50,333 nt of DNA from Candidatus Poribacteria bacterium (GTDB taxonomy: Bacteria; Poribacteria; WGA-4E; UBA9662), in NCBI GenBank assembly GCA_036339735.1, contig JAYZAL010000039.1:1-50333 (forward strand), written 5' to 3'. Under the pieces are notes generated by a model. It was not told the DNA's origin, ran no database searches, and saw only the letters and a program-made list of their open reading frames with translations. A program made the position numbers and the translations under genes. This document shows, in pieces, positions 1 to 50,333 of this stretch. Each line of letters opens with the position of its first letter. Position 1 is the stretch's first letter.

Positions 1-35
1 GAAAAACTTTCAGTAACACCTTCGCCGATAATGTG

Positions 36-1373
36 TTATCGATACTTCTGTCCGTTTAATATTGAGCCTACCCAACTATATCTTATAGCCAATTCATACA
101 CAATTAACAACGAGGCAGATGTGATTAAGCATATGCCTAAAAACTTGTATAAGCTGGGCAAATTCCATGTGCTGGCTAATATCTGTAGGGACATTATAAC
201 TGGCAGGTGAGCCAAATATAGCCAATAAGAAGAATCAGATAAATAGCGAATAGTACGATTTTTATGAGAAAAGAAACGACGAAATAACCCTACCATACCG
301 AAAACTACTGACCAAGTATAAAGTGTGGTACAGAACGAAACGACAATGTGCCCTTTTATGCGTTCTGCCGCAGATAAACTAGTATTGCTCCGAACTTCTA
401 TAAAGTATACTGAAATCAAAAAAGATAGAACTGATACCGCCAAATATACCGACCAATATTCCCCAGTTTTTTTTTCAAATAATTGTTGCCCATAGCACAA
501 AGCGCCAAACCCGAAAAAGATTCCGTAGTATATTAGTACAGGGGGCCACGGAATTAGACCCGCATAAGTATCTGGGCCGAATATGGTGAACATTGTACAT
601 TGAAAGATAAATGTTAGCGGTACAAGCCATATCAAGCAGAGCGGAGTTATTAGCCATTTGTTATCTGGGCGCTTGATATCAAACCTAGTCATCAACCCAA
701 TTAATGCAGCAAAGATTAGAATCAGCCAAAACAGATAATTTAAAAACCAAAGATAGTGAAAAGTAGGCAAAACTGATATCAACCAAATCCATTCAAGGAA
801 ATCGAAGACATAACTTGGGAAACGGGTTAAATTAGCTCTCCAGTTTTCGATTTCTTGGCTCTGAATTACCTCCTTGGCTAATGTAGGACTTATATCAATA
901 ATTTCTTTGATTAATAACTCTTTGAAAGCCTTCAGGCCCCCCTCTTTGACGGCAATGAAAACGTCTGAATTTCCGTTTGCCTGCTTTGCAGTGGAATTTG
1001 CCCATTCAGCAAGACCAAAACAAAACGGAATCACGAATACCCCAAAAATAATCATGGGTAGTAAAATTCGTTTCGAACGGCGAATCAATAGACCAATTAA
1101 GCCATAACGCTTCCAGGTCATAGTGGTGAAAAAACCACTAATCAAGAAGAAAAGTGGCATCCGAAAACCATGAATTACTTCCAAAATCACCATATATGAT
1201 TGATGCTGATGAATATCTTGAGGGTAATTCCCTGGAATATCAGGACAAAATGACATAGTGCTATGTAATATGATACCTAAGAACATCGCAACCGCTCGTA
1301 GGGCGTCTAAATCGTAATATCGTTTTGTTTTGATAACTTTTTTATCTGTGGTCAGATTTTTTTTATTTTTCAC
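36..1373 (-). CDS. Acyltransferase family 3 (OpgC/MdoC-like) membrane protein
   Basis: N-terminal RYYDLDALRAVAMFLGIILH, HGFRMPLFFLISGFF, RRSKRILLP, HYLWFLNYL and RYLSDSSYWLYLAHLP motifs; many hydrophobic helices; GTG start. Confidence 0.85.
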   Translation of the reverse strand: MKNKKNLTTDKKVIKTKRYYDLDALRAVAMFLGIILHSTMSFCPDIPGNYPQDIHQHQSYMVILEVIHGFRMPLFFLISGFFTTMTWKRYGLIGLLIRRSKRILLPMIIFGVFVIPFCFGLAEWANSTAKQANGNSDVFIAVKEGGLKAFKELLIKEIIDISPTLAKEVIQSQEIENWRANLTRFPSYVFDFLEWIWLISVLPTFHYLWFLNYLFWLILIFAALIGLMTRFDIKRPDNKWLITPLCLIWLVPLTFIFQCTMFTIFGPDTYAGLIPWPPVLIYYGIFFGFGALCYGQQLFEKKTGEYWSVYLAVSVLSFLISVYFIEVRSNTSLSAAERIKGHIVVSFCTTLYTWSVVFGMVGLFRRFFSHKNRTIRYLSDSSYWLYLAHLPVIMSLQILASTWNLPSLYKFLGICLITSASLLIVYELAIRYSWVGSILNGQKYR

Positions 1374-2012
1374 TTTGATTTAGTTAGTAATTTAACAAAA
1401 CAGTCATTTTGTCCTGATATTCCATTGCTCATTATCGATTGGTATACGTGCTTTTCTGGTACTACTTTTATTTTAGGTCCCAAATAATCTTTGTACTCCT
1501 AAAAATAGATACCGTAAAAGTAGGCAGCCAGAAAGTAGAAAAAGATGGGATTAAAAGGTGTTTGCCAAAATAAGATTGAGGAAAACCCGCTTAACCATTC
1601 CGTATCATTTGATACAGGTTTTCACGGATAATTGGTTATTAGACCTTACTGCTCGACAGTTCAACCTAATATACGATTCGGTGGTTACTGAATGTTGATT
1701 CTTAAGTCTTCATTTAACCGGTTATAAATTGAAATGTCGCAACTAAGAGGATTGGTACGATTCTCGATCAATACTACTCAACCCAGCATAGTATATTCCA
1801 AGATAGATTTGGGTAGAAGCGCTTTGATTGAAGTTAGCTACGTTATTTTCCATCTTACCTAATAAGCCCGCCCCAAACAGTAATTTTGAGCTAAAACGAA
1901 GGGCACTATATTTCCCCGTAAAAATGGCATAGCTTTAGTACTAAAATTTCCAATTTAACAGGTTAGTATTTTGTCAGAACCAAGCAAAATAAAAAATGAA
2001 AAGTCCATAAAA

Positions 2013-2543
2013 TTAGTTAGCTTTACTATTGAGTTGCTGAGAACGCTGCGATAACTTATGCCAAACTGGCTCCTTCTCTAATTCTGGTAAAGAAATCTGA
2101 AGAAAGTAGTCTATCTTCCATATTAGCCATTGACTTAACTTCTTATCTACTAACAAATGCCAGTAGCGGCTATTATCCAGAATATCAGCAGCCTTAATTA
2201 GCAATGCTGTTCTACCATACGCCTTGCACCGAGAGAACATCTCTCGGTTTTGTTCTGTTTTGTCTTCTATCTTTGAGTTAAATGTATTGGCTGCGACTAA
2301 CCGGGCGACTTCTATTCCAAAATGTTCCTCAATTTGTATAATGGTGCAATCGGTATCTTCAACTAAGTCATGTAGGGCAGCAGCAATTATAGTTTCTTCA
2401 GGATAATCATATTCATATAAAAAATGAGCGACACGTATACTGTGGAGTATAACAGGCTTAGGGTTATTGCCTGAATGCTGAAAATTGGTAACTAGAAAAG
2501 TAATTGCTTGTTCAAGTTGATGGTCAAATTCGGGACTTTTCAT
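2013..2543 (-). CDS. HD-domain protein, RelA/SpoT hydrolase-like (Mesh1/small alarmone hydrolase family)
   Basis: HSIRVA...AALHDLVEDT...EEHFGIEVARLV...IKAADILDN matches the HD_4 motif pattern; stand-alone 176 aa. Confidence 0.75.
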   Translation of the reverse strand: MKSPEFDHQLEQAITFLVTNFQHSGNNPKPVILHSIRVAHFLYEYDYPEETIIAAALHDLVEDTDCTIIQIEEHFGIEVARLVAANTFNSKIEDKTEQNREMFSRCKAYGRTALLIKAADILDNSRYWHLLVDKKLSQWLIWKIDYFLQISLPELEKEPVWHKLSQRSQQLNSKAN

Positions 2544-2692
2544 AAACCTAATACCCTACATAATTAATCGATTTTGTGGAACCAATTGTGAATTAATATT
2601 ATAATCACACCGCCAGATTCAGAAGCGGCAATCTACTCAAAAAGAATACGGAATAAACATATGGCTTCAACCAATACGAGGGATTTAGCACA

Positions 2693-3499
2693 ATGTCGCA
2701 AGAAGAAATGAAGACCCACCCTTTTCCACACCAGCGCCCAACTGTTACTATCACTTTGGACAAGGCAAATTCTTTTGTCGTTAATTGTCCGGAATTGCGT
2801 AGTTGGTTTATTATACCAGAACTTGGTCATCGTAGCCTCTATGCCAATTACGATGCAACGGATTGGAAATTAAGTGAAGTTTACGATTTAACATCAGTTC
2901 GATCCGCTCGAATTCACGATCGAGAAGGAGTCGAAATTGACGTTCATTGTTGGAAACCAAATACTGGTTGGTTTCCAACTTGGCAAATGTACGGTCGATT
3001 GACAAAATACCAAGCTGAGTATTTGGCAGTACTACAGTTTAATCAAGAACAACGTATACTTTACACCTATTTGGATCAACATTTTGATTATGACTGGGGG
3101 AAGATGACAAGGTGTTTAAAGGATAAAGGAAATTTCATTATAAAAGACAGTAGACATACTGAATGGAAAGACAAATCAGACGAGGATGGCGTAGCTGGGT
3201 TTTTCTCAGTCCAGATCGGGAAGAGAAAGTTCAACTGTCTACGTATCTTAGGTCTGGACCAAGATTTGCTCCACCCTGAAGTCTCTATCACCGAAGAGTA
3301 CATTGATGAATCAGGTCGAACAATTATGGTACGTCGTTTTTGTTCTATGAGAAAATCAATGCTCGATGACCAAGGCCAGAAACGACTCGTAGATCTGGAT
3401 AAAGAAAGCCTCTTGAAGATCAATGGATCTACTTTTTACCACTGGTATGACTCTTTTTCTAATTTAGCATTTGGGTTAAAGACAGAAACCACTGAATAA
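2693..3499 (+). CDS. Hypothetical protein
   Basis: 268-aa ORF with natural composition; no catalytic motif recognised. Confidence 0.7.
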   Translation: MSQEEMKTHPFPHQRPTVTITLDKANSFVVNCPELRSWFIIPELGHRSLYANYDATDWKLSEVYDLTSVRSARIHDREGVEIDVHCWKPNTGWFPTWQMYGRLTKYQAEYLAVLQFNQEQRILYTYLDQHFDYDWGKMTRCLKDKGNFIIKDSRHTEWKDKSDEDGVAGFFSVQIGKRKFNCLRILGLDQDLLHPEVSITEEYIDESGRTIMVRRFCSMRKSMLDDQGQKRLVDLDKESLLKINGSTFYHWYDSFSNLAFGLKTETTE

Positions 3500-3686
3500 A
3501 CCCAGTCCCCAAAAGCACTCATGTCTTGTTCCGTGATCAGTCCTCCAGTCAAAATTCTGGTTAACTAGTTTTAGAACAAGCATTCGGATAAAAAAACTGC
3601 CTACAATCAAGTGCCAATTTCAAATATTGATCAAACCGTAGACACGAATAAATATAAGTCAAATAATTTATTTTATAACCATCATT

Positions 3687-4718
3687 TTATCTTTCAGCAC
3701 CAGCTTGCTGCAATTTTTGGGCAATCTTGAAATAATTATTCTTTTTAGCCCACTGAAGAGCTGTCAATTTTAACTCTGGTTGATCAAACATACCAGTTTT
3801 CACATCGTATATTTTGGGGTTGGCACCGCCAGACAAGAGAATCTCAATAATTGCTTCGTTGCCTCTTTTCGCCGCCATTCTCAGGGGCTCGCCTAAACCG
3901 AGCTGGCCATCGACCAATTCTGGATCTCCAGTCAATATCTTTCTTACAATATTTTCTTTACCTAAATTGATGGCATCAACTATATCTATCGAACAGTTTT
4001 CAATCATGTAATCAGCTAGTTGATTATTACCAAAATGTAAAGCCCAAGAAAGCTGTGTGGCCACATGCTGAGCATCACGAATTCGAACATCCGCTCCCTT
4101 CTCAATTAAATATCTCGATAATTCTGGGTGACACTGGATCGCCCAATGCAGTCCAGTCATACCCCAATGATCTATACCATTTATATCAGCACCTTTATCC
4201 AACAAGAAGTTAATCAGATCAACCCTACCAGTATGACAAGCCATAGCAAAACAATCGTTCAAGATATCTTGCTTTGACTGAAATTTTCCTGGATCCCCAG
4301 CATTGTCTTTCAGGGTACCATCTTGGGAAAAAAAAGACAGCACTAGATCCCATCGACCCAGACCAATAGCGACCCAAAGGTTATTGGGTATTACTTTATG
4401 GGAGGCAATTAGTTCAGCAACCTCCATGCTTTGTACGTTAAGCGCTTGGCACAAAGCCGTCCATGTACCTGACCCAGCACCCTTATGTTCCGGCATATAA
4501 CTGTTACGGGGATAAAGTTCTAGCGGTATACCCAAATTGATTAGTTGCTCTGCTATTTTTGACCTATTGTATTTTGCCGCGTAATGTAAAAGCGTGTATT
4601 GAGAATCCGGGTGTTGTTGTAAGATTAATTCAGGTGAAGATTTGACTAATTTAGTGAGTTTTGTTTCTTCACCTTCTTCAATAGCTTTCACGGCCTGGTC
4701 AAAAATATTGGTAATCAT
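3687..4718 (-). CDS. Ankyrin repeat protein
   Basis: TLLHYAAKYN, GMTGLHWAI, TQLSWALHFG, EPLRMAAKRG, TALQWAKKNN and LLDKGADIN repeats. Confidence 0.9.
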   Translation of the reverse strand: MITNIFDQAVKAIEEGEETKLTKLVKSSPELILQQHPDSQYTLLHYAAKYNRSKIAEQLINLGIPLELYPRNSYMPEHKGAGSGTWTALCQALNVQSMEVAELIASHKVIPNNLWVAIGLGRWDLVLSFFSQDGTLKDNAGDPGKFQSKQDILNDCFAMACHTGRVDLINFLLDKGADINGIDHWGMTGLHWAIQCHPELSRYLIEKGADVRIRDAQHVATQLSWALHFGNNQLADYMIENCSIDIVDAINLGKENIVRKILTGDPELVDGQLGLGEPLRMAAKRGNEAIIEILLSGGANPKIYDVKTGMFDQPELKLTALQWAKKNNYFKIAQKLQQAGAER

Positions 4719-4772
4719 AATTGTCTCTAGGTCCCTGATAGTATAAACCTACATGTTTTCAGATTTTGATTG

Positions 4773-5318
4773 TCACCACAACTCACCTTCTCGCCATTCA
4801 GCTGATAGAGCCTCATTGAGATCTAGTTTGGGAGTTTGAGGTAACCGGAAAATCATAACCTCTTCTTGAGGCGTATGTATAACACCTGAGTCTGTTCTTA
4901 CAAAAAGTGGACCTTCCCATAGCTGCCAACCCAGTCTCTCATAGTAAGCAACACTAAAGGGAGAAAGAGCGCCTAGGTCAAAATCTCGAATCTCATCGGC
5001 TACACGTTTCATGACTAATGTTGCAAAACCACGGTTGCGATATGCCTTCTCAGTGGCGACCATTTCAATATAAGCAGTATGCATGGGCAGATTTTTACCA
5101 GTCTGCAACAACCTATCTACCCACATAGCGTGAGTAACTAACGTTTGTTTGTAGTAGCCTAGGATATGAGTAGCGGGCTGTAAGGTATTGAACAAAGGTT
5201 CGAGGTCTTCCTCGTAGGCTCGATTACAAAGAGAAAGGACTAGATTTCGATCTGAATCAGACAACAATGTACTGCCAATGATTTTCAGTTTAAGCTGATT
5301 CTCGATTTTAATAACCAT
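4773..5318 (-). CDS. GNAT acetyltransferase, aminoglycoside 2'-N-acetyltransferase AAC(2')-like
   Basis: AYIEMVAT..AYRNRGFA acetyl-CoA motif; LGALS...YYERLGWQLWEGPL; C-terminal LSAEWREGELW resembles the AAC(2') family tail. Confidence 0.75.
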   Translation of the reverse strand: MVIKIENQLKLKIIGSTLLSDSDRNLVLSLCNRAYEEDLEPLFNTLQPATHILGYYKQTLVTHAMWVDRLLQTGKNLPMHTAYIEMVATEKAYRNRGFATLVMKRVADEIRDFDLGALSPFSVAYYERLGWQLWEGPLFVRTDSGVIHTPQEEVMIFRLPQTPKLDLNEALSAEWREGELW

Positions 5319-5434
5319 ATCTCAACCTCTCCCGAGGGTAAGTATCGGACACTAGCATTAAGTAACGTTATACCTATACCTAGATCAAAACCCTAGGCAC
5401 ATTCGATTGGCCTTGATGAGCAATCAACTAGAAA

Positions 5435-8308
5435 TTAACTATTTAGATGCTTTTTCAGAAATCGGCCAGTGAATGAGTTCTTCACCGTAGAAACTTCTTC
5501 CGGTGTTCCATAAGCTACAACGTACCCACCTTTGTGTCCTCCTTCTGGCCCTAAATCAATGACATAATCTGCGCTCTTAATCACGTCCAAATGGTGCTCG
5601 ACCACGATTACAGTATGTCCCTGATCCACTAGTTGATTAAGGCTATCTAGTAGCCTCTGAATGTCAGCGAGGTGAAGGCCTGTGGTCGGCTCATCAAGCA
5701 TGTACAAATTATGTTTGCCCCTCTTGATTTTTCCCAGTTCGGTCGCCAGCTTTATTCGTTGAGCTTCACCACCAGAAAGAATTGTGGCCGGGTGACCGAT
5801 GGTCAAATATCCTAATCCGAGGTCATTTAGCACTCCTAATTTTCTAGCAATTAGACTATGATGGCTAAAAAACAAGACACCTTCCTCAATTGACATTTCT
5901 AGAATATCAGCGATGGTTTTACCTTCATAAGTAATTTCTAAGGTTTCTTCATTGTAGCGTCGACCTTTACAAGTCGGACACGTTACTTCTACATCAGGCA
6001 TGAAATAAAGTTGTGTAGTAATTGTTCCTTCTCCACTACATTCTTCACATCTTCCACCCTTGACGTTGAAACTGAATCGAGAGGGCGTGTACCCTCTAGC
6101 TTGAGCCGAAGGGGTATTAGCGAAAATTTTGCGAATATTATCGTAAAATCCGATATAAGTAGCTGGGTTAGAACGAGGGGAACGCCCGATTGGAGTTTGG
6201 TCAATATTGATGACATCGCTGATATGCTGATAACCGTCTAGGTGATCATGATCACCTGATAAGGTTCGGCTATCATGGTAAATCGAATAGAGTTTTTTAT
6301 ATATGATTTGGTTAGTTAATGTGCTTTTTCCTGATCCTGAGACACCTGTGATACAAACTAACATACCTAGTGGAATATCTACGTCAATACTTTGCAGGTT
6401 ATTCTCACGTGCCCCCCTTACACTTAGAAAATCTTGATTTTGTTCTCGACGCGTATCTGGCAAATCAACTTTTCTAACTCCACTCAAAAATTGACCAGTA
6501 AGAGATTTTTTATCGGCTATAATCTCCTTGAGCTGTCCTTCAGCTACGATCTGCCCACCGTGGACACCAGCACCAGGACCAATCTCAATAATGTGATCGG
6601 CCGCCTGAATGGTTTCCTCATCATGCTCAACTACGATGACAGTATTACCCACATCTCGTAATTGCTTTAATGTACCGATCATTTTAGCATTATCTCGGGG
6701 GTGAAGGCCGATTGACGGTTCATCTAGTACGTAGAGCATTCCCATTAACCCTGAACCTATTTGGGTCGACAGACGGATCCGTTGCGACTCTCCTCCGGAG
6801 AGGGTCCCAGAACGACGGTTGAGATTTAGATACTCTAAGCCAATACCATTCAGAAGTTCTAGCCGAACTGATAATTCTTGCACTAATCTCCGGCCGGCTT
6901 CCTCAACTTTAGGGTCATGAATTTCAATTTTACTGAGAAATTGTTGTAGACCTTGTAGGTGCATAGTTCCTAACTGGTGGATATTATGATTGTTTACGGT
7001 AATTAGCAAACGTTGTCTTTTTAGTCGGGTACCGTTACAGTCAGGACATGTGTGCTCAACCATAACTTTACGCAGGTAGTCCTCCATACCAGAGTGAGAC
7101 GTTCCCTCTTTGCGGTAGTGACGATATCGACGATCCAGCCGATTAGCAAATCCGTCAAAGCGCACCTCATGTCCTTCGTAGCGTTCACCAGTCTTGGCAT
7201 CATCTGGAATAGAGATGATAAGTTTATCCCCTTTGGTTCCATACAACAGAAGGTCTTTGGTCTCGTCTGACAGATTCTGGTAGGGCTCATCCAAATCGAA
7301 GTCATATTTCTGAGATAAACTGTACATTATACGTCCGTCCCAACGATCTGGATCATATACGAAAACGCCAGGGACAAACGCGCCACCACGGATACTTCGT
7401 CTAGTATCTGGAGTTAGAAGTACCGGATGAACTTGTAAATAGGTGCCTAAACCTGAACAAGTATGGCAAGCACTAGTAGGTTCATTGAAGGTAAAATAGG
7501 ATGCTTCTACTGTCCCCATTATGATTCGATGTTCTGGACAACCGAAATCAGTGTAGAATTGTTGATTTTTAACGATTTCTTTCCCATTTTTATATAGGTG
7601 GAAACTGAGAAAGCCTTCACCTATTACTAATCCATGTTCTAAGGTCGCTAGTATTTGCTTTTCAATCCCCGGTTGAATGACGAAACGATCAATAATCACG
7701 TCCAATTTGTAGTCTCGATCTTCATCTAGGTCATGTTCTTCAGCCAAGTCTATATCCTGTTGTCCATCCAATAACACATATCGGTAACCATTAGTTCGAA
7801 TTTGGTCAAACAGATAAGCGTAATCCTCACCATGTATTTTGAAAATCGGTGCTCTAATTTGAACTTCGGTTCCATTAGGCAAAGATAAGATCCGTTCCAC
7901 TATCTGGTACTTGGATTTCGTTGAAACTAGATTTTGGCAATATGGACAATGGGATTGACCAATCGTAGCATATAGCATTCTTAGATAATCACCCAAATCA
8001 GTCATAGTTCCAACGGTTGAACGTGGGTTCATCGAGATTGTTTTTTGTTCAATTGAAATGACCGGTGATAATCCGGTCATAAAATCAACGTCTGGCTTTT
8101 TTAAATGTGCCATGAAGCGTTTGGCATAAGTTGAAAGAGATTCCATAAAACGACGTTGACTCTCAGCATAAACTGTATCGAAGGCTAAGGACGACTTACC
8201 TGAGCCACTAATACCGGTTAAAACTGTTAATTTATCACGAGGTATCTCTATGTCTATATTTTGTAGATTATTCTCTCGAGCTCCCTTAATTGAGATCGTA
8301 GTTCTCAT
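5435..8308 (-). CDS. uvrA: Excinuclease ABC subunit A (UvrA), divergent paralog
   Basis: Two ABC ATPase modules ([22 protein letters not shown] and [22 protein letters not shown]); GARENNL twice; zinc-binding CxxC pairs; 957 aa. Confidence 0.92.
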
Positions 8309-8383
8309 ACTAATCTGAATCCTTTTTCAAATAAACGACTAAAACCATAGATTTTTTGCAGTGGGTATTTAATTGTACGATCC

Positions 8384-10306
8384 TTAAAAGAGATCTTCTT
8401 CCAAAAAATCGTACAAATAGGCAATTTCCTCGACCGTACTGGAACTGTTGGGAGTTAGTTGCAACGGTACCCCCATTCTTTCTAACCATCCTTGCCTGAC
8501 CATCCATTCACAACCCAAAACTACTGAGCCAACGGACTCATCGGCAAAGTTATGATACAAATCGGTAGCAGTACAAATTCGATTTTCAGCTTTTAAGTAA
8601 TCGAGGACAAGCTTGAACATTTCTTCTGTTCCTGTTGACATGTATTCTGTCAGTGAGGTAAGTGCTTGTTGAACGGTCAATTTGTCTTTTTTTCGCTCTA
8701 TCAAATCAGTACCCCAAAGTCGAAAAAAGTCAGGCTTCAACTCCACGGCTTGATGAAGTGGCTTCTTGCCTGGGATTTGATGATTTCGAAAGATTTCGAC
8801 TCGAGCTAGATCTTCTACGGCTTTTAGGATATAGACAAAGCTATAATTCAAATCATTTTTTACATAAAACCATTTTTCAGCTTTGGCTAAGGTCGCACTC
8901 AGCATACAACCTAAATTCATTAGTTGGATACGACCGTCTCTGCTGGAAACAGGCGCAATTTTATCAACTTCAATCTGATCAGACTTAGTATTATGCCTTT
9001 GGATGTCAGTGTACCATTGCGGAATGGTGGGATCTTTAGTGAATAAGATTCGGCTGTCGACAAACCAGTTGTAGTATTCATCTCCAACTCGTGCCTGGCC
9101 TAACCTTCGGCGGATGGTGCTCCTTGATACCATATCTACACACAAATCTATACCATTTTGCTGTAGGATGTAGCGAGATTGAGACTTAACTTTCTCCTGA
9201 ATAATCAAGGTGATATGAAGATAAGACATCGACCAAAGGTGATTTTGATTCTGTGCAGGATCATCGAACAAAAGACCTGCCACCACATTAGAATCTAATT
9301 GTGCATGTTCGATGAATTGTTCAATTGATGAATTGATTTGCGATTGAGTTACAAACTCTGGTATAGAAGTAGAATCTGGGTCATAACTATACGCTGTCTC
9401 ATCTAGTTTAACTAGATTATTATGTGTCAGACTGGTAGGTAGGCTAGATTTTTGTAAAATTCCCTGACACGCCAGCCAATTGTAGACGTTGAAATGTGAG
9501 GCTTGGCGACTAGACAGTTTGAGATGAGAATCAATCTCCGTTATGGAACGTGGCCCGCTCTGACTCTGTAAATAATCAAAAATTGGTTGGCAAATTGAAC
9601 GGTGATCGAATAAGTATTGGTCAATAGCAATCAAGACTTGTTCCAACCGGTCAGCAGTTTTGGGTTGATTAATAAATTCATGATAGACAAAGTTAAAAAA
9701 TGTTGGATTATATTCCAGTGCCGGTTGGATTTTTTCCCTTCCGGGTACTTCTCCATTCCAGATGACTTCAAAACCGGCTAACAAGTCGATTAAATCCAAA
9801 ATGGATATAAAAGCATAAACCATATCTTGTTTGATAAAGAATTCTTTTTTTGCAGTTTCTAGCTTAGGAAGAGCACGCTCCAAAATTTGAAGCAGAGCAA
9901 ACTTCCTATCTCGTTCTCCAACTTGAAATCGGTGATGATTTTGATACCACGTCTGGATAGTTCGATCTTTAGAGAACAGAAGAGTACTGCGAACAAACAC
10001 CATCTCTGACCATGAATTCACTAAGCCACTTTCGAGACCACGCTTAAACTGTCCCCGAGGAATCAAATCCACGTGCATAAAAATATCATTAGAGACTAAG
10101 CTGTAAAAGTTGGTGTTTTTGGGATTATCGACCGTAATTAACCACAAATCTAGATCAGATTTCTCCCAAACTTGGTCGTGAGAAAGACTTCCATATAGGA
10201 TCGCTGCGATTATATTAGGATCTTTCTGAGCTTGCGAAACGACTAATTCAACTGCCAATTGATAGTGTTCTTTTGTGGATTTTAACGAATTCATCAGACG
10301 ATGCAC
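8384..10306 (-). CDS. Pol-beta-superfamily nucleotidyltransferase-domain protein made of two tandem copies of a ~310-aa unit
   Basis: ILYGSLSHDQVWEKSDLDL (GS..DxD) in the first half; the halves align (LLFSKDRTIQTWY / ILFTKDPTIPQWY; ETAYSYD / EIAYLYD). Confidence 0.75.
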   Translation of the reverse strand: MHRLMNSLKSTKEHYQLAVELVVSQAQKDPNIIAAILYGSLSHDQVWEKSDLDLWLITVDNPKNTNFYSLVSNDIFMHVDLIPRGQFKRGLESGLVNSWSEMVFVRSTLLFSKDRTIQTWYQNHHRFQVGERDRKFALLQILERALPKLETAKKEFFIKQDMVYAFISILDLIDLLAGFEVIWNGEVPGREKIQPALEYNPTFFNFVYHEFINQPKTADRLEQVLIAIDQYLFDHRSICQPIFDYLQSQSGPRSITEIDSHLKLSSRQASHFNVYNWLACQGILQKSSLPTSLTHNNLVKLDETAYSYDPDSTSIPEFVTQSQINSSIEQFIEHAQLDSNVVAGLLFDDPAQNQNHLWSMSYLHITLIIQEKVKSQSRYILQQNGIDLCVDMVSRSTIRRRLGQARVGDEYYNWFVDSRILFTKDPTIPQWYTDIQRHNTKSDQIEVDKIAPVSSRDGRIQLMNLGCMLSATLAKAEKWFYVKNDLNYSFVYILKAVEDLARVEIFRNHQIPGKKPLHQAVELKPDFFRLWGTDLIERKKDKLTVQQALTSLTEYMSTGTEEMFKLVLDYLKAENRICTATDLYHNFADESVGSVVLGCEWMVRQGWLERMGVPLQLTPNSSSTVEEIAYLYDFLEEDLF

Positions 10307-10484
10307 CTTGGTAATTCAGCTCCTTATCCGCGAACGAGACTATCTGACTGGAGGAAGCCAGAAGCCGATCGACAAGTGCCAATCAACTTGGTAAAATCAG
10401 GCAGACAGATTGGAATATTATCACTGTTCTCAAGCAATTACGACAAGATTAGCTCGAAGTTTCTTGCTAGCCTACTTTGGAGTA

Positions 10485-11117
10485 TTACCTCAATGAATCC
10501 AGGAAATAGCCTGTAAACACCAAGATATTATATGCCGAAAAATTAATCCAAAATCGCTTACTTTTGCTCTGGTTTTTACTCAATTTGAAATTATAAAGTG
10601 ATTTAGTAAAAAAACTGGCCGAGATCAAATAATGGCCAACTTTATGGACTCTAGTTTCTTGATAAGATGCGTTGTTTAGTCCAGCAAACCCTATAAACAG
10701 GTCGAAACTAGAGGCAGCTACAGGTCCATAGACCCGCTTCCGGCTAGCCAAGTAACTCATTCCTACAAAAACAGTTTCCATTGCTGATATATATCCGAGT
10801 TCTACCCAAATAGGTGATTGGCCGGAGGACTGAGAGTCAGAGTAGTAGGCATGATGTCCTATCTTTGAGCTACTACTCAAGTTACGACTGTTGACAGGGG
10901 CTCTTTGGTCAAGTCGGGCAATAATCATATTAGATAGAGCTAATCTCTTGTTATCAAATTTGCTGTCGAAGGTCCATTGGTCAGGCCATTTCTTGAGTTC
11001 ACCGATGGTGCCAAAACTATCGACATCAATGTTAAATAACACTAGTATGATCGACACCAGCATTACACAATCGATTTTAGTTCTATTATTTGGACGAAAT
11101 TTGCCTTTGGACTTCAT
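10485..11117 (-). CDS. Hypothetical membrane protein (start reassigned to ATG 11117 or later)
   Basis: Open frame with hydrophobic segments; the first 23 codons of the 11186 ORF call look like the tail of the upstream ankyrin pseudogene. Confidence 0.5.
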   Translation of the reverse strand: MKSKGKFRPNNRTKIDCVMLVSIILVLFNIDVDSFGTIGELKKWPDQWTFDSKFDNKRLALSNMIIARLDQRAPVNSRNLSSSSKIGHHAYYSDSQSSGQSPIWVELGYISAMETVFVGMSYLASRKRVYGPVAASSFDLFIGFAGLNNASYQETRVHKVGHYLISASFFTKSLYNFKLSKNQSKSKRFWINFSAYNILVFTGYFLDSLR

Positions 11118-11725
11118 TCTGTTAAGGACCTCATCAACGCTACAACAGCCGACCGGCATGAAGATGGATGTTACCAGTATGAGCACCTGCTTGGATCAAA
11201 TAGCTAATGACGGTAGCGGAATCTCCGTTGGGATTCGTATAACCACCTTGTACTACCCGCATCGCCCAATATAAACCATCGTTGATAGTGTAATTGTCTT
11301 TGAACGAAGCATCAGTTTTACCACTTTGGATGACTCATCCAACTAGCATGACGAGAAGCTGACATGTTATAGCAACCGGGAGTCCTTCGATCAAAGCCAA
11401 GAGCTTGAGTCCCTTGACATTTCCACTTTGAGCCACTTGTGGAACTAGATTAATATCTTCTCTGGTGCTAAATCTGGGATAACTCGCCTGTCTAGGCTCG
11501 ATAGGATTGTCGGCTTTTGTTGTCACGATTGTTCTAATTGGCCGATTCCCTTGAAATTACAATTTTTACTTAATAACCCAGAAGGATTGGGTAGTTGCTT
11601 AATGAGTTGAGGCATTCTTGCTCTACTCCGATGTTGAGATACCATTTACCTCAAAGGTTTTTCCAGATTAGTTGGCACTTTCTTGGGGTAATACCATGTT
11701 CTATGATCATTCACCGAGACCTCCT
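11110..11725 (-). pseudogene. Decayed ankyrin-repeat gene
   Basis: AGGAGG RBS at 11720-11725 followed only by short ORFs; fragments in different frames read QVAQSGNVKGLKLL, GLYWAM..NPNGDSATVISYLIQAGA and PVGCCSVDEVLNR. Confidence 0.55.
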
Positions 11726-11757
11726 ATTCTCTAAGAGGACATGTCTGGATGCCACTG

Positions 11758-12609
11758 CTATGAACCGCGTGCTTCCCGCCAAGCAAGGTGGAATGACTTA
11801 ACCGACTGGTACCTCTGGTCCCGTTCCTGTTGACAAGCACGCAGTATTACCTCACAAAGAACATCAGCTCCACGGAATGGAGCTCGATTCAAGTTGTTAT
11901 CGAAAAGGAGAACCGCTGCTGTCCGCCCCATAGTGAAGACATTTGTAAGACCATCAACTACGGCCCCCTGCTCAAATTCTTCAGGAGCCATGAAACGCGC
12001 GGAGCCGAACATTCTACCCATTTTGTTGATTAATGGCCCTTGGTGGTAGTGGTCCAAATCAACCACAGATAATTTCTGGTGCTTGAAATCGTAGATTAGA
12101 CAGCCGTCGTAGAAGTCAATAGCCACCCAACCTTTTTGGGCTAGCAAGTTATGTAATTCATAGATAGTATCCAAGCATTTTAAAATTTCAATAACCGGTA
12201 GCAACCGAAATCTATGAAAGGCTGAAGATGTGTCATTTCGAGTAATAGCTGTAGCATACAATAGTTGTCCATCAACCCAATCGTAGACTAGCATTGGGCC
12301 AAGTATAGACTCAATAACTCCATGTAGGATCGGTCTAGCCGGATGATTACAACTATTACTGACACAAACAGCATTACGTAATAAAGAAACTCGTGCGCTG
12401 TGGGAAAGCCCTGATCCACCGAGGATATCCATGTTACCAGCAGTTTTGATAAAATAACGTTTACCTTTTGACCTTACACCGTAGCTTACATTACCGGAGT
12501 CCTGCGTATGATCAAATACGGCAAAGACATCTAAGTTCGCATGCAGATAAGTAGATGGTGCTTCATCGATAGTTGAAACGTCATGCAAGGGATGGTTCTG
12601 ACAGAACAA
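11758..12609 (-). CDS. Ser/Thr protein kinase-like protein
   Basis: YFIKTA lysine, AIDFYDGCLIY catalytic loop, VVDLD, FGSARFMAPEEF, TNVFTMG, C-terminal QRY. Confidence 0.8.
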   Translation of the reverse strand: MFCQNHPLHDVSTIDEAPSTYLHANLDVFAVFDHTQDSGNVSYGVRSKGKRYFIKTAGNMDILGGSGLSHSARVSLLRNAVCVSNSCNHPARPILHGVIESILGPMLVYDWVDGQLLYATAITRNDTSSAFHRFRLLPVIEILKCLDTIYELHNLLAQKGWVAIDFYDGCLIYDFKHQKLSVVDLDHYHQGPLINKMGRMFGSARFMAPEEFEQGAVVDGLTNVFTMGRTAAVLLFDNNLNRAPFRGADVLCEVILRACQQERDQRYQSVKSFHLAWREARGS

Positions 12610-12680
12610 CGCTTGTCACCTTTTTAATTGCACATAATCCTAAACGAGTGTAGCAGATTATTTTCAAAACGATTTAACTT

Positions 12681-13172
12681 TTAAATTGGTTTGAGATCTT
12701 CTCTTTCATCTCCACAAAACTTTAGTATATTCGAATCCAAGTCTGAGACCACCATAACCGTCCACCCCCAGTCTCTCATTTTGGGAGGTTCTATGATGAT
12801 GGCTCCATTTTGCTCAAATTCCCGATGCAAATCGTTCAGCATATTGGTTGGGTCTAATTCGATATACAGCTGTAATCTGAACTCACTTTGATTTAGCTTA
12901 CGATCCAGAAAAATTTCAATACCATTACGTTGCAAGCCTACCATAGCAGTGTTTCCCACTTGGTCGACATGTATCCACTCCTGAGAAAAACCAAGCTTTT
13001 GACAATAATAATCAACACTTTGTTGAATATCAAGCACACTAATACAAGGAACTGAGCGAAAGCTCACCTGGGTTGGTATATTGGGCGAGTTTGTAGGCAT
13101 ATATAATTTACAGAAACCAGATACTGACTCATCATAGTCGGCTACTCTATTACAGTTCTTTGAAAGTGGCAA
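12681..13172 (-). CDS. VOC/glyoxalase/bleomycin-resistance family protein (true start possibly ~13101)
   Basis: PCISVLDIQQSVDYYCQKLGF and PPKMRDWGWTVMVVSDLDSNILKF. Confidence 0.8.
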   Translation of the reverse strand: MPLSKNCNRVADYDESVSGFCKLYMPTNSPNIPTQVSFRSVPCISVLDIQQSVDYYCQKLGFSQEWIHVDQVGNTAMVGLQRNGIEIFLDRKLNQSEFRLQLYIELDPTNMLNDLHREFEQNGAIIIEPPKMRDWGWTVMVVSDLDSNILKFCGDEREDLKPI

Positions 13173-13211
13173 CCTGTTTATTAACTAAGATTTCTATTGG
13201 CACTAACATTC

Positions 13212-14003
13212 TCATTCTGAATGCGGCCCAGTCTGGGTGTATTGCCTCAGTAGAGCTGCTATCTGAAGGTTATCTATAGCCATTGCATTTTCGTAGTGCG
13301 ATTTTTGGTTATAGTAGTCCCTTGAATGGGGGTTTGCACCATATTTTAACAGTAGAGCAACGCGTGATTGGAAATTTTCCTTCACTGCATATCCTAACAA
13401 AAAATCGAGCATTCCATATTGACCGTCTGCATCCCAATTAATCTTATGCTGCGCATCTAGCCCATATTCGAGTAGCAATTTTATCGTTTCATCATCTTTA
13501 TTGAACATTCGATTATAGAGCGCCTGCCCATCGTTGGGATTTGCGCCTGAATCCAACAACAATCTGGCTAATTCAAAACTGTACTGATGTGGTGGTTGGT
13601 TAACCGGCCCACGTTCACCTTCACCCAAGGCGCCGGTAATCGCGGTAAATATGGAACCATATGGGTAAGTAAAGTTTGTATTGGGATCGGCCCCAAATTC
13701 TAATAACAATTTTGCCGTCTTTAGACTGTTGTAGCCAGTAGATGAACTAATGACTCTCCCATAACACAAGTAGAGTAGCGGATCCCACTCTCGTGGACCA
13801 CCCTTTTGTCTCACTAACAACGGATCTGTTTGTAGATGACGTCTCACAGTATCTACATCACCAATAACGGAAGCCGTATAAATATCTGGTTCCAGTCGAT
13901 CTCCATGCAGATCTAACATGGATTGGGCCTCCGCATATCTATCTACACAATCTTGATCTGTATATTCTAAACAAGCTAAGGTTAAAAATTTATCTGTTAT
14001 CAT
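13212..14003 (-). CDS. Ankyrin repeat protein
   Basis: DPLLYLCY, LLLEFGADPN, LLLDSGANPNDGQALYN, LLLKYGANP. Confidence 0.85.
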   Translation of the reverse strand: MITDKFLTLACLEYTDQDCVDRYAEAQSMLDLHGDRLEPDIYTASVIGDVDTVRRHLQTDPLLVRQKGGPREWDPLLYLCYGRVISSSTGYNSLKTAKLLLEFGADPNTNFTYPYGSIFTAITGALGEGERGPVNQPPHQYSFELARLLLDSGANPNDGQALYNRMFNKDDETIKLLLEYGLDAQHKINWDADGQYGMLDFLLGYAVKENFQSRVALLLKYGANPHSRDYYNQKSHYENAMAIDNLQIAALLRQYTQTGPHSE

Positions 14004-14020
14004 GAATCAATAATTAGAGC

Positions 14021-14605
14021 TCATTTGGTTTCTGTAGCTTCAGCACCAATGGAGGTTAAATAGGTGATGGCTCCCGTATTACCTGATTCTAAAGCTATCT
14101 TCAGTGGGGTTCTGTTTTTATAGTGTCGAGAATCATTAGGATTCGCACCTGCTTCGACCAAAATTTTCAGTACAGCAGCATACTGATCTTCTTTTCCTTC
14201 TCCTCTGGCTGATCCTCCCCAAGCTGCAGCATGTAGGCAATCTAGCGAATTAGCACTGGCTCCTAAACTCAGCAGTAGATGAATGGTATCAACGCGCGCG
14301 TTGTTGGCTGCCCACGACAGTACCGATCGATACCAGTTGGCCTTACTCGCATTGACATCAGCACCAAAACGCACTAATTCTCGAACTAGATTCAGCTTGC
14401 CGTCGTTGGCTGCATAGTGTAGAGCTGTACTACCTCTCACGAAGGGGTTTCCTTGTTCGTCCGGCCCGACCCATTCGAGGGTTGCAATCTGGGAATGATC
14501 ATTTAAGATCTGGATACCCAACGCTTCCTTTTCTTGATCATATTTTGTGGCCAACAGTTTATAGAATGGATCGTTTTCATGATGTACCTGATTCTCTTGA
14601 GTCAT
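14021..14605 (-). CDS. Ankyrin repeat protein
   Basis: GSTALHYAANDG, LVRFGADVN, SVLSWAANN, LVEAGANPN, TPLKIALESG. Confidence 0.9.
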   Translation of the reverse strand: MTQENQVHHENDPFYKLLATKYDQEKEALGIQILNDHSQIATLEWVGPDEQGNPFVRGSTALHYAANDGKLNLVRELVRFGADVNASKANWYRSVLSWAANNARVDTIHLLLSLGASANSLDCLHAAAWGGSARGEGKEDQYAAVLKILVEAGANPNDSRHYKNRTPLKIALESGNTGAITYLTSIGAEATETK

Positions 14606-14632
14606 TTTTCTCTTTATCCTCTATTTTCTGGC

Positions 14633-15426
14633 TTACACTAGACTAGCATTTATAGTCGGGTGTCCAGTAGAGGGCAAATAAATGCTTCCACCTTTCCCCT
14701 GAAAACCAATATCAGCAAATGAACCACCATTGTTAACGATGTGATCAGCAACACTGTTTGGGTTAAATTCAATGACTAAAGATAAATCCCCCAGGGTAGC
14801 TGCTAGAAATATACCCGGTGTTGCACCACGATCTAGTAAAAGTCGCGCAACATCAGTGGCAGAGTTAATCTGTATCTGGGCCGGAATAGAAGAGTCGTCC
14901 CGACACGTGTATCCAGATCGGCATTGCAATCCAGAAAGATATTAGCAATCTTGGTCGTATGGGCAAAATGAAGGGCCGTAGCCCCATCACCACCCAGAGT
15001 ATTTACCAGAGAGCTATCCTTGTAGAGTAAGTAAAATACAATATCAGAAAGCCTGAGGGCTGCAGCCACATATACAGCAGGCTCAGTACATTTTTTTATC
15101 AGGTGCCCGTTTACTACAACTGGTATTTTTTTAACTAGAAACCGTTAGCCCAAAACTGAGTTACAGCATCTATTTCTAATTCACACTCCATTAACAGATC
15201 AACCATCTTCGTAGCTGGATGCCTCTAACGATGCTGGACGTCCATAATCAAATATACCGTTGTTGAGCTCGTCTCGAACTAAGTCGTTGGTCAGATCCTT
15301 CTCAAACAGAGAGAAATCATTATCTTGTACGGCTATTTTGAACGAACCAATTGGATTCTTCAACCATTTTGACCCACAGTCAGAACTGATTTCACCTAAT
15401 CGGATCACTTTAAACCAACTTTCCAA
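14633..15426 (-). pseudogene. Frameshifted ankyrin-repeat gene
   Basis: Three short ORFs in different frames (15199-15426, 14833-15069, 14633-14929) join into one ankyrin protein: GGDGATALHFA..FLDCNADLD / DVARLLLDRGATPGIFLAATLGD. Confidence 0.7.
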
Positions 15427-15872
15427 CCACTAGCACCGTGTAAATTCGGGCTGCCATCGTTCGCTTGCCCCTGGTATTTTGTCACCAAGATTGTGCTACG
15501 ATCAGACGAGACCTCCTGTACCATTTGCCACGTGATTTCTTCTGGTCTCGGCTGAACATACATGGGCCAACCACTCAGCCAAACCTTGGCTTTCCTTTGC
15601 CAGAGAGTGTCTACTTGTCCCGCGCACTGACCAATATTGATGTAAAAAAAACGTTTCGCTGGAGTCCCACGGCAGAATGGACCTGTGAAGTTTGGTTTTT
15701 TAGATCGCTGGTTGGGTTTAACAACGGCGGAAAAATCAAACCGGATATCATCACCGGTGGATTTGGTCGTGGAAACAAAACTACCTTGGTTATCCTCTAG
15801 ACAATACAGAATATCTCGTGGAGGGGCAAGCAAAACTACGCGAAGTGTGACCCGGTACTCATTGGTAGACAT
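15405..15872 (-). CDS. DUF5990-like protein
   Basis: PNFTGPFCRGTPAKRFFYINIG..WQRKAKV pattern recalled for this family. Confidence 0.6.
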   Translation of the reverse strand: MSTNEYRVTLRVVLLAPPRDILYCLEDNQGSFVSTTKSTGDDIRFDFSAVVKPNQRSKKPNFTGPFCRGTPAKRFFYINIGQCAGQVDTLWQRKAKVWLSGWPMYVQPRPEEITWQMVQEVSSDRSTILVTKYQGQANDGSPNLHGASGWKVGLK

Positions 15873-15938
15873 CAGTTTTTTAATTTTGTACTAACTCGTT
15901 CCACCCCCAGAATTCAAAAGAAATCATGACCAGAAGGA

Positions 15939-16364
15939 CTAACTATTGGTTAAGGCCTTCAATAAGAACTGGGGTTGATTGGTGCCTATACGAAATTTTT
16001 TATTGTTTCTATATGTCAACTCTATTGCATCCAGCTCGCCCATACTCCACATCCAGCCGTGTGGTGTTAATCGAATACCCCAGCCATACCACCAGCGATT
16101 ACGGACCTGTGTTACTTGATCAATTTTTTTCCGGCAGATGGTACGTTTAATTAAGCCCAAACCAAAACATAGTCGAATTTCTTTACTATTGACTTCGATC
16201 GTCAACCCCCAAAATACAGTAGTAAAAATGACAGACGGTAATAAAAGCACCAGTGCAGCTCTCGACTTAGCACATATCAACATTAGGGACAGTAACCAAA
16301 AAGAGAGCACCATTATTATAAACCAGACTGGTAATTGACGATGCCGATAGTGAAACTGTTCCAT
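15939..16364 (-). CDS. Small membrane protein with a PH-like C-terminal domain
   Basis: Two N-terminal TM helices, then WWYGWGIR and FRIGTNQP motifs. Confidence 0.65.
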   Translation of the reverse strand: MEQFHYRHRQLPVWFIIMVLSFWLLSLMLICAKSRAALVLLLPSVIFTTVFWGLTIEVNSKEIRLCFGLGLIKRTICRKKIDQVTQVRNRWWYGWGIRLTPHGWMWSMGELDAIELTYRNNKKFRIGTNQPQFLLKALTNS

Positions 16365-16490
16365 ACTGCTACTGTTTCCTAATTAAGCCTAGCTGAGTTT
16401 TTTGAGATAAATAACTAATCCCCAGACCTAAAGTAATAATCAGTTTAATTGCAGTTCATTGCACTTAACTGTGTGAACATATACGATCTT

Positions 16491-17252
16491 TCAAATGTCG
16501 GAGTTAACTGTTTTTTTTCGGCCAACGACTATCAAGGTAGATGGAAAATTATTCAGATTGACTTCGAGCCAATGTTCATCCTCAACCTGAAGATCATGTT
16601 CTTCAACTTTGACCAGTTCACAACCGGCATCTACCACCGACTGAACATGATCTGAAACCGTCCAGTGATACTCAAAAGTTGGTAATCCTTCGTCTGACCT
16701 ATATTCGTAAGGACCTCGGTTTAAATAGTTATAGCAAGAATTTTCTTTGCCATTGGCATCAGTCCACATTCGGCGGATGGGGTGATATTCACTTACTAAG
16801 AAGATACCTCTACTCTTTAATATACGAACTGCTTCAGAATAGTATTTTTCAATATCAGCAACCCATACGGATACATGTCCACCAGTATAAACCAGATTGA
16901 AACTACTGCAGGTCAAGGCAGATAAGTCTGTTACATCTGCCTGGAGAAACGACAGTTGAAGGCCAAGTTGGCTAGCACGATTAGCAGCAATATCGAGCCT
17001 ACGTTGTGAGAAATCCACCGAAGTGACCCGTCCACCAAGACCCACTAAAGCAAAAGCGACCTCGTTGTCCCCACTACCTAGAACACAAACCTCTTTCCCT
17101 TCGATATTATTAACAAAGGACATCTCTAGTGGGCCCAAAACCAAAGAAGGATTTTCATGAGCCTTCCTCCACAGTCCACGATGATCTTCTTTTTCTTTCC
17201 ACCAGTTTGCGGAAGCATCCCAAAAAGCTTGATTGGATTGATGTGGGTTCAT
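16491..17252 (-). CDS. Class I SAM-dependent methyltransferase
   Basis: VCVLGSGD motif I, VTSVDFS, QADVTDL, RILKSRGIFLVSEYHP. Confidence 0.85.
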   Translation of the reverse strand: MNPHQSNQAFWDASANWWKEKEDHRGLWRKAHENPSLVLGPLEMSFVNNIEGKEVCVLGSGDNEVAFALVGLGGRVTSVDFSQRRLDIAANRASQLGLQLSFLQADVTDLSALTCSSFNLVYTGGHVSVWVADIEKYYSEAVRILKSRGIFLVSEYHPIRRMWTDANGKENSCYNYLNRGPYEYRSDEGLPTFEYHWTVSDHVQSVVDAGCELVKVEEHDLQVEDEHWLEVNLNNFPSTLIVVGRKKTVNSDI

Positions 17253-17408
17253 AATGTTTTTCCGATATAGAGAATAGTGTCAGCTTATCTCGGTATTTAC
17301 AGATGATCAACTCTTAGTTATTATCTAGCGTAACAGAAACTCACTTCCCTATGAAGTAATTTGCGTTTCACTTTTCACACAACAGACCGATTTGCGTTGG
17401 GATCTCCC

Positions 17409-18155
17409 ATGGGTAATTTTTTCAAACCTTGGTTTAGTAATTTTTGCCTGTGGCTATATGCGGGCCTGAATTTGCTTTTAGGCCTAACTGGTTGCAGGAA
17501 ACAATTCATAACTGACTATCCCAATAGTTTTCCAAGCTTGAACGATTACACAACAGACCGAGAGACCCATTACCCACTGAGAATTACCATGAAAACAAGC
17601 CACGTCCTCTCAATAGTTGACCAAAAAAAATATCAAGTAGCAGAGACTGGTGAAGAATATATTATTACGGTACCCGTGGTCAAATACTATCAACCCACCC
17701 AATTCCTAGTCAAGAGTAGCCCTGAGCCTATTCAATTAGGAACAGAGATGTTGCCCTACATGGAGCTCGATGATCTTAGGTTTTTTATGAAAAAGTATCA
17801 AATTGTCAGAGAATTTGACACACCGGAAGAAATTTACCTATACAACTGGGTGGATGAAGCTCAAAAAGCCATGATCTTCCAAACAGGTGTTGTAGTAAAT
17901 CAGGTTAATACAAACACGCTGCCATCTACTAAGTTCAAATTGGTTCACTTACCAGCTTTGAAAGTATGTAGCATTCTGTATATCGGCCCATTTCCCTATC
18001 AGAAGAATAGCGGTTGGCAGAAAATTAATTGGGAACGTAGGGCGGCAGAAGCTGGTTATAAATATACAGAAGTTTTGTACCGAGAACTCTATCATCGATA
18101 CGACTTTGGTGGTAGGAACCAGCATGTAACCGAAATAGAAATCTCGATCGATTAA
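17409..18155 (+). CDS. Putative lipoprotein with a GyrI-like small-molecule-binding C-terminal domain
   Basis: ATG at 17409, hydrophobic stretch ending in LTGC (lipobox); LPALKVCSILYIGP..YRELY..TEIEI resembles the GyrI-like fold. Confidence 0.5.
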   Translation: MGNFFKPWFSNFCLWLYAGLNLLLGLTGCRKQFITDYPNSFPSLNDYTTDRETHYPLRITMKTSHVLSIVDQKKYQVAETGEEYIITVPVVKYYQPTQFLVKSSPEPIQLGTEMLPYMELDDLRFFMKKYQIVREFDTPEEIYLYNWVDEAQKAMIFQTGVVVNQVNTNTLPSTKFKLVHLPALKVCSILYIGPFPYQKNSGWQKINWERRAAEAGYKYTEVLYRELYHRYDFGGRNQHVTEIEISID

Positions 18156-18230
18156 AAAATAATTGGATCAAATGTTAATTACAATGGCGTACTGACACCT
18201 AACTGGATAGCTATTAATTAGGGAAGAAAA

Positions 18231-19595
18231 ATGACAAACAGATCTCAGGCATTCAGACAAGCTGTTTTATTTATCGAGCAAAAAGACTCAGAGTCTCTTC
18301 ATCAACTACTAGGAAAATACTCCGACTTACTACACAACTCCGAGGTGGTCATATCCGATCAACCCCTTATCCATCATACACTTTCGTATGCTAATTTCTC
18401 GGGAGATGAACCTGATTTCTGGTCAACGCCCGAATGCGCTGATATCCTGAAAAGACATGGTGCTGTAATTGACGCTAAATTCTGTCTAAGAGCTCTTAGT
18501 ACAGCTGATTTTCCAATGATTGAGTGGTTAAGGCAAGAAAACGAGCTACCAGTCTGTCTTAGGGTTGTAGCAGCTCTAGGTCAGACCAAAGAAATTAAAA
18601 ATTGGTTACTAAGTGAAAATATTAGGGTAAATACAGCACCACCAACTAATTGGCTGAGGAGTACTTCCGATCCTCTTCATTACGTATGGAAAGATCAAAA
18701 TGGTGAATTGACAGATAAATGGTTGATTGCCGATGCTTTGCGATATGCTATTCGGTTCAATCATAAATCGACAGCCAAACTTCTTTTAGAACAGTTGGTA
18801 GAAATAGACCAAGAGTTATGCCAAAGAATCAAGGGGAAATGTGAGCCCGATTTTCTATCCTATATGATTCAACACCGAAGTCAAATCATTATGAATGATA
18901 CATTGCCTGCGTGGGAAATGTATCAACTAATTCAGGCTGAGGTTGCTGTTGTCAACGGAGATATGAACTTATTCCAGTATGTTGTAGAAGAAACACCATC
19001 ACTACTCAGTCGACAGTTTATAAGGCAGCAAGTAGCTCTACTTGAATTGGCGGCTTATTCGGATGGGTACTTATTTGCCAAATTATTATTGGATTCAGGG
19101 GCATATATCGGTAAGACCAATTCTCGCCCGAACTCCAATGCTTTAGTCTACGCCATTGAATATGGAAATCGTGAGATGGTGGAATTGTTGAAGGACCTAT
19201 GGACACCCCCGTACGATCTGCCGACTTTAGCAGGGTTGGGTGATTTATCGAAAGTAAAAACTTACCTGGACCACCACATGAATGCAGATTTAGCTGCTGG
19301 CTTGGCTCTTGCTTGCATGAACCAACATAAGGACATAGCTAATTATTTAATAGACCAAGGTGCTGATATAGATGCCGAGTGGAGTTTACATGAACCCGCT
19401 ACTATCCTACACCACTTGGCTTTTTTTGGTAAATTAGATATGGTTCAATTTCTAATTGAACGAGGTTCGGACCCAACAATTAAAGACTTTAGATACCAAT
19501 CAGATGCTTTGGGTTGGGCTAAATATAATGGCCAAGACAAAGTAGTAGCTTACCTGAGGCATGTGATAAAGGACAAACAATTGCAGGCCGAGTAA
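18231..19595 (+). CDS. Ankyrin repeat protein
   Basis: NALVYAIEYG, YLIDQGADID, TILHHLAFFG, FLIERGSDP, ALGWAKYNG. Confidence 0.85.
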   Translation: MTNRSQAFRQAVLFIEQKDSESLHQLLGKYSDLLHNSEVVISDQPLIHHTLSYANFSGDEPDFWSTPECADILKRHGAVIDAKFCLRALSTADFPMIEWLRQENELPVCLRVVAALGQTKEIKNWLLSENIRVNTAPPTNWLRSTSDPLHYVWKDQNGELTDKWLIADALRYAIRFNHKSTAKLLLEQLVEIDQELCQRIKGKCEPDFLSYMIQHRSQIIMNDTLPAWEMYQLIQAEVAVVNGDMNLFQYVVEETPSLLSRQFIRQQVALLELAAYSDGYLFAKLLLDSGAYIGKTNSRPNSNALVYAIEYGNREMVELLKDLWTPPYDLPTLAGLGDLSKVKTYLDHHMNADLAAGLALACMNQHKDIANYLIDQGADIDAEWSLHEPATILHHLAFFGKLDMVQFLIERGSDPTIKDFRYQSDALGWAKYNGQDKVVAYLRHVIKDKQLQAE

Positions 19596-19868
19596 ACAGG
19601 ATAGATATTGAAGAGTTTTTTATGTTAAATAACTAAAGAATATCTGAAAGGGTTAGTTTTAGCTCACTCGGTATCTAGATCGTCGGCGTCCAAATCAAAA
19701 TTCACGTTTGTTTCTTAAGTAATTTCTTACTGAAATTGGCTCGAAAGATAAACCGGTGTACGCTCGAATGCTTGTTGTGTGGAATACTCTTATAGATTCA
19801 ACAGTGTGTTTCTTTTTCGAATACGGACTGAAATTAACTTAACTAGAGATATTCAAAGCGAGGTGATT

Positions 19869-20522
19869 CTATGAATTTTCCGTTACTCTTTCCATTAAAA
19901 TCTGAAGTTTTTTCTGATCTAACCTGTTCTTTGTTCTAATCTTACTACATAGATCTATCCCAAAAGGGTTTACTTTTTCGATTGCACTTTTAACGTTATC
20001 TCCTCCTAATCCCCCTGCCAGAAACACAGGAATCGAACTCCTTTCAACAATTTCTGCAGACAATTCCCAATTATGAGTTCGACCTGTCCCTCCTAATTCC
20101 CTAATTGCTAAATTAGGATTACCACTGTCTAATAACAGATAATCAACGTAAGATGTAATTTTTAGGGCGGTATCGATCGCAGATCGATCAGTTACGTGTA
20201 CTACTTGCACAATGGACACTTTCGGTAATTCTTTTCTTAAGACTTCATAGACTTTACGATCAACAGAATCAACAATCTGAATCATATTTGTCGATGTTTT
20301 TCTGTGATGTGTAATAATTCCATCTGCAGTAGTTTCACTGGTCAGTAAGCAAGTCTTGATATAACTTGGGACAGAGGAAGTAATTTTTGCAATAGCCAGA
20401 TCTGAGATAACCCCAGGACCACTAGGCATATGTCCAACTAATCCCAAAGCCCAAGCACCAAAGTTAATAGCTAAATTTGCTTCTTCAACTGAAGCAATAC
20501 AACAAATTTTAACCCTTGTCAC
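19869..20522 (-). CDS. trpF: Phosphoribosylanthranilate isomerase
   Basis: RVKICCI, LLLDSG..GGTGRTHNW, FLAGGLGGDNV, PFGIDLCS. Confidence 0.85.
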   Translation of the reverse strand: MTRVKICCIASVEEANLAINFGAWALGLVGHMPSGPGVISDLAIAKITSSVPSYIKTCLLTSETTADGIITHHRKTSTNMIQIVDSVDRKVYEVLRKELPKVSIVQVVHVTDRSAIDTALKITSYVDYLLLDSGNPNLAIRELGGTGRTHNWELSAEIVERSSIPVFLAGGLGGDNVKSAIEKVNPFGIDLCSKIRTKNRLDQKKLQILMERVTENS

Positions 20523-20540
20523 TATCGAAGCCGGAATATT

Positions 20541-21305
20541 TTATGGTTGATCGGAGGTCTTATTTAGACAATATATTATAAAATTGGGAACCCTCAGTTC
20601 ATCCAATAGATCCGGGAATTCTACCGATTTCTTTTTATTAAGAGTAGGCTCGATTATCGCCTCGATATTAAATCCAACCTCTATAAATCCTTGTATATAG
20701 GTTGATAATGTCCGATGGAAATTGGTCAAACTCTCTCCCATCATTTTCCAATGACGCTCATTTTCTTCAAAATAACGATCTAACATTACGTGTTGTTTAA
20801 TCCCATCTTCTGACTTATACCAGCCTTCTCCAGCTGATCTCATCGGGTGTAAATTGGCGATAACGAATCGTCCTTCATTTCTGAGAATTCTATATACTTC
20901 TCTCGTATTAGCCATAAAGTCAGGTAAATCACATTGGTTGAGATAGGAAACAACCAGATCGAAACTCTGGTCTGCAAGAAAAGACAAATCTTGTACATCA
21001 GCTATTCTATATTCATTACGGCTTGGCTGTAATTCCCTAGCCGCTCTGATCATTGGCTCACAAAGATCCAGACCCAATACATAACTGGCACCACGCTGCG
21101 TCAGGATTCGACCAAAACGGCCCTCTCCACATCCACAATCAAGAATTCGTAAACCTTTTACGTGTCCACAAGCCTCTAACATCGGTTGATCCAATAATCC
21201 GTTTCTATGAGAATTACGACCTTCACGAGTTTCTTTGATCCAAGGAGACGAAAGCTTTAACCATTCTTGTTTCAGTAGATCCTTTTTCTTTTGAGTAAGA
21301 TTCAT
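20541..21305 (-). CDS. Class I SAM-dependent methyltransferase
   Basis: ILDCGCGEGRF motif I, LGLDLC, SFDLVVS, RILRNEGRF, FHRTLSTY. Confidence 0.9.
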   Translation of the reverse strand: MNLTQKKKDLLKQEWLKLSSPWIKETREGRNSHRNGLLDQPMLEACGHVKGLRILDCGCGEGRFGRILTQRGASYVLGLDLCEPMIRAARELQPSRNEYRIADVQDLSFLADQSFDLVVSYLNQCDLPDFMANTREVYRILRNEGRFVIANLHPMRSAGEGWYKSEDGIKQHVMLDRYFEENERHWKMMGESLTNFHRTLSTYIQGFIEVGFNIEAIIEPTLNKKKSVEFPDLLDELRVPNFIIYCLNKTSDQP

Positions 21306-21659
21306 CTTTAATTATCTTTAGATTGTACAGGTATGATACAGAATCGTTATTGTTTCGTAAAGGTGAGAGGGGGTAGCAAATTAGAACAATTAATCATTAA
21401 GAATACATACATTTAGGTGGCTATTAAAACGAAAATTAGCGAAGAATAAATCGGACTATAAATGCTCAATATGATGGGGCAGAAATTTTACATTTGGCAT
21501 GTTTTCGCTACTAATATCTGTGTGTAATAGATGAAAATCAGATAAGATAAAATTTGAAACTATTTGGGTAAAACAGTGATAGAGGGTAAATCCAATTCTT
21601 TCATCATAATTGTACTAAAGACAACTATGATGAACTTAGAAACAATAAATTAATCAATA

Positions 21660-22100
21660 TCACTTATCATACGATTCATATTTAGCTTTCTTTTTGGCAA
21701 AAATAGAAATCGACCAATCACTTAACCATAAGGCAATACTGATCAGAACAATTTGAGCTAACCCACGTAATATGTGCCACCTAGCCGCATATGTTTTTCC
21801 ATTGAGAGGAATGTCGTTTATCCACATGTTGAGATTAGCCCAATAAAGGATTATCAGAAGAAGGGCAATTGATGGACCTGCCCAAGTCCGGTATTTCGGG
21901 ATGAGAATTGCTACTCCTAGCAAAACCTCAGGCACACCACTTATATATACCCAGATTCTTGAGTTCCCTAGTATATCCGGCACAATTGGTTCAAACCATG
22001 CAGGATCCGTAAAATGCTTTATACCAACTAATACGAAAAAGAGTCCCATAAGAGCCGAAAAAACATGTTGAAGGACTATTTTCAAATTTAAATTGACCAT
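21660..22100 (-). CDS. DoxX-like membrane protein
   Basis: GIKHF..F..IVP, WVYISGVPEVLLG, WANLNM; four TM helices. Confidence 0.75.
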   Translation of the reverse strand: MVNLNLKIVLQHVFSALMGLFFVLVGIKHFTDPAWFEPIVPDILGNSRIWVYISGVPEVLLGVAILIPKYRTWAGPSIALLLIILYWANLNMWINDIPLNGKTYAARWHILRGLAQIVLISIALWLSDWSISIFAKKKAKYESYDK

Positions 22101-22992
22101 TTTGATTTCTGAGTAATATCACTGATCACAAAATTAGGGGGAGGTATACTAGGATTCATTAGAGACAAATTTGACTAGTATCTTGAATTAGGAACCATGG
22201 TTTTGATACTGGTTACTTTCAATTACAAATTAGTGAATAATATAAATTCGCATTTTTTTAGAGCGAAAACCGTATCTTCTCGATCGAAAACTCCTTTCCT
22301 AATCTAAAGATTTAATAAGATATTACTATAATTATGAAAAATACGAAAATGAGTGAAGATAAAAAGGACGAAATGAACCTTGGAATGTACCTATAGTAAT
22401 ACGGCTTGTCTGACTTTATCGTTCTTAATTAACATTCAAAAAGTGAGTGTGCAAAGTTACCTGTGGAAATTCCAATAATGAATTATAAGATCTGAAAGTA
22501 ATTTGTGTACCATTCGCAATATCTTTTCGATCATCTTTTTAGCTGTTGTTCAAGACTTATCTTTGATACTTCAGTAATCATGATTACGTCTTTATTTTTG
22601 AATCCCCTATTTAATTTGAAAATAGAGTAAGGTTTCTAGATTTTCTTGAAAGGAGAGTAAGTTCAACAAACTATTTTCATGGTAACTTTTGGTTAGACTA
22701 AGTTATTTACATCATTCACTTTTTTGAAGACTGAATTCAGTAGATAGAACGCTAACCAACACGAGGCAGTAGTAAAGAAGAATTGCCATTGCCATAACGG
22801 ATGGGAGAATAATTAATATCGATGTTTACCTAATCAACAAATGATCTAATTTTTCTATGAGTTAGTGTATGAAAAGTTAAATTTATTAATTAACTAAGAT
22901 ATATAGGCTGAATCTATGTATACAGCATATCGGCTCACAGAATATACAATAGTATCACCCACTTAAAAATAAACTGAAATGGAAATCAATAA

Positions 22993-25404
22993 TTAGTTTT
23001 GTTGTTCAGCGAAAAAGTTGAATATCTCACCAAACTCTAGCTTCCAACTGGACCAACCGTGGCCAGCATTTAATTCTCCACCTGAAATATTATACCCAAG
23101 ATCAGAAAATTTATTAAAAAGTCTGCTGTTTCTTTCACGAAGTCCTTCTACATCCATGTTGCTTCGTTTGATATCGTATTTCCCCCAATCAAGATAAATA
23201 TTAATGGGCTGATATCCCGCGCTGTCTATCATTTGGTTGATAATCTTTTCTCGCTGTAAGGCCCAATAAAAACTAGATTGACATGCTACATTGCTAACCA
23301 TATTTGGGTTTTTTAAGACAGTATATAAACTAATAAAGCCTGAATTACCGTTGCCTATCTTTAGTCTATTTTCTGAATTTGTTAAAGTTTGAAAAGTTTT
23401 GTCAATAAAAGGTATAAGTTCGTTGATAAAGTATTCACTGTATTTTTCTTCATCATTATCTAAGTTCATTTCTAGGACTAAAATAATGGGTCGAATTATG
23501 TTTTGCGTAATCAGTGAATCAATAACAAAGTGAACCTGCCCAAATTCTAAAGACTCTCGACCAAGATGTACATATGCCACGGGAAGTGGAACTGATTTTT
23601 CTGAATAATTAGGCGGCAGGTAAACTTTCAAATTTTGCTCTCGGTCATAAATACTACTGAAAAAGCTCGATGATTTTATCCTACCTTGGATTTTATTGTA
23701 AGATTCTTCATAACTTACGTCCTGACAGTCAGGCATAAGTAACCATGAGTAAGTATTATCTGGCTCCTTAATTATTAACTTATTCTTTGGATCTAATTCA
23801 TACTCATCAAAATTTTTTATGTATCTGTACTTGATTCGAGCATCTGCCTCGATAAAAGTCGACAAATAAAAAAAATTGGTTCCTTTGATATGGTTCATTT
23901 TTGATTCATCCCATATACCCAGATGATCACTATTGATCGCAACATCTACAGCATCACCTTGATACACAAAATGAACATAATTATTATCTTCAATAATGGG
24001 AAGTGACTTATGGCTTAGCAAAAAATTTTCAGTTAATTGTAATTTTTCTGATTGTGAGGCGGAGTCTACGCGATTGACCCATTTTTCAAACTTAGAATTG
24101 AAAGAAACTGGCTGATTATCCGTCTTTAATTTTTTATTTTTAACTTCGTTTACTGAAACACGAGCGATTTCACCGTAGCTTCTTGCATATATCGATCCTT
24201 GATAAAAGCTTGGAAAGGACCAGGCTAATTCTTCAAAGAGTTTCAAGGATACTTTCTCCTCATAGCCATTTGGACTCGCTACTCCTATTGACAAGGAACC
24301 TTTTTTGGTCAATATTAGGAGATGATCATCAACAAGAATTGGAAATCCTTCTCCCGGGTCTCTAGATTTCCATTTAATCCTCCCAGTGTCTAAAGAAATA
24401 CAAGTTAAAAACCTACCACTATAGCAATATATATAATTTTGATGTACTACTGGAGAAGAATAAGAACCGCTTATTCTATGGTTCTCCCAAGACAACTCAA
24501 CATTTGGTTCCTCATTGGAATCAATAGTAAGAAGTTGTAAACCATCCTTGTCAGTCTGAACCAGTATCTGTCTAGCCGCAACAGTAATGGGCGTTGCACT
24601 ATCCTTAAAACCATTTTTCACATGATAAACCCATTCCAATTCACCCGACGAAGGTAACAAGCAATATAATGTTTCATTTCCAATCGCTAGTAATACTATC
24701 TCACCATTTACCTTACTTATAGTAGCTGATCTATAATGAGCAAAGTCATTACCGAATTTCCATGTAAGTTCTCCTGTGTTCACGTCGAATGCAAGAATAA
24801 AACTAGACTTATCTGTACCCCCCGCTAAGATAAAAACATTATCTTCATAGACCAATGGTGAACTGGTAAATCCCCAATCGGGTGCTTTTGCCTTGAATTC
24901 AACTTCGAGATCCGCACTCCATTTTAGTGTTCCGTCTTGTAACGACAGTGAAAACAATAATCCATATGGCGAGAGACAGAATACTTTTTCTCCATATATA
25001 AAAGGTGTTGAAAGAGGACCATCTTGGGAATTACCGTGCCCTTTATACGTTGGGCCGATCTTATACTTCCAACGTATACTTCCGTCATTTATATTTAATG
25101 CAATCACATAATCAAACTGTTTGTCTGAGTACATAGTAACAGCAATATCTTTGATTAAAGATACTGCTGAATACCCTGTACCAATTTTTTGGGTCCATTT
25201 TCTAACTAACACAGGGTTTTGATCAGGTATCACGTTTAGCTCGAGTGATCGACCAGATCTATTACTACCCATAAATCCATTCCAACAGGGTAATGTGTCA
25301 TCAGCCTTTGAATCACTAATGAAGATTAATGTAATTACAATAGCTAAACCCAAAATAAGATAAAATTGTCTCATGTAATGCTCTCTAGATAGTAAGTAAA
25401 ACAA
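22993..25404 (-). CDS. Secreted PQQ-like beta-propeller fused to a Fes/enterochelin-esterase-like alpha/beta hydrolase (likely start ATG 25374)
   Basis: Signal peptide; repeated DGSIRW/DGTLKW/TGELTW/TGRIKW blades; C-terminal LKVYLPPNY, ELIPFID, GKYD, GHGWSSW. Confidence 0.8.
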   Translation of the reverse strand: MFYLLSREHYMRQFYLILGLAIVITLIFISDSKADDTLPCWNGFMGSNRSGRSLELNVIPDQNPVLVRKWTQKIGTGYSAVSLIKDIAVTMYSDKQFDYVIALNINDGSIRWKYKIGPTYKGHGNSQDGPLSTPFIYGEKVFCLSPYGLLFSLSLQDGTLKWSADLEVEFKAKAPDWGFTSSPLVYEDNVFILAGGTDKSSFILAFDVNTGELTWKFGNDFAHYRSATISKVNGEIVLLAIGNETLYCLLPSSGELEWVYHVKNGFKDSATPITVAARQILVQTDKDGLQLLTIDSNEEPNVELSWENHRISGSYSSPVVHQNYIYCYSGRFLTCISLDTGRIKWKSRDPGEGFPILVDDHLLILTKKGSLSIGVASPNGYEEKVSLKLFEELAWSFPSFYQGSIYARSYGEIARVSVNEVKNKKLKTDNQPVSFNSKFEKWVNRVDSASQSEKLQLTENFLLSHKSLPIIEDNNYVHFVYQGDAVDVAINSDHLGIWDESKMNHIKGTNFFYLSTFIEADARIKYRYIKNFDEYELDPKNKLIIKEPDNTYSWLLMPDCQDVSYEESYNKIQGRIKSSSFFSSIYDREQNLKVYLPPNYSEKSVPLPVAYVHLGRESLEFGQVHFVIDSLITQNIIRPIILVLEMNLDNDEEKYSEYFINELIPFIDKTFQTLTNSENRLKIGNGNSGFISLYTVLKNPNMVSNVACQSSFYWALQREKIINQMIDSAGYQPINIYLDWGKYDIKRSNMDVEGLRERNSRLFNKFSDLGYNISGGELNAGHGWSSWKLEFGEIFNFFAEQQN

Positions 25405-25890
25405 AATGGAAGAATGCTGGGGGACGTCATGTACATCATAGTTTTTTAATTAATTGAAGAGGTAATGAATAAAGTCGAGACTAAAAAAACAAAAAACGAA
25501 ATCTACCTGACAAAGTTGGAACAAGGCGAATTTATGATCTGATTCCATAATAATTTGTGGCGCTGATCGTTAAAAGCAGTCATGTAATTTTGAAGTGGGT
25601 AGTTTAGAAAGAACCTGAACGTTACACCGCAACAAAAGAAATCTGTAGTATGCTATACAGACAATCTGGTCTTGATTTTTCTGGTTTGAAATACAGTTGA
25701 GATTCAAATTGAGTTAACAACATAGGAGACGAAGACAAAATGGTTTTGCCAAATGACAATCAAACACCTAAGAGTCGAACAAATACATACCTATGTAATA
25801 TGCACTACTAGGAAGAACTCCGTACCCACTCTTAATTGATTGTACAACTTCCTAGCATACCCTTTCTTTGAGGGAGTCCAAATTACGTAT

Positions 25891-28680
25891 TTAATTTATC
25901 ACTTGGTTCAGTTGTTCAACTAGTTCGTCAGGCGTAAACGGCTTACCTACGTACCCATCCATTCCAGCTAACTTGCACTGTTCCTGTACTTCTTCTATTC
26001 TTGCCGATATCGCCAAAATTGGGACCCTTTTAAGTCCAGACGATTGTTCCAGTTGCCTAATTTGTTCCGTTACCATGTAGCCATTTGCTTCCGGCATCTG
26101 TAAATCCATCAGGATGAGATCATATTGATTTTGTTGGTAACTCGTCAAGCACTCTGTGCCATTAACGGCCTCATCTACCTGACAGCCTAAATTCTCCAAA
26201 AATTTTCGAAAAATAAAGCGATTAACCATATTATCATCAACTACTAGCCCCTTCATGTTTGACAAGTTAATCGATTTTTTCTTTTCCATTTCTGTTTTTT
26301 TCCGTAAACCAACCCTTACTAATGGCAACTCAAACCAGAAATTTGATCCTTCTCCAATTTTACTGTCTACCCCGATCTTTCCACCCATGCCTATAACAAA
26401 CTTCTTACTAATGCTTAAACCTAAACCCGTTCCCCCGTAACTACGACCGATCTCTGGACTTGCCTGATTAAATGACTCAAATATATTCGCTTTTTGATCT
26501 GTTGGAATGCCAATTCCTGTATCTATGATTTCTACTCTAATTCCAAGCTTAGTGGTTTTAAGTAATAACTTCACTTCACCAACCATCGTGAATTTTATTG
26601 CATTAGCAACTAAATTGATTACCACTTGTTTGATTTTTTGCCGATCACCCAACCACTCACCACACATCGTAGGTGGGTAATCTAGATTTAATTGGATTTT
26701 TTTCTGCTCAGATAAAGGAAGTAAGATTTGTCGAACTTGTTTAAAGATATCAACTAAATCAAATGGTTCTTGGTGATGTACGATTCTACCATCTTCTATC
26801 TCGGCAAACTGAAGGATCTCATTAACAACCGTTAGTAGGTATTGTCCAGAATTTTTTGCTCTATTAATATGACTCCTATGCTCAGAATTTAACTGTTCGG
26901 TATCAATTAAATTTAGAGAGCCAATTATCCCATTCATTGGTGTTTTGATTTCGTGGCTTACTTGGGATAAGAAGTCCTTTTTGATCTGAATTTCCTTCTT
27001 TGCATTTTGTTTTAGAAGTTCTAATTGTTCAACATGTTCTTGGTAAGTCAATACTTTGCCGAAATCAGTCACGGTATCACGTCTGACATTCTTATCCAAA
27101 TTAAGCGTTTCTAATTTTTGTAGCTCTAGAATCTCTGATGGTATCTCTGTTAAACAATTATGACTCAGATCAAGTGATACTAACCTCTTTAAACTGCCTA
27201 ATTCAGGTGGAATTTGATAGATTAAGTTTTTGCTCAGGTCTAATTCCGCCAACAGATTCAATTGGCTCAATTCGATCGGCAATTGCCCGAGTGCGTTCCC
27301 ATCCAAGCGTAATTTTTCCAGTTTAATTAAATCTCTAATAGTCTCTGGTAAAAATTTTATTTGATTATCGCTCAAATAAAGTTGTCGTAAATTTGGTAAT
27401 CTATTTACTTCAGTAGGAAATTTCTGTAATCGATTCTGGTTCAAATTGAGAGATTGCAGTTTGAATAGCTTATTTATCTCAGCTGGAATATCTGTCAAAT
27501 TGTTATTTTTCAGATTTAGGTCATGAAGACTTTTCAGATTTCCAATCATACTGGGTAAAAATTCTATTAAGTTCGATTCTAAATTTAAGACTTTCAAATT
27601 GGTTGTTTTGTTCAATATCTGCGGAAAGGTTCCGACTTGGTTGAACCCTAAGTGGAGTGTGCTCAGACTAATCAGTTGACCAATCTCAGCCGGAATTAGT
27701 TTGATCTCGTTCCACTCTAAATGGAATCTAGTCAGACGTGTCAATTGTCCAATCTCAGCTGGAATTACCTCAATCTTGTTGAATCCCAAATGGAGTTCAG
27801 TCAAATTGATCAGTTGACCAATCTCAGCCGGAATTAGCTTGATCTGGTTCCACCCTAAATGAAGTCCAGATAGATTGGTCAGTTGACCAATCTCAGCCGG
27901 AATTACCTCGATCTCGTTCGATGCTAAACCAAGCCTAGACAAATTGGTCAGTTGACCAATCTCAGTTGGAATTACCTCAATCTTGTTCGAGGCTAAACTA
28001 AGTCTAGACAGATTACTCAGTTGCCCTATCTCAGCTGAAATCACCTTAATCTGGTTATACCCTAAATGAAGTTCAATTAAATTAGCCAACTGAAAAATCT
28101 CGGGTGGAATGATCTGGATGTGATTTCCTACCAAATTCAGTATGACTAAACTGGACAGTTGATCAACTTCGGGCGGAATAATATTGATCTGGTTATATAC
28201 TAAATGGAGTGCGGTTAGGTTAGTCAGTTGCGCAATTTCAGCCGGAATCACCTCAATTCGGTTGGCCCCTAAGTGGAGTGTGCTCAGACCAATCAGTTGC
28301 CCAATCTCGGGCGGAATCACCTCGATTTGGTTGGATCCCAAGTGGAGTGCGGTTAGGTTAGCCAGTTGCGCAATTTCAGCCGGAATTACTTCAATATGGT
28401 TCGATGCTAAACCAAGTCTGGTGAGATTAGCCAGTTGCCCAATCTCGGGCGGAATCACCTCGATTTGGTTGGATCTCAAATGGAGTGTGCGCAGATTAGT
28501 CAGTTGGCCAATCTCAGGTGGAATCACTTCAATTTGGTTGGATCCCAAATGGAGTTCAGTTAAATTAGTCAGTAGGCTAATCTCAGGGAGAATTTCATGC
28601 AAACCTTGATTACTCAAATCAAGAACTTGAACTTTATCCCTTTGTTTAATAGACTCCGATAAGTCGGTATAGGTTTTCAC
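25891..28680 (-). CDS. Hybrid sensor kinase: N-terminal leucine-rich repeats + HisKA + HATPase + receiver
   Basis: About 22-23 LRRs of 23 aa; H-box VSHEIKTPMNG, N-box NLVANAIKFT, DTGIGI, GGTGLGL; receiver VVDD/LMDLQMP/KPF. Confidence 0.92.
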   Translation of the reverse strand: MKTYTDLSESIKQRDKVQVLDLSNQGLHEILPEISLLTNLTELHLGSNQIEVIPPEIGQLTNLRTLHLRSNQIEVIPPEIGQLANLTRLGLASNHIEVIPAEIAQLANLTALHLGSNQIEVIPPEIGQLIGLSTLHLGANRIEVIPAEIAQLTNLTALHLVYNQINIIPPEVDQLSSLVILNLVGNHIQIIPPEIFQLANLIELHLGYNQIKVISAEIGQLSNLSRLSLASNKIEVIPTEIGQLTNLSRLGLASNEIEVIPAEIGQLTNLSGLHLGWNQIKLIPAEIGQLINLTELHLGFNKIEVIPAEIGQLTRLTRFHLEWNEIKLIPAEIGQLISLSTLHLGFNQVGTFPQILNKTTNLKVLNLESNLIEFLPSMIGNLKSLHDLNLKNNNLTDIPAEINKLFKLQSLNLNQNRLQKFPTEVNRLPNLRQLYLSDNQIKFLPETIRDLIKLEKLRLDGNALGQLPIELSQLNLLAELDLSKNLIYQIPPELGSLKRLVSLDLSHNCLTEIPSEILELQKLETLNLDKNVRRDTVTDFGKVLTYQEHVEQLELLKQNAKKEIQIKKDFLSQVSHEIKTPMNGIIGSLNLIDTEQLNSEHRSHINRAKNSGQYLLTVVNEILQFAEIEDGRIVHHQEPFDLVDIFKQVRQILLPLSEQKKIQLNLDYPPTMCGEWLGDRQKIKQVVINLVANAIKFTMVGEVKLLLKTTKLGIRVEIIDTGIGIPTDQKANIFESFNQASPEIGRSYGGTGLGLSISKKFVIGMGGKIGVDSKIGEGSNFWFELPLVRVGLRKKTEMEKKKSINLSNMKGLVVDDNMVNRFIFRKFLENLGCQVDEAVNGTECLTSYQQNQYDLILMDLQMPEANGYMVTEQIRQLEQSSGLKRVPILAISARIEEVQEQCKLAGMDGYVGKPFTPDELVEQLNQVIN
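27089..28635 (-). repeat. 69-bp tandem coding repeats (LRR array)
   Basis: Recurrent cagttgaccaatctcagccggaatta-type units at a 69-nt period, most similar between ~27640 and 28570. Confidence 0.9.
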
Positions 28681-29361
28681 TGTTTTCCAATATTAAAAAG
28701 ATAAGCAATACATGTACTAAAAAAGAGCGAATGGGGTTACCAGTAATAAAAGAGCAATCAGATGACCTAAGCTAAATGGGAGCAAAACTTTTCTTTTGTC
28801 CAGATTGAAATCTCAGACAGTATGATATTTGGGACCTGAACATCACATTGTATTCCTTTATAGAGATTCAGAATAGTATAAGTTTCAGGAGACAATTCTA
28901 TATATCTAAACTGACGGAACGAAAATGAATAGAGCTTAGAAAAGAAAAATCTGAATGTTAAATTGGAACTTATTAGATAGATGTAATAGAGACCGACAGG
29001 ATAGTATTTTCTGAGAACAAGTATCGAGAATAGAAAAGAAAGAGGAACTGGAGCTAATTTACCCTGTAGGGGCATAATTACCCCATTATGGTTCGCTTTC
29101 AGCTATATACAAGCAGTTATTCCACTTTTGGTCTAGCTTTGTAATCACTTTCTTTAATTCGATAGAAGTAAGTTCTTAGACACATTATTTCGATGTTAAA
29201 CTAGAAAAAATAGCTAATGAAATAAAAACTAGCCTTTGTCTCTACCGCTACTTCCTCCATTTGATGAGCCTCACTCCAAATATATAGGTTGTTCCTGTGC
29301 TACTTGTCAGAGTCAATTGTCAGTGTTATATTGATTTCAATAAATGGTTCGGTGAAATACG

Positions 29362-31650
29362 TTGATGATACGCTCGGTACTATTTCTAATTTTTAATTTC
29401 TTTTGGCTGACGCTAGCATATCACAATAGTGAGGCAGAAAATAGGAACGAAGCAGTTTTGACAGGTAAGATTCTGGACCAAACCACACAAAAAGTATTGG
29501 CTGACGCCAAGATATCAATCTTCGGGCAGGTCAGTAAGAATACTACAAGTGGCCCAAAAGGTGAATTTTCGATTTCATTACCAACCGGTAGTTATTCACT
29601 TCAGGTGGCTCACCCGAATTATCAAACCGTTGTCAAGACGGACCTCGTAGCGACTATAGGACGCAATCGACCATTGGTAATCGAGTTATCAAAGATGATT
29701 TTCCTGTTAGGTGAAGTAGAAACAACGCCTAATTTTTTTCTACAACAACCAAATGCTTCGACTAGTTCATACAATTTTAGTTTCGAGGAAGTTCGTCGTT
29801 CTGCTGGCGGCGCCGAAGATATCCATCGGGTAATGAGAGCCCTACCAGGTGTCTTTTCTACTTCTGACGGTATCAATGCATTAGTAGTACGGGGTGGACA
29901 CCCTCGCGAAAACCTCACACTATTAGATGGCATAGAAATTCCCAATAGTAATCACTTTGGAGACCAAGGAACCTCGAGCGGTGGAATTAGCATGATCAAC
30001 CTCGATTTTGTTCGTCAATGCTCCTTTTATACCGGTGGATTTCCAGCAAAATATGGCGATAAGTTATCATCAGTGATGGATATTAAGTTCAGAGACGGTA
30101 ATAGGGACCGGTGGCAGACAGATATTTATTCTGGTTTTGCGGGCTTCGGTACCACGGTAGAAGGTCCTTTATTTAGCCAAAAAGGTAGTTGGATGGCTTC
30201 AGCTCGTCGTAGCTACTTGGACCTTTTGGTAGATGTATTACCCAGTTCGCTTGGTGTAACTGCAATTCCTAACTATAGTGACTTTCAGGCTAAAATAACC
30301 TACGACCTATCGAATACCGATACTGTATCTCTGATTGGTATAGGTGGTTCTGATAAAATGAAAATTAAGAGTGCTGATGATAATATTAGTCGTGGTTTTG
30401 ATACACTTGATTACGGTAATTACCAATACACATGGGGTTTAAAGTGGCAGAGCCTATTTAACGAGAAAGGGTATTCGACCATCATATTATCTCATTCCAG
30501 TTATCGTTACCTGTTTGATGGCGGTGATAGTGTTGGGAGTGGCGCTTTCACTAATGATTCTTGGGAAGGTGAGAATCAACTCAAAGGAGAAATTAACTAT
30601 GATTTGACCTCACAACACCAGTTACAGTTTGGGGCTTCTGCCAAAACAGTACATCTTGATTATCAGTATGAATCTAGAGGAATCGATCTTTATAATAATG
30701 AAACGGGACAGTTAATGCGATTCGGACGCTTAGATATTAATGAAAACGAAATAACGTATAAACTGGCCACGCACCTACACTATACAATTCGGCCACTTCC
30801 TATACTAGACATGAAACTTGGTTTAAGATCCGACTACTTCGCCTTAACTAGTCAAAAACATCTAAGTCCACGTCTGGGTCTAAGTTCGCAAGTCACCTCC
30901 AAAAGTCGATTTAATCTCGCTTACGGTGTTTATTATCAAACGCCACCTTACTTTTTTATTTTGTGGGATCACCAAAACCGCTATTTAAAAGACCTAAAAT
31001 CCACACACTATGTGACAGGCTTACAACATCTACTGAGAACAGATCTTCTATTCAGTGTTGAAGTTTATGGGAAACAATATGCGGATTATCCGGTTCCCAT
31101 CAAAAATGAAATGGTAAATTTATCTAACAATGGTTCGGGATGGGTAACAGGAATTGACTTGTTCTTACACAAAAAGCTGACCCATCGACTATACGGGCGA
31201 GCTAGTTATACCTACTCTCTATCTCGCTTTGAAACACCCGAACGAGGAAAATTTGTATGGGATTTTGACATACCACACATCTTTAGTATAAATGGTGGGT
31301 ATAAGTTCTCAAATAAATTTGAGTTTAGTCTACAATGGCGATACCTATCGGGGCGACCGTACACGCCAATCATCGGCAGTTTTGAGACTACCGATAATTC
31401 CGGCGATTGGGAAGCAATCTACGACCCAATCGCCAATTCAGCTCGTTTAGACAGTTACCACAGTCTAGATCTAAGAATAGACCGGCGTTTCCAATTTGAT
31501 CGTTTGAATTTGATAGCATATCTGGATGTATCTAATGTTTATAATCGTCAGAATATCTGGTCTTTTGAATGGTTGAGAAAAGCAAACGAAAAGAAAAAAA
31601 TCTATCAGTTTGGTGTCTTGCCAATTTTTGGTTTTCATCTTGAATTTTGA
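29362..31650 (+). CDS. TonB-dependent outer-membrane receptor with an N-terminal carboxypeptidase-regulatory-like domain
   Basis: Signal peptide, LTGKILDQ Ig-like domain, plug VRGGHPRENLTLLDGIEI, TGGFPAKYG, amphipathic beta strands, terminal Phe. Confidence 0.88.
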   Translation: MMIRSVLFLIFNFFWLTLAYHNSEAENRNEAVLTGKILDQTTQKVLADAKISIFGQVSKNTTSGPKGEFSISLPTGSYSLQVAHPNYQTVVKTDLVATIGRNRPLVIELSKMIFLLGEVETTPNFFLQQPNASTSSYNFSFEEVRRSAGGAEDIHRVMRALPGVFSTSDGINALVVRGGHPRENLTLLDGIEIPNSNHFGDQGTSSGGISMINLDFVRQCSFYTGGFPAKYGDKLSSVMDIKFRDGNRDRWQTDIYSGFAGFGTTVEGPLFSQKGSWMASARRSYLDLLVDVLPSSLGVTAIPNYSDFQAKITYDLSNTDTVSLIGIGGSDKMKIKSADDNISRGFDTLDYGNYQYTWGLKWQSLFNEKGYSTIILSHSSYRYLFDGGDSVGSGAFTNDSWEGENQLKGEINYDLTSQHQLQFGASAKTVHLDYQYESRGIDLYNNETGQLMRFGRLDINENEITYKLATHLHYTIRPLPILDMKLGLRSDYFALTSQKHLSPRLGLSSQVTSKSRFNLAYGVYYQTPPYFFILWDHQNRYLKDLKSTHYVTGLQHLLRTDLLFSVEVYGKQYADYPVPIKNEMVNLSNNGSGWVTGIDLFLHKKLTHRLYGRASYTYSLSRFETPERGKFVWDFDIPHIFSINGGYKFSNKFEFSLQWRYLSGRPYTPIIGSFETTDNSGDWEAIYDPIANSARLDSYHSLDLRIDRRFQFDRLNLIAYLDVSNVYNRQNIWSFEWLRKANEKKKIYQFGVLPIFGFHLEF

Positions 31651-31979
31651 TATTTTACATTTAAATAACTCGTAGCTTATTTGTTATCATCAGATTAGAT
31701 ATAAAAAATAAAAATTCCGGACAGGAAATGAGGGACGATTTCCTAAAAACCTAGAATCATCGACAGCCCGTAGTTTAGAAAGTTAGTTAGATTCAAAGAT
31801 ACTCACTGTTCATACACGATTCATATTTAAAGTAGGTTTAGGAGACGTAAATCACCGAGGACATGAATGAATTAAAGATTCGAACGTGTGAAAAATTTTG
31901 TGTTGTGTCTAAACTGTGCACAGGCTAACTTCTGTTTGGTGTTCTATTTTTGCAATGTTGATACAAAAACATTCTTGGG

Positions 31980-32738
31980 TCAATTGGCCCTTTTTATATC
32001 AGCCCATTGGACTGGTAATTTGTTTCTCCTTGTTACGATTAACGTTTTTTTCATTGCTTCATTAATTTCTTCCTTGCTAAAAACTGAGTTAGATATATGA
32101 ACCTCATCTATTAAACCCTCAAAATAGTGATTCCCATCTCCTTTGAAACCAATGTATAGTGGGTCAGCAGTCGCATCAACTGATTCATTCACCTTACCCT
32201 TAGTTTTTAGTTTACCGTCCACATAAATCTTCGCCTCTTTACTTTTACCCTCAAAAGTTATGACTGTATGATGCCACTTATTGATACGGTCTAAAAAGTC
32301 AAAATCAGCTCCCGACTCAAGACGTGCGCCCCAAATTCCAAACCATAACACACCTTCTTTTTTGACGCACCACTGATAAGCTCCCTGTTTAAAGACCACT
32401 CCACCAGCACCAGTCCATTTACCGGGATTACCTGTTACATTGACCCAAGCTTGAATAGTCAAATCACCAGTGTCAGAGTGTAAGGTCTTGTTACTCTTCA
32501 CCATCACGCGAGCATCTTTACCATTAAATTTTAATGCTGAACCTGATATACCTTTCACCCACTGAGCTTTTTGAAGTTCTCCGACGTTACCATTCACTAA
32601 ATCTTTGACCTGTTGACCTTTTCCCTCATCAAAAGACCAATAAGCCATTGTGTGCTTGTTTACTGCGCCTGCATCAACAGCCGAAATCAGTATCAGTACA
32701 AGTGAAACACCCAAAAGCGAAATTATTATTCTGTTCAT
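31980..32738 (-). CDS. Secreted LamG/concanavalin A-like domain protein
   Basis: Signal peptide, YWSFDEG, ALKFNG, WHHTVIT, IYVDG, FEGLIDEV; C-terminal KLPVQWADIK. Confidence 0.88.
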   Translation of the reverse strand: MNRIIISLLGVSLVLILISAVDAGAVNKHTMAYWSFDEGKGQQVKDLVNGNVGELQKAQWVKGISGSALKFNGKDARVMVKSNKTLHSDTGDLTIQAWVNVTGNPGKWTGAGGVVFKQGAYQWCVKKEGVLWFGIWGARLESGADFDFLDRINKWHHTVITFEGKSKEAKIYVDGKLKTKGKVNESVDATADPLYIGFKGDGNHYFEGLIDEVHISNSVFSKEEINEAMKKTLIVTRRNKLPVQWADIKRAN

Positions 32739-33299
32739 TTGTAATTGTTCCCCATATCATCTTATTATATTAAACTCGAACAGTAGGATATCAGTTAACT
32801 AAAACTAAAAACATACCAAAACTGGTTTTACTCTGTTTTTCAGTGTCTTAGATCACATCAAATCTACGATACTTACTGTCAGATAACAGCATTACCAGGT
32901 CGAAAATAAAAACGTACGCACTAATCTTTAATCTATTGTAAATTAAAACTCAAACAAAATGATTATACCAGTAATGACATACATCTTAACAAAACACTTT
33001 CTTGGTTAAGACCGCACATGAAAAATAAACAATAAGTAACCAACAACTATTGATCGTCTAACACTTGTATTATCTTTTTTGGTCTTCGTTAATCAATCTC
33101 CTCTTAAGATGGTTTGATATTCCAACTACTAGAAATACTAACCACACATTACAATTTTTTCTAAAATTTAGATGAAGCCATGGTTATATGGGAATTATAC
33201 AAAAACTGTGAACAGATTTTTATGTTGATAAATTATAGTTTATTTGAAAATAATTCTACGTGTTAGGATAAAAAATCAAAAATTATCGGAGATGAAAGA

Positions 33300-34085
33300 A
33301 TGAAAAATTTATACCCGTTTGTTTGTAGTCTGTTTTTCAGCATATTGGTTGTTTTCAACTTGTATGGGGCCGACCTTGCAATAGTTGATTTTGCCGATGA
33401 ATGGACGAAAGTGACCGGACTCAGAGATACTTTAGACGAATTTAAGATTGAATATGACGATTACACCAAAGAGATTGAGAATGGGAAATTAGCTTTTACT
33501 AGACAAAATAAAGTTTTCTTTATAGGTAGTATGGTCACAAATAATGCCAAACTGCATCAAGGTCTTGATAATAATGCTGGAGTAATACAAGAATTTGTCA
33601 AGAAAGGAGGTCTGGTAATGGAACCAACACAAGCAGATCAGAATGAAGACAATGTAGATTGGTTACCCGAAGGCTTAATTTGTGTTAGGACCGATACGGA
33701 TTTACCTGTTTTTAAAATCAAAAAACCTAAACATCCCTTATTTCAAGCACCACACAGATTAACCGATAAAGACTTTGAAAAGTGGGGACACCAAAATTGG
33801 CCGACCGTCTGGGAAATGATCAAATCCCACAAAGGATTTACTGTTATAGCAGAAAGTACAGGTGGACCTGCCATTATGGAAGCAGTATATGGAAAAGGTA
33901 AATTTGTCATGATGTGTATAGCACCAGATAAATATCATGTTGCCGGTAATGACGATAATACTAGGAAAAAAGCAAGAATGTTTATGGAAAATATGTTGGA
34001 AGCATTTGTTCTTTCAAAGCCATGGACTATAGACTCTAGAACTAAGTTAACAACTAAATGGTCTATTTTAAAAACAACACGATAA
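33300..34085 (+). CDS. Secreted hypothetical protein (possible GATase1-like fold) with the C-terminal KLxxxW motif
   Basis: Signal peptide, EFVKKGG, HPLF, YGKGKFV; C-terminal KLTTKWSILK. Confidence 0.7.
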   Translation: MKNLYPFVCSLFFSILVVFNLYGADLAIVDFADEWTKVTGLRDTLDEFKIEYDDYTKEIENGKLAFTRQNKVFFIGSMVTNNAKLHQGLDNNAGVIQEFVKKGGLVMEPTQADQNEDNVDWLPEGLICVRTDTDLPVFKIKKPKHPLFQAPHRLTDKDFEKWGHQNWPTVWEMIKSHKGFTVIAESTGGPAIMEAVYGKGKFVMMCIAPDKYHVAGNDDNTRKKARMFMENMLEAFVLSKPWTIDSRTKLTTKWSILKTTR

Positions 34086-34550
34086 ACAGCCAAATCAAAA
34101 TAGTTGACAAAGCAATTTTCATCAATCTGATTGTTTGATTTACTAGATCAATGAAGAAAAAATAAGTAATGGGGTAAAAAATTATGGTTCGTTTAATCTA
34201 AGTGGTGGAAGAGTAGTTCTAGCATTAAGAAGAATAAAGGTAAAGAAACCCATAAGTGCGCGGTTTATAGCTCCATTTAGTATCCGTTACATATATATAA
34301 AATTCATACAAAAATCCAAATACACGAATTATGATCTGCGCAGGGAGCAATCAGATCAATCCCACAAGCAAAGCAAGTGAAGATACAAACAGTAAAACTT
34401 AGTATATTAGCCCTAGATTGTGAATTTACAAAATGGTTAAAAATTAACTATAGATTCTTATTATCACAGTTACAGCTTTGGAATTAATCTTTTTACTGTA
34501 CGCTCGACTACGGTTTGGAGTTTTGCTAACTTAAACTGACACATAGTCGG

Positions 34551-34591
34551 AAAAGCAACGAAGAATCAATTCGAATTCCCGTTGCTTTTTT
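34551..34591. terminator. Probable bidirectional intrinsic terminator
   Basis: AAAAGCAACG (34551-34560) pairs with CGTTGCTTTT (34580-34589); lies between convergent genes, about 20 nt after the 34613 stop. Confidence 0.6.
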
Positions 34592-34612
34592 AAATTAATA
34601 TTCCAGATCAAC

Positions 34613-35344
34613 TCAGGATTTTAAATAACCCCAAGTAGTTGCTAGTTTATGTGAGGAATCAACATCTAACTTATTAGACTTAATTTCAAAATTTTGCTTG
34701 ACTTCTTTTTCGTCCAAAATTCGGTTATAGATGCGAACTTCATCAATCATACCGTTCAGAAAACGGCCGTTGTGTTCGCTACCAATGCGCCGTTCGTTCA
34801 TGTTTTCGGGCTGCTTCCCGGCTTTTCCTTCTTGAATTAGTTCACCGTCTACATACAATTTTAAACTTTTGGCTCCACCATCCTTAGAATCCGAAGTATA
34901 TATAACATGGTACCATTGCTCTTCTTCACATTTCATTCGAATTTTGTCGCCATCATTTTTGTGTACCTGAATTTCGCCACCTTCGAATTTATAGTGGACT
35001 TTACCTGCAGCCCACATCCAAGTTGAGACAACACCTTGGATACCACCGAACTGTTTTTCGTAGACCCAAGCCTCAATACTGACCTGCTCCCAGTCACCGA
35101 GCTTTGGAATTTCAATATAGGCACTTTTGCCATTAAACTCGAATGCTTCACCAAACTTTCCAGGTACCGATTTTGGTTTGTCAATGGCCTTGGCATTCTT
35201 TTCACCAAAAACATCATGTACAACCTGTCCTTTGAGTGTATCTTTGTCAAACGAATAAAAAGCAACCAAACCTTCTGTGGTGAATTGTTGACCAAAAGCC
35301 GTCAGGCCAACCAATAACAACCCAAAAACGAATAATTTGTTCAT
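34613..35344 (-). CDS. Secreted LamG/concanavalin A-like domain protein
   Basis: Signal peptide, LVAFYSFD, GKFGEAFEFNG, WYHVIYT, LYVDG, GMIDEVRIYNR; C-terminal KLATTWGYLKS. Confidence 0.88.
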   Translation of the reverse strand: MNKLFVFGLLLVGLTAFGQQFTTEGLVAFYSFDKDTLKGQVVHDVFGEKNAKAIDKPKSVPGKFGEAFEFNGKSAYIEIPKLGDWEQVSIEAWVYEKQFGGIQGVVSTWMWAAGKVHYKFEGGEIQVHKNDGDKIRMKCEEEQWYHVIYTSDSKDGGAKSLKLYVDGELIQEGKAGKQPENMNERRIGSEHNGRFLNGMIDEVRIYNRILDEKEVKQNFEIKSNKLDVDSSHKLATTWGYLKS

Positions 35345-35792
35345 GTCTTATAAACTCCTCTAAGCCAATTTTGATTAAATTTTTAGCCCGGCAAGTAGGA
35401 TTCTATGTCTTTTTGCAAAGGCTGTCAATTTAAATTGTACGGCATTCAAAACGGAATCAAAGTCAAACTTATCCTCAGATTCGATGAGAAAAACAGATGA
35501 TCAAATACCAAGAACCAATAGATCTAATCAAGTTTGAAGATCACTATTTGGTCACAAGATCCAATAAAGATGCTGGTATAGGTTTCACTTGGCAGATTTT
35601 CTGTTACCAGCAATCAATAACAACCTGTATGTAAGGATTGAATAAAATTGAGGAAAGTAGAGACATGAATTATCCTGCTATTCAGTCTAACCTGCTCTGG
35701 ACAAAAAATTCAGACGTTTACTTGAAGTTAGAAAAAACAGAAACCCAACCCAAAATTGATGCTGATAATCAAATATTAGATTGTATTTCAAT

Positions 35793-36488
35793 TTATCTAG
35801 AGTGCTTTAGAAACCATTCGTAGAGTTCTGGGTTATCGTAGGTTTCTGTCCAAGAATCGTGGCCTGCTTCGGGATAAATCGTAAATTTGATGCTGCTTCC
35901 ATGTTTTTTTAAAGCTGTCACTATTTCTTCTGATCTTGAGAAAGGAATCACATCATCCTTTTGCCCATGGAATGTCCAAATAGGCATTTCTGTCAGAGAT
36001 CTCAGGATCTGACGGACTTCCCCACCCCCACAAACTGGAGCTATAGCGGCAAAACGTTCAGGGAACATGGAAGCTAAAGACCATGTTCCAAATCCTCCCA
36101 TACTCAAGCCGGTTAAGTAAATCCTGCTAGTGTCTACTTGGTATTTTTCAACTATTTCTTCAATTAAACCATTAATTGTGTGCAGTTCACTAGTCCACCA
36201 TGAGTCTTCAGGGCATTGTGGCGACACAGCAATAAAAGGGAAATCAGGATTAGTTTCGACAATTTTTGGGATACCATGTCTTTTGACTGAATCTAGATCA
36301 CTTCCTCTTTCTCCTGCACCGTGGAGAAAAAGGATCAGAGGGAATTCTTGGTTAGTTGATTGGGCATAAGATTCGGGAAGAAAAAGAAGATATTCCATCT
36401 GAAATGTGATATTAAAAGAACACTTTTTCTGCGAATCCGAAGGTTTTGCATGCTTGTTGGAGGAAATTTCAGAACTAAGTGATTGCAT
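35793..36488 (-). CDS. Alpha/beta hydrolase (predicted peptidase/phospholipase-carboxylesterase family)
   Basis: LFLHGAGERG, GLSMGG nucleophile, FHGQKDDVI, GHDSW; full Ser-Asp-His triad. Confidence 0.9.
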   Translation of the reverse strand: MQSLSSEISSNKHAKPSDSQKKCSFNITFQMEYLLFLPESYAQSTNQEFPLILFLHGAGERGSDLDSVKRHGIPKIVETNPDFPFIAVSPQCPEDSWWTSELHTINGLIEEIVEKYQVDTSRIYLTGLSMGGFGTWSLASMFPERFAAIAPVCGGGEVRQILRSLTEMPIWTFHGQKDDVIPFSRSEEIVTALKKHGSSIKFTIYPEAGHDSWTETYDNPELYEWFLKHSR

Positions 36489-36757
36489 AATAACTCCCCA
36501 AAAATATACTAAAACGATAACAGTAATATGAAGATAATTTATGACTTTTCCTGCCAGAAGACTATACGTTGGATCAAGAAGATATCAAGGTAAAACAGCT
36601 AATAAAGAAAAGTCAAAGCAAGGATTATATGACAGCGATTTGACTACTAGGTTCGCCAGTTATATTTTGTGCAAAGATTAGTATTTAGTAAAAAGACGTC
36701 ATCAAGCAAAAAAATTGCTTCAACTGTGACACTATTCCTAAAATTGAATTAGGATCA

Positions 36758-38965
36758 TTATTCAGGTTCGTGGCTTCTTCTTACATGGTACATACGAAAC
36801 GTACCGTAGTTTTTGGCTAATTGTAACAATCCAACATAATCACAAGTTATATCATCGATATTATTAGCGACAATTAAAGAAGCAAAATGCTCGCTGGCAT
36901 AGACTTGACCTGGTGGTGTAATAGGTTCAATACGAGCAGCTCGGCTCACATGAGAACCAGAAAAATTAAGCTGTTTAATCATTGGGTCTGTGAACCTATA
37001 TACTGGACCTGTGTGAAGTGCAATACGCAGATTAATGTCCGGTGGTAGCCCTCGCTGAGCCCAATCCGTATCACGGATTAGATCTCTCTGCTTCAGCGCA
37101 AACTTTGCTGCGTCTTCTACTGAAGCAAATACAAAATAGAAAGCATCACCCCACGTATTTCTGGTCAATGGCTGGTAGGGATATTTCTCCATTTCCTCAA
37201 CTATATAACCAAGAAACTCTTGGATAAAATGTGCAACTTCCATTTCGGATAATTTACTATATCCAACTACATCTGCAAAAAACATAACTCGTATTTCATG
37301 CGAAAAATGAGAGTCTGCTTCCGAAATAGAAACACTTTCATGTTGTTTATATTTATTAGCTGGCACATCTATAATCTCGATGTCGCGTCCCAAATTTTTC
37401 CATCTATTAATCACTTCTGGGGTCTCACCTAATTTCCCTGGCTCTTGACCATCCCATACTGCGAGAGAAACAAGTGACGTGTCGTATTCTTGCGCCCTTA
37501 ATATTGCAGTTCCATCTACAATTAGGCTGGTAAATTCTAGAAGGACACGATTATCTTTAGCCGGATAATCATTAGCCATGATTACTCGACCAGCTTGCTT
37601 TAAGATGCTTTCAAATCGATTCTTCCAGTTTGAATTTGGGTCTACATCGACACTATCTTTAACGAATTGTTCTATCTCATAAGGAAGTATTATGTCAACT
37701 TCGCCGCCGCGTTCTATCATAGCTTCTAAGAACAAAATATCAGAGCCTGCAGCAGCTGTAGAAATCCCAATATCCGCGTTTAATTGATTTAGCTTGTTAG
37801 TAATTCGTTCTTTGATCTCCGATTCCAAATGAGTAGGGAAGCGGGAGCCTGATTGCCCACTTGGAAGTACTGGGTGTCCAGTGAAAACAACAATCTTAGG
37901 TAAAGCAAAACAATCATCTAACCACTGAGGTTCTTTTCCTAGTGCTTCTAGTAATAGTCGTGCATTACGCCTAGTTGAGTGTAAGCTTGCAAAGTTTCCC
38001 TTTCCAATTTCACCCGCAGAACTATAATATTCTCGAGCTTGCTCTGGTTGCCCCAGAATAAGCAAGACCTCGCCTAATGTTGCCTGTGTCCAGTAATCTT
38101 GTTCTGATTCTTTGCTCTGCTCCAGACTGAGCTGATAAACGTGGCTACCAATTTGGTGTGCTATGTCTAGGTTGCCTTTGATCAATGCCAGTGTGGCAGC
38201 ATTGATGCCAGTGTAACTGCTACCAGTGTTTTTATAAGAGGTATAGTAAGCTTGAAATGCGTGTTCTAGTTGCGATAGTTTTTCTCGACTACCGCTTTCC
38301 TTTTCCCATAAATCTTTGTGCGTTCTACCGAGTAAACCAAGGGTGTCATCATCTTGGTGACCTTCGCTTTGTAATTCACGTGCTATTTGGTTCGCTTTGT
38401 AAGGAGAACCACCTCGAGCAAGCGCCAGGCCCAGCAATTGTCTCAGTCGTAAATCATTACTCCAAACCTCAAGTCCTTCCGAAATAACATCAAAAGCTAA
38501 CAAAGGTTCTCCGATGCCTAGAATTCGATGTCCTAGATGACGATAAATTTCTGGGACGTTTCTCCAATTGTTTGAAGATCTACCACGCCAAATGTCGCTT
38601 AAATCGCGAAGATTTAAACTTTTATCTTCCAGACGATCAAGAATGTTTCTAACTTCATCTTGTACTCGCACTTGCCCTTCAACTGGTGGAATAATACGGT
38701 AGCCTAGATGTAAGATAGTTTTGATAGCTTCCATTGATGTGTTTCGATCATACTCTTTTTCAGACTCAGGGAGTTGATCATAGCTTACCAAGCAAGGATG
38801 AGTCATTATTTTATCATCACGCTCAGGACCAAGGGTCCAACCGTCTTTTATTCTTTGTTGGGCCCATATTTCATGGGTGTTTTCCGATAGTAATTCTGTT
38901 AAATCAGCTAATTCTTCTGGTAATTCTACATCAGAAGTGTCTATAGGATTCGGGGTATAACTCAT
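36758..38965 (-). CDS. RyR domain + TPR-like (TRAF-binding/TPR-S type) + SLOG-like domain + class III nucleotidyl cyclase
   Basis: RyR: YTPNPID..ENTHEIWAQQRIKDGW..HPCLVSYDQLPESEKEYDR; TPR: GLLGRTHKDLW, YTGINAATL, DYWTQATLGE; SLOG-like: FTGH, AAAGSDILF, ILPY, VWDG; cyclase: FADVVGYS, TWGD, RIALHTGPV, AARIE. Confidence 0.82.
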   Translation of the reverse strand: MSYTPNPIDTSDVELPEELADLTELLSENTHEIWAQQRIKDGWTLGPERDDKIMTHPCLVSYDQLPESEKEYDRNTSMEAIKTILHLGYRIIPPVEGQVRVQDEVRNILDRLEDKSLNLRDLSDIWRGRSSNNWRNVPEIYRHLGHRILGIGEPLLAFDVISEGLEVWSNDLRLRQLLGLALARGGSPYKANQIARELQSEGHQDDDTLGLLGRTHKDLWEKESGSREKLSQLEHAFQAYYTSYKNTGSSYTGINAATLALIKGNLDIAHQIGSHVYQLSLEQSKESEQDYWTQATLGEVLLILGQPEQAREYYSSAGEIGKGNFASLHSTRRNARLLLEALGKEPQWLDDCFALPKIVVFTGHPVLPSGQSGSRFPTHLESEIKERITNKLNQLNADIGISTAAAGSDILFLEAMIERGGEVDIILPYEIEQFVKDSVDVDPNSNWKNRFESILKQAGRVIMANDYPAKDNRVLLEFTSLIVDGTAILRAQEYDTSLVSLAVWDGQEPGKLGETPEVINRWKNLGRDIEIIDVPANKYKQHESVSISEADSHFSHEIRVMFFADVVGYSKLSEMEVAHFIQEFLGYIVEEMEKYPYQPLTRNTWGDAFYFVFASVEDAAKFALKQRDLIRDTDWAQRGLPPDINLRIALHTGPVYRFTDPMIKQLNFSGSHVSRAARIEPITPPGQVYASEHFASLIVANNIDDITCDYVGLLQLAKNYGTFRMYHVRRSHEPE

Positions 38966-39351
38966 ATAGAATCCTTTACCTTCTGGGTGTTTCCTCAGGG
39001 AAACGAGGCATTTTCAGCATAATTTTTCCTTTCTATCTCAGCTTCCAAATCACATAGACTATAGCAAGACTAGTTGGGTTTATCAGGATAACTTACTAAG
39101 AGAGAAACCTTCCGCTAACTACATTAACTTTACAGATCTAGAACGCTGATACACAAGAAATCGACTCAAAAATATTGTAATCTCGTTAAAGCAGACTCAA
39201 TATTTATTGATTAAAAAAAGATGACTCCGAAAACAATCATTTACTCAAAACATATGAGTTGATATATTGGAGTTAGTAGTAGAAAATTTAATTTCCTAAA
39301 CTACAGCTCATGTAAATCTTCTATCTGATAAATTATCATTTGGAGTCTGAT

Positions 39352-40788
39352 ATGTTGCGACCACCTCAATCTTCCTTACTAACTGATAACAACCTCGCCT
39401 TATTTTTAGACTATTATCAGCTAAGCATGGGACAAGCCGATTTTAAACGTAAAAACAATTCTATCTGTACAGAAAATTATTTTATTCGTAAGATTCCACA
39501 AGGCAAATACTTAATTGTTGCAGGGCTGGAGCAAGTAATACATTATGTTCTAAACCTAAAATTTACCGATGCAGATTTGGATTGGTTACAAAGCACTGAT
39601 CCTGGAGTAGAATTGGAATCTGATTTCATTGATTATTTGCGCAATTTTAAGTTTGATGGCGATATTTATGCTCTACCGGAAGGCTCATTAGCTTTCGCAA
39701 ATGAGCCAATAATTAATGTGACAGGTAAGTCAATTGATGTACAGATATTTGAGACTTATTTGTTAACCATTATGAATTTTCAAACTTTGATTGCCACAAA
39801 AGCCGCTCGCGTCACACATAGTGCACAGGGACGAATTTGCTTCGATTTTGGTGCCCGGCGCGCACATGGTCGTGATGCTGCTATACTAGCTGCCAGAGCA
39901 GCCGTTATCGGTGGTATCAAAGCAACTTCCCTAGTGGTAGCTGCAAAGTATTTCGATGTTCCTTATGTAGGAACAATGGCCCATAAATTTGTTCAAGATA
40001 GTTCTTCTGAACTTCAAGCTTTTCGCGATTATGCACAGGTTTTTCCCGACAATACTATTTTACTAGTAGATACCTATGATACGTTACAGGGGACTAGAAA
40101 TGCCGTTCAAATAGCAAAAGAAATAGAGATGCAAGGGCAACAAATACATGGAATTCGAATTGACAGCGGCGACCTTATTTTTCTTAGTCAATCTGTTCGT
40201 GAAATTTTAGACCAAGCAGGTTTACACAAAGTAAGAATATTTGCTAGTAATGATTTAGACGAGTTCCAAATTGATCGACTCATAAAAGCAAAAGCACCAA
40301 TTGACGGTTTCGGAGTGGGAACTCGTTTAGCAACTGGTGCTGTTCTAAATTCCATTACAGGTGAAGGTGGAGCTTCTTCCATGCCAGGGGTGTATAAACA
40401 TGTCGAACGAGAAGAAAACGGCATAACCATTCCCACTCTCAAAATTAGTTCTGATCCAGGTAAGTCGACGCTCGCAGCCAAGAAACAAGTGTTGAGAATA
40501 TCTAGAAATTCTCAGTATATTAAAGACCAAATTTGTCTTTGGGATGAAGTCTCAGAAGACCACGGATTGCTGATTCCAATCGTCAAAAATGGAGAACTTA
40601 TTTACAATTTCCCTTCGGTACAACAAATTCAGAAATATACAACGGAAGAATTGACCAAACTACCTAATTTTTACAAGACTTTAAGTGAGAATGACGAGGA
40701 TACAAACGATAGCGAATATCCGGTCGGAATCAGTCCTCAGCTAGTAGCATTACAAAAAAAAATAATAAAGGAGAAAACAAAACCTTAA
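39352..40788 (+). CDS. pncB: Nicotinate phosphoribosyltransferase
   Basis: LDYYQLSM, FDFGARRAHG, GTMAH (phospho-His), LLVDTYDT, GIRIDSGDL, ASNDLDE, FGVGT; GGAG RBS before ATG 39352. Confidence 0.93.
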   Translation: MLRPPQSSLLTDNNLALFLDYYQLSMGQADFKRKNNSICTENYFIRKIPQGKYLIVAGLEQVIHYVLNLKFTDADLDWLQSTDPGVELESDFIDYLRNFKFDGDIYALPEGSLAFANEPIINVTGKSIDVQIFETYLLTIMNFQTLIATKAARVTHSAQGRICFDFGARRAHGRDAAILAARAAVIGGIKATSLVVAAKYFDVPYVGTMAHKFVQDSSSELQAFRDYAQVFPDNTILLVDTYDTLQGTRNAVQIAKEIEMQGQQIHGIRIDSGDLIFLSQSVREILDQAGLHKVRIFASNDLDEFQIDRLIKAKAPIDGFGVGTRLATGAVLNSITGEGGASSMPGVYKHVEREENGITIPTLKISSDPGKSTLAAKKQVLRISRNSQYIKDQICLWDEVSEDHGLLIPIVKNGELIYNFPSVQQIQKYTTEELTKLPNFYKTLSENDEDTNDSEYPVGISPQLVALQKKIIKEKTKP

Positions 40789-40805
40789 TTATTTAGTGAA
40801 TTTTC

Positions 40806-41591
40806 TCAATTAATCAAATCCTTAGCACAGCGAAACCCTTGGCGTTGTCTCAAATACGAAGTCGATTCGGGTTGATCAGAAGCTCGAGCTGATACTCGCA
40901 GGTTATACCAGTCATCGTGCCATGACCCACCCCTTAACACTCGGTATTTTCCATCACGGGGGCCCTGTGGGTTTTTTTTGGGTGAATTCTGATAAAAGTC
41001 GGGCGTATACCAGTCAGCACACCACTCCCAAACATTACCTGACATATCGTATAATCCGTATTTGTTAGGCGCAAAGTAACCAACTGGAGAGGTTTTGTCC
41101 CATGTATCTGCTTGGCTTAATTTTGATCGTTTACGAATCCACAAAATTAATCTTTTTTGGCGTGTATTATCCCATTTACTGTCTCCACTGGGATTTTCGA
41201 AATTGGCTAAGGTACTATCAATTTCATCCCCCCAGGGGTAACGCTTTCCTTCGAGTCCCCCGCGTGCCGCATATTCCCACTCAGCTTCAGTAGGCAATCT
41301 CTTTCCTGCCCACTTGGCATAGTCATTGGCATCATGCCAAGTGATACCAATGATTGGATGATTGTCATATGGAGCAAATTTGCTCACCCAATCAGGTATT
41401 GGCCGAGAATTAGTTTTTTGTACAAATTCTCTGTACTGTCCAATGGAAACCAGATGAGTGTCCATGTAAAAAGCGTCAAGTTCAACAGAGTGAATTGGAA
41501 ACTCATCATGACTTCCTTCCTGAAAACTATCCCCCATCTCAAACATACCGGCTGGAATTAGTGACATATTTTCGTGTACGTAATCCTTCAT
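40806..41591 (-). CDS. Formylglycine-generating enzyme (SUMF1/FGE-sulfatase) domain protein, probably non-catalytic
   Basis: FEMG, RLPTEAEWEYAARGG, YGLYDMSGNVWEW, RVLRGGSW, GFRC; no catalytic Cys pair after RGGSW. Confidence 0.9.
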   Translation of the reverse strand: MKDYVHENMSLIPAGMFEMGDSFQEGSHDEFPIHSVELDAFYMDTHLVSIGQYREFVQKTNSRPIPDWVSKFAPYDNHPIIGITWHDANDYAKWAGKRLPTEAEWEYAARGGLEGKRYPWGDEIDSTLANFENPSGDSKWDNTRQKRLILWIRKRSKLSQADTWDKTSPVGYFAPNKYGLYDMSGNVWEWCADWYTPDFYQNSPKKNPQGPRDGKYRVLRGGSWHDDWYNLRVSARASDQPESTSYLRQRQGFRCAKDLIN

Positions 41592-41794
41592 ACTTCTATA
41601 TATTATGGTTTATGATCCGCTTATACCCAGCCGACATGTTTGTTCGGAAATTCAATCAATTTCATCAAATCTTCAATTCAAAAAGCTCATACTAGAACTG
41701 ATCGATTTAAGATTTTATTTTCCTATTTAAGATTTTAACTTTGGATAGATAAGGATTAAATAAAACAGTTAGTCGACGTAGATTAGTTTACAAC

Positions 41795-43993
41795 CTAGTA
41801 ATCTAATATGTCCGCCAATTCATCTAGGTTTACCAAAATTTGATCTATTACTTTTTCATCGGAGGTGGAAATAGTACCCAAAGTAGTTGGGGGATGCATA
41901 CGAAAATAAGTATTCCAAGCGGCATGAACATCGACTAATTTCAGTTCATTCTGGCTGTTCCCAGTTTCGTAAGCTTTTGCACCATCTTTCCAAGCTGATA
42001 TAAAAGAAGAACCAAGAGCTCTGATATCAACCGGAATCCACGATTTTCCTTCATTTTGGACGATTAATTTCTTTTCAATGTTAATACTAGAAAGTTGAGT
42101 CATGGAGGTTTCAAACATCAAAAAAATATGATCGCCGAGATCAACTATTTTAGTTCGGATATCCACTGACTCCAGTAATGCTGCATACAATGTTGTCAAT
42201 TCGTCGCAATCTCCAATTGGGTTTTTAGTTGCTAGTATTGATCTCGGATATTTCATCTTTTTGAACGGTCCATCAACATCAATATACCAAAGGTCAGCGG
42301 CGCTCAGTAAGCTTTGCGTATAACTGGCTGTTTCATCGATAACATATCCTTGTCCATATATCGATTGAAACGGGACATTTGCATCTGGGCGATATTGAAT
42401 ACCTAATGAATTCAAGGCTTCGTAGATTTTCATCGCAGTAACTAAATTAGTAAACTGTTTTACGTGGTTATCTTTTACCATAATTTGAGATGCAGACAAG
42501 GCAAATGACTTGGTAATTGGATCAGCTGGATCAATAAATGCTACCATTGGATCCAATTTTTCACGATAAGCTACTTTTCCCATTTGTCTTAAAACAATAG
42601 GTCGACGCTGACGAATCTCGCGAGTTCGCCCCAAGTATTTGTAGTTAATCAAAATTTCGGCTTCGGTACGAATATCTTGATCCAATTTTTCCACATTCTT
42701 ATTAAATTGAAAGGCTAGTGGAATTCTCTTAGTACTCAGATTCGAACCTACTGAACTCAGCAAGATGTTTTTTGCTACGACCAAAGGTTTATCCATATAT
42801 TCTGGTATAAAGGTCGAAACTGAAACTTCTAGTTCTTTTTTAAAGGCTGAAGTCAACACTAACTCGCCGCTTAGTGGGTTTGGTGTTTGATATTGTTGGT
42901 AAAAGGATAGCAAGACATCTCTAAGGATAATTGAATCTACCAAAATTCGCTTAGGATTATAATCAAACCCCAGAATCATTGAGAAACGGTGAGTATCATT
43001 CAAGGTTGGTGAATTCAAATAAGCGTAATCAAATCTCAATCCTCCATACTGAAGTGTACCTCCTACCGATAGACTAATGGGCTCTCGGAATTCTGATTCC
43101 GAACCGACGGGAGTAATCACGCCTAGGGGGGCTTCTATTCCTCCACGAATTGCTAGAATGTTTTGTATAGTTTGTTCAACTCCAAAGTGAAGACTATGAT
43201 CTAAATCGAGAGCTAGTGTAGTTTGGCGCATGGGTTTATACATCATACCAAATCGGAGATTTCGAGATGCTAACTTATCAGTTTCGTTTCGTTTCGAATT
43301 TTCGATATCAACTGCTTCATAATCAAAATTGATTTTAGTATCATTAATATCTTGGCCGAATAACCCAAATGCGAACCAATCGGTGGGCTGGTAGCGTAGA
43401 CCAACGTCAAAACCAAATCCGGTTGCATTACCAATTGGGTGTGTATCCAGTGCACTACTGATAGATACTCTTTTGACATTCAGACCAGCAGAAATTGATT
43501 TCGTGATACCAATTCCGTACGAAACACTGATACGATCGTCTTTAAATTCAAGTTCATCATCTCCAAAACGAAGTTGTATCCAATCCATACCAATCGCATG
43601 CTGGTCTGTAATTGGAAAAATGTAACTGAGATAATTTTGCTGTAGGCCTTCAATTCCATATAGATTAGTCATCATCCCACTGATAGTCTGCTGTCCAACG
43701 TTGACTAAACCAGCAGGATTCCAAGCAATAGCATTAGCGTCATCTGCAATCGCTGTAAAGGAAGAACCCATACCAAGTGGACGGACACCGACCGGCATTT
43801 GATTATTTGCTCTGAGAATTAGGAATTCTCCTACAATCAGATTTAGGCAAATTATTATGCAAAAAGATAAAACAGCAATTGTACTAAACGAAAAATTTAA
43901 CGAACTTCCAATTGGACAAACCCTACTAAATATAGGTAAATGTATGTACAATTTGAGAAAATTCTTAACTTGATTTGATACTGATTTACTCAT
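41795..43993 (-). CDS. PorV/FadL-like outer-membrane beta-barrel fused to a transglutaminase-like domain
   Basis: GVRPLGMGSSFTAIADDANAIAWNPAGL hatch motif, beta strands ending in THRFSMILGF; C-terminal GDCDE..DHIFL..WIPVD (Cys-His-Asp). Confidence 0.72.
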   Translation of the reverse strand: MSKSVSNQVKNFLKLYIHLPIFSRVCPIGSSLNFSFSTIAVLSFCIIICLNLIVGEFLILRANNQMPVGVRPLGMGSSFTAIADDANAIAWNPAGLVNVGQQTISGMMTNLYGIEGLQQNYLSYIFPITDQHAIGMDWIQLRFGDDELEFKDDRISVSYGIGITKSISAGLNVKRVSISSALDTHPIGNATGFGFDVGLRYQPTDWFAFGLFGQDINDTKINFDYEAVDIENSKRNETDKLASRNLRFGMMYKPMRQTTLALDLDHSLHFGVEQTIQNILAIRGGIEAPLGVITPVGSESEFREPISLSVGGTLQYGGLRFDYAYLNSPTLNDTHRFSMILGFDYNPKRILVDSIILRDVLLSFYQQYQTPNPLSGELVLTSAFKKELEVSVSTFIPEYMDKPLVVAKNILLSSVGSNLSTKRIPLAFQFNKNVEKLDQDIRTEAEILINYKYLGRTREIRQRRPIVLRQMGKVAYREKLDPMVAFIDPADPITKSFALSASQIMVKDNHVKQFTNLVTAMKIYEALNSLGIQYRPDANVPFQSIYGQGYVIDETASYTQSLLSAADLWYIDVDGPFKKMKYPRSILATKNPIGDCDELTTLYAALLESVDIRTKIVDLGDHIFLMFETSMTQLSSINIEKKLIVQNEGKSWIPVDIRALGSSFISAWKDGAKAYETGNSQNELKLVDVHAAWNTYFRMHPPTTLGTISTSDEKVIDQILVNLDELADILDY

Positions 43994-46900
43994 TCAGTAA
44001 AAACTCCTGCTTCTCGAAGCTAGTCAACTGACGTGTTGATCTGATTTCAGCTAATCTTTTTAACCCCGAAATATCTATCAATGGGTGAAACCGAATAGTC
44101 TTATCATGACTTACCGTGGCAATGGCTTTCCCGTCTGAACTGTATTTGACATCAGTAATCTCTGCTGAATGCCCATGCAACGTTAGGACAATTTGGCCCG
44201 AAGAAATATCCCAGACTTTTGCAACTTTGTTCCTACTGCATGTAGCAACTTGACTCCCGTCAGGACTGAACGCAATACCTTGAGGCTCTTCTGGCCAAAT
44301 GGCTATAGACCGCATCACTTGCCCTCTTTCAGAGTCCCAAATTTTAATTGTTCCGTCTAGACTAACTGTTCCCATAAGCGAACCATCTTTGTTGAAGGCT
44401 ACTTTTTTAATTTCCATAGAATGACCTGATAAAGACAGTAGTAGCTGACCCGTTTTTGTATCCCAAATTTTGATTTCAGCATCTTGCCCAGCAGTCACTA
44501 TTTTTTTACCATCAGGACTATAACTCAAACTGTAGATTTCACCTTCATGTCCAATCAAAGTGCTTTCTAGCTCTCCGGATTCCAGTTCCCACAAGCTAGC
44601 CACCTGACCCGATACCGCTAAATACTTTCCATCAGGACTAAAAGATAAGCTATAAATTTCTTTTTCTGTTGTCTTAAATTCTTGCCAGACTTCTCCGGTT
44701 ACTACATCCCAAATAATAGCTTTCGAATCTTTACCCCCCGTCGCAACGTAGCGACCATCATAGCTAAATGATGCGGTAAGCAGTGGAACTTCTCCTATTT
44801 TCCCATGAGAAAAGATATGCTTTATCTGCCTAGATTGTGTTTGCCATAGTTTGGCTGTCCCATCAAGACTAGTAGTGACAAATTGCGATTGATCTTGGCT
44901 AAAAGTAATGCATGTGACTGCCGCTTTATGACTCCGCAGGGGAATATTGTCATTACTTGGAGTTACATCCCAAATTTTGACTATTCCATCTTGACCAGCT
45001 GTGGCTAGCCTGCTTCCATTAGCATTAAAGTCGACGCTATGAATTTCTTCCTGATGCCCGAGAAGAGTGAGAAGTTTTCGACCTGATTGAATGTCCCATA
45101 TTTTGGCTGTTTTGTCATGGCTAACCGAAGCGATTTTGTATCCGGAAGGTCCAAATCTAAGATCTGAAATTAACTCAGTGTGTGCATTAATGTTCTGTTT
45201 TAATTGTCCTGTTTTGGCATCCCAAATACTAATCTGGTAGTCTTCACTACTAGCGGCAATCAAACTTGAATCGGGATTAAAAATGACGTTATTAAATACT
45301 TTACCTGCATTGTCAATCGATAATTGCTCTAGCCCTGGGTTGCTAGTCCATACCTTGATGGTACCACTTTGATCAGCAGTGACGATTTTACTACCATCAT
45401 TACTGTAGTCAAGATCATTAACAATGTTCCCTACTAAAAATTTGGCTGATTCTGTACCCGAATCAGTATTCCAAAGTTTGACGTAGTTGCTACCAGAACC
45501 GGTTGTTGCGACCTGTTTAATTTGGGGGTGGTAGACAAGATTTTGAATAGAGTCTTCATGGGCTTGAATCTCTAATCGAATTTGTCCAGATTCAGTATTC
45601 CACAGAATCACTTTTCCGTCAGCTCCGGCAGTTGCAACCGTTTGCCCGTCAGAATCAAAATCAGCTTTAGAAACCTTATCAGTATGGCCTGCTAACAAAG
45701 TCACAGTATTCGATGTGATATTCCAGATTTTGGCTGACTGATCAGCACTAACTGTCACTAGACGCTGAAGATCTTCCATACCTATCAGTGGGCTGTAGGC
45801 TATATTGTGAATTGTGCTGTCGTGGGCTTTTATGGTTCTTCGGATTCGACGTGCATTTACCACTTGGTGTAGTGCATGTTTAGCTTCACGCTTGGCTTCG
45901 TCAACACCGATTATCTGATCTGAGATCACATCTATATTAGCTTTTTCTACCGCGGTCAAGGCTAATCGAATACTAAGCTCAAGATCATTTTCAATGTTTT
46001 GGATTGCCTGTTCGGCTAACCTTCGAGAAAGTGCAATATTTGCCTGTTCTTCAGCTCGCTTCTTTTCAGCTTCAGCTAAATTCTTTTGTTGTTCAGCTAC
46101 ATTGGCAGACTCAACGGCCAACTCACGTTGTGTATCGGCTTCTCTTCTGGCATTTTCAGCTTCTTGGCGACGTTGTTCAGCTACATTGGCAGACTCAACG
46201 GCCAACTCACGTTGTGTGTCAGCTTCCTCTTTGGCTTTTACGGCCGCTTGTCGTTGTATATCGGCTTCTTCTTTAGATTCTACGGCCGCTTGTCGTTGTA
46301 TATCAGCTTCTCTTCTAGCATTTTCAGCTTCTTGACGACGTTGTTCAGCTACATTGGCAGACTCAACTGCTAGCTCACGCTGTGTATCGGCTTCTCTTCT
46401 GGCATTTTCAGCTTCTTGGCGACGTTGTTCAGCTACATTGGCAGACTCAACGGCCAACTCACGTTGTGTGTCAGCTTCTTCTTTGGCTTCCATAGCCGCT
46501 TGTCGTTGTATATCGGCTTCTTCTTTAGCTTCCATGGCCGCTTGTCGTTGTATATCAGCTTCTTCTTTAGATTCTATGGCCGATTGTCGTTGCTGCTTGG
46601 CAATAGAAGCTGATTGTTCAGCAACTAATTTTTGGGACACTGCTTCTTGTCGCTGAATTAGCGCAAAAATAGTCATACCGATGATTAAGGCTGCTACACT
46701 AGCTAGACCACCTATCATCTGTTGAAACCGTGTCTTTGCTACTCGGCTAGCTTGAACATAGGTTTGTTGTAGTGCTGTGGGAGCAGGATGAAGTTCTGTT
46801 TCGATTGCATCACCAACCCAACGCCCTGCAGATCTTAGATCCCTTCCTCTCAGCAAGGAACTGTTGTCCCGACCATTATCATCCCATTCAGTTGCACGAA

Positions 46901-47327
46901 GATGTAGTCTCGTGTGCTGCTTGACGTGCTCCAAATCGGTTTGAAGAGCTTCGACTAAAATTTGAAAACTTGCCTCGAAATCATCTTCATCTTCTCTCAT
47001 GTAGACCCAATTAGCTGCAGCTAATCGTTCGTGCATATCTTCGGGTTCTACAAATCTCCAAACAACAGGAATAATACGTTTCCCGCCTTCCATAGCGTGG
47101 ACAACTTCTTTTTCGCATTCAGGAGAAGCTATCGAATCCGGACTAATCACTATCAGAAAGGAATCAGCATTATTGATTCCTTTGTATATTTCATCTAACC
47201 ATTCTGAGGCTGGGGGGATATCTTTCCAATCGACCCAAGTCGAAAATCCACTTTCAATCAGCTTATCATGTAACCCTTCACAAAAATCTTTGTCTCTTCG
47301 AGAATAGGAAAGCATTAGGTCAGCCAT
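43986..47327 (-). CDS. TIR domain + single TM helix + long coiled coil + about 14 WD40 repeats
   Basis: TIR: LSYSRRD, WVDW, FLIVISPDSIASPECEKEV; TM MIGGLASVAALIIGMTIFALI; 14-aa repeats; GH..WD repeats; GGAG RBS. Confidence 0.92.
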   Translation of the reverse strand: MADLMLSYSRRDKDFCEGLHDKLIESGFSTWVDWKDIPPASEWLDEIYKGINNADSFLIVISPDSIASPECEKEVVHAMEGGKRIIPVVWRFVEPEDMHERLAAANWVYMREDEDDFEASFQILVEALQTDLEHVKQHTRLHLRATEWDDNGRDNSSLLRGRDLRSAGRWVGDAIETELHPAPTALQQTYVQASRVAKTRFQQMIGGLASVAALIIGMTIFALIQRQEAVSQKLVAEQSASIAKQQRQSAIESKEEADIQRQAAMEAKEEADIQRQAAMEAKEEADTQRELAVESANVAEQRRQEAENARREADTQRELAVESANVAEQRRQEAENARREADIQRQAAVESKEEADIQRQAAVKAKEEADTQRELAVESANVAEQRRQEAENARREADTQRELAVESANVAEQQKNLAEAEKKRAEEQANIALSRRLAEQAIQNIENDLELSIRLALTAVEKANIDVISDQIIGVDEAKREAKHALHQVVNARRIRRTIKAHDSTIHNIAYSPLIGMEDLQRLVTVSADQSAKIWNITSNTVTLLAGHTDKVSKADFDSDGQTVATAGADGKVILWNTESGQIRLEIQAHEDSIQNLVYHPQIKQVATTGSGSNYVKLWNTDSGTESAKFLVGNIVNDLDYSNDGSKIVTADQSGTIKVWTSNPGLEQLSIDNAGKVFNNVIFNPDSSLIAASSEDYQISIWDAKTGQLKQNINAHTELISDLRFGPSGYKIASVSHDKTAKIWDIQSGRKLLTLLGHQEEIHSVDFNANGSRLATAGQDGIVKIWDVTPSNDNIPLRSHKAAVTCITFSQDQSQFVTTSLDGTAKLWQTQSRQIKHIFSHGKIGEVPLLTASFSYDGRYVATGGKDSKAIIWDVVTGEVWQEFKTTEKEIYSLSFSPDGKYLAVSGQVASLWELESGELESTLIGHEGEIYSLSYSPDGKKIVTAGQDAEIKIWDTKTGQLLLSLSGHSMEIKKVAFNKDGSLMGTVSLDGTIKIWDSERGQVMRSIAIWPEEPQGIAFSPDGSQVATCSRNKVAKVWDISSGQIVLTLHGHSAEITDVKYSSDGKAIATVSHDKTIRFHPLIDISGLKRLAEIRSTRQLTSFEKQEFLLNE
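46098..46559 (-). repeat. Eleven 42-bp in-frame units forming a higher-order 252-bp repeat
   Basis: Units A=ADIQRQAAxxxKEE, B=ADTQRELAVESANV, C=AEQRRQEAENARRE in the order AABCBC-AABCB; near-identical DNA. Confidence 0.92.
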
Positions 47328-47355
47328 CTTTCATTTCTCCTTGTCAATTGTAAAT

Positions 47356-47620
47356 TTAATGGTTCCAAGCTTGACCACTTTGCTTTGGGTCTGGCTACCC
47401 ACAGATACCATTACAATGTATAGGCCAATGATCAACATTTTTCCGTCACCATCCCGTCTATTCCAAGAAACAGATTGTTTCCTTCGATTGAATGTTCTTT
47501 AATCAGTTAGTCAATTGACTAGTTGTCCATCTTCTAACCGGACCTTATGCTAGCATTATTGGCTGGTTGATCCAGCATAAAAGAAATAGTGGTATCAGCG
47601 CGAAAGTTATTTGAATTGGG
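47356..47620 (-). pseudogene. Remnant C-terminal FlgD-Ig-like domain, paralogous to the end of the 48604 gene
   Basis: Manual translation DTTISFMLDQPA..GQLVN*LTD*..VSWNRRDGDGKMLIIGLYIVMVSVGSQTQSKVV/WNH* aligns to RTTISFQLDKAA..GFLVSWLAEQ..LPWNGRDYNGNPVATGLYIVTVAVGSVTQNKIVNVWNQ*. Confidence 0.8.
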
Positions 47621-47804
47621 TAAGGAAATGTCAGCTTAAAATTGACAGATTTATGTACAAATTGAGCCGTTTATAATGCTTGGGAACTAATCGGTCCCTG
47701 TCACCACATAATAAGCTAGAGGTAAAAAACCGCAGAAGTATAGCAATATGGTTCGATAACACGAAACTTGATGGTGCTCGGCCTGTAGTCGTTTTGACTA
47801 AATT

Positions 47805-48347
47805 TCAAATGATCTGGACACCTGCTTTCTTCATTTCGATCATTGCATTTCTACCGTCGTTTGGATCTAAGTTTACTGCTCGAATAGCTTCTTGGTGAAC
47901 GACTACTTTGAATCCCTGATTAATAGCATCAAGGGCTGACGCTTTCACACAATAGTCTGTCGCCAATCCAACTATTGTTAATTCTTTGACTGCTTTCTGT
48001 TTTAGCCACTGAGCTAGGTTTATATTAGTGGCTTCGAACGCTGAATAGCCATCATCTTGGTTGTCCGTGCCTTTATATAAAATTTGATCGACCGAATCTA
48101 AATTTAATTGCGGATGAAAATCAGCACCAGGCGAATCGGCGACACAATGAACAGGCCAATGATCAAAGTGAATCGTTTCATCAGGGTGCCAGTCTTTACT
48201 AGCACAAACTATATCGAACTGATTAATTAACTGGTTAATAAATGGTACTACCTGATCTCCCTCTGGTACCGCTAAGGCACCACCAGGACAAAAATCGTTT
48301 TGTACATCAACGATTAGAAGTGCTTTGGTAATAGAAAGATTTTTCAT
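47805..48347 (-). CDS. pncA: Nicotinamidase/pyrazinamidase
   Basis: IVDVQNDFCPGGAL, KDWH, WPVHCV, KGT, YSAF, GLATDYCV; catalytic D/K/C and metal ligands present. Confidence 0.93.
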   Translation of the reverse strand: MKNLSITKALLIVDVQNDFCPGGALAVPEGDQVVPFINQLINQFDIVCASKDWHPDETIHFDHWPVHCVADSPGADFHPQLNLDSVDQILYKGTDNQDDGYSAFEATNINLAQWLKQKAVKELTIVGLATDYCVKASALDAINQGFKVVVHQEAIRAVNLDPNDGRNAMIEMKKAGVQII

Positions 48348-48603
48348 TTTCGACGATTTAGATCCTTTTATACTGTTGTGTTAATCTTCACTTTACAAGC
48401 CCCTTGATGTTTAGACTAGTTACCACAGAGATAAATTACAAGATTTCTCTGTCTATCCTGCCAAAAACAGACAAAAATATCAAGTTTTTTGTACTTAAAC
48501 TGGATTGACTGACTCGTTTGGTATTCACCGAAAAAAACAGACAACGAACTCTTATAGTATTACATTGCCAGTAAGATATCTTTTGTACGATTAGATGACA
48601 GTT

Positions 48604-50333
48604 TTACTGATTCCATACGTTGACTATCTTATTCTGGGTCACACTACCGACTGCTACTGTGACTATGTACAAGCCGGTAGCAACCGGATTTCCATTATAG
48701 TCACGACCATTCCAAGGTAGAGCAACCTTTCCTGCAGGAAATAACTCTTGTTCTGCAAGCCAGCTGACAAGAAATCCGCTCATGTCATAGACTTTGATGC
48801 TGGCAAGTGCAGCTTTGTCTAATTGGAAAGAAATAGTAGTCCTAGTGTAGGGTGCTAGGCGACCTATCGGTGAAAACACCCTAGGTTGACACGTTAGGCT
48901 ATTTTTCAGGATGGCAGCTGAACTATCAGCCTGATTCGGTGTCATCTCCATAACCCCATACTGGCCTAGTTGATGAATTGCCGTACTAACAGTCTTTTTC
49001 TCGGTATCAACTGCTCCTCCAATCATCTGCCACTGTTTGGTATTTTCTACCAGTTGGAAAATGATTGGCTTATAGCCCGGGGTCAAGCTCTCATTACTAT
49101 AGGATATAGTTAGAGTGGCCGGTTTAATTTTGTTTAACTTTTTCAGGTCTGACTCCAACAAATATGATAGATTTAGCGGCCTCCAACTTCTACCTAATGG
49201 CCAGTCAATAGTCGAGGAAGGAACATGGTTAATGGTTACGATAGTGTTCTGCTCTAGGCTATTAGGTGGCAAATATAGATTTACTCTACCATCAGATGAC
49301 TGTAAATCTCCTCCTCTAGACTTCTCTGTCAGCGATGTTATTGAGACTTGGACCGTTGTTTCCCTGCGCTGATTTACCTGATCTTCCACTGTTAGACGGA
49401 AGCTGTAAATACCACGCCTCTTACCTGCTAGCCATTGTAGAATTTCACCATCCTCCACCGGCGACATAATCGGTCTGGGAGTAGCTTTAAGCCAATTTGT
49501 TGGTGCATTACCTTCTCCAAAATCAATCCAATATGATTTGAAGTTAGGGTCAGTAGCTGTACCGAATAGAGTCAAGACTTGACTTATCTGTTCGTTATCG
49601 AGCGGCCTACTAATCTTTGCCTGTGGTGGTGTATTATCTACTGTTACTGCGCGTATAAGTTCAGTCGGAGGTTGTCCGCTCTGATCAGTTGCAACTAATT
49701 TTATTTCGTAAACTCCGTCTGGAAGGGATGATGTATCCCACTCGGCCAGCCGATTATCTTCCATTATTCCTTGAATAATGGATAATGAATGCCAATCAGA
49801 TGACAATGGCCGAAATAATAATTCAACCTGATCTAAATTGACATCAGTTACGATACCTGTTATACCAATAATCTGACTGACAACTTGGTTTTGAGTGGGC
49901 GACTGTAATGTGACCTGGGGAGGCGTATTATCAATGGTAATAGTACGACGAGCAATAGAAACTTGTCCTGACTTGTCGTCCACGGTTAGGCGCAGTGAGT
50001 AAATTCCATCATCCGTTATGGTTGTAGAAAATTGCCTTAGAATATCAGATTTAACTGGAGTATTACTAATGCCTCCAATTGATTGCCAATTATCTTCTCT
50101 CGGGTCTATACCAGGCCCTAATTCCAGTAGAAAAGATTTGAAGTGATCGTCAATGGCTGTTCCCAAAACTTTCAGATTGCCACTAACAACAGCGTCTGAC
50201 ACCAAAAGGTCGATTTCGGCTTTTGGTGGTGTATTATCTGCTATAATTCGTCTCTTCACCACGACCTGGTCATTTGTAAAATCCTCCACTATTAACTTCA
50301 AAGTGTACTGACCTTCTAATCCCGTAGCATCCC
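48604..50333 (-). CDS. Large surface protein with tandem bacterial Ig-like repeats and a C-terminal FlgD-Ig-like domain (5' end outside the window)
   Basis: Repeated DNTPP / WDTSSLPDGVY / YSLRLTVDD units; TTISFQL..WNGRD..GLYIV tail; the frame stays open to the window edge (WDATGLEGQYTLKL). Confidence 0.82.
   Translation of the reverse strand, partial: DATGLEGQYTLKLIVEDFTNDQVVVKRRIIADNTPPKAEIDLLVSDAVVSGNLKVLGTAIDDHFKSFLLELGPGIDPREDNWQSIGGISNTPVKSDILRQFSTTITDDGIYSLRLTVDDKSGQVSIARRTITIDNTPPQVTLQSPTQNQVVSQIIGITGIVTDVNLDQVELLFRPLSSDWHSLSIIQGIMEDNRLAEWDTSSLPDGVYEIKLVATDQSGQPPTELIRAVTVDNTPPQAKISRPLDNEQISQVLTLFGTATDPNFKSYWIDFGEGNAPTNWLKATPRPIMSPVEDGEILQWLAGKRRGIYSFRLTVEDQVNQRRETTVQVSITSLTEKSRGGDLQSSDGRVNLYLPPNSLEQNTIVTINHVPSSTIDWPLGRSWRPLNLSYLLESDLKKLNKIKPATLTISYSNESLTPGYKPIIFQLVENTKQWQMIGGAVDTEKKTVSTAIHQLGQYGVMEMTPNQADSSAAILKNSLTCQPRVFSPIGRLAPYTRTTISFQLDKAALASIKVYDMSGFLVSWLAEQELFPAGKVALPWNGRDYNGNPVATGLYIVTVAVGSVTQNKIVNVWNQ

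Follow-up and report, generated by a model that had tools for sequence, protein, structure and literature searches.

A TIR-WD40 receptor and a RyR/TPR-S/SLOG class III cyclase as a putative signalling module in Poribacteria, interleaved with pncA and pncB

In a genome of Candidatus Poribacteria, a TIR protein with WD40 repeats and a multidomain class III cyclase are encoded close to each other, and the comparison with other genomes supports the view that the two belong together. The analysed DNA (the window) comprises 50,333 nucleotides (GCA_036339735.1, JAYZAL010000039.1:1-50333), and the genes discussed here occupy its part from position 36758 to the end. This part probably mixes two unrelated things, namely a TIR/cyclase signalling module and the housekeeping genes pncA and pncB together with an FGE paralogue. 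An initial annotation had assigned all of these to one NAD-based system. The seven genes that it listed are real open reading frames at or near the places given for them, as found in an ORF check of the window, and their geometry had also been described correctly. The cyclase gene and pncB are divergent with a gap of 374 bp, and pncB and pncA, which are 7.0 kb apart, bracket the TIR operon and enclose the FGE, PorV-TGase and TIR-WD40 genes. The cyclase and TIR genes themselves are separated by 5.0 kb with three genes between them, one of which is on the opposite strand.

Conserved linkage of the TIR and cyclase genes

In the window's genome (G000, 4.3 Mb), the cyclase is the only one of its family that was found, and the TIR-WD40 gene is the only TIR_2 gene that was found. 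In a sister genus (G004), the cyclase, TIR-WD40 and PorV-TGase genes follow each other directly in this order, all on the same strand. From a total of 373 confirmed homologue loci of the cyclase, 80 were examined, which have 41-82% identity, stem from Poribacteria, Acidobacteriota, Cyanobacteria, Gemmatimonadota, Desulfobaccales, Chloroflexota, Bipolaricaulia and Methylomirabilia, and include related genomes, so that they are not independent samples. A TIR gene, detected with a local TIR profile, is present within 10 kb at 50 of these loci, and it is the neighbouring ORF at 38 of them, a count that is based on crude longest-ORF calls. At the other 30 loci, many of them short or truncated by the end of a contig, no TIR ORF was found in the available DNA. 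Pfam, applied to 52 of the 62 TIR ORFs, returned TIR_2 in at least 50 among the matches listed, and TIR_2 domains are scarce in five genomes with linked loci (1-4 genes each). The co-occurrence of TIR and cyclase across phyla is far above chance and gives strong comparative support to the pairing. The TIR partners differ by lineage (WD40, TPR, Sel1, CHASE2, BioY or an unknown type), as does the orientation, which speaks for selection acting repeatedly rather than for one arrangement passed on by descent.

Among 41 related genomes of the order, the cyclase occurs in one family (f1) only and is patchily distributed within it. In a genome of the window's genus (G001), the cyclase is truncated by a deletion, the junction of which lies after codon ~88, and neither TIR-WD40 nor PorV-TGase DNA was found; this is a co-loss in a genome that has kept pncA, pncB and the FGE gene. 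Less in favour of the pairing, one genome of genus g2 (G005) carries the cyclase on one contig and the TIR-WD40/PorV-TGase pair on another, and in a second one (G003) the cyclase has an internal stop and no TIR-WD40 was found beside it.

The TIR-WD40 protein as predicted receptor

The TIR-WD40 gene (43986..47327, minus strand) encodes 1113 amino acids, with an N-terminal TIR domain (residues 1-135; TIR_2, Pfam E 6.8e-27), a TM helix seen as a hydropathy peak at 205-223, a coiled-coil stalk with tandem repeats, and a C-terminal part of about 14 WD40 blades (Pfam WD40 families). The large sensor part is probably outside the cytoplasm, because it is situated beyond the TM helix, and by hydropathy such a helix follows the TIR domain in 34 of the 62 partner TIR ORFs as well. 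The predicted catalytic glutamate in the motif CEKEV, which the initial annotation had pointed out, is E74. In its column, Glu is present in 74 of the 76 partner TIR domains that were aligned, and E74 aligns with the KE of SARM1 "HKEIV", the Glu of which we take to be the catalytic E642. Judged from this alignment, the partner TIR domains are probably of the enzyme type, and TIR-WD40 is predicted to be both membrane receptor and signal generator.

The overall layout is like that of animal Toll-like receptors, in which a single TM helix joins an ectodomain of repeats to a TIR domain in the cytoplasm. The order is reversed, however, with the TIR domain of TIR-WD40 at the N-terminus; its ectodomain consists of WD40 instead of LRR repeats, and its TIR domain is probably an enzyme, whereas that of Toll-like receptors is an adaptor. 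The likeness is thus an analogy and implies no whole-protein homology.

The cyclase as predicted receiver and output

The cyclase gene (36758..38965, minus strand) encodes a soluble protein of 735 amino acids, in which hydropathy indicated no TM segment. Pfam identified an N-terminal RyR domain (E 3.7e-34, 117.3 bits), a TPR-S domain (E 9.7e-21) and Guanylate_cyc (29.4 bits, cut-off 21.9); MAP3K_TRAF_bd was also matched, and residues ~326-560 have no Pfam match. An AF2 model of the protein reached a pLDDT of 84.8, and residues 345-540 were modelled with a pLDDT of 87.8. In structure comparisons of the model, this mid domain superposes on YpsA with Z 17.9 (rmsd 2.2 Å, 152 residues; Foldseek E 1.2e-7), and further SLOG matches are DprA (Z 13.1), ShosA (Z 11.7), LOG (Z 10.4) and TRPM2 (Z 10.0). 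Because the modelled residues match structures of the SLOG superfamily, the SLOG-like domain proposed in the initial annotation is confirmed as a fold at the level of the predicted structure.

The cyclase domain resembles the solved class III cyclases CyaB and CyaC (Foldseek E ~2e-8). In an alignment of 25 sequences, D565, D607 and R678 are invariant, and from class III cyclase motifs these are presumably the two metal-binding Asp residues and the transition-state Arg. The specificity residues are non-canonical and form neither the Lys/Asp (adenylyl) nor the Glu/Cys (guanylyl) pair. We take N603 to stand at the position of the adenylyl cyclase Lys and N667 at that of the second specificity residue, which is variable across the family in the same alignment. 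An activity is therefore not assured and the product is not predictable.

The RyR part matches RyR R12 repeats in the PDB, and its residues H31, W34, H56 and D73 are invariant in all 25 cyclase sequences. The phage protein RyDEP likewise has a single RyR repeat (PF02026), and according to the available text of its description, its ligand and catalytic residues are H75, W78, H100 and D117, and relatives of RyDEP bind or cleave 2'cADPR and 3'cADPR (PMC13232231). The four residues of the cyclase are spaced as those described for RyDEP, a correspondence that is based on this spacing and on the shared PF02026 family. RyDEP itself is viral, small and stand-alone and acts in counter-defence, whereas the RyR part of the window forms the N-terminal module of a cyclase that is cellular. 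PADLOC assigned the cyclase to zero families, and its ThsA models gave no match. Taken by its domains, the cyclase protein is predicted to be the receiver and output of the system.

In animal signalling, TIR domains act as adaptors, and TPR arrays commonly bind proteins. The TIR domain could in the same way dock on the cyclase, at its TPR-S or RyR part, and signalling would then occur by protein contact instead of a diffusible NAD-derived messenger. A precedent is BcTir/BcTpr, which function as a complex, with BcTir itself lacking NADase activity according to the available text of that study (10.1101/2023.05.26.542521). We nevertheless consider such an adaptor role improbable, as the catalytic-position Glu is almost always kept in the partner TIR domains, as relatives of the SLOG (7uxs) and RyR parts bind cADPR-type ligands in structures or assays, and as the invariant RyR residues correspond to the ligand-contact ones in what is described for RyDEP.

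Comparison with Thoeris systems and proposed mechanism

In type I Thoeris, the SLOG domain of ThsA (SIR2-SLOG) reads 3'cADPR made by a TIR protein. The mid domain of the window's cyclase also superposes on the SLOG domain of BcThsA with 3'cADPR (7uxs; Z 6.6, 123 residues), but its similarity to the YpsA and DprA branches is far greater than that to ThsA, and the cyclase is devoid of a SIR2 domain. For type VIII Thoeris, the available part of the report gives canonical cADPR as the signal and proposes the TPR domain of ThsI as its sensor, and the authors note that this domain had been predicted earlier to act in TIR signalling (10.64898/2025.12.03.692087). Compared with this account, the window likewise combines a probable TIR enzyme with an effector that has a TPR-type sensor, the TPRs being likened by their description, and beside it a Rossmann-like domain for nucleotide processing, as is the case for ThsI. 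For ThsI, the output is described as a "CMP hydrolase" that would deplete nucleotides, whereas that of the window is a class III cyclase, which also has an extra RyR module; and the TIR partner has a TM helix and a WD40 ectodomain and is predicted to be a receptor, unlike ThsB as described for type VIII. In PADLOC, the TIR domain, with its Glu at the catalytic position, matches ThsB-type models weakly (E 1e-7 to 1e-6), and no ThsA or other effector model was matched. An effector gene beside the TIR gene, as in Thoeris, is found in G004 and in the 38 loci with neighbouring ORFs, with the two genes of the window standing 5 kb apart.

We propose that the sensor would be a receptor held in the inner membrane by its one TM helix, with the enzyme-type TIR domain on the cytoplasmic side and the coiled-coil stalk and WD40 propellers outside the cytoplasm, and that the soluble RyR/TPR-S/SLOG/class III cyclase would be the receiver. 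An envelope cue would activate the receptor and bring its TIR domains together, and the assembled TIR domains would cleave NAD+ to a cyclic-ADPR-type messenger. The cyclase protein would bind this messenger with at least one of its three nucleotide-sensor modules, the cyclase domains would dimerise and form a cyclic nucleotide as second messenger, and the RyR module may in addition end the signal by hydrolysing the first messenger. From the relay that was drawn in the initial annotation, this retains the core, in which the TIR protein would make an ADPR-type messenger and the SLOG-bearing cyclase would read it. This core has strong comparative support in the linkage, the adjacency in G004 and the SLOG fold, whereas the part of PncA and PncB in the relay is not supported.

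pncA, pncB and the FGE gene

The identities of both pnc genes had been recognized correctly, as they score above the cut-offs of NCBIfam equivalogs. The nicotinate phosphoribosyltransferase gene pncB (39340..40788, plus strand) reaches 474.5 for NF006695 (cut-off 469) and 452.8 for TIGR01513 (cut-off 297.4) and is also above the cut-off of NF009131, and the nicotinamidase gene pncA (47805..48347, minus strand) reaches 187.3 bits for NF008623 (cut-off 174). The initial annotation saw in them dedicated parts that recycle the nicotinamide released by the TIR domain and make the signalling reversible and not abortive. In favour of this, both genes of the route from nicotinamide to NaMN lie within 13.5 kb of the only TIR gene of the genome, the divergent pairing of pncB and cyclase is common to G000 and G001, and NadA is present in G000, so that salvage is not the sole NAD route. 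As far as the available text goes, a phage system links the breakdown of a cADPR signal with NAD+ resynthesis (PMC13232231), and the recycling logic is therefore not absurd.

Such a dedicated role is still very improbable in view of the other genomes. Both genes are sole copies in the window's genome (one strong copy in the case of pncA), and pncB is present once per genome in 39 of the 41 related genomes of the order, with or without the cyclase of family f1. The linkage is absent in the other genera of the family: in genus g2 (G003, G005), pncB has a class I tRNA synthetase gene on one side and thiD on the other, and in G004, the cyclase, TIR-WD40 and PorV-TGase trio is on one contig but pncB and pncA are on two others in unrelated contexts, with pncA flanked by glycosyltransferase and alpha-amylase genes. 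G001 retains both genes without the system, and its pncA has neighbours other than the TIR gene, from which pncA is separated by a gap of 477 bp in the window. The gene-neighbourhood comparison that the initial annotation had suggested thus confirmed a recurrent link of TIR and cyclase, but pncA or pncB homologues were found at 0 of the 80 cyclase loci (tblastn, E <= 1e-3). The packaging of pncA and pncB with the system, which had been thought new, is largely refuted by just those observations that the initial annotation had itself named as speaking against it. The two genes are not supported as parts of the system and look like ordinary housekeeping genes that stand beside it by accident.

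The FGE gene (40806..41591, minus strand) encodes a stand-alone FGE-sulfatase (FGS) domain protein of 261 amino acids, as had been annotated (Pfam E 1.4e-67), and visual inspection of its N-terminus revealed no signal peptide. It adjoins pncB in G000, G001 and G004 and goes with pncB and not with the TIR gene; its family is multi-copy in related genomes, and its membership of the system is doubtful. PADLOC gave no match for FGE, pncA or pncB. These three genes would have been interleaved with the module through local rearrangement, in the window's species only.

The barrel gene, an order-wide cluster and the possible role of the module

The start of the PorV-TGase gene (41795..43993, minus strand; 732 amino acids) is overlapped by the TIR-WD40 stop by 8 bp, and the two would be translationally coupled. 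Its annotation as a barrel-transglutaminase gene is confirmed in part. The barrel (~60-345) matches NF033709 PorV_fam (PorV/PorQ) with E 1.8e-23, but the 83.7 bits are below the 90-bit cut-off. By its sequence, the protein is barrel-like but no curated T9SS PorV/PorQ member. The transglutaminase assignment of the C-terminal half is weak, with a Transglut_core match below the cut-off (E 0.051, 14.3 bits, cut-off 23), a score of 0.95 for one Atlas cluster that has Transglut_core on 58% of its members, and a visible Cys...His...Asp pattern, which is presumably the motif of transglutaminase-like cysteine peptidases. PADLOC found no match for PorV-TGase. The gene directly follows the TIR-WD40 gene in G004 and G005 too, and what is specific to the lineage is that a TIR receptor gene is coupled in this way with one for a PorV-like barrel/TGase protein.

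At the end of the window, which cuts it, lies the gene for the C-terminal part of a large Ig-repeat surface protein (48604..50333, minus strand; Big_3_3, PKD, FlgD_ig, Por_Secre_tail) with a T9SS-type sorting tail. Across the order, genes for homologues of 1200-1830 amino acids are situated 5' of PorV-TGase. A cluster found order-wide (L049-L055) comprises genes for a WD40 protein, a giant Ig protein, PorV-TGase, a protein of 300 amino acids, a CHASE2 histidine kinase and a sigma-54 response regulator, and it contains paralogues of the window's Ig, WD40 and PorV-TGase genes in identical order.

These neighbours are relevant for the view that the system is a Thoeris-like anti-phage defence, in which the TIR protein would sense infection and the cyclase would be the effector arm that leads to growth arrest or death via a cyclic nucleotide. 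The weak ThsB-type matches and the logic of a TIR protein with a SLOG- or TPR-sensor effector, as in type I and in the available account of type VIII Thoeris, agree with this, and the partner diversity, the patchy distribution in the family and the loss in G001 fit accessory conflict-type genes. We regard defence as possible but rather unlikely, as the space beyond the TM helix is an odd place to sense phage replication and as the gene with which the TIR gene is coupled encodes an outer-membrane barrel. Moreover, no known defence genes flank the system and the window contains no evident defence island (Pfam, PADLOC), a cyclic-nucleotide-activated killer gene was not found nearby, and the PorV-TGase paralogues across the order sit with the CHASE2 histidine kinase and sigma-54 response regulator, which looks like envelope signalling.

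As for its origin, the window's Ig/WD40/PorV-TGase set looks like a duplicate of the order-wide cluster. Compared with the latter, the WD40 protein of the window's family has acquired a coiled coil, a TM helix and a TIR domain. The family's set lacks the two-component output genes of the cluster, and the cyclase may stand in for them.

Gene content of the region

The region at 36758-50333 contains seven ORFs, and their family matches bear out the gene list of the initial annotation, as all of its members are present. On the minus strand, the cyclase gene at 36758-38965 specifies a protein of 735 residues with Pfam matches to RyR, TPR-S, MAP3K_TRAF_bd and Guanylate_cyc. The product of pncB (39340-40788, plus strand) scores above the cut-offs of several NCBIfam equivalog models, and that of pncA (47805-48347, minus strand) above the NF008623 cut-off. 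Between pncB and pncA, all on the minus strand, lie the genes for an FGE-sulfatase domain protein (261 aa), for a protein that joins a PorV-like barrel (E 1.8e-23, just below the curated cut-off) to a transglutaminase-like half (PorV-TGase, 732 aa), and for a protein (TIR-WD40, 1113 aa) that has an N-terminal TIR_2 domain (E 6.8e-27) and about 14 WD40 blades in its C-terminal half. The last ORF is cut by the window edge and specifies the tail of a large protein with Ig repeats and a T9SS-type sorting domain. Pfam and an Atlas cluster give weak support to the transglutaminase-like half of PorV-TGase, and the label "transglutaminase" is the least certain item of the gene list. Scans of 36500-48700 returned 35 promoter-like sites against 32.0 expected from shuffles and 14 terminator-like sites against 8.5 expected; both results were judged no better than shuffles, and no operon boundaries were obtained. 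Further away, the window also encodes eukaryote-like repeat proteins of a kind reported for Poribacteria, namely several with ankyrin repeats and a hybrid histidine kinase that starts with an LRR array (3687-4718, 13212-14605, 18231-19595 and 25891-28680).

Association of TIR and cyclase genes

The initial annotation proposed a relay in which the TIR protein makes an ADPR-type messenger that switches a SLOG-containing cyclase, with PncA and PncB recycling the released nicotinamide so that the response is reversible rather than abortive. Its first part is upheld by gene neighbourhoods, whereas the recycling part is not. Proteins of about 750 residues with the four-part architecture of the cyclase form a large family (564 matches at E <= 1e-3 among 7999 candidates scored), and the matches listed share 41-47% identity across phyla. 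When one genome was scanned for each species, 373 cyclase loci were confirmed, and the neighbourhoods of the best 80 of these 373 were evaluated with crude longest-ORF gene calls, on which the following counts rest. With a local TIR profile built by iteration, TIR ORFs were detected at 50 of the 80 loci; the TIR ORF directly adjoins the cyclase in 38 and is at most three ORFs away in 47. Pfam detected TIR_2 in at least 50 of 52 ORFs taken from the 62 profile-found TIR ORFs, and 52 flanking ORFs of the 30 profile-negative loci showed no TIR family in Pfam at E <= 1e-5, several of these loci being short or ending in a partial WD40 ORF. TIR_2 occurs in only 1 to 4 genes per genome in five of the genomes, and in exactly one gene in the window's own genome (G000). 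By chance, a TIR gene would stand next to any given gene at a frequency of the order of 1 in 1000. As judged from these neighbourhoods, the predicted relay from TIR to SLOG-cyclase corresponds to a real and widespread gene pairing.

The arrangement of the two genes (upstream, downstream, convergent or divergent) is not the same in all lineages, and neither are the parts fused to the TIR domain: Poribacteria have TIR-TM-WD40, cyanobacteria three TIR domains with WD40 or CHASE2, Desulfobaccales TIR-TM-TPR, Acidobacteriaceae TIR-TM-Sel1 and a Chloroflexota MAG TIR-BioY, with two further classes carrying unassigned C-terminal parts. By hydropathy, a TM segment follows the TIR domain in 34 of the 62 TIR ORFs. 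In G004, which represents another genus, the genes for cyclase, TIR-WD40 and PorV-TGase are contiguous and co-directional on a single contig.

Many loci, such as L071, L110, L111, L123, L127 and L132 of Acidobacteriota, have two TIR genes beside the cyclase. In these acidobacterial pairs, one product is of the TM-anchored receptor type and the other is soluble, about 500 aa long, with a TIR domain followed by a second partial TIR-like match. In a Gemmatales MAG (L131:12478-14523), the cyclase is adjoined by a DUF4062 plus NACHT/nSTAND protein instead of TIR_2; as DUF4062 is TIR-like, the number of TIR-linked loci may be an underestimate. At one locus only, in a Hormoscilla MAG (L094:9005-9766), a Crp-type cNMP-binding transcription factor that might read the second messenger is encoded directly upstream of the cyclase homologue.

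Distribution of the pnc and FGE genes

The recycling part of the proposal fails by the refuting conditions set out with it. The pnc genes are retained where the system is missing, and the system is found without the pnc genes. A tblastn search with the window's pncA and pncB across the 80 cyclase-homologue loci from other lineages found them at none (0/80). Among the 41 genomes of the order, pncB is present in 39, mostly as a single match, and the cyclase is confined to 5 genomes of one family, G000 among them. In the assembly of G000 (4.32 Mb, 107 contigs, 92% complete), pncB and pncA each give one match, and two further isochorismatase-family matches are weak; NadA is present, and a de novo route thus also exists. 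The contexts of the pnc genes are unrelated in other genera. In G004, pncB lies on a second contig with FGE and an Ig-protein tail, and pncA on a third between glycosyltransferase and alpha-amylase genes; in G003 and G005, pncB has thiD on one side and the gene of a class I tRNA synthetase on the other. The linkage with the system is absent from these genomes as well, and the apparent NAD-recycling package is a species-level coincidence.

Two genomes of the window's genus differ in what they retain. In G001, nucleotide homology spans FGE, pncB and the first ~88 cyclase codons and then jumps to the homologue of window position 22128; the junction (L045, G001:C235, 2838-2920, against window 38709 and 22128) lies inside a contig and is a deletion, by which the cyclase was lost after about codon 88 together with the equivalent of ~16.6 kb of the window. 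The pncA gene of G001 is found on another short contig with different neighbours, and no DNA of this genome matches the TIR-WD40 or PorV-TGase genes. FGE at the G001 junction locus aligns in two reading frames, possibly through a frameshift or an assembly error. In G002, no DNA matches the region save FGE-family motifs, and there is no pncB, pncA or cyclase match; at 91% completeness this genome is uninformative either way.

FGE adjoins pncB in G000, G001 and G004. Its family is multi-copy: dozens of DNA segments in G001, G002 and G004 match parts of the stretch at 41007-41567, which indicates that FGE-sulfatase domain genes form a large paralogous family in these genomes. A role of FGE as sensor component has a precedent in the FGS-domain conflict systems described by Kaur et al. 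2021, but we set it aside, since FGE remains beside pncB even where the TIR trio lies at another site, and since its family has many copies.

Domains of the cyclase protein

Pfam recognizes no family between the TPR-S and cyclase domains, and yet the alignment shows this stretch to be the best conserved part of the family after the cyclase core. The whole-protein model has a mean pLDDT of 84.8, and a fold search with it returned only cyclase and TPR matches, for which reason the middle domain (residues 345-540; pLDDT 87.8) was modelled and searched by itself against ~48,000 representative solved chains. It superposes best on B. subtilis YpsA (Z 17.9, rmsd 2.2 A over 152 residues), followed by DprA (Z 13.1), ShosA (Z 11.7), LOG (Z 10.4), the N-terminal domain of TRPM2 (Z 10.0) and the SLOG domain of ThsA with bound 3'cADPR (Z 6.6), and Foldseek concurs (YpsA, E 1.2e-7). 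YpsA, DprA, LOG, TRPM and ThsA are members of the SLOG superfamily, and the earlier description of the domain as SLOG-like was thus correct.

By alignment and model, the class III cyclase core is apparently competent: residues D565, D607 and R678 do not vary in the family alignment, and the fold matches solved cyclases. The putative base-specifying positions, N603 and N667, are non-canonical.

The RyR module, a strong match to RyR R12 repeats, is the most telling of the modules. Its invariant residues H31, W34, H56 and D73 are spaced identically to H75, W78, H100 and D117 of the phage RyR-domain protein RyDEP, which are described as 3'cADPR contacts and a glycosidase dyad (PMC13232231); according to the same report, 6 of 8 RyDEP relatives assayed bound 2'cADPR/3'cADPR signals. 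The cyclase protein is soluble and combines three modules with relatives that bind NAD-derived signals.

The predicted membrane receptor and its putative outer-membrane partner

By hydropathy, TIR-WD40 has one strong peak C-terminal to its TIR domain (residues 205-223); none is seen in the products of pncA, pncB, FGE and the cyclase gene. After the TM segment follow ~240 residues rich in Glu/Gln/Ala/Arg repeats and then the WD40 propellers. These repeats are the coiled-coil stalk and are encoded by tandem DNA at 46088-46563, with periods of 84 and 252 bp and up to 94% matches. The homologues in G004 (1116 aa) and G005 (1006 aa) are similar in length or shorter. As a TIR domain requires cytoplasmic NAD+, the stalk and the propellers are expected on the periplasmic side. 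Glu74 (the E of CEKEV) stands at an alignment position where 74 of 76 partner-protein TIR domains have Glu, and it aligns with the KE of SARM1 "HKEIV", which holds the catalytic E642; by these residues the TIR domain of the membrane receptor is of the enzyme type. Spurious plus-strand ORFs at 45994-46656 arise from the tandem repeats. Just 5' of the TIR-WD40 start codon, a 56-bp stretch (47371-47426) has an 80% identical copy in G001 (L044, G001:C298, 1848-1903), near pncA and in opposite relative orientation, and may be a small repeat or rearrangement scar.

The genes for TIR-WD40 and PorV-TGase overlap by 8 bp, stop of the former with start of the latter, and the pair is retained in G004 and G005. 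A related cluster occurs order-wide (loci L049-L055, in G039, G015, G012, G020, G014, G027 and G008) and comprises a WD40 protein of ~800 aa, an Ig protein with T9SS tail of 1200-1800 aa, a PorV-TGase of ~700 aa, a protein of ~300 aa, and a CHASE2 histidine kinase with a sigma-54 response regulator; G000 has its own further copy of the barrel protein on contig C19. The window's Ig, TIR-WD40 and PorV-TGase set looks like a duplicate of this cluster, in which the WD40 protein appears to have gained TIR, TM and stalk while the two-component output has gone.

Proposed mechanism and biological role

In the mechanism that we propose, an envelope cue would activate the TIR-WD40 receptor, whose TIR domain would make a cADPR-type messenger; the cyclase protein would read this messenger and make a cyclic nucleotide, and breakdown of the first messenger by its RyR part may also occur. 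Class III cyclases work as dimers, and a single RyR repeat must pair to form a two-fold domain, which makes ligand-driven pairing a plausible switch.

With regard to the role, PADLOC gave only weak TIR-level matches and no system-level match for the seven proteins, and no recognisable defence neighbours surround the TIR/PorV-TGase set. Given this and the PorV-TGase cluster layer, we consider phage defence no more likely than sensing of the envelope or the environment. The most specific version, in which a TLR-shaped WD40/TM/enzymatic-TIR protein docked to the PorV-like barrel/TGase reports on the envelope instead of phage, and in which NAD+ is converted to a cADPR-type messenger that drives cyclic nucleotide formation in place of the ancestral CHASE2 kinase/sigma-54 output, is a speculative proposal that we regard as rather improbable in its entirety.

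Relation to Thoeris and significance

The logic of a TIR protein with a RyR/TPR-S/SLOG cyclase is that of Thoeris, and we class the system as a new variant of Thoeris-type signalling. In type I Thoeris a SLOG domain reads 3'cADPR, and the middle domain of the cyclase protein also has a SLOG fold. Type VIII Thoeris is described as pairing a TIR protein that makes canonical cADPR with ThsI, whose TPR domain is proposed as sensor (10.64898/2025.12.03.692087), and here the partner is a cyclase bearing TPR-S; BcTir/BcTpr is reported as another TIR-TPR pair (10.1101/2023.05.26.542521). In the literature searched, no RyR/TPR-S/SLOG cyclase is described as a TIR partner, and comparative-genomics surveys or supplementary tables may bear on priority.

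Two NAD-salvage genes beside a TIR gene look suggestive, yet here they are a coincidence in one species, and function should not be inferred from one neighbourhood alone. If the relay works as proposed, TIR-made NAD derivatives would feed cyclic-nucleotide signalling, beyond switching on killing effectors, and a bacterial ryanodine-receptor-type domain would gain a cellular ligand context that fits the RyDEP result. If the envelope reading is true, "immune" TIR chemistry would be a general bacterial signalling device, here in a two-messenger transmembrane pathway. Coupling of a membrane receptor to the outer membrane is a modest new angle. Candidatus Poribacteria are sponge-associated bacteria, and their version of the system, an extracytoplasmic sensor apparently tied to outer-membrane proteins, points to functions beyond phage defence.

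What the first reader, a model, noticed from the sequence alone, without database searches (positions are those of the whole stretch)
41795..47327. Toll-like receptor architecture coupled to an outer-membrane barrel: possible trans-envelope sensor
Seen: TIR, a helical linker, one TM helix, roughly 250 aa of coiled coil and about 14 WD40 repeats, with no Walker A/STAND NTPase between TIR and TM. Its stop overlaps the start of the PorV-like gene by 8 bp (ATGAGTAA). Established: many related bacterial WD40 proteins carry a STAND NTPase, and a coiled coil rises about 0.15 nm per residue. Inference: a cytoplasmic TIR is joined through a 30-40 nm stalk, enough to cross a periplasm, to a double propeller that could contact the co-translated OM protein and report envelope attack by clustering the TIRs.
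Basis: partly seen in the sequence, partly recalled or inferred. Interest (0 to 1): 0.72.

Follow-up and report, generated by a model that had tools for sequence, protein, structure and literature searches.

The report
TIR receptor paired with PorV-like barrel
A marine Poribacteria lineage keeps a membrane-spanning protein with an immune-type TIR enzyme inside the cell and a long-stalked propeller outside next to an outer-membrane barrel gene, in a gene module that normally ends in a kinase, which suggests but does not show a signal relay across both membranes.

Summary
In detail: TIR, helical linker, one TM helix, a heptad stalk (209 aa, not 250), 14 WD40 blades, no NTPase, and an 8-bp overlap with a PorV-like barrel–Ig–transglutaminase-like gene.

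An outward-facing propeller is well supported at family level: positive-inside bias, CHASE2 or SH3b in place of WD40, and paired cysteines. The architecture is not special. It is a very large family, also found in Chloroflexota (no outer membrane), and this scan has noted it several times on other DNA.

What is new is the pairing. The barrel is a paralog of the one in a Poribacterial module, cargo → barrel → adaptor → CHASE2 kinase → σ54 activator, which this scan also noted before. In this paralog the adaptor and kinase are missing and the TIR gene sits between cargo and barrel. The pair occurs in 3 of 176 Poribacteria genomes (three genera, one family), moved as a unit, and has stalks of 111–212 aa against 16–23 aa in unlinked paralogs.

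It is one evolutionary event, and no contact, NADase activity or defence role was shown. Best reading: receptor swap in a trans-envelope relay (about 0.4). Close rival: inherited linkage only (about 0.35).

The parts
46944..47327 (-). TIR domain of P0001 (aa 1-128); Glu74 is the probable catalytic glutamate
   Evidence: Pfam TIR_2 94.8 bits; model matches SARM1 and other TIRs, E 6e-8; E74 invariant in 40 of 40 aligned homologues; its catalytic role is inferred from position
46719..46943 (-). Helical linker (aa 129-203, HTRL...EW...LLRG motif), the constant companion of this TIR; the TIR+linker unit is repeated up to 8 times in some relatives
   Evidence: Helices 132-150, 161-177 and 185 onward; 145 of 148 top-scoring relatives carry 2-8 profile matches; no Pfam match
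46656..46718 (-). Single transmembrane helix (aa 204-224), N-in/C-out signal anchor
   Evidence: KD 2.25; KD at least 2 in 110 of 113 WD40-bearing homologues, net charge more positive on the N side in 101 of 111
46029..46655 (-). Ala-stripe heptad stalk, 209 aa, built of 14- and 28-aa repeats; length varies between strains
   Evidence: Ala at 30 of 30 positions of one heptad register, periods 7.0 and 3.5, no Pro or Gly; DNA tandem repeats of 42, 84 and 252 bp; 111-212 aa in 8 orthologous sequences
45846..46028 (-). Helical cap before the propellers (aa 434-494)
   Evidence: Family consensus LA...LSxLLAxEA; 69-100% identical in orthologues
44079..45845 (-). 14 WD40 blades, two seven-bladed propellers, predicted periplasmic
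   Evidence: Pfam WD40 320 bits; blade spacing; location inferred from topology and family evidence
43986..43993 (-). 8-bp overlap of the TIR stop and the barrel start (ATGAGTAA)
   Evidence: same overlap in L077 and G004 (ATGACTAA), 17-bp gap in G005
42959..43993 (-). P0002 signal peptide (h-region aa 36-54) and PorV/FadL-like 14-stranded outer-membrane barrel (aa 66-345)
   Evidence: NCBIfam PorV_fam 83.7 bits, cut-off 90; Z 25.9, rmsd 2.6, 257 aligned to 6h3i_F, tied with a FadL homologue; 14 strands counted on the model
42584..42958 (-). Ig-like domain of P0002 (aa 346-470), predicted periplasmic
   Evidence: Beta-sandwich in the model; Z 10.4 over 103 residues
41795..42583 (-). Transglutaminase-like domain (C596, H622, D656); His is not conserved in this paralog clade
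   Evidence: Pfam Transglut_core E 0.056; Atlas score 0.92 to a transglutaminase-like cluster; His in 2 of 10 clade members against 22 of 22 canonical copies
47367..47620 (-). Broken remnant of the C-terminal FlgD-Ig/T9SS-type sorting domain of a cargo gene; the gene is intact at this position in L077 (1345 aa) and G005 (1830 aa)
   Evidence: tblastn 58-71% identity, E 9e-18; contigs turn off into the intact gene end at 47368 in 2 of 3 DNA runs
48604..50333 (-). A second secreted Ig-repeat cargo gene with a T9SS-type C-terminal domain (runs off the contig); left boundary of the insertion site
   Evidence: Pfam Big_3_3 and FlgD_ig, TIGR04183 over cut-off; its G004 orthologue is followed directly by the FGE gene and pncB

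Best explanation
P0001 is a type II single-pass inner-membrane receptor: an enzyme-type TIR inside and a double WD40 propeller outside (well supported). In one family of pelagic Poribacteria it was recruited into a paralog of a trans-envelope module. In the usual module a secreted CTD cargo protein and a dedicated PorV-like barrel with a periplasmic Ig/transglutaminase-like arm are encoded with an adaptor, a CHASE2 histidine kinase, a sigma-54 activator and a sigma-70 factor. In this paralog the adaptor and kinase are absent and the TIR receptor takes their place. Proposed steps: (1) the cargo is exported and held on the surface by its barrel (inferred from PorV and PorP biology); (2) a change in the cargo or barrel is passed to the periplasmic arm, now probably a non-catalytic binding surface (inferred); (3) the propellers, lifted 17-31 nm by the stalk, engage that arm and cluster (inferred); (4) clustered TIRs cleave NAD+, either depleting it or making an ADP-ribose-type messenger (inferred from the conserved Glu). 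Shown here: anatomy, family-level topology evidence, gene order, paralogy, co-relocation and stalk lengthening. Not shown: contact, ligand, activity, output.
For: Topology. The same TIR-linker-TM head carries CHASE2 (P0007, L143, L145) or bacterial SH3 (L155, L176) after the helix. 94 of 105 homologues have exactly two Cys in the last 60 aa, 9 have none and 2 have one; 180 of 240 other ectodomain Cys lie within 16 aa of another, against a random mean of 28 and maximum of 48. Module: 17 of 17 loci fetched from two other families show cargo, barrel, adaptor, CHASE2 kinase and response regulator in that order. The TIR-linked barrel is a separate clade (support 100) found in only 3 of 176 genomes, the same three that hold the long-stalk TIR gene, always adjacent. 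A cargo gene or remnant lies directly upstream in G000, L077 and G005. G004 has the empty site (cargo, FGE, pncB) on one contig and the TIR-barrel pair, overlap intact, on another. Stalks are at least 111 aa in 7 of 7 measured clade members, 16-23 aa in 5 of 5 unlinked Poribacterial paralogs, and at least 100 aa in 4 of 55 others. G000 has only one adaptor and one CHASE2 gene, both at the canonical locus. Precedents: cognate cargo-shuttle gene pairs (PMC12618676, abstract), a barrel feeding CHASE2 cyclases (PMC13001267, passages), a T9SS cargo activating a sensor kinase (PMC12152298, abstract).
Against: All linked cases are one clade in both trees, so linkage, long stalk and His loss are one event, not independent observations. 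77 of 79 GTDB loci have no barrel nearby, many of them from Chloroflexota (some loci end at short contigs). Stalk length differs by 84-98 aa between sequences 95-99% identical, which argues against a precise ruler, although contigs break in the repeat so lengths may be mis-assembled. Long stalks also occur in 3 Chloroflexota proteins. The propellers diverge at least as fast as the barrel arm (40-42% against 48-54% for G005), so there is no sign of a conserved interface. The cargo gene is broken in this genome and absent upstream in G004. The window protein lacks the paired cysteines. The single adaptor and kinase could serve both barrels in trans. Neighbours of 43 family loci show no clear defence-island pattern (28 of 140 proteins hit PADLOC, mostly generic enzyme domains, no control).
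Confidence: 0.4

Rival explanations
1. P0001 is a stand-alone surface receptor like the rest of its family. It inserted once between a cargo gene and its barrel and stays there because it shares their transcript. Its propeller senses something else, such as a foreign protein or cell-wall damage, and the long stalk is repeat expansion.
For: 5701 clusters at E at most 1e-30 for the TIR-linker-TM profile and no barrel at 77 of 79 loci. One origin. High family turnover: 10 matches in G004 and 8 in G003, many short or with stops. pncA also entered this region, so it accepts insertions.
Against: The pair kept its overlap through a relocation that separated it from the cargo, FGE and pncB neighbours and across 60% TIR-linker identity. 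Among the 176 genomes neither gene was found without the other. The stalk lengthened only in the linked Poribacterial clade.
Confidence: 0.35
2. The propeller binds the cargo protein, or its sorting domain, while it is in the periplasm. The TIR then reports stalled secretion or loss of the barrel, as PorA does for PorY, and the barrel is only the cargo's shuttle.
For: A cargo gene lies directly upstream in L077 and G005. G000 has a SprA-like gene, two PorU-like genes and 49 FlgD-Ig matches. PorA-PorY precedent (PMC12152298, abstract).
Against: The TIR-barrel pair persists where the cargo is broken (G000) or not adjacent (G004), and the cargo differs between lineages (1345 and 1830 aa).
Confidence: 0.12
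3. The output is regulatory, not suicidal: the TIR makes a nucleotide messenger read by the nearby RyR-TPR-S-(SLOG-like)-cyclase protein (36758-38965), which converts it to cAMP or cGMP.
For: That gene was found in 5 of 176 genomes, all in the same family. It lies 2.8 kb from the barrel here and directly upstream of the TIR gene in G004. Its middle domain resembles YspA/DUF1273 SLOG clusters.
Against: It is on other contigs in G005 and G003. The SLOG call is a lead only: Atlas scores 0.82-0.89, no Pfam or PDB match.
Confidence: 0.08
4. The hydrophobic helix is not a membrane span and the whole protein is a cytoplasmic, NTPase-less derivative of STAND-WD40 sensors.
For: The window protein has no paired cysteines of its own, and no topology predictor or experiment was run.
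Against: Positive-inside bias in 101 of 111 homologues; CHASE2 and SH3b at the same position; all-or-none cysteine pairs in the family; in multi-TIR relatives a hydrophobic helix follows the last unit in 126 of 148 and lies between units in 2.
Confidence: 0.05

Closest known systems
Animal Toll-like receptors (recalled; summarised in PMC9153377, passages)
   Same: One membrane span joining an outside repeat domain to an inside TIR, with no NTPase.
   Different: Reverse orientation (TIR at the N terminus), WD40 instead of LRR, a long stalk, and a TIR that keeps the enzyme-type glutamate. An analogy, not homology of the whole protein.
Bacterial STAND receptors with WD40 sensors (nSTAND1, Apaf-1-like; PMC8195603 and PMC13581612, passages)
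   Same: N-terminal TIR-type effector and C-terminal propeller.
   Different: No P-loop NTPase here, and the sensor is predicted outside the membrane.
PCTM and receptor-like TIR-ParA systems (bioRxiv 10.64898/2026.10.19.760177, section 25 and passages)
   Same: Type II single-TM proteins with a constant cytoplasmic head and variable outside sensors such as bacterial SH3, predicted to detect envelope breach and to act with a TIR.
   Different: There the head is ParA and the active TIR is a separate gene. Here the TIR is the head, and no outer-membrane partner was described in what I read.
T9SS shuttles PorV and PorP/SprF with cognate cargo genes (PMC12618676, abstract)
   Same: 14-strand FadL-like barrel encoded next to a CTD-bearing secreted protein.
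   Different: P0002 carries a 390-aa Ig and transglutaminase-like extension and is paired with an inner-membrane receptor.
NsrA with CHASE2 cyclases CyaD1/CyaD2/CyaK (PMC13001267, passages) and PorA-PorXY (PMC12152298, abstract)
   Same: A signal passes from an outer-membrane barrel or a secreted cargo to an inner-membrane receptor.
   Different: Their receivers are CHASE2 cyclases or a histidine kinase. Here the candidate receiver is a TIR-propeller protein.
Enzymatic TIRs (SARM1, AbTir, ThsB, SPARTA TIR-APAZ)
   Same: TIR fold and invariant glutamate.
   Different: Membrane-anchored, with its own outside sensor; activity untested.

Membership tests
Toll-like receptors | LRR ectodomain | tested here: not met
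   14 WD40 blades; one relative, P0015, has LRRs after the TM helix
Toll-like receptors | Type I orientation, TIR at the C terminus | tested here: not met
   TIR is residues 5-124 and the TM helix 204-224
Toll-like receptors | Single membrane span separating sensor from TIR | tested here: met
   By sequence only:
Toll-like receptors | Ligand-induced TIR clustering | not testable with these tools
   Needs an experiment; tandem TIR-linker units in relatives are only suggestive
STAND/NLR receptors | Central P-loop NTPase | tested here: not met
   No Walker A in P0001; only 75 aa between TIR and TM; no NTPase family in the Pfam scans of the N-terminal pieces
Enzymatic (NADase) TIR domains | TIR fold | tested here: met
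Enzymatic (NADase) TIR domains | Catalytic glutamate | tested here: met
   E74 invariant in 40 of 40, in helix 69-80; equivalence to the catalytic residue is inferred from position
Enzymatic (NADase) TIR domains | NAD+ cleavage | not testable with these tools
   No assay
PorV/PorQ family shuttles | 14-stranded FadL-like barrel with signal peptide | tested here: met
PorV/PorQ family shuttles | Family profile above cut-off | tested here: inconclusive
   83.7 bits against 90
PorV/PorQ family shuttles | Type IX secretion system in the genome | tested here: inconclusive
   SprA-like and PorU-like genes below cut-off; 40 of 49 FlgD-Ig matches above cut-off; motor and ring genes not searched
PorV/PorQ family shuttles | Binds the CTD of a cargo | not testable with these tools
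   Gene order only
Active transglutaminase-like enzymes | Cys-His-Asp/Glu triad | tested here: inconclusive
   All three present in P0002; His missing in 8 of 10 clade members, present in 22 of 22 canonical copies
Poribacterial cargo-barrel-adaptor-CHASE2 module | Cargo gene upstream of a barrel-Ig-transglutaminase gene | tested here: met
   Remnant here, intact in L077 and G005, not adjacent in G004
Poribacterial cargo-barrel-adaptor-CHASE2 module | Adaptor, CHASE2 kinase and sigma-54 activator downstream | tested here: not met
   Not downstream in G000, L077 or G005; the G004 contig ends inside the barrel gene
Receptor-like TIR-ParA / PCTM systems | ParA NTPase as cytoplasmic head | tested here: not met
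   The head is a TIR, with no NTPase motif

The most novel reading that the evidence does not exclude
A one-step innate sensing circuit that spans both membranes of a diderm bacterium: a variable T9SS-type surface protein held by a dedicated PorV-like barrel signals through the barrel's periplasmic pseudo-enzyme arm to a stalked WD40 receptor whose cytoplasmic TIR cleaves NAD+. It would have arisen by swapping a TIR receptor for the CHASE2 kinase in a modular trans-envelope relay, and would be the first identified partner for any member of a family of thousands of TIR-TM-ectodomain receptors.
Probability: 0.25. Interest if true: 0.85.

Novelty: new variant of a known kind. Interest (0 to 1): 0.55.

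Why it matters
Characterised bacterial TIR and STAND sensors detect invaders in the cytoplasm. The TIR-linker-TM-ectodomain family is very large (5701 clusters at E at most 1e-30), and I found no paper describing it in the ten searches made. If the pairing is functional, this locus names a candidate activating partner for one member and makes the family directly testable with two or three genes. It would also show that PorV paralogs with periplasmic arms can act as outer-membrane signal relays with exchangeable inner-membrane readers. If the pairing is only inherited, this is an ordinary member of a family the scan already knows.

Tried and rejected
2. A fixed 30-40 nm ruler: rejected, since stalks are 111-212 aa in orthologous sequences. 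True lengths could not be settled because contigs break in the repeat.
3. The architecture as unique or barrel-dependent: rejected.
4. A recent duplication of the genome's own canonical barrel: rejected, 27% identity and separate clades (quick tree, the careful search did not finish).
5. Linkage outside this family: not found. The metagenome scan returned 2 loci, one near-identical strain (L077) and one weak match. Neighbourhoods of barrel-transglutaminase-TPR relatives and of clade members P0124-P0131 and P0003-P0006 could not be seen.
6. Defence-island context: no clear signal, no control. PADLOC gave only TIR-domain matches for P0001 and none for P0002. A weak match of the transglutaminase-like part to ProA (E 4e-4) was not pursued.
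7. Promoter and terminator scan: 15 promoter-like sites against 21 expected, uninformative.
8. RNA run X20: short pieces on both genes, none across the junction; not evidence of co-transcription.
9. FecR identity of the adaptor's N terminus: no Pfam or PDB support. Its C-terminal half is a transglutaminase-like domain related to P0002 (probability 96%).
10. SLOG identity in the cyclase: lead only.
11. The stalk survey detected the cap in 67 of 206 proteins and in no cyanobacterial one.
12. Literature searches found no description of the NTPase-less TIR-TM-WD40 family or of PorV-transglutaminase fusions. Most subscription papers are not in the library, and the supplements of the 2026 ParA preprint, which list architectures, could not be seen.
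Full report
Observation. Both ORFs are as described. P0001 has TIR_2 at 5-124, one strong hydrophobic segment at 206-224 and no Walker A, and 14 WD40 blades. The stalk is 209 aa with alanine at 30 of 30 positions of one heptad register and no Pro or Gly. It is encoded by 42-, 84- and 252-bp tandem repeats. The 8-bp overlap is real and is bridged in 3 of 3 seawater DNA runs laid. Named records of close relatives are Candidatus Poribacteria, and the runs with a recorded habitat that hold this DNA are marine.

The receptor family. A search with residues 1-240 returned 178 proteins, of which 120 were listed. Of these 113 carry WD40; 110 have a segment of KD at least 2, and in 101 of 111 the N side is more positive than the C side. 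A GTDB scan with two short patterns confirmed 471 of 522 stretches and returned 79 loci, mostly Cyanobacteria and Chloroflexota. The profile finds 5701 clusters at E at most 1e-30. The same head carries CHASE2, bacterial SH3, LRR or CHAT after the helix (7 and 18 hand-picked proteins or pieces). CHASE2 and SH3b are established extracytoplasmic domains (recalled; CHASE2 also in PMC8195603, passages). Cysteines after the helix come in pairs: 94 of 105 proteins have exactly two in the last 60 aa, 9 have none and 2 have one, and 180 of 240 other ectodomain cysteines lie within 16 aa of another against a random mean of 28. This points to disulphides and an outside location, although P0001 itself lacks these pairs. 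Glu74 is invariant in 40 of 40 and the model matches SARM1 and other TIRs. The TIR-linker unit occurs 2-8 times in 145 of the 148 top-scoring relatives examined, with a hydrophobic helix after the last unit in 126. The receptor layout is therefore well supported but common, and it does not need an outer membrane.

The partner. P0002 has a signal peptide, a 14-stranded barrel closest to chain 6h3i_F of the type 9 translocon (PorV, recalled) and tied with FadL, an Ig domain, and a transglutaminase-like domain. The model is modest (mean pLDDT 62). With an even strand count the extension should lie in the periplasm (inference). The genome has 14 barrels of this family, a SprA-like gene, two PorU-like genes and 49 FlgD-Ig matches, consistent with a divergent T9SS. 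In 17 of 17 loci that I fetched from the best hits in two other families, the homologous barrel lies in the order cargo, barrel, adaptor, CHASE2 kinase, response regulator. Pfam on the genome's own copy confirms CHASE2 kinase, sigma-54 activator and sigma-70 factor. The adaptor ends in a transglutaminase-like domain related to P0002. P0002 is not that copy. It belongs to a separate clade in which the catalytic His is present in 2 of 10 sequences, against 22 of 22 canonical ones.

The linkage. Among 176 genomes of the phylum the TIR head was found in 5, all one family, and the barrel paralog in 3: G000, G004 and G005, three genera. In all three the long-stalk TIR gene lies directly upstream of it, with an 8-bp overlap in G000, L077 and G004 and a 17-bp gap in G005. 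G001, G002, G003 and G006 (85-95% complete) gave neither gene. A cargo gene lies directly upstream in G005 and L077. Here it is a broken remnant at 47367-47620, and both alleles appear in 2 of 3 DNA runs. In G004 the site that holds the cassette in G000 is empty (cargo, FGE, pncB) and the pair sits elsewhere, behind the RyR-cyclase gene with no cargo remnant, so the pair moved together. Stalks are at least 111 aa in 7 of 7 measured clade members, 16-23 aa in 5 of 5 unlinked Poribacterial paralogs and at least 100 aa in 4 of 55 others; the cap was detected in only 67 of 206 proteins.

Against. All of this is one clade in both gene trees, hence one event. No barrel lies near 77 of 79 GTDB loci (some are cut by contig ends). 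Stalk length differs by 84-98 aa between near-identical sequences, though assemblies break in the repeat. The propellers are the least conserved part of P0001 apart from the TM helix and tail. The genome's single adaptor and CHASE2 kinase could serve both barrels. Neighbours of 43 family loci show no clear defence signal.

Mechanism. The most likely reading is a receptor swap: the TIR protein reads a cargo-barrel unit that elsewhere reports to a CHASE2 kinase (0.40). Anatomy, gene order, paralogy and co-relocation are shown. Export of the cargo, contact in the periplasm, clustering and NAD+ cleavage are inferred. An inner-to-outer membrane distance of roughly 20-25 nm (recalled for E. coli, unknown for Poribacteria) would be spanned by the shortest stalk (17 nm) plus cap, propellers and the barrel's arm. 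Inherited linkage is nearly as likely (0.35). Sensing of the cargo itself (0.12), a messenger for the neighbouring cyclase (0.08) and a cytoplasmic protein (0.05) follow.

Comparison with what is known. It works like a Toll-like receptor in layout but fails membership on orientation and ectodomain, and it is not a STAND protein. The closest published ideas are the receptor-like TIR-ParA and PCTM systems (bioRxiv 10.64898/2026.10.19.760177; section 25 and passages), cognate T9SS cargo-shuttle pairs (PMC12618676; abstract and outline), PorA-PorXY (PMC12152298; abstract and outline) and NsrA with CHASE2 cyclases (PMC13001267; passages). I also read passages of PMC10907252, PMC8195603, PMC13581612, PMC9153377 and PMC5587647; none described this family or pairing. 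Ten searches found no such description. The library lacks most subscription papers, and the preprint's supplements were not seen. This scan has noted the receptor family and the canonical module on other DNA, but not their combination. I had reconstructed the canonical module before its look-up and the family before its look-up; those notes are not independent support.

Verdict. Observation confirmed, interpretation partly supported. A new variant of a known kind; interest 0.55.

Noticed in passing
window 36758-38965 (-): RyR, TPR-S, possible SLOG-like domain and class III cyclase in one protein; found in 5 of 176 Poribacteria genomes, all one family; directly upstream of the TIR gene in G004, on other contigs in G003 and G005.
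   Followed up: partly
window 47805-48347 (-) and 39340-40788 (+): pncA and pncB (NAD+ salvage) flank the TIR-barrel-FGE cassette here and in L077; not seen around the pair in the stretches fetched from G004 and G005.
   Followed up: partly
window 47367-47620 (-): The cargo slot upstream of the TIR gene is polymorphic in seawater populations: broken remnant here, intact 1345-aa gene in L077, both forms in runs X1 and X3.
   Followed up: partly
P0184-P0331: TIR-linker units are tandemly repeated up to 8 times in single proteins of the family, ahead of one TM helix.
   Followed up: partly
P0015: Three TIR units, one TM helix, a WG repeat and a long LRR ectodomain: the closest match to a Toll-like receptor in reverse orientation.
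   Followed up: no
G003 and G004 (loci L079-L100): Many short or stop-containing copies of the TIR-linker head (8 and 10 matches), suggesting rapid birth and death of this family in pelagic Poribacteria.
   Followed up: partly
window 25891-28680 (-): LRR repeats fused to a histidine kinase and receiver domain; membrane span not examined.
   Followed up: no
window 40806-41591 (-): FGE-sulfatase-like gene without a signal peptide downstream of the barrel; in G004 it follows the cargo gene directly, so it belongs to the insertion site, not to the cassette.
   Followed up: yes
L059 (G000:C19:25000-42000): The genome's canonical barrel, adaptor, CHASE2 kinase, sigma-54 activator and sigma-70 locus lacks the upstream cargo genes seen in other families; in G001 and G002 similar cargo pairs lie elsewhere (L220, L221).
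   Followed up: partly
window 3687-4718, 13212-14003, 18231-19595: Three ankyrin-repeat genes.
   Followed up: no
window 41705: A 20-bp stretch in the barrel-FGE intergenic region is absent in all 3 DNA runs laid.
   Followed up: no
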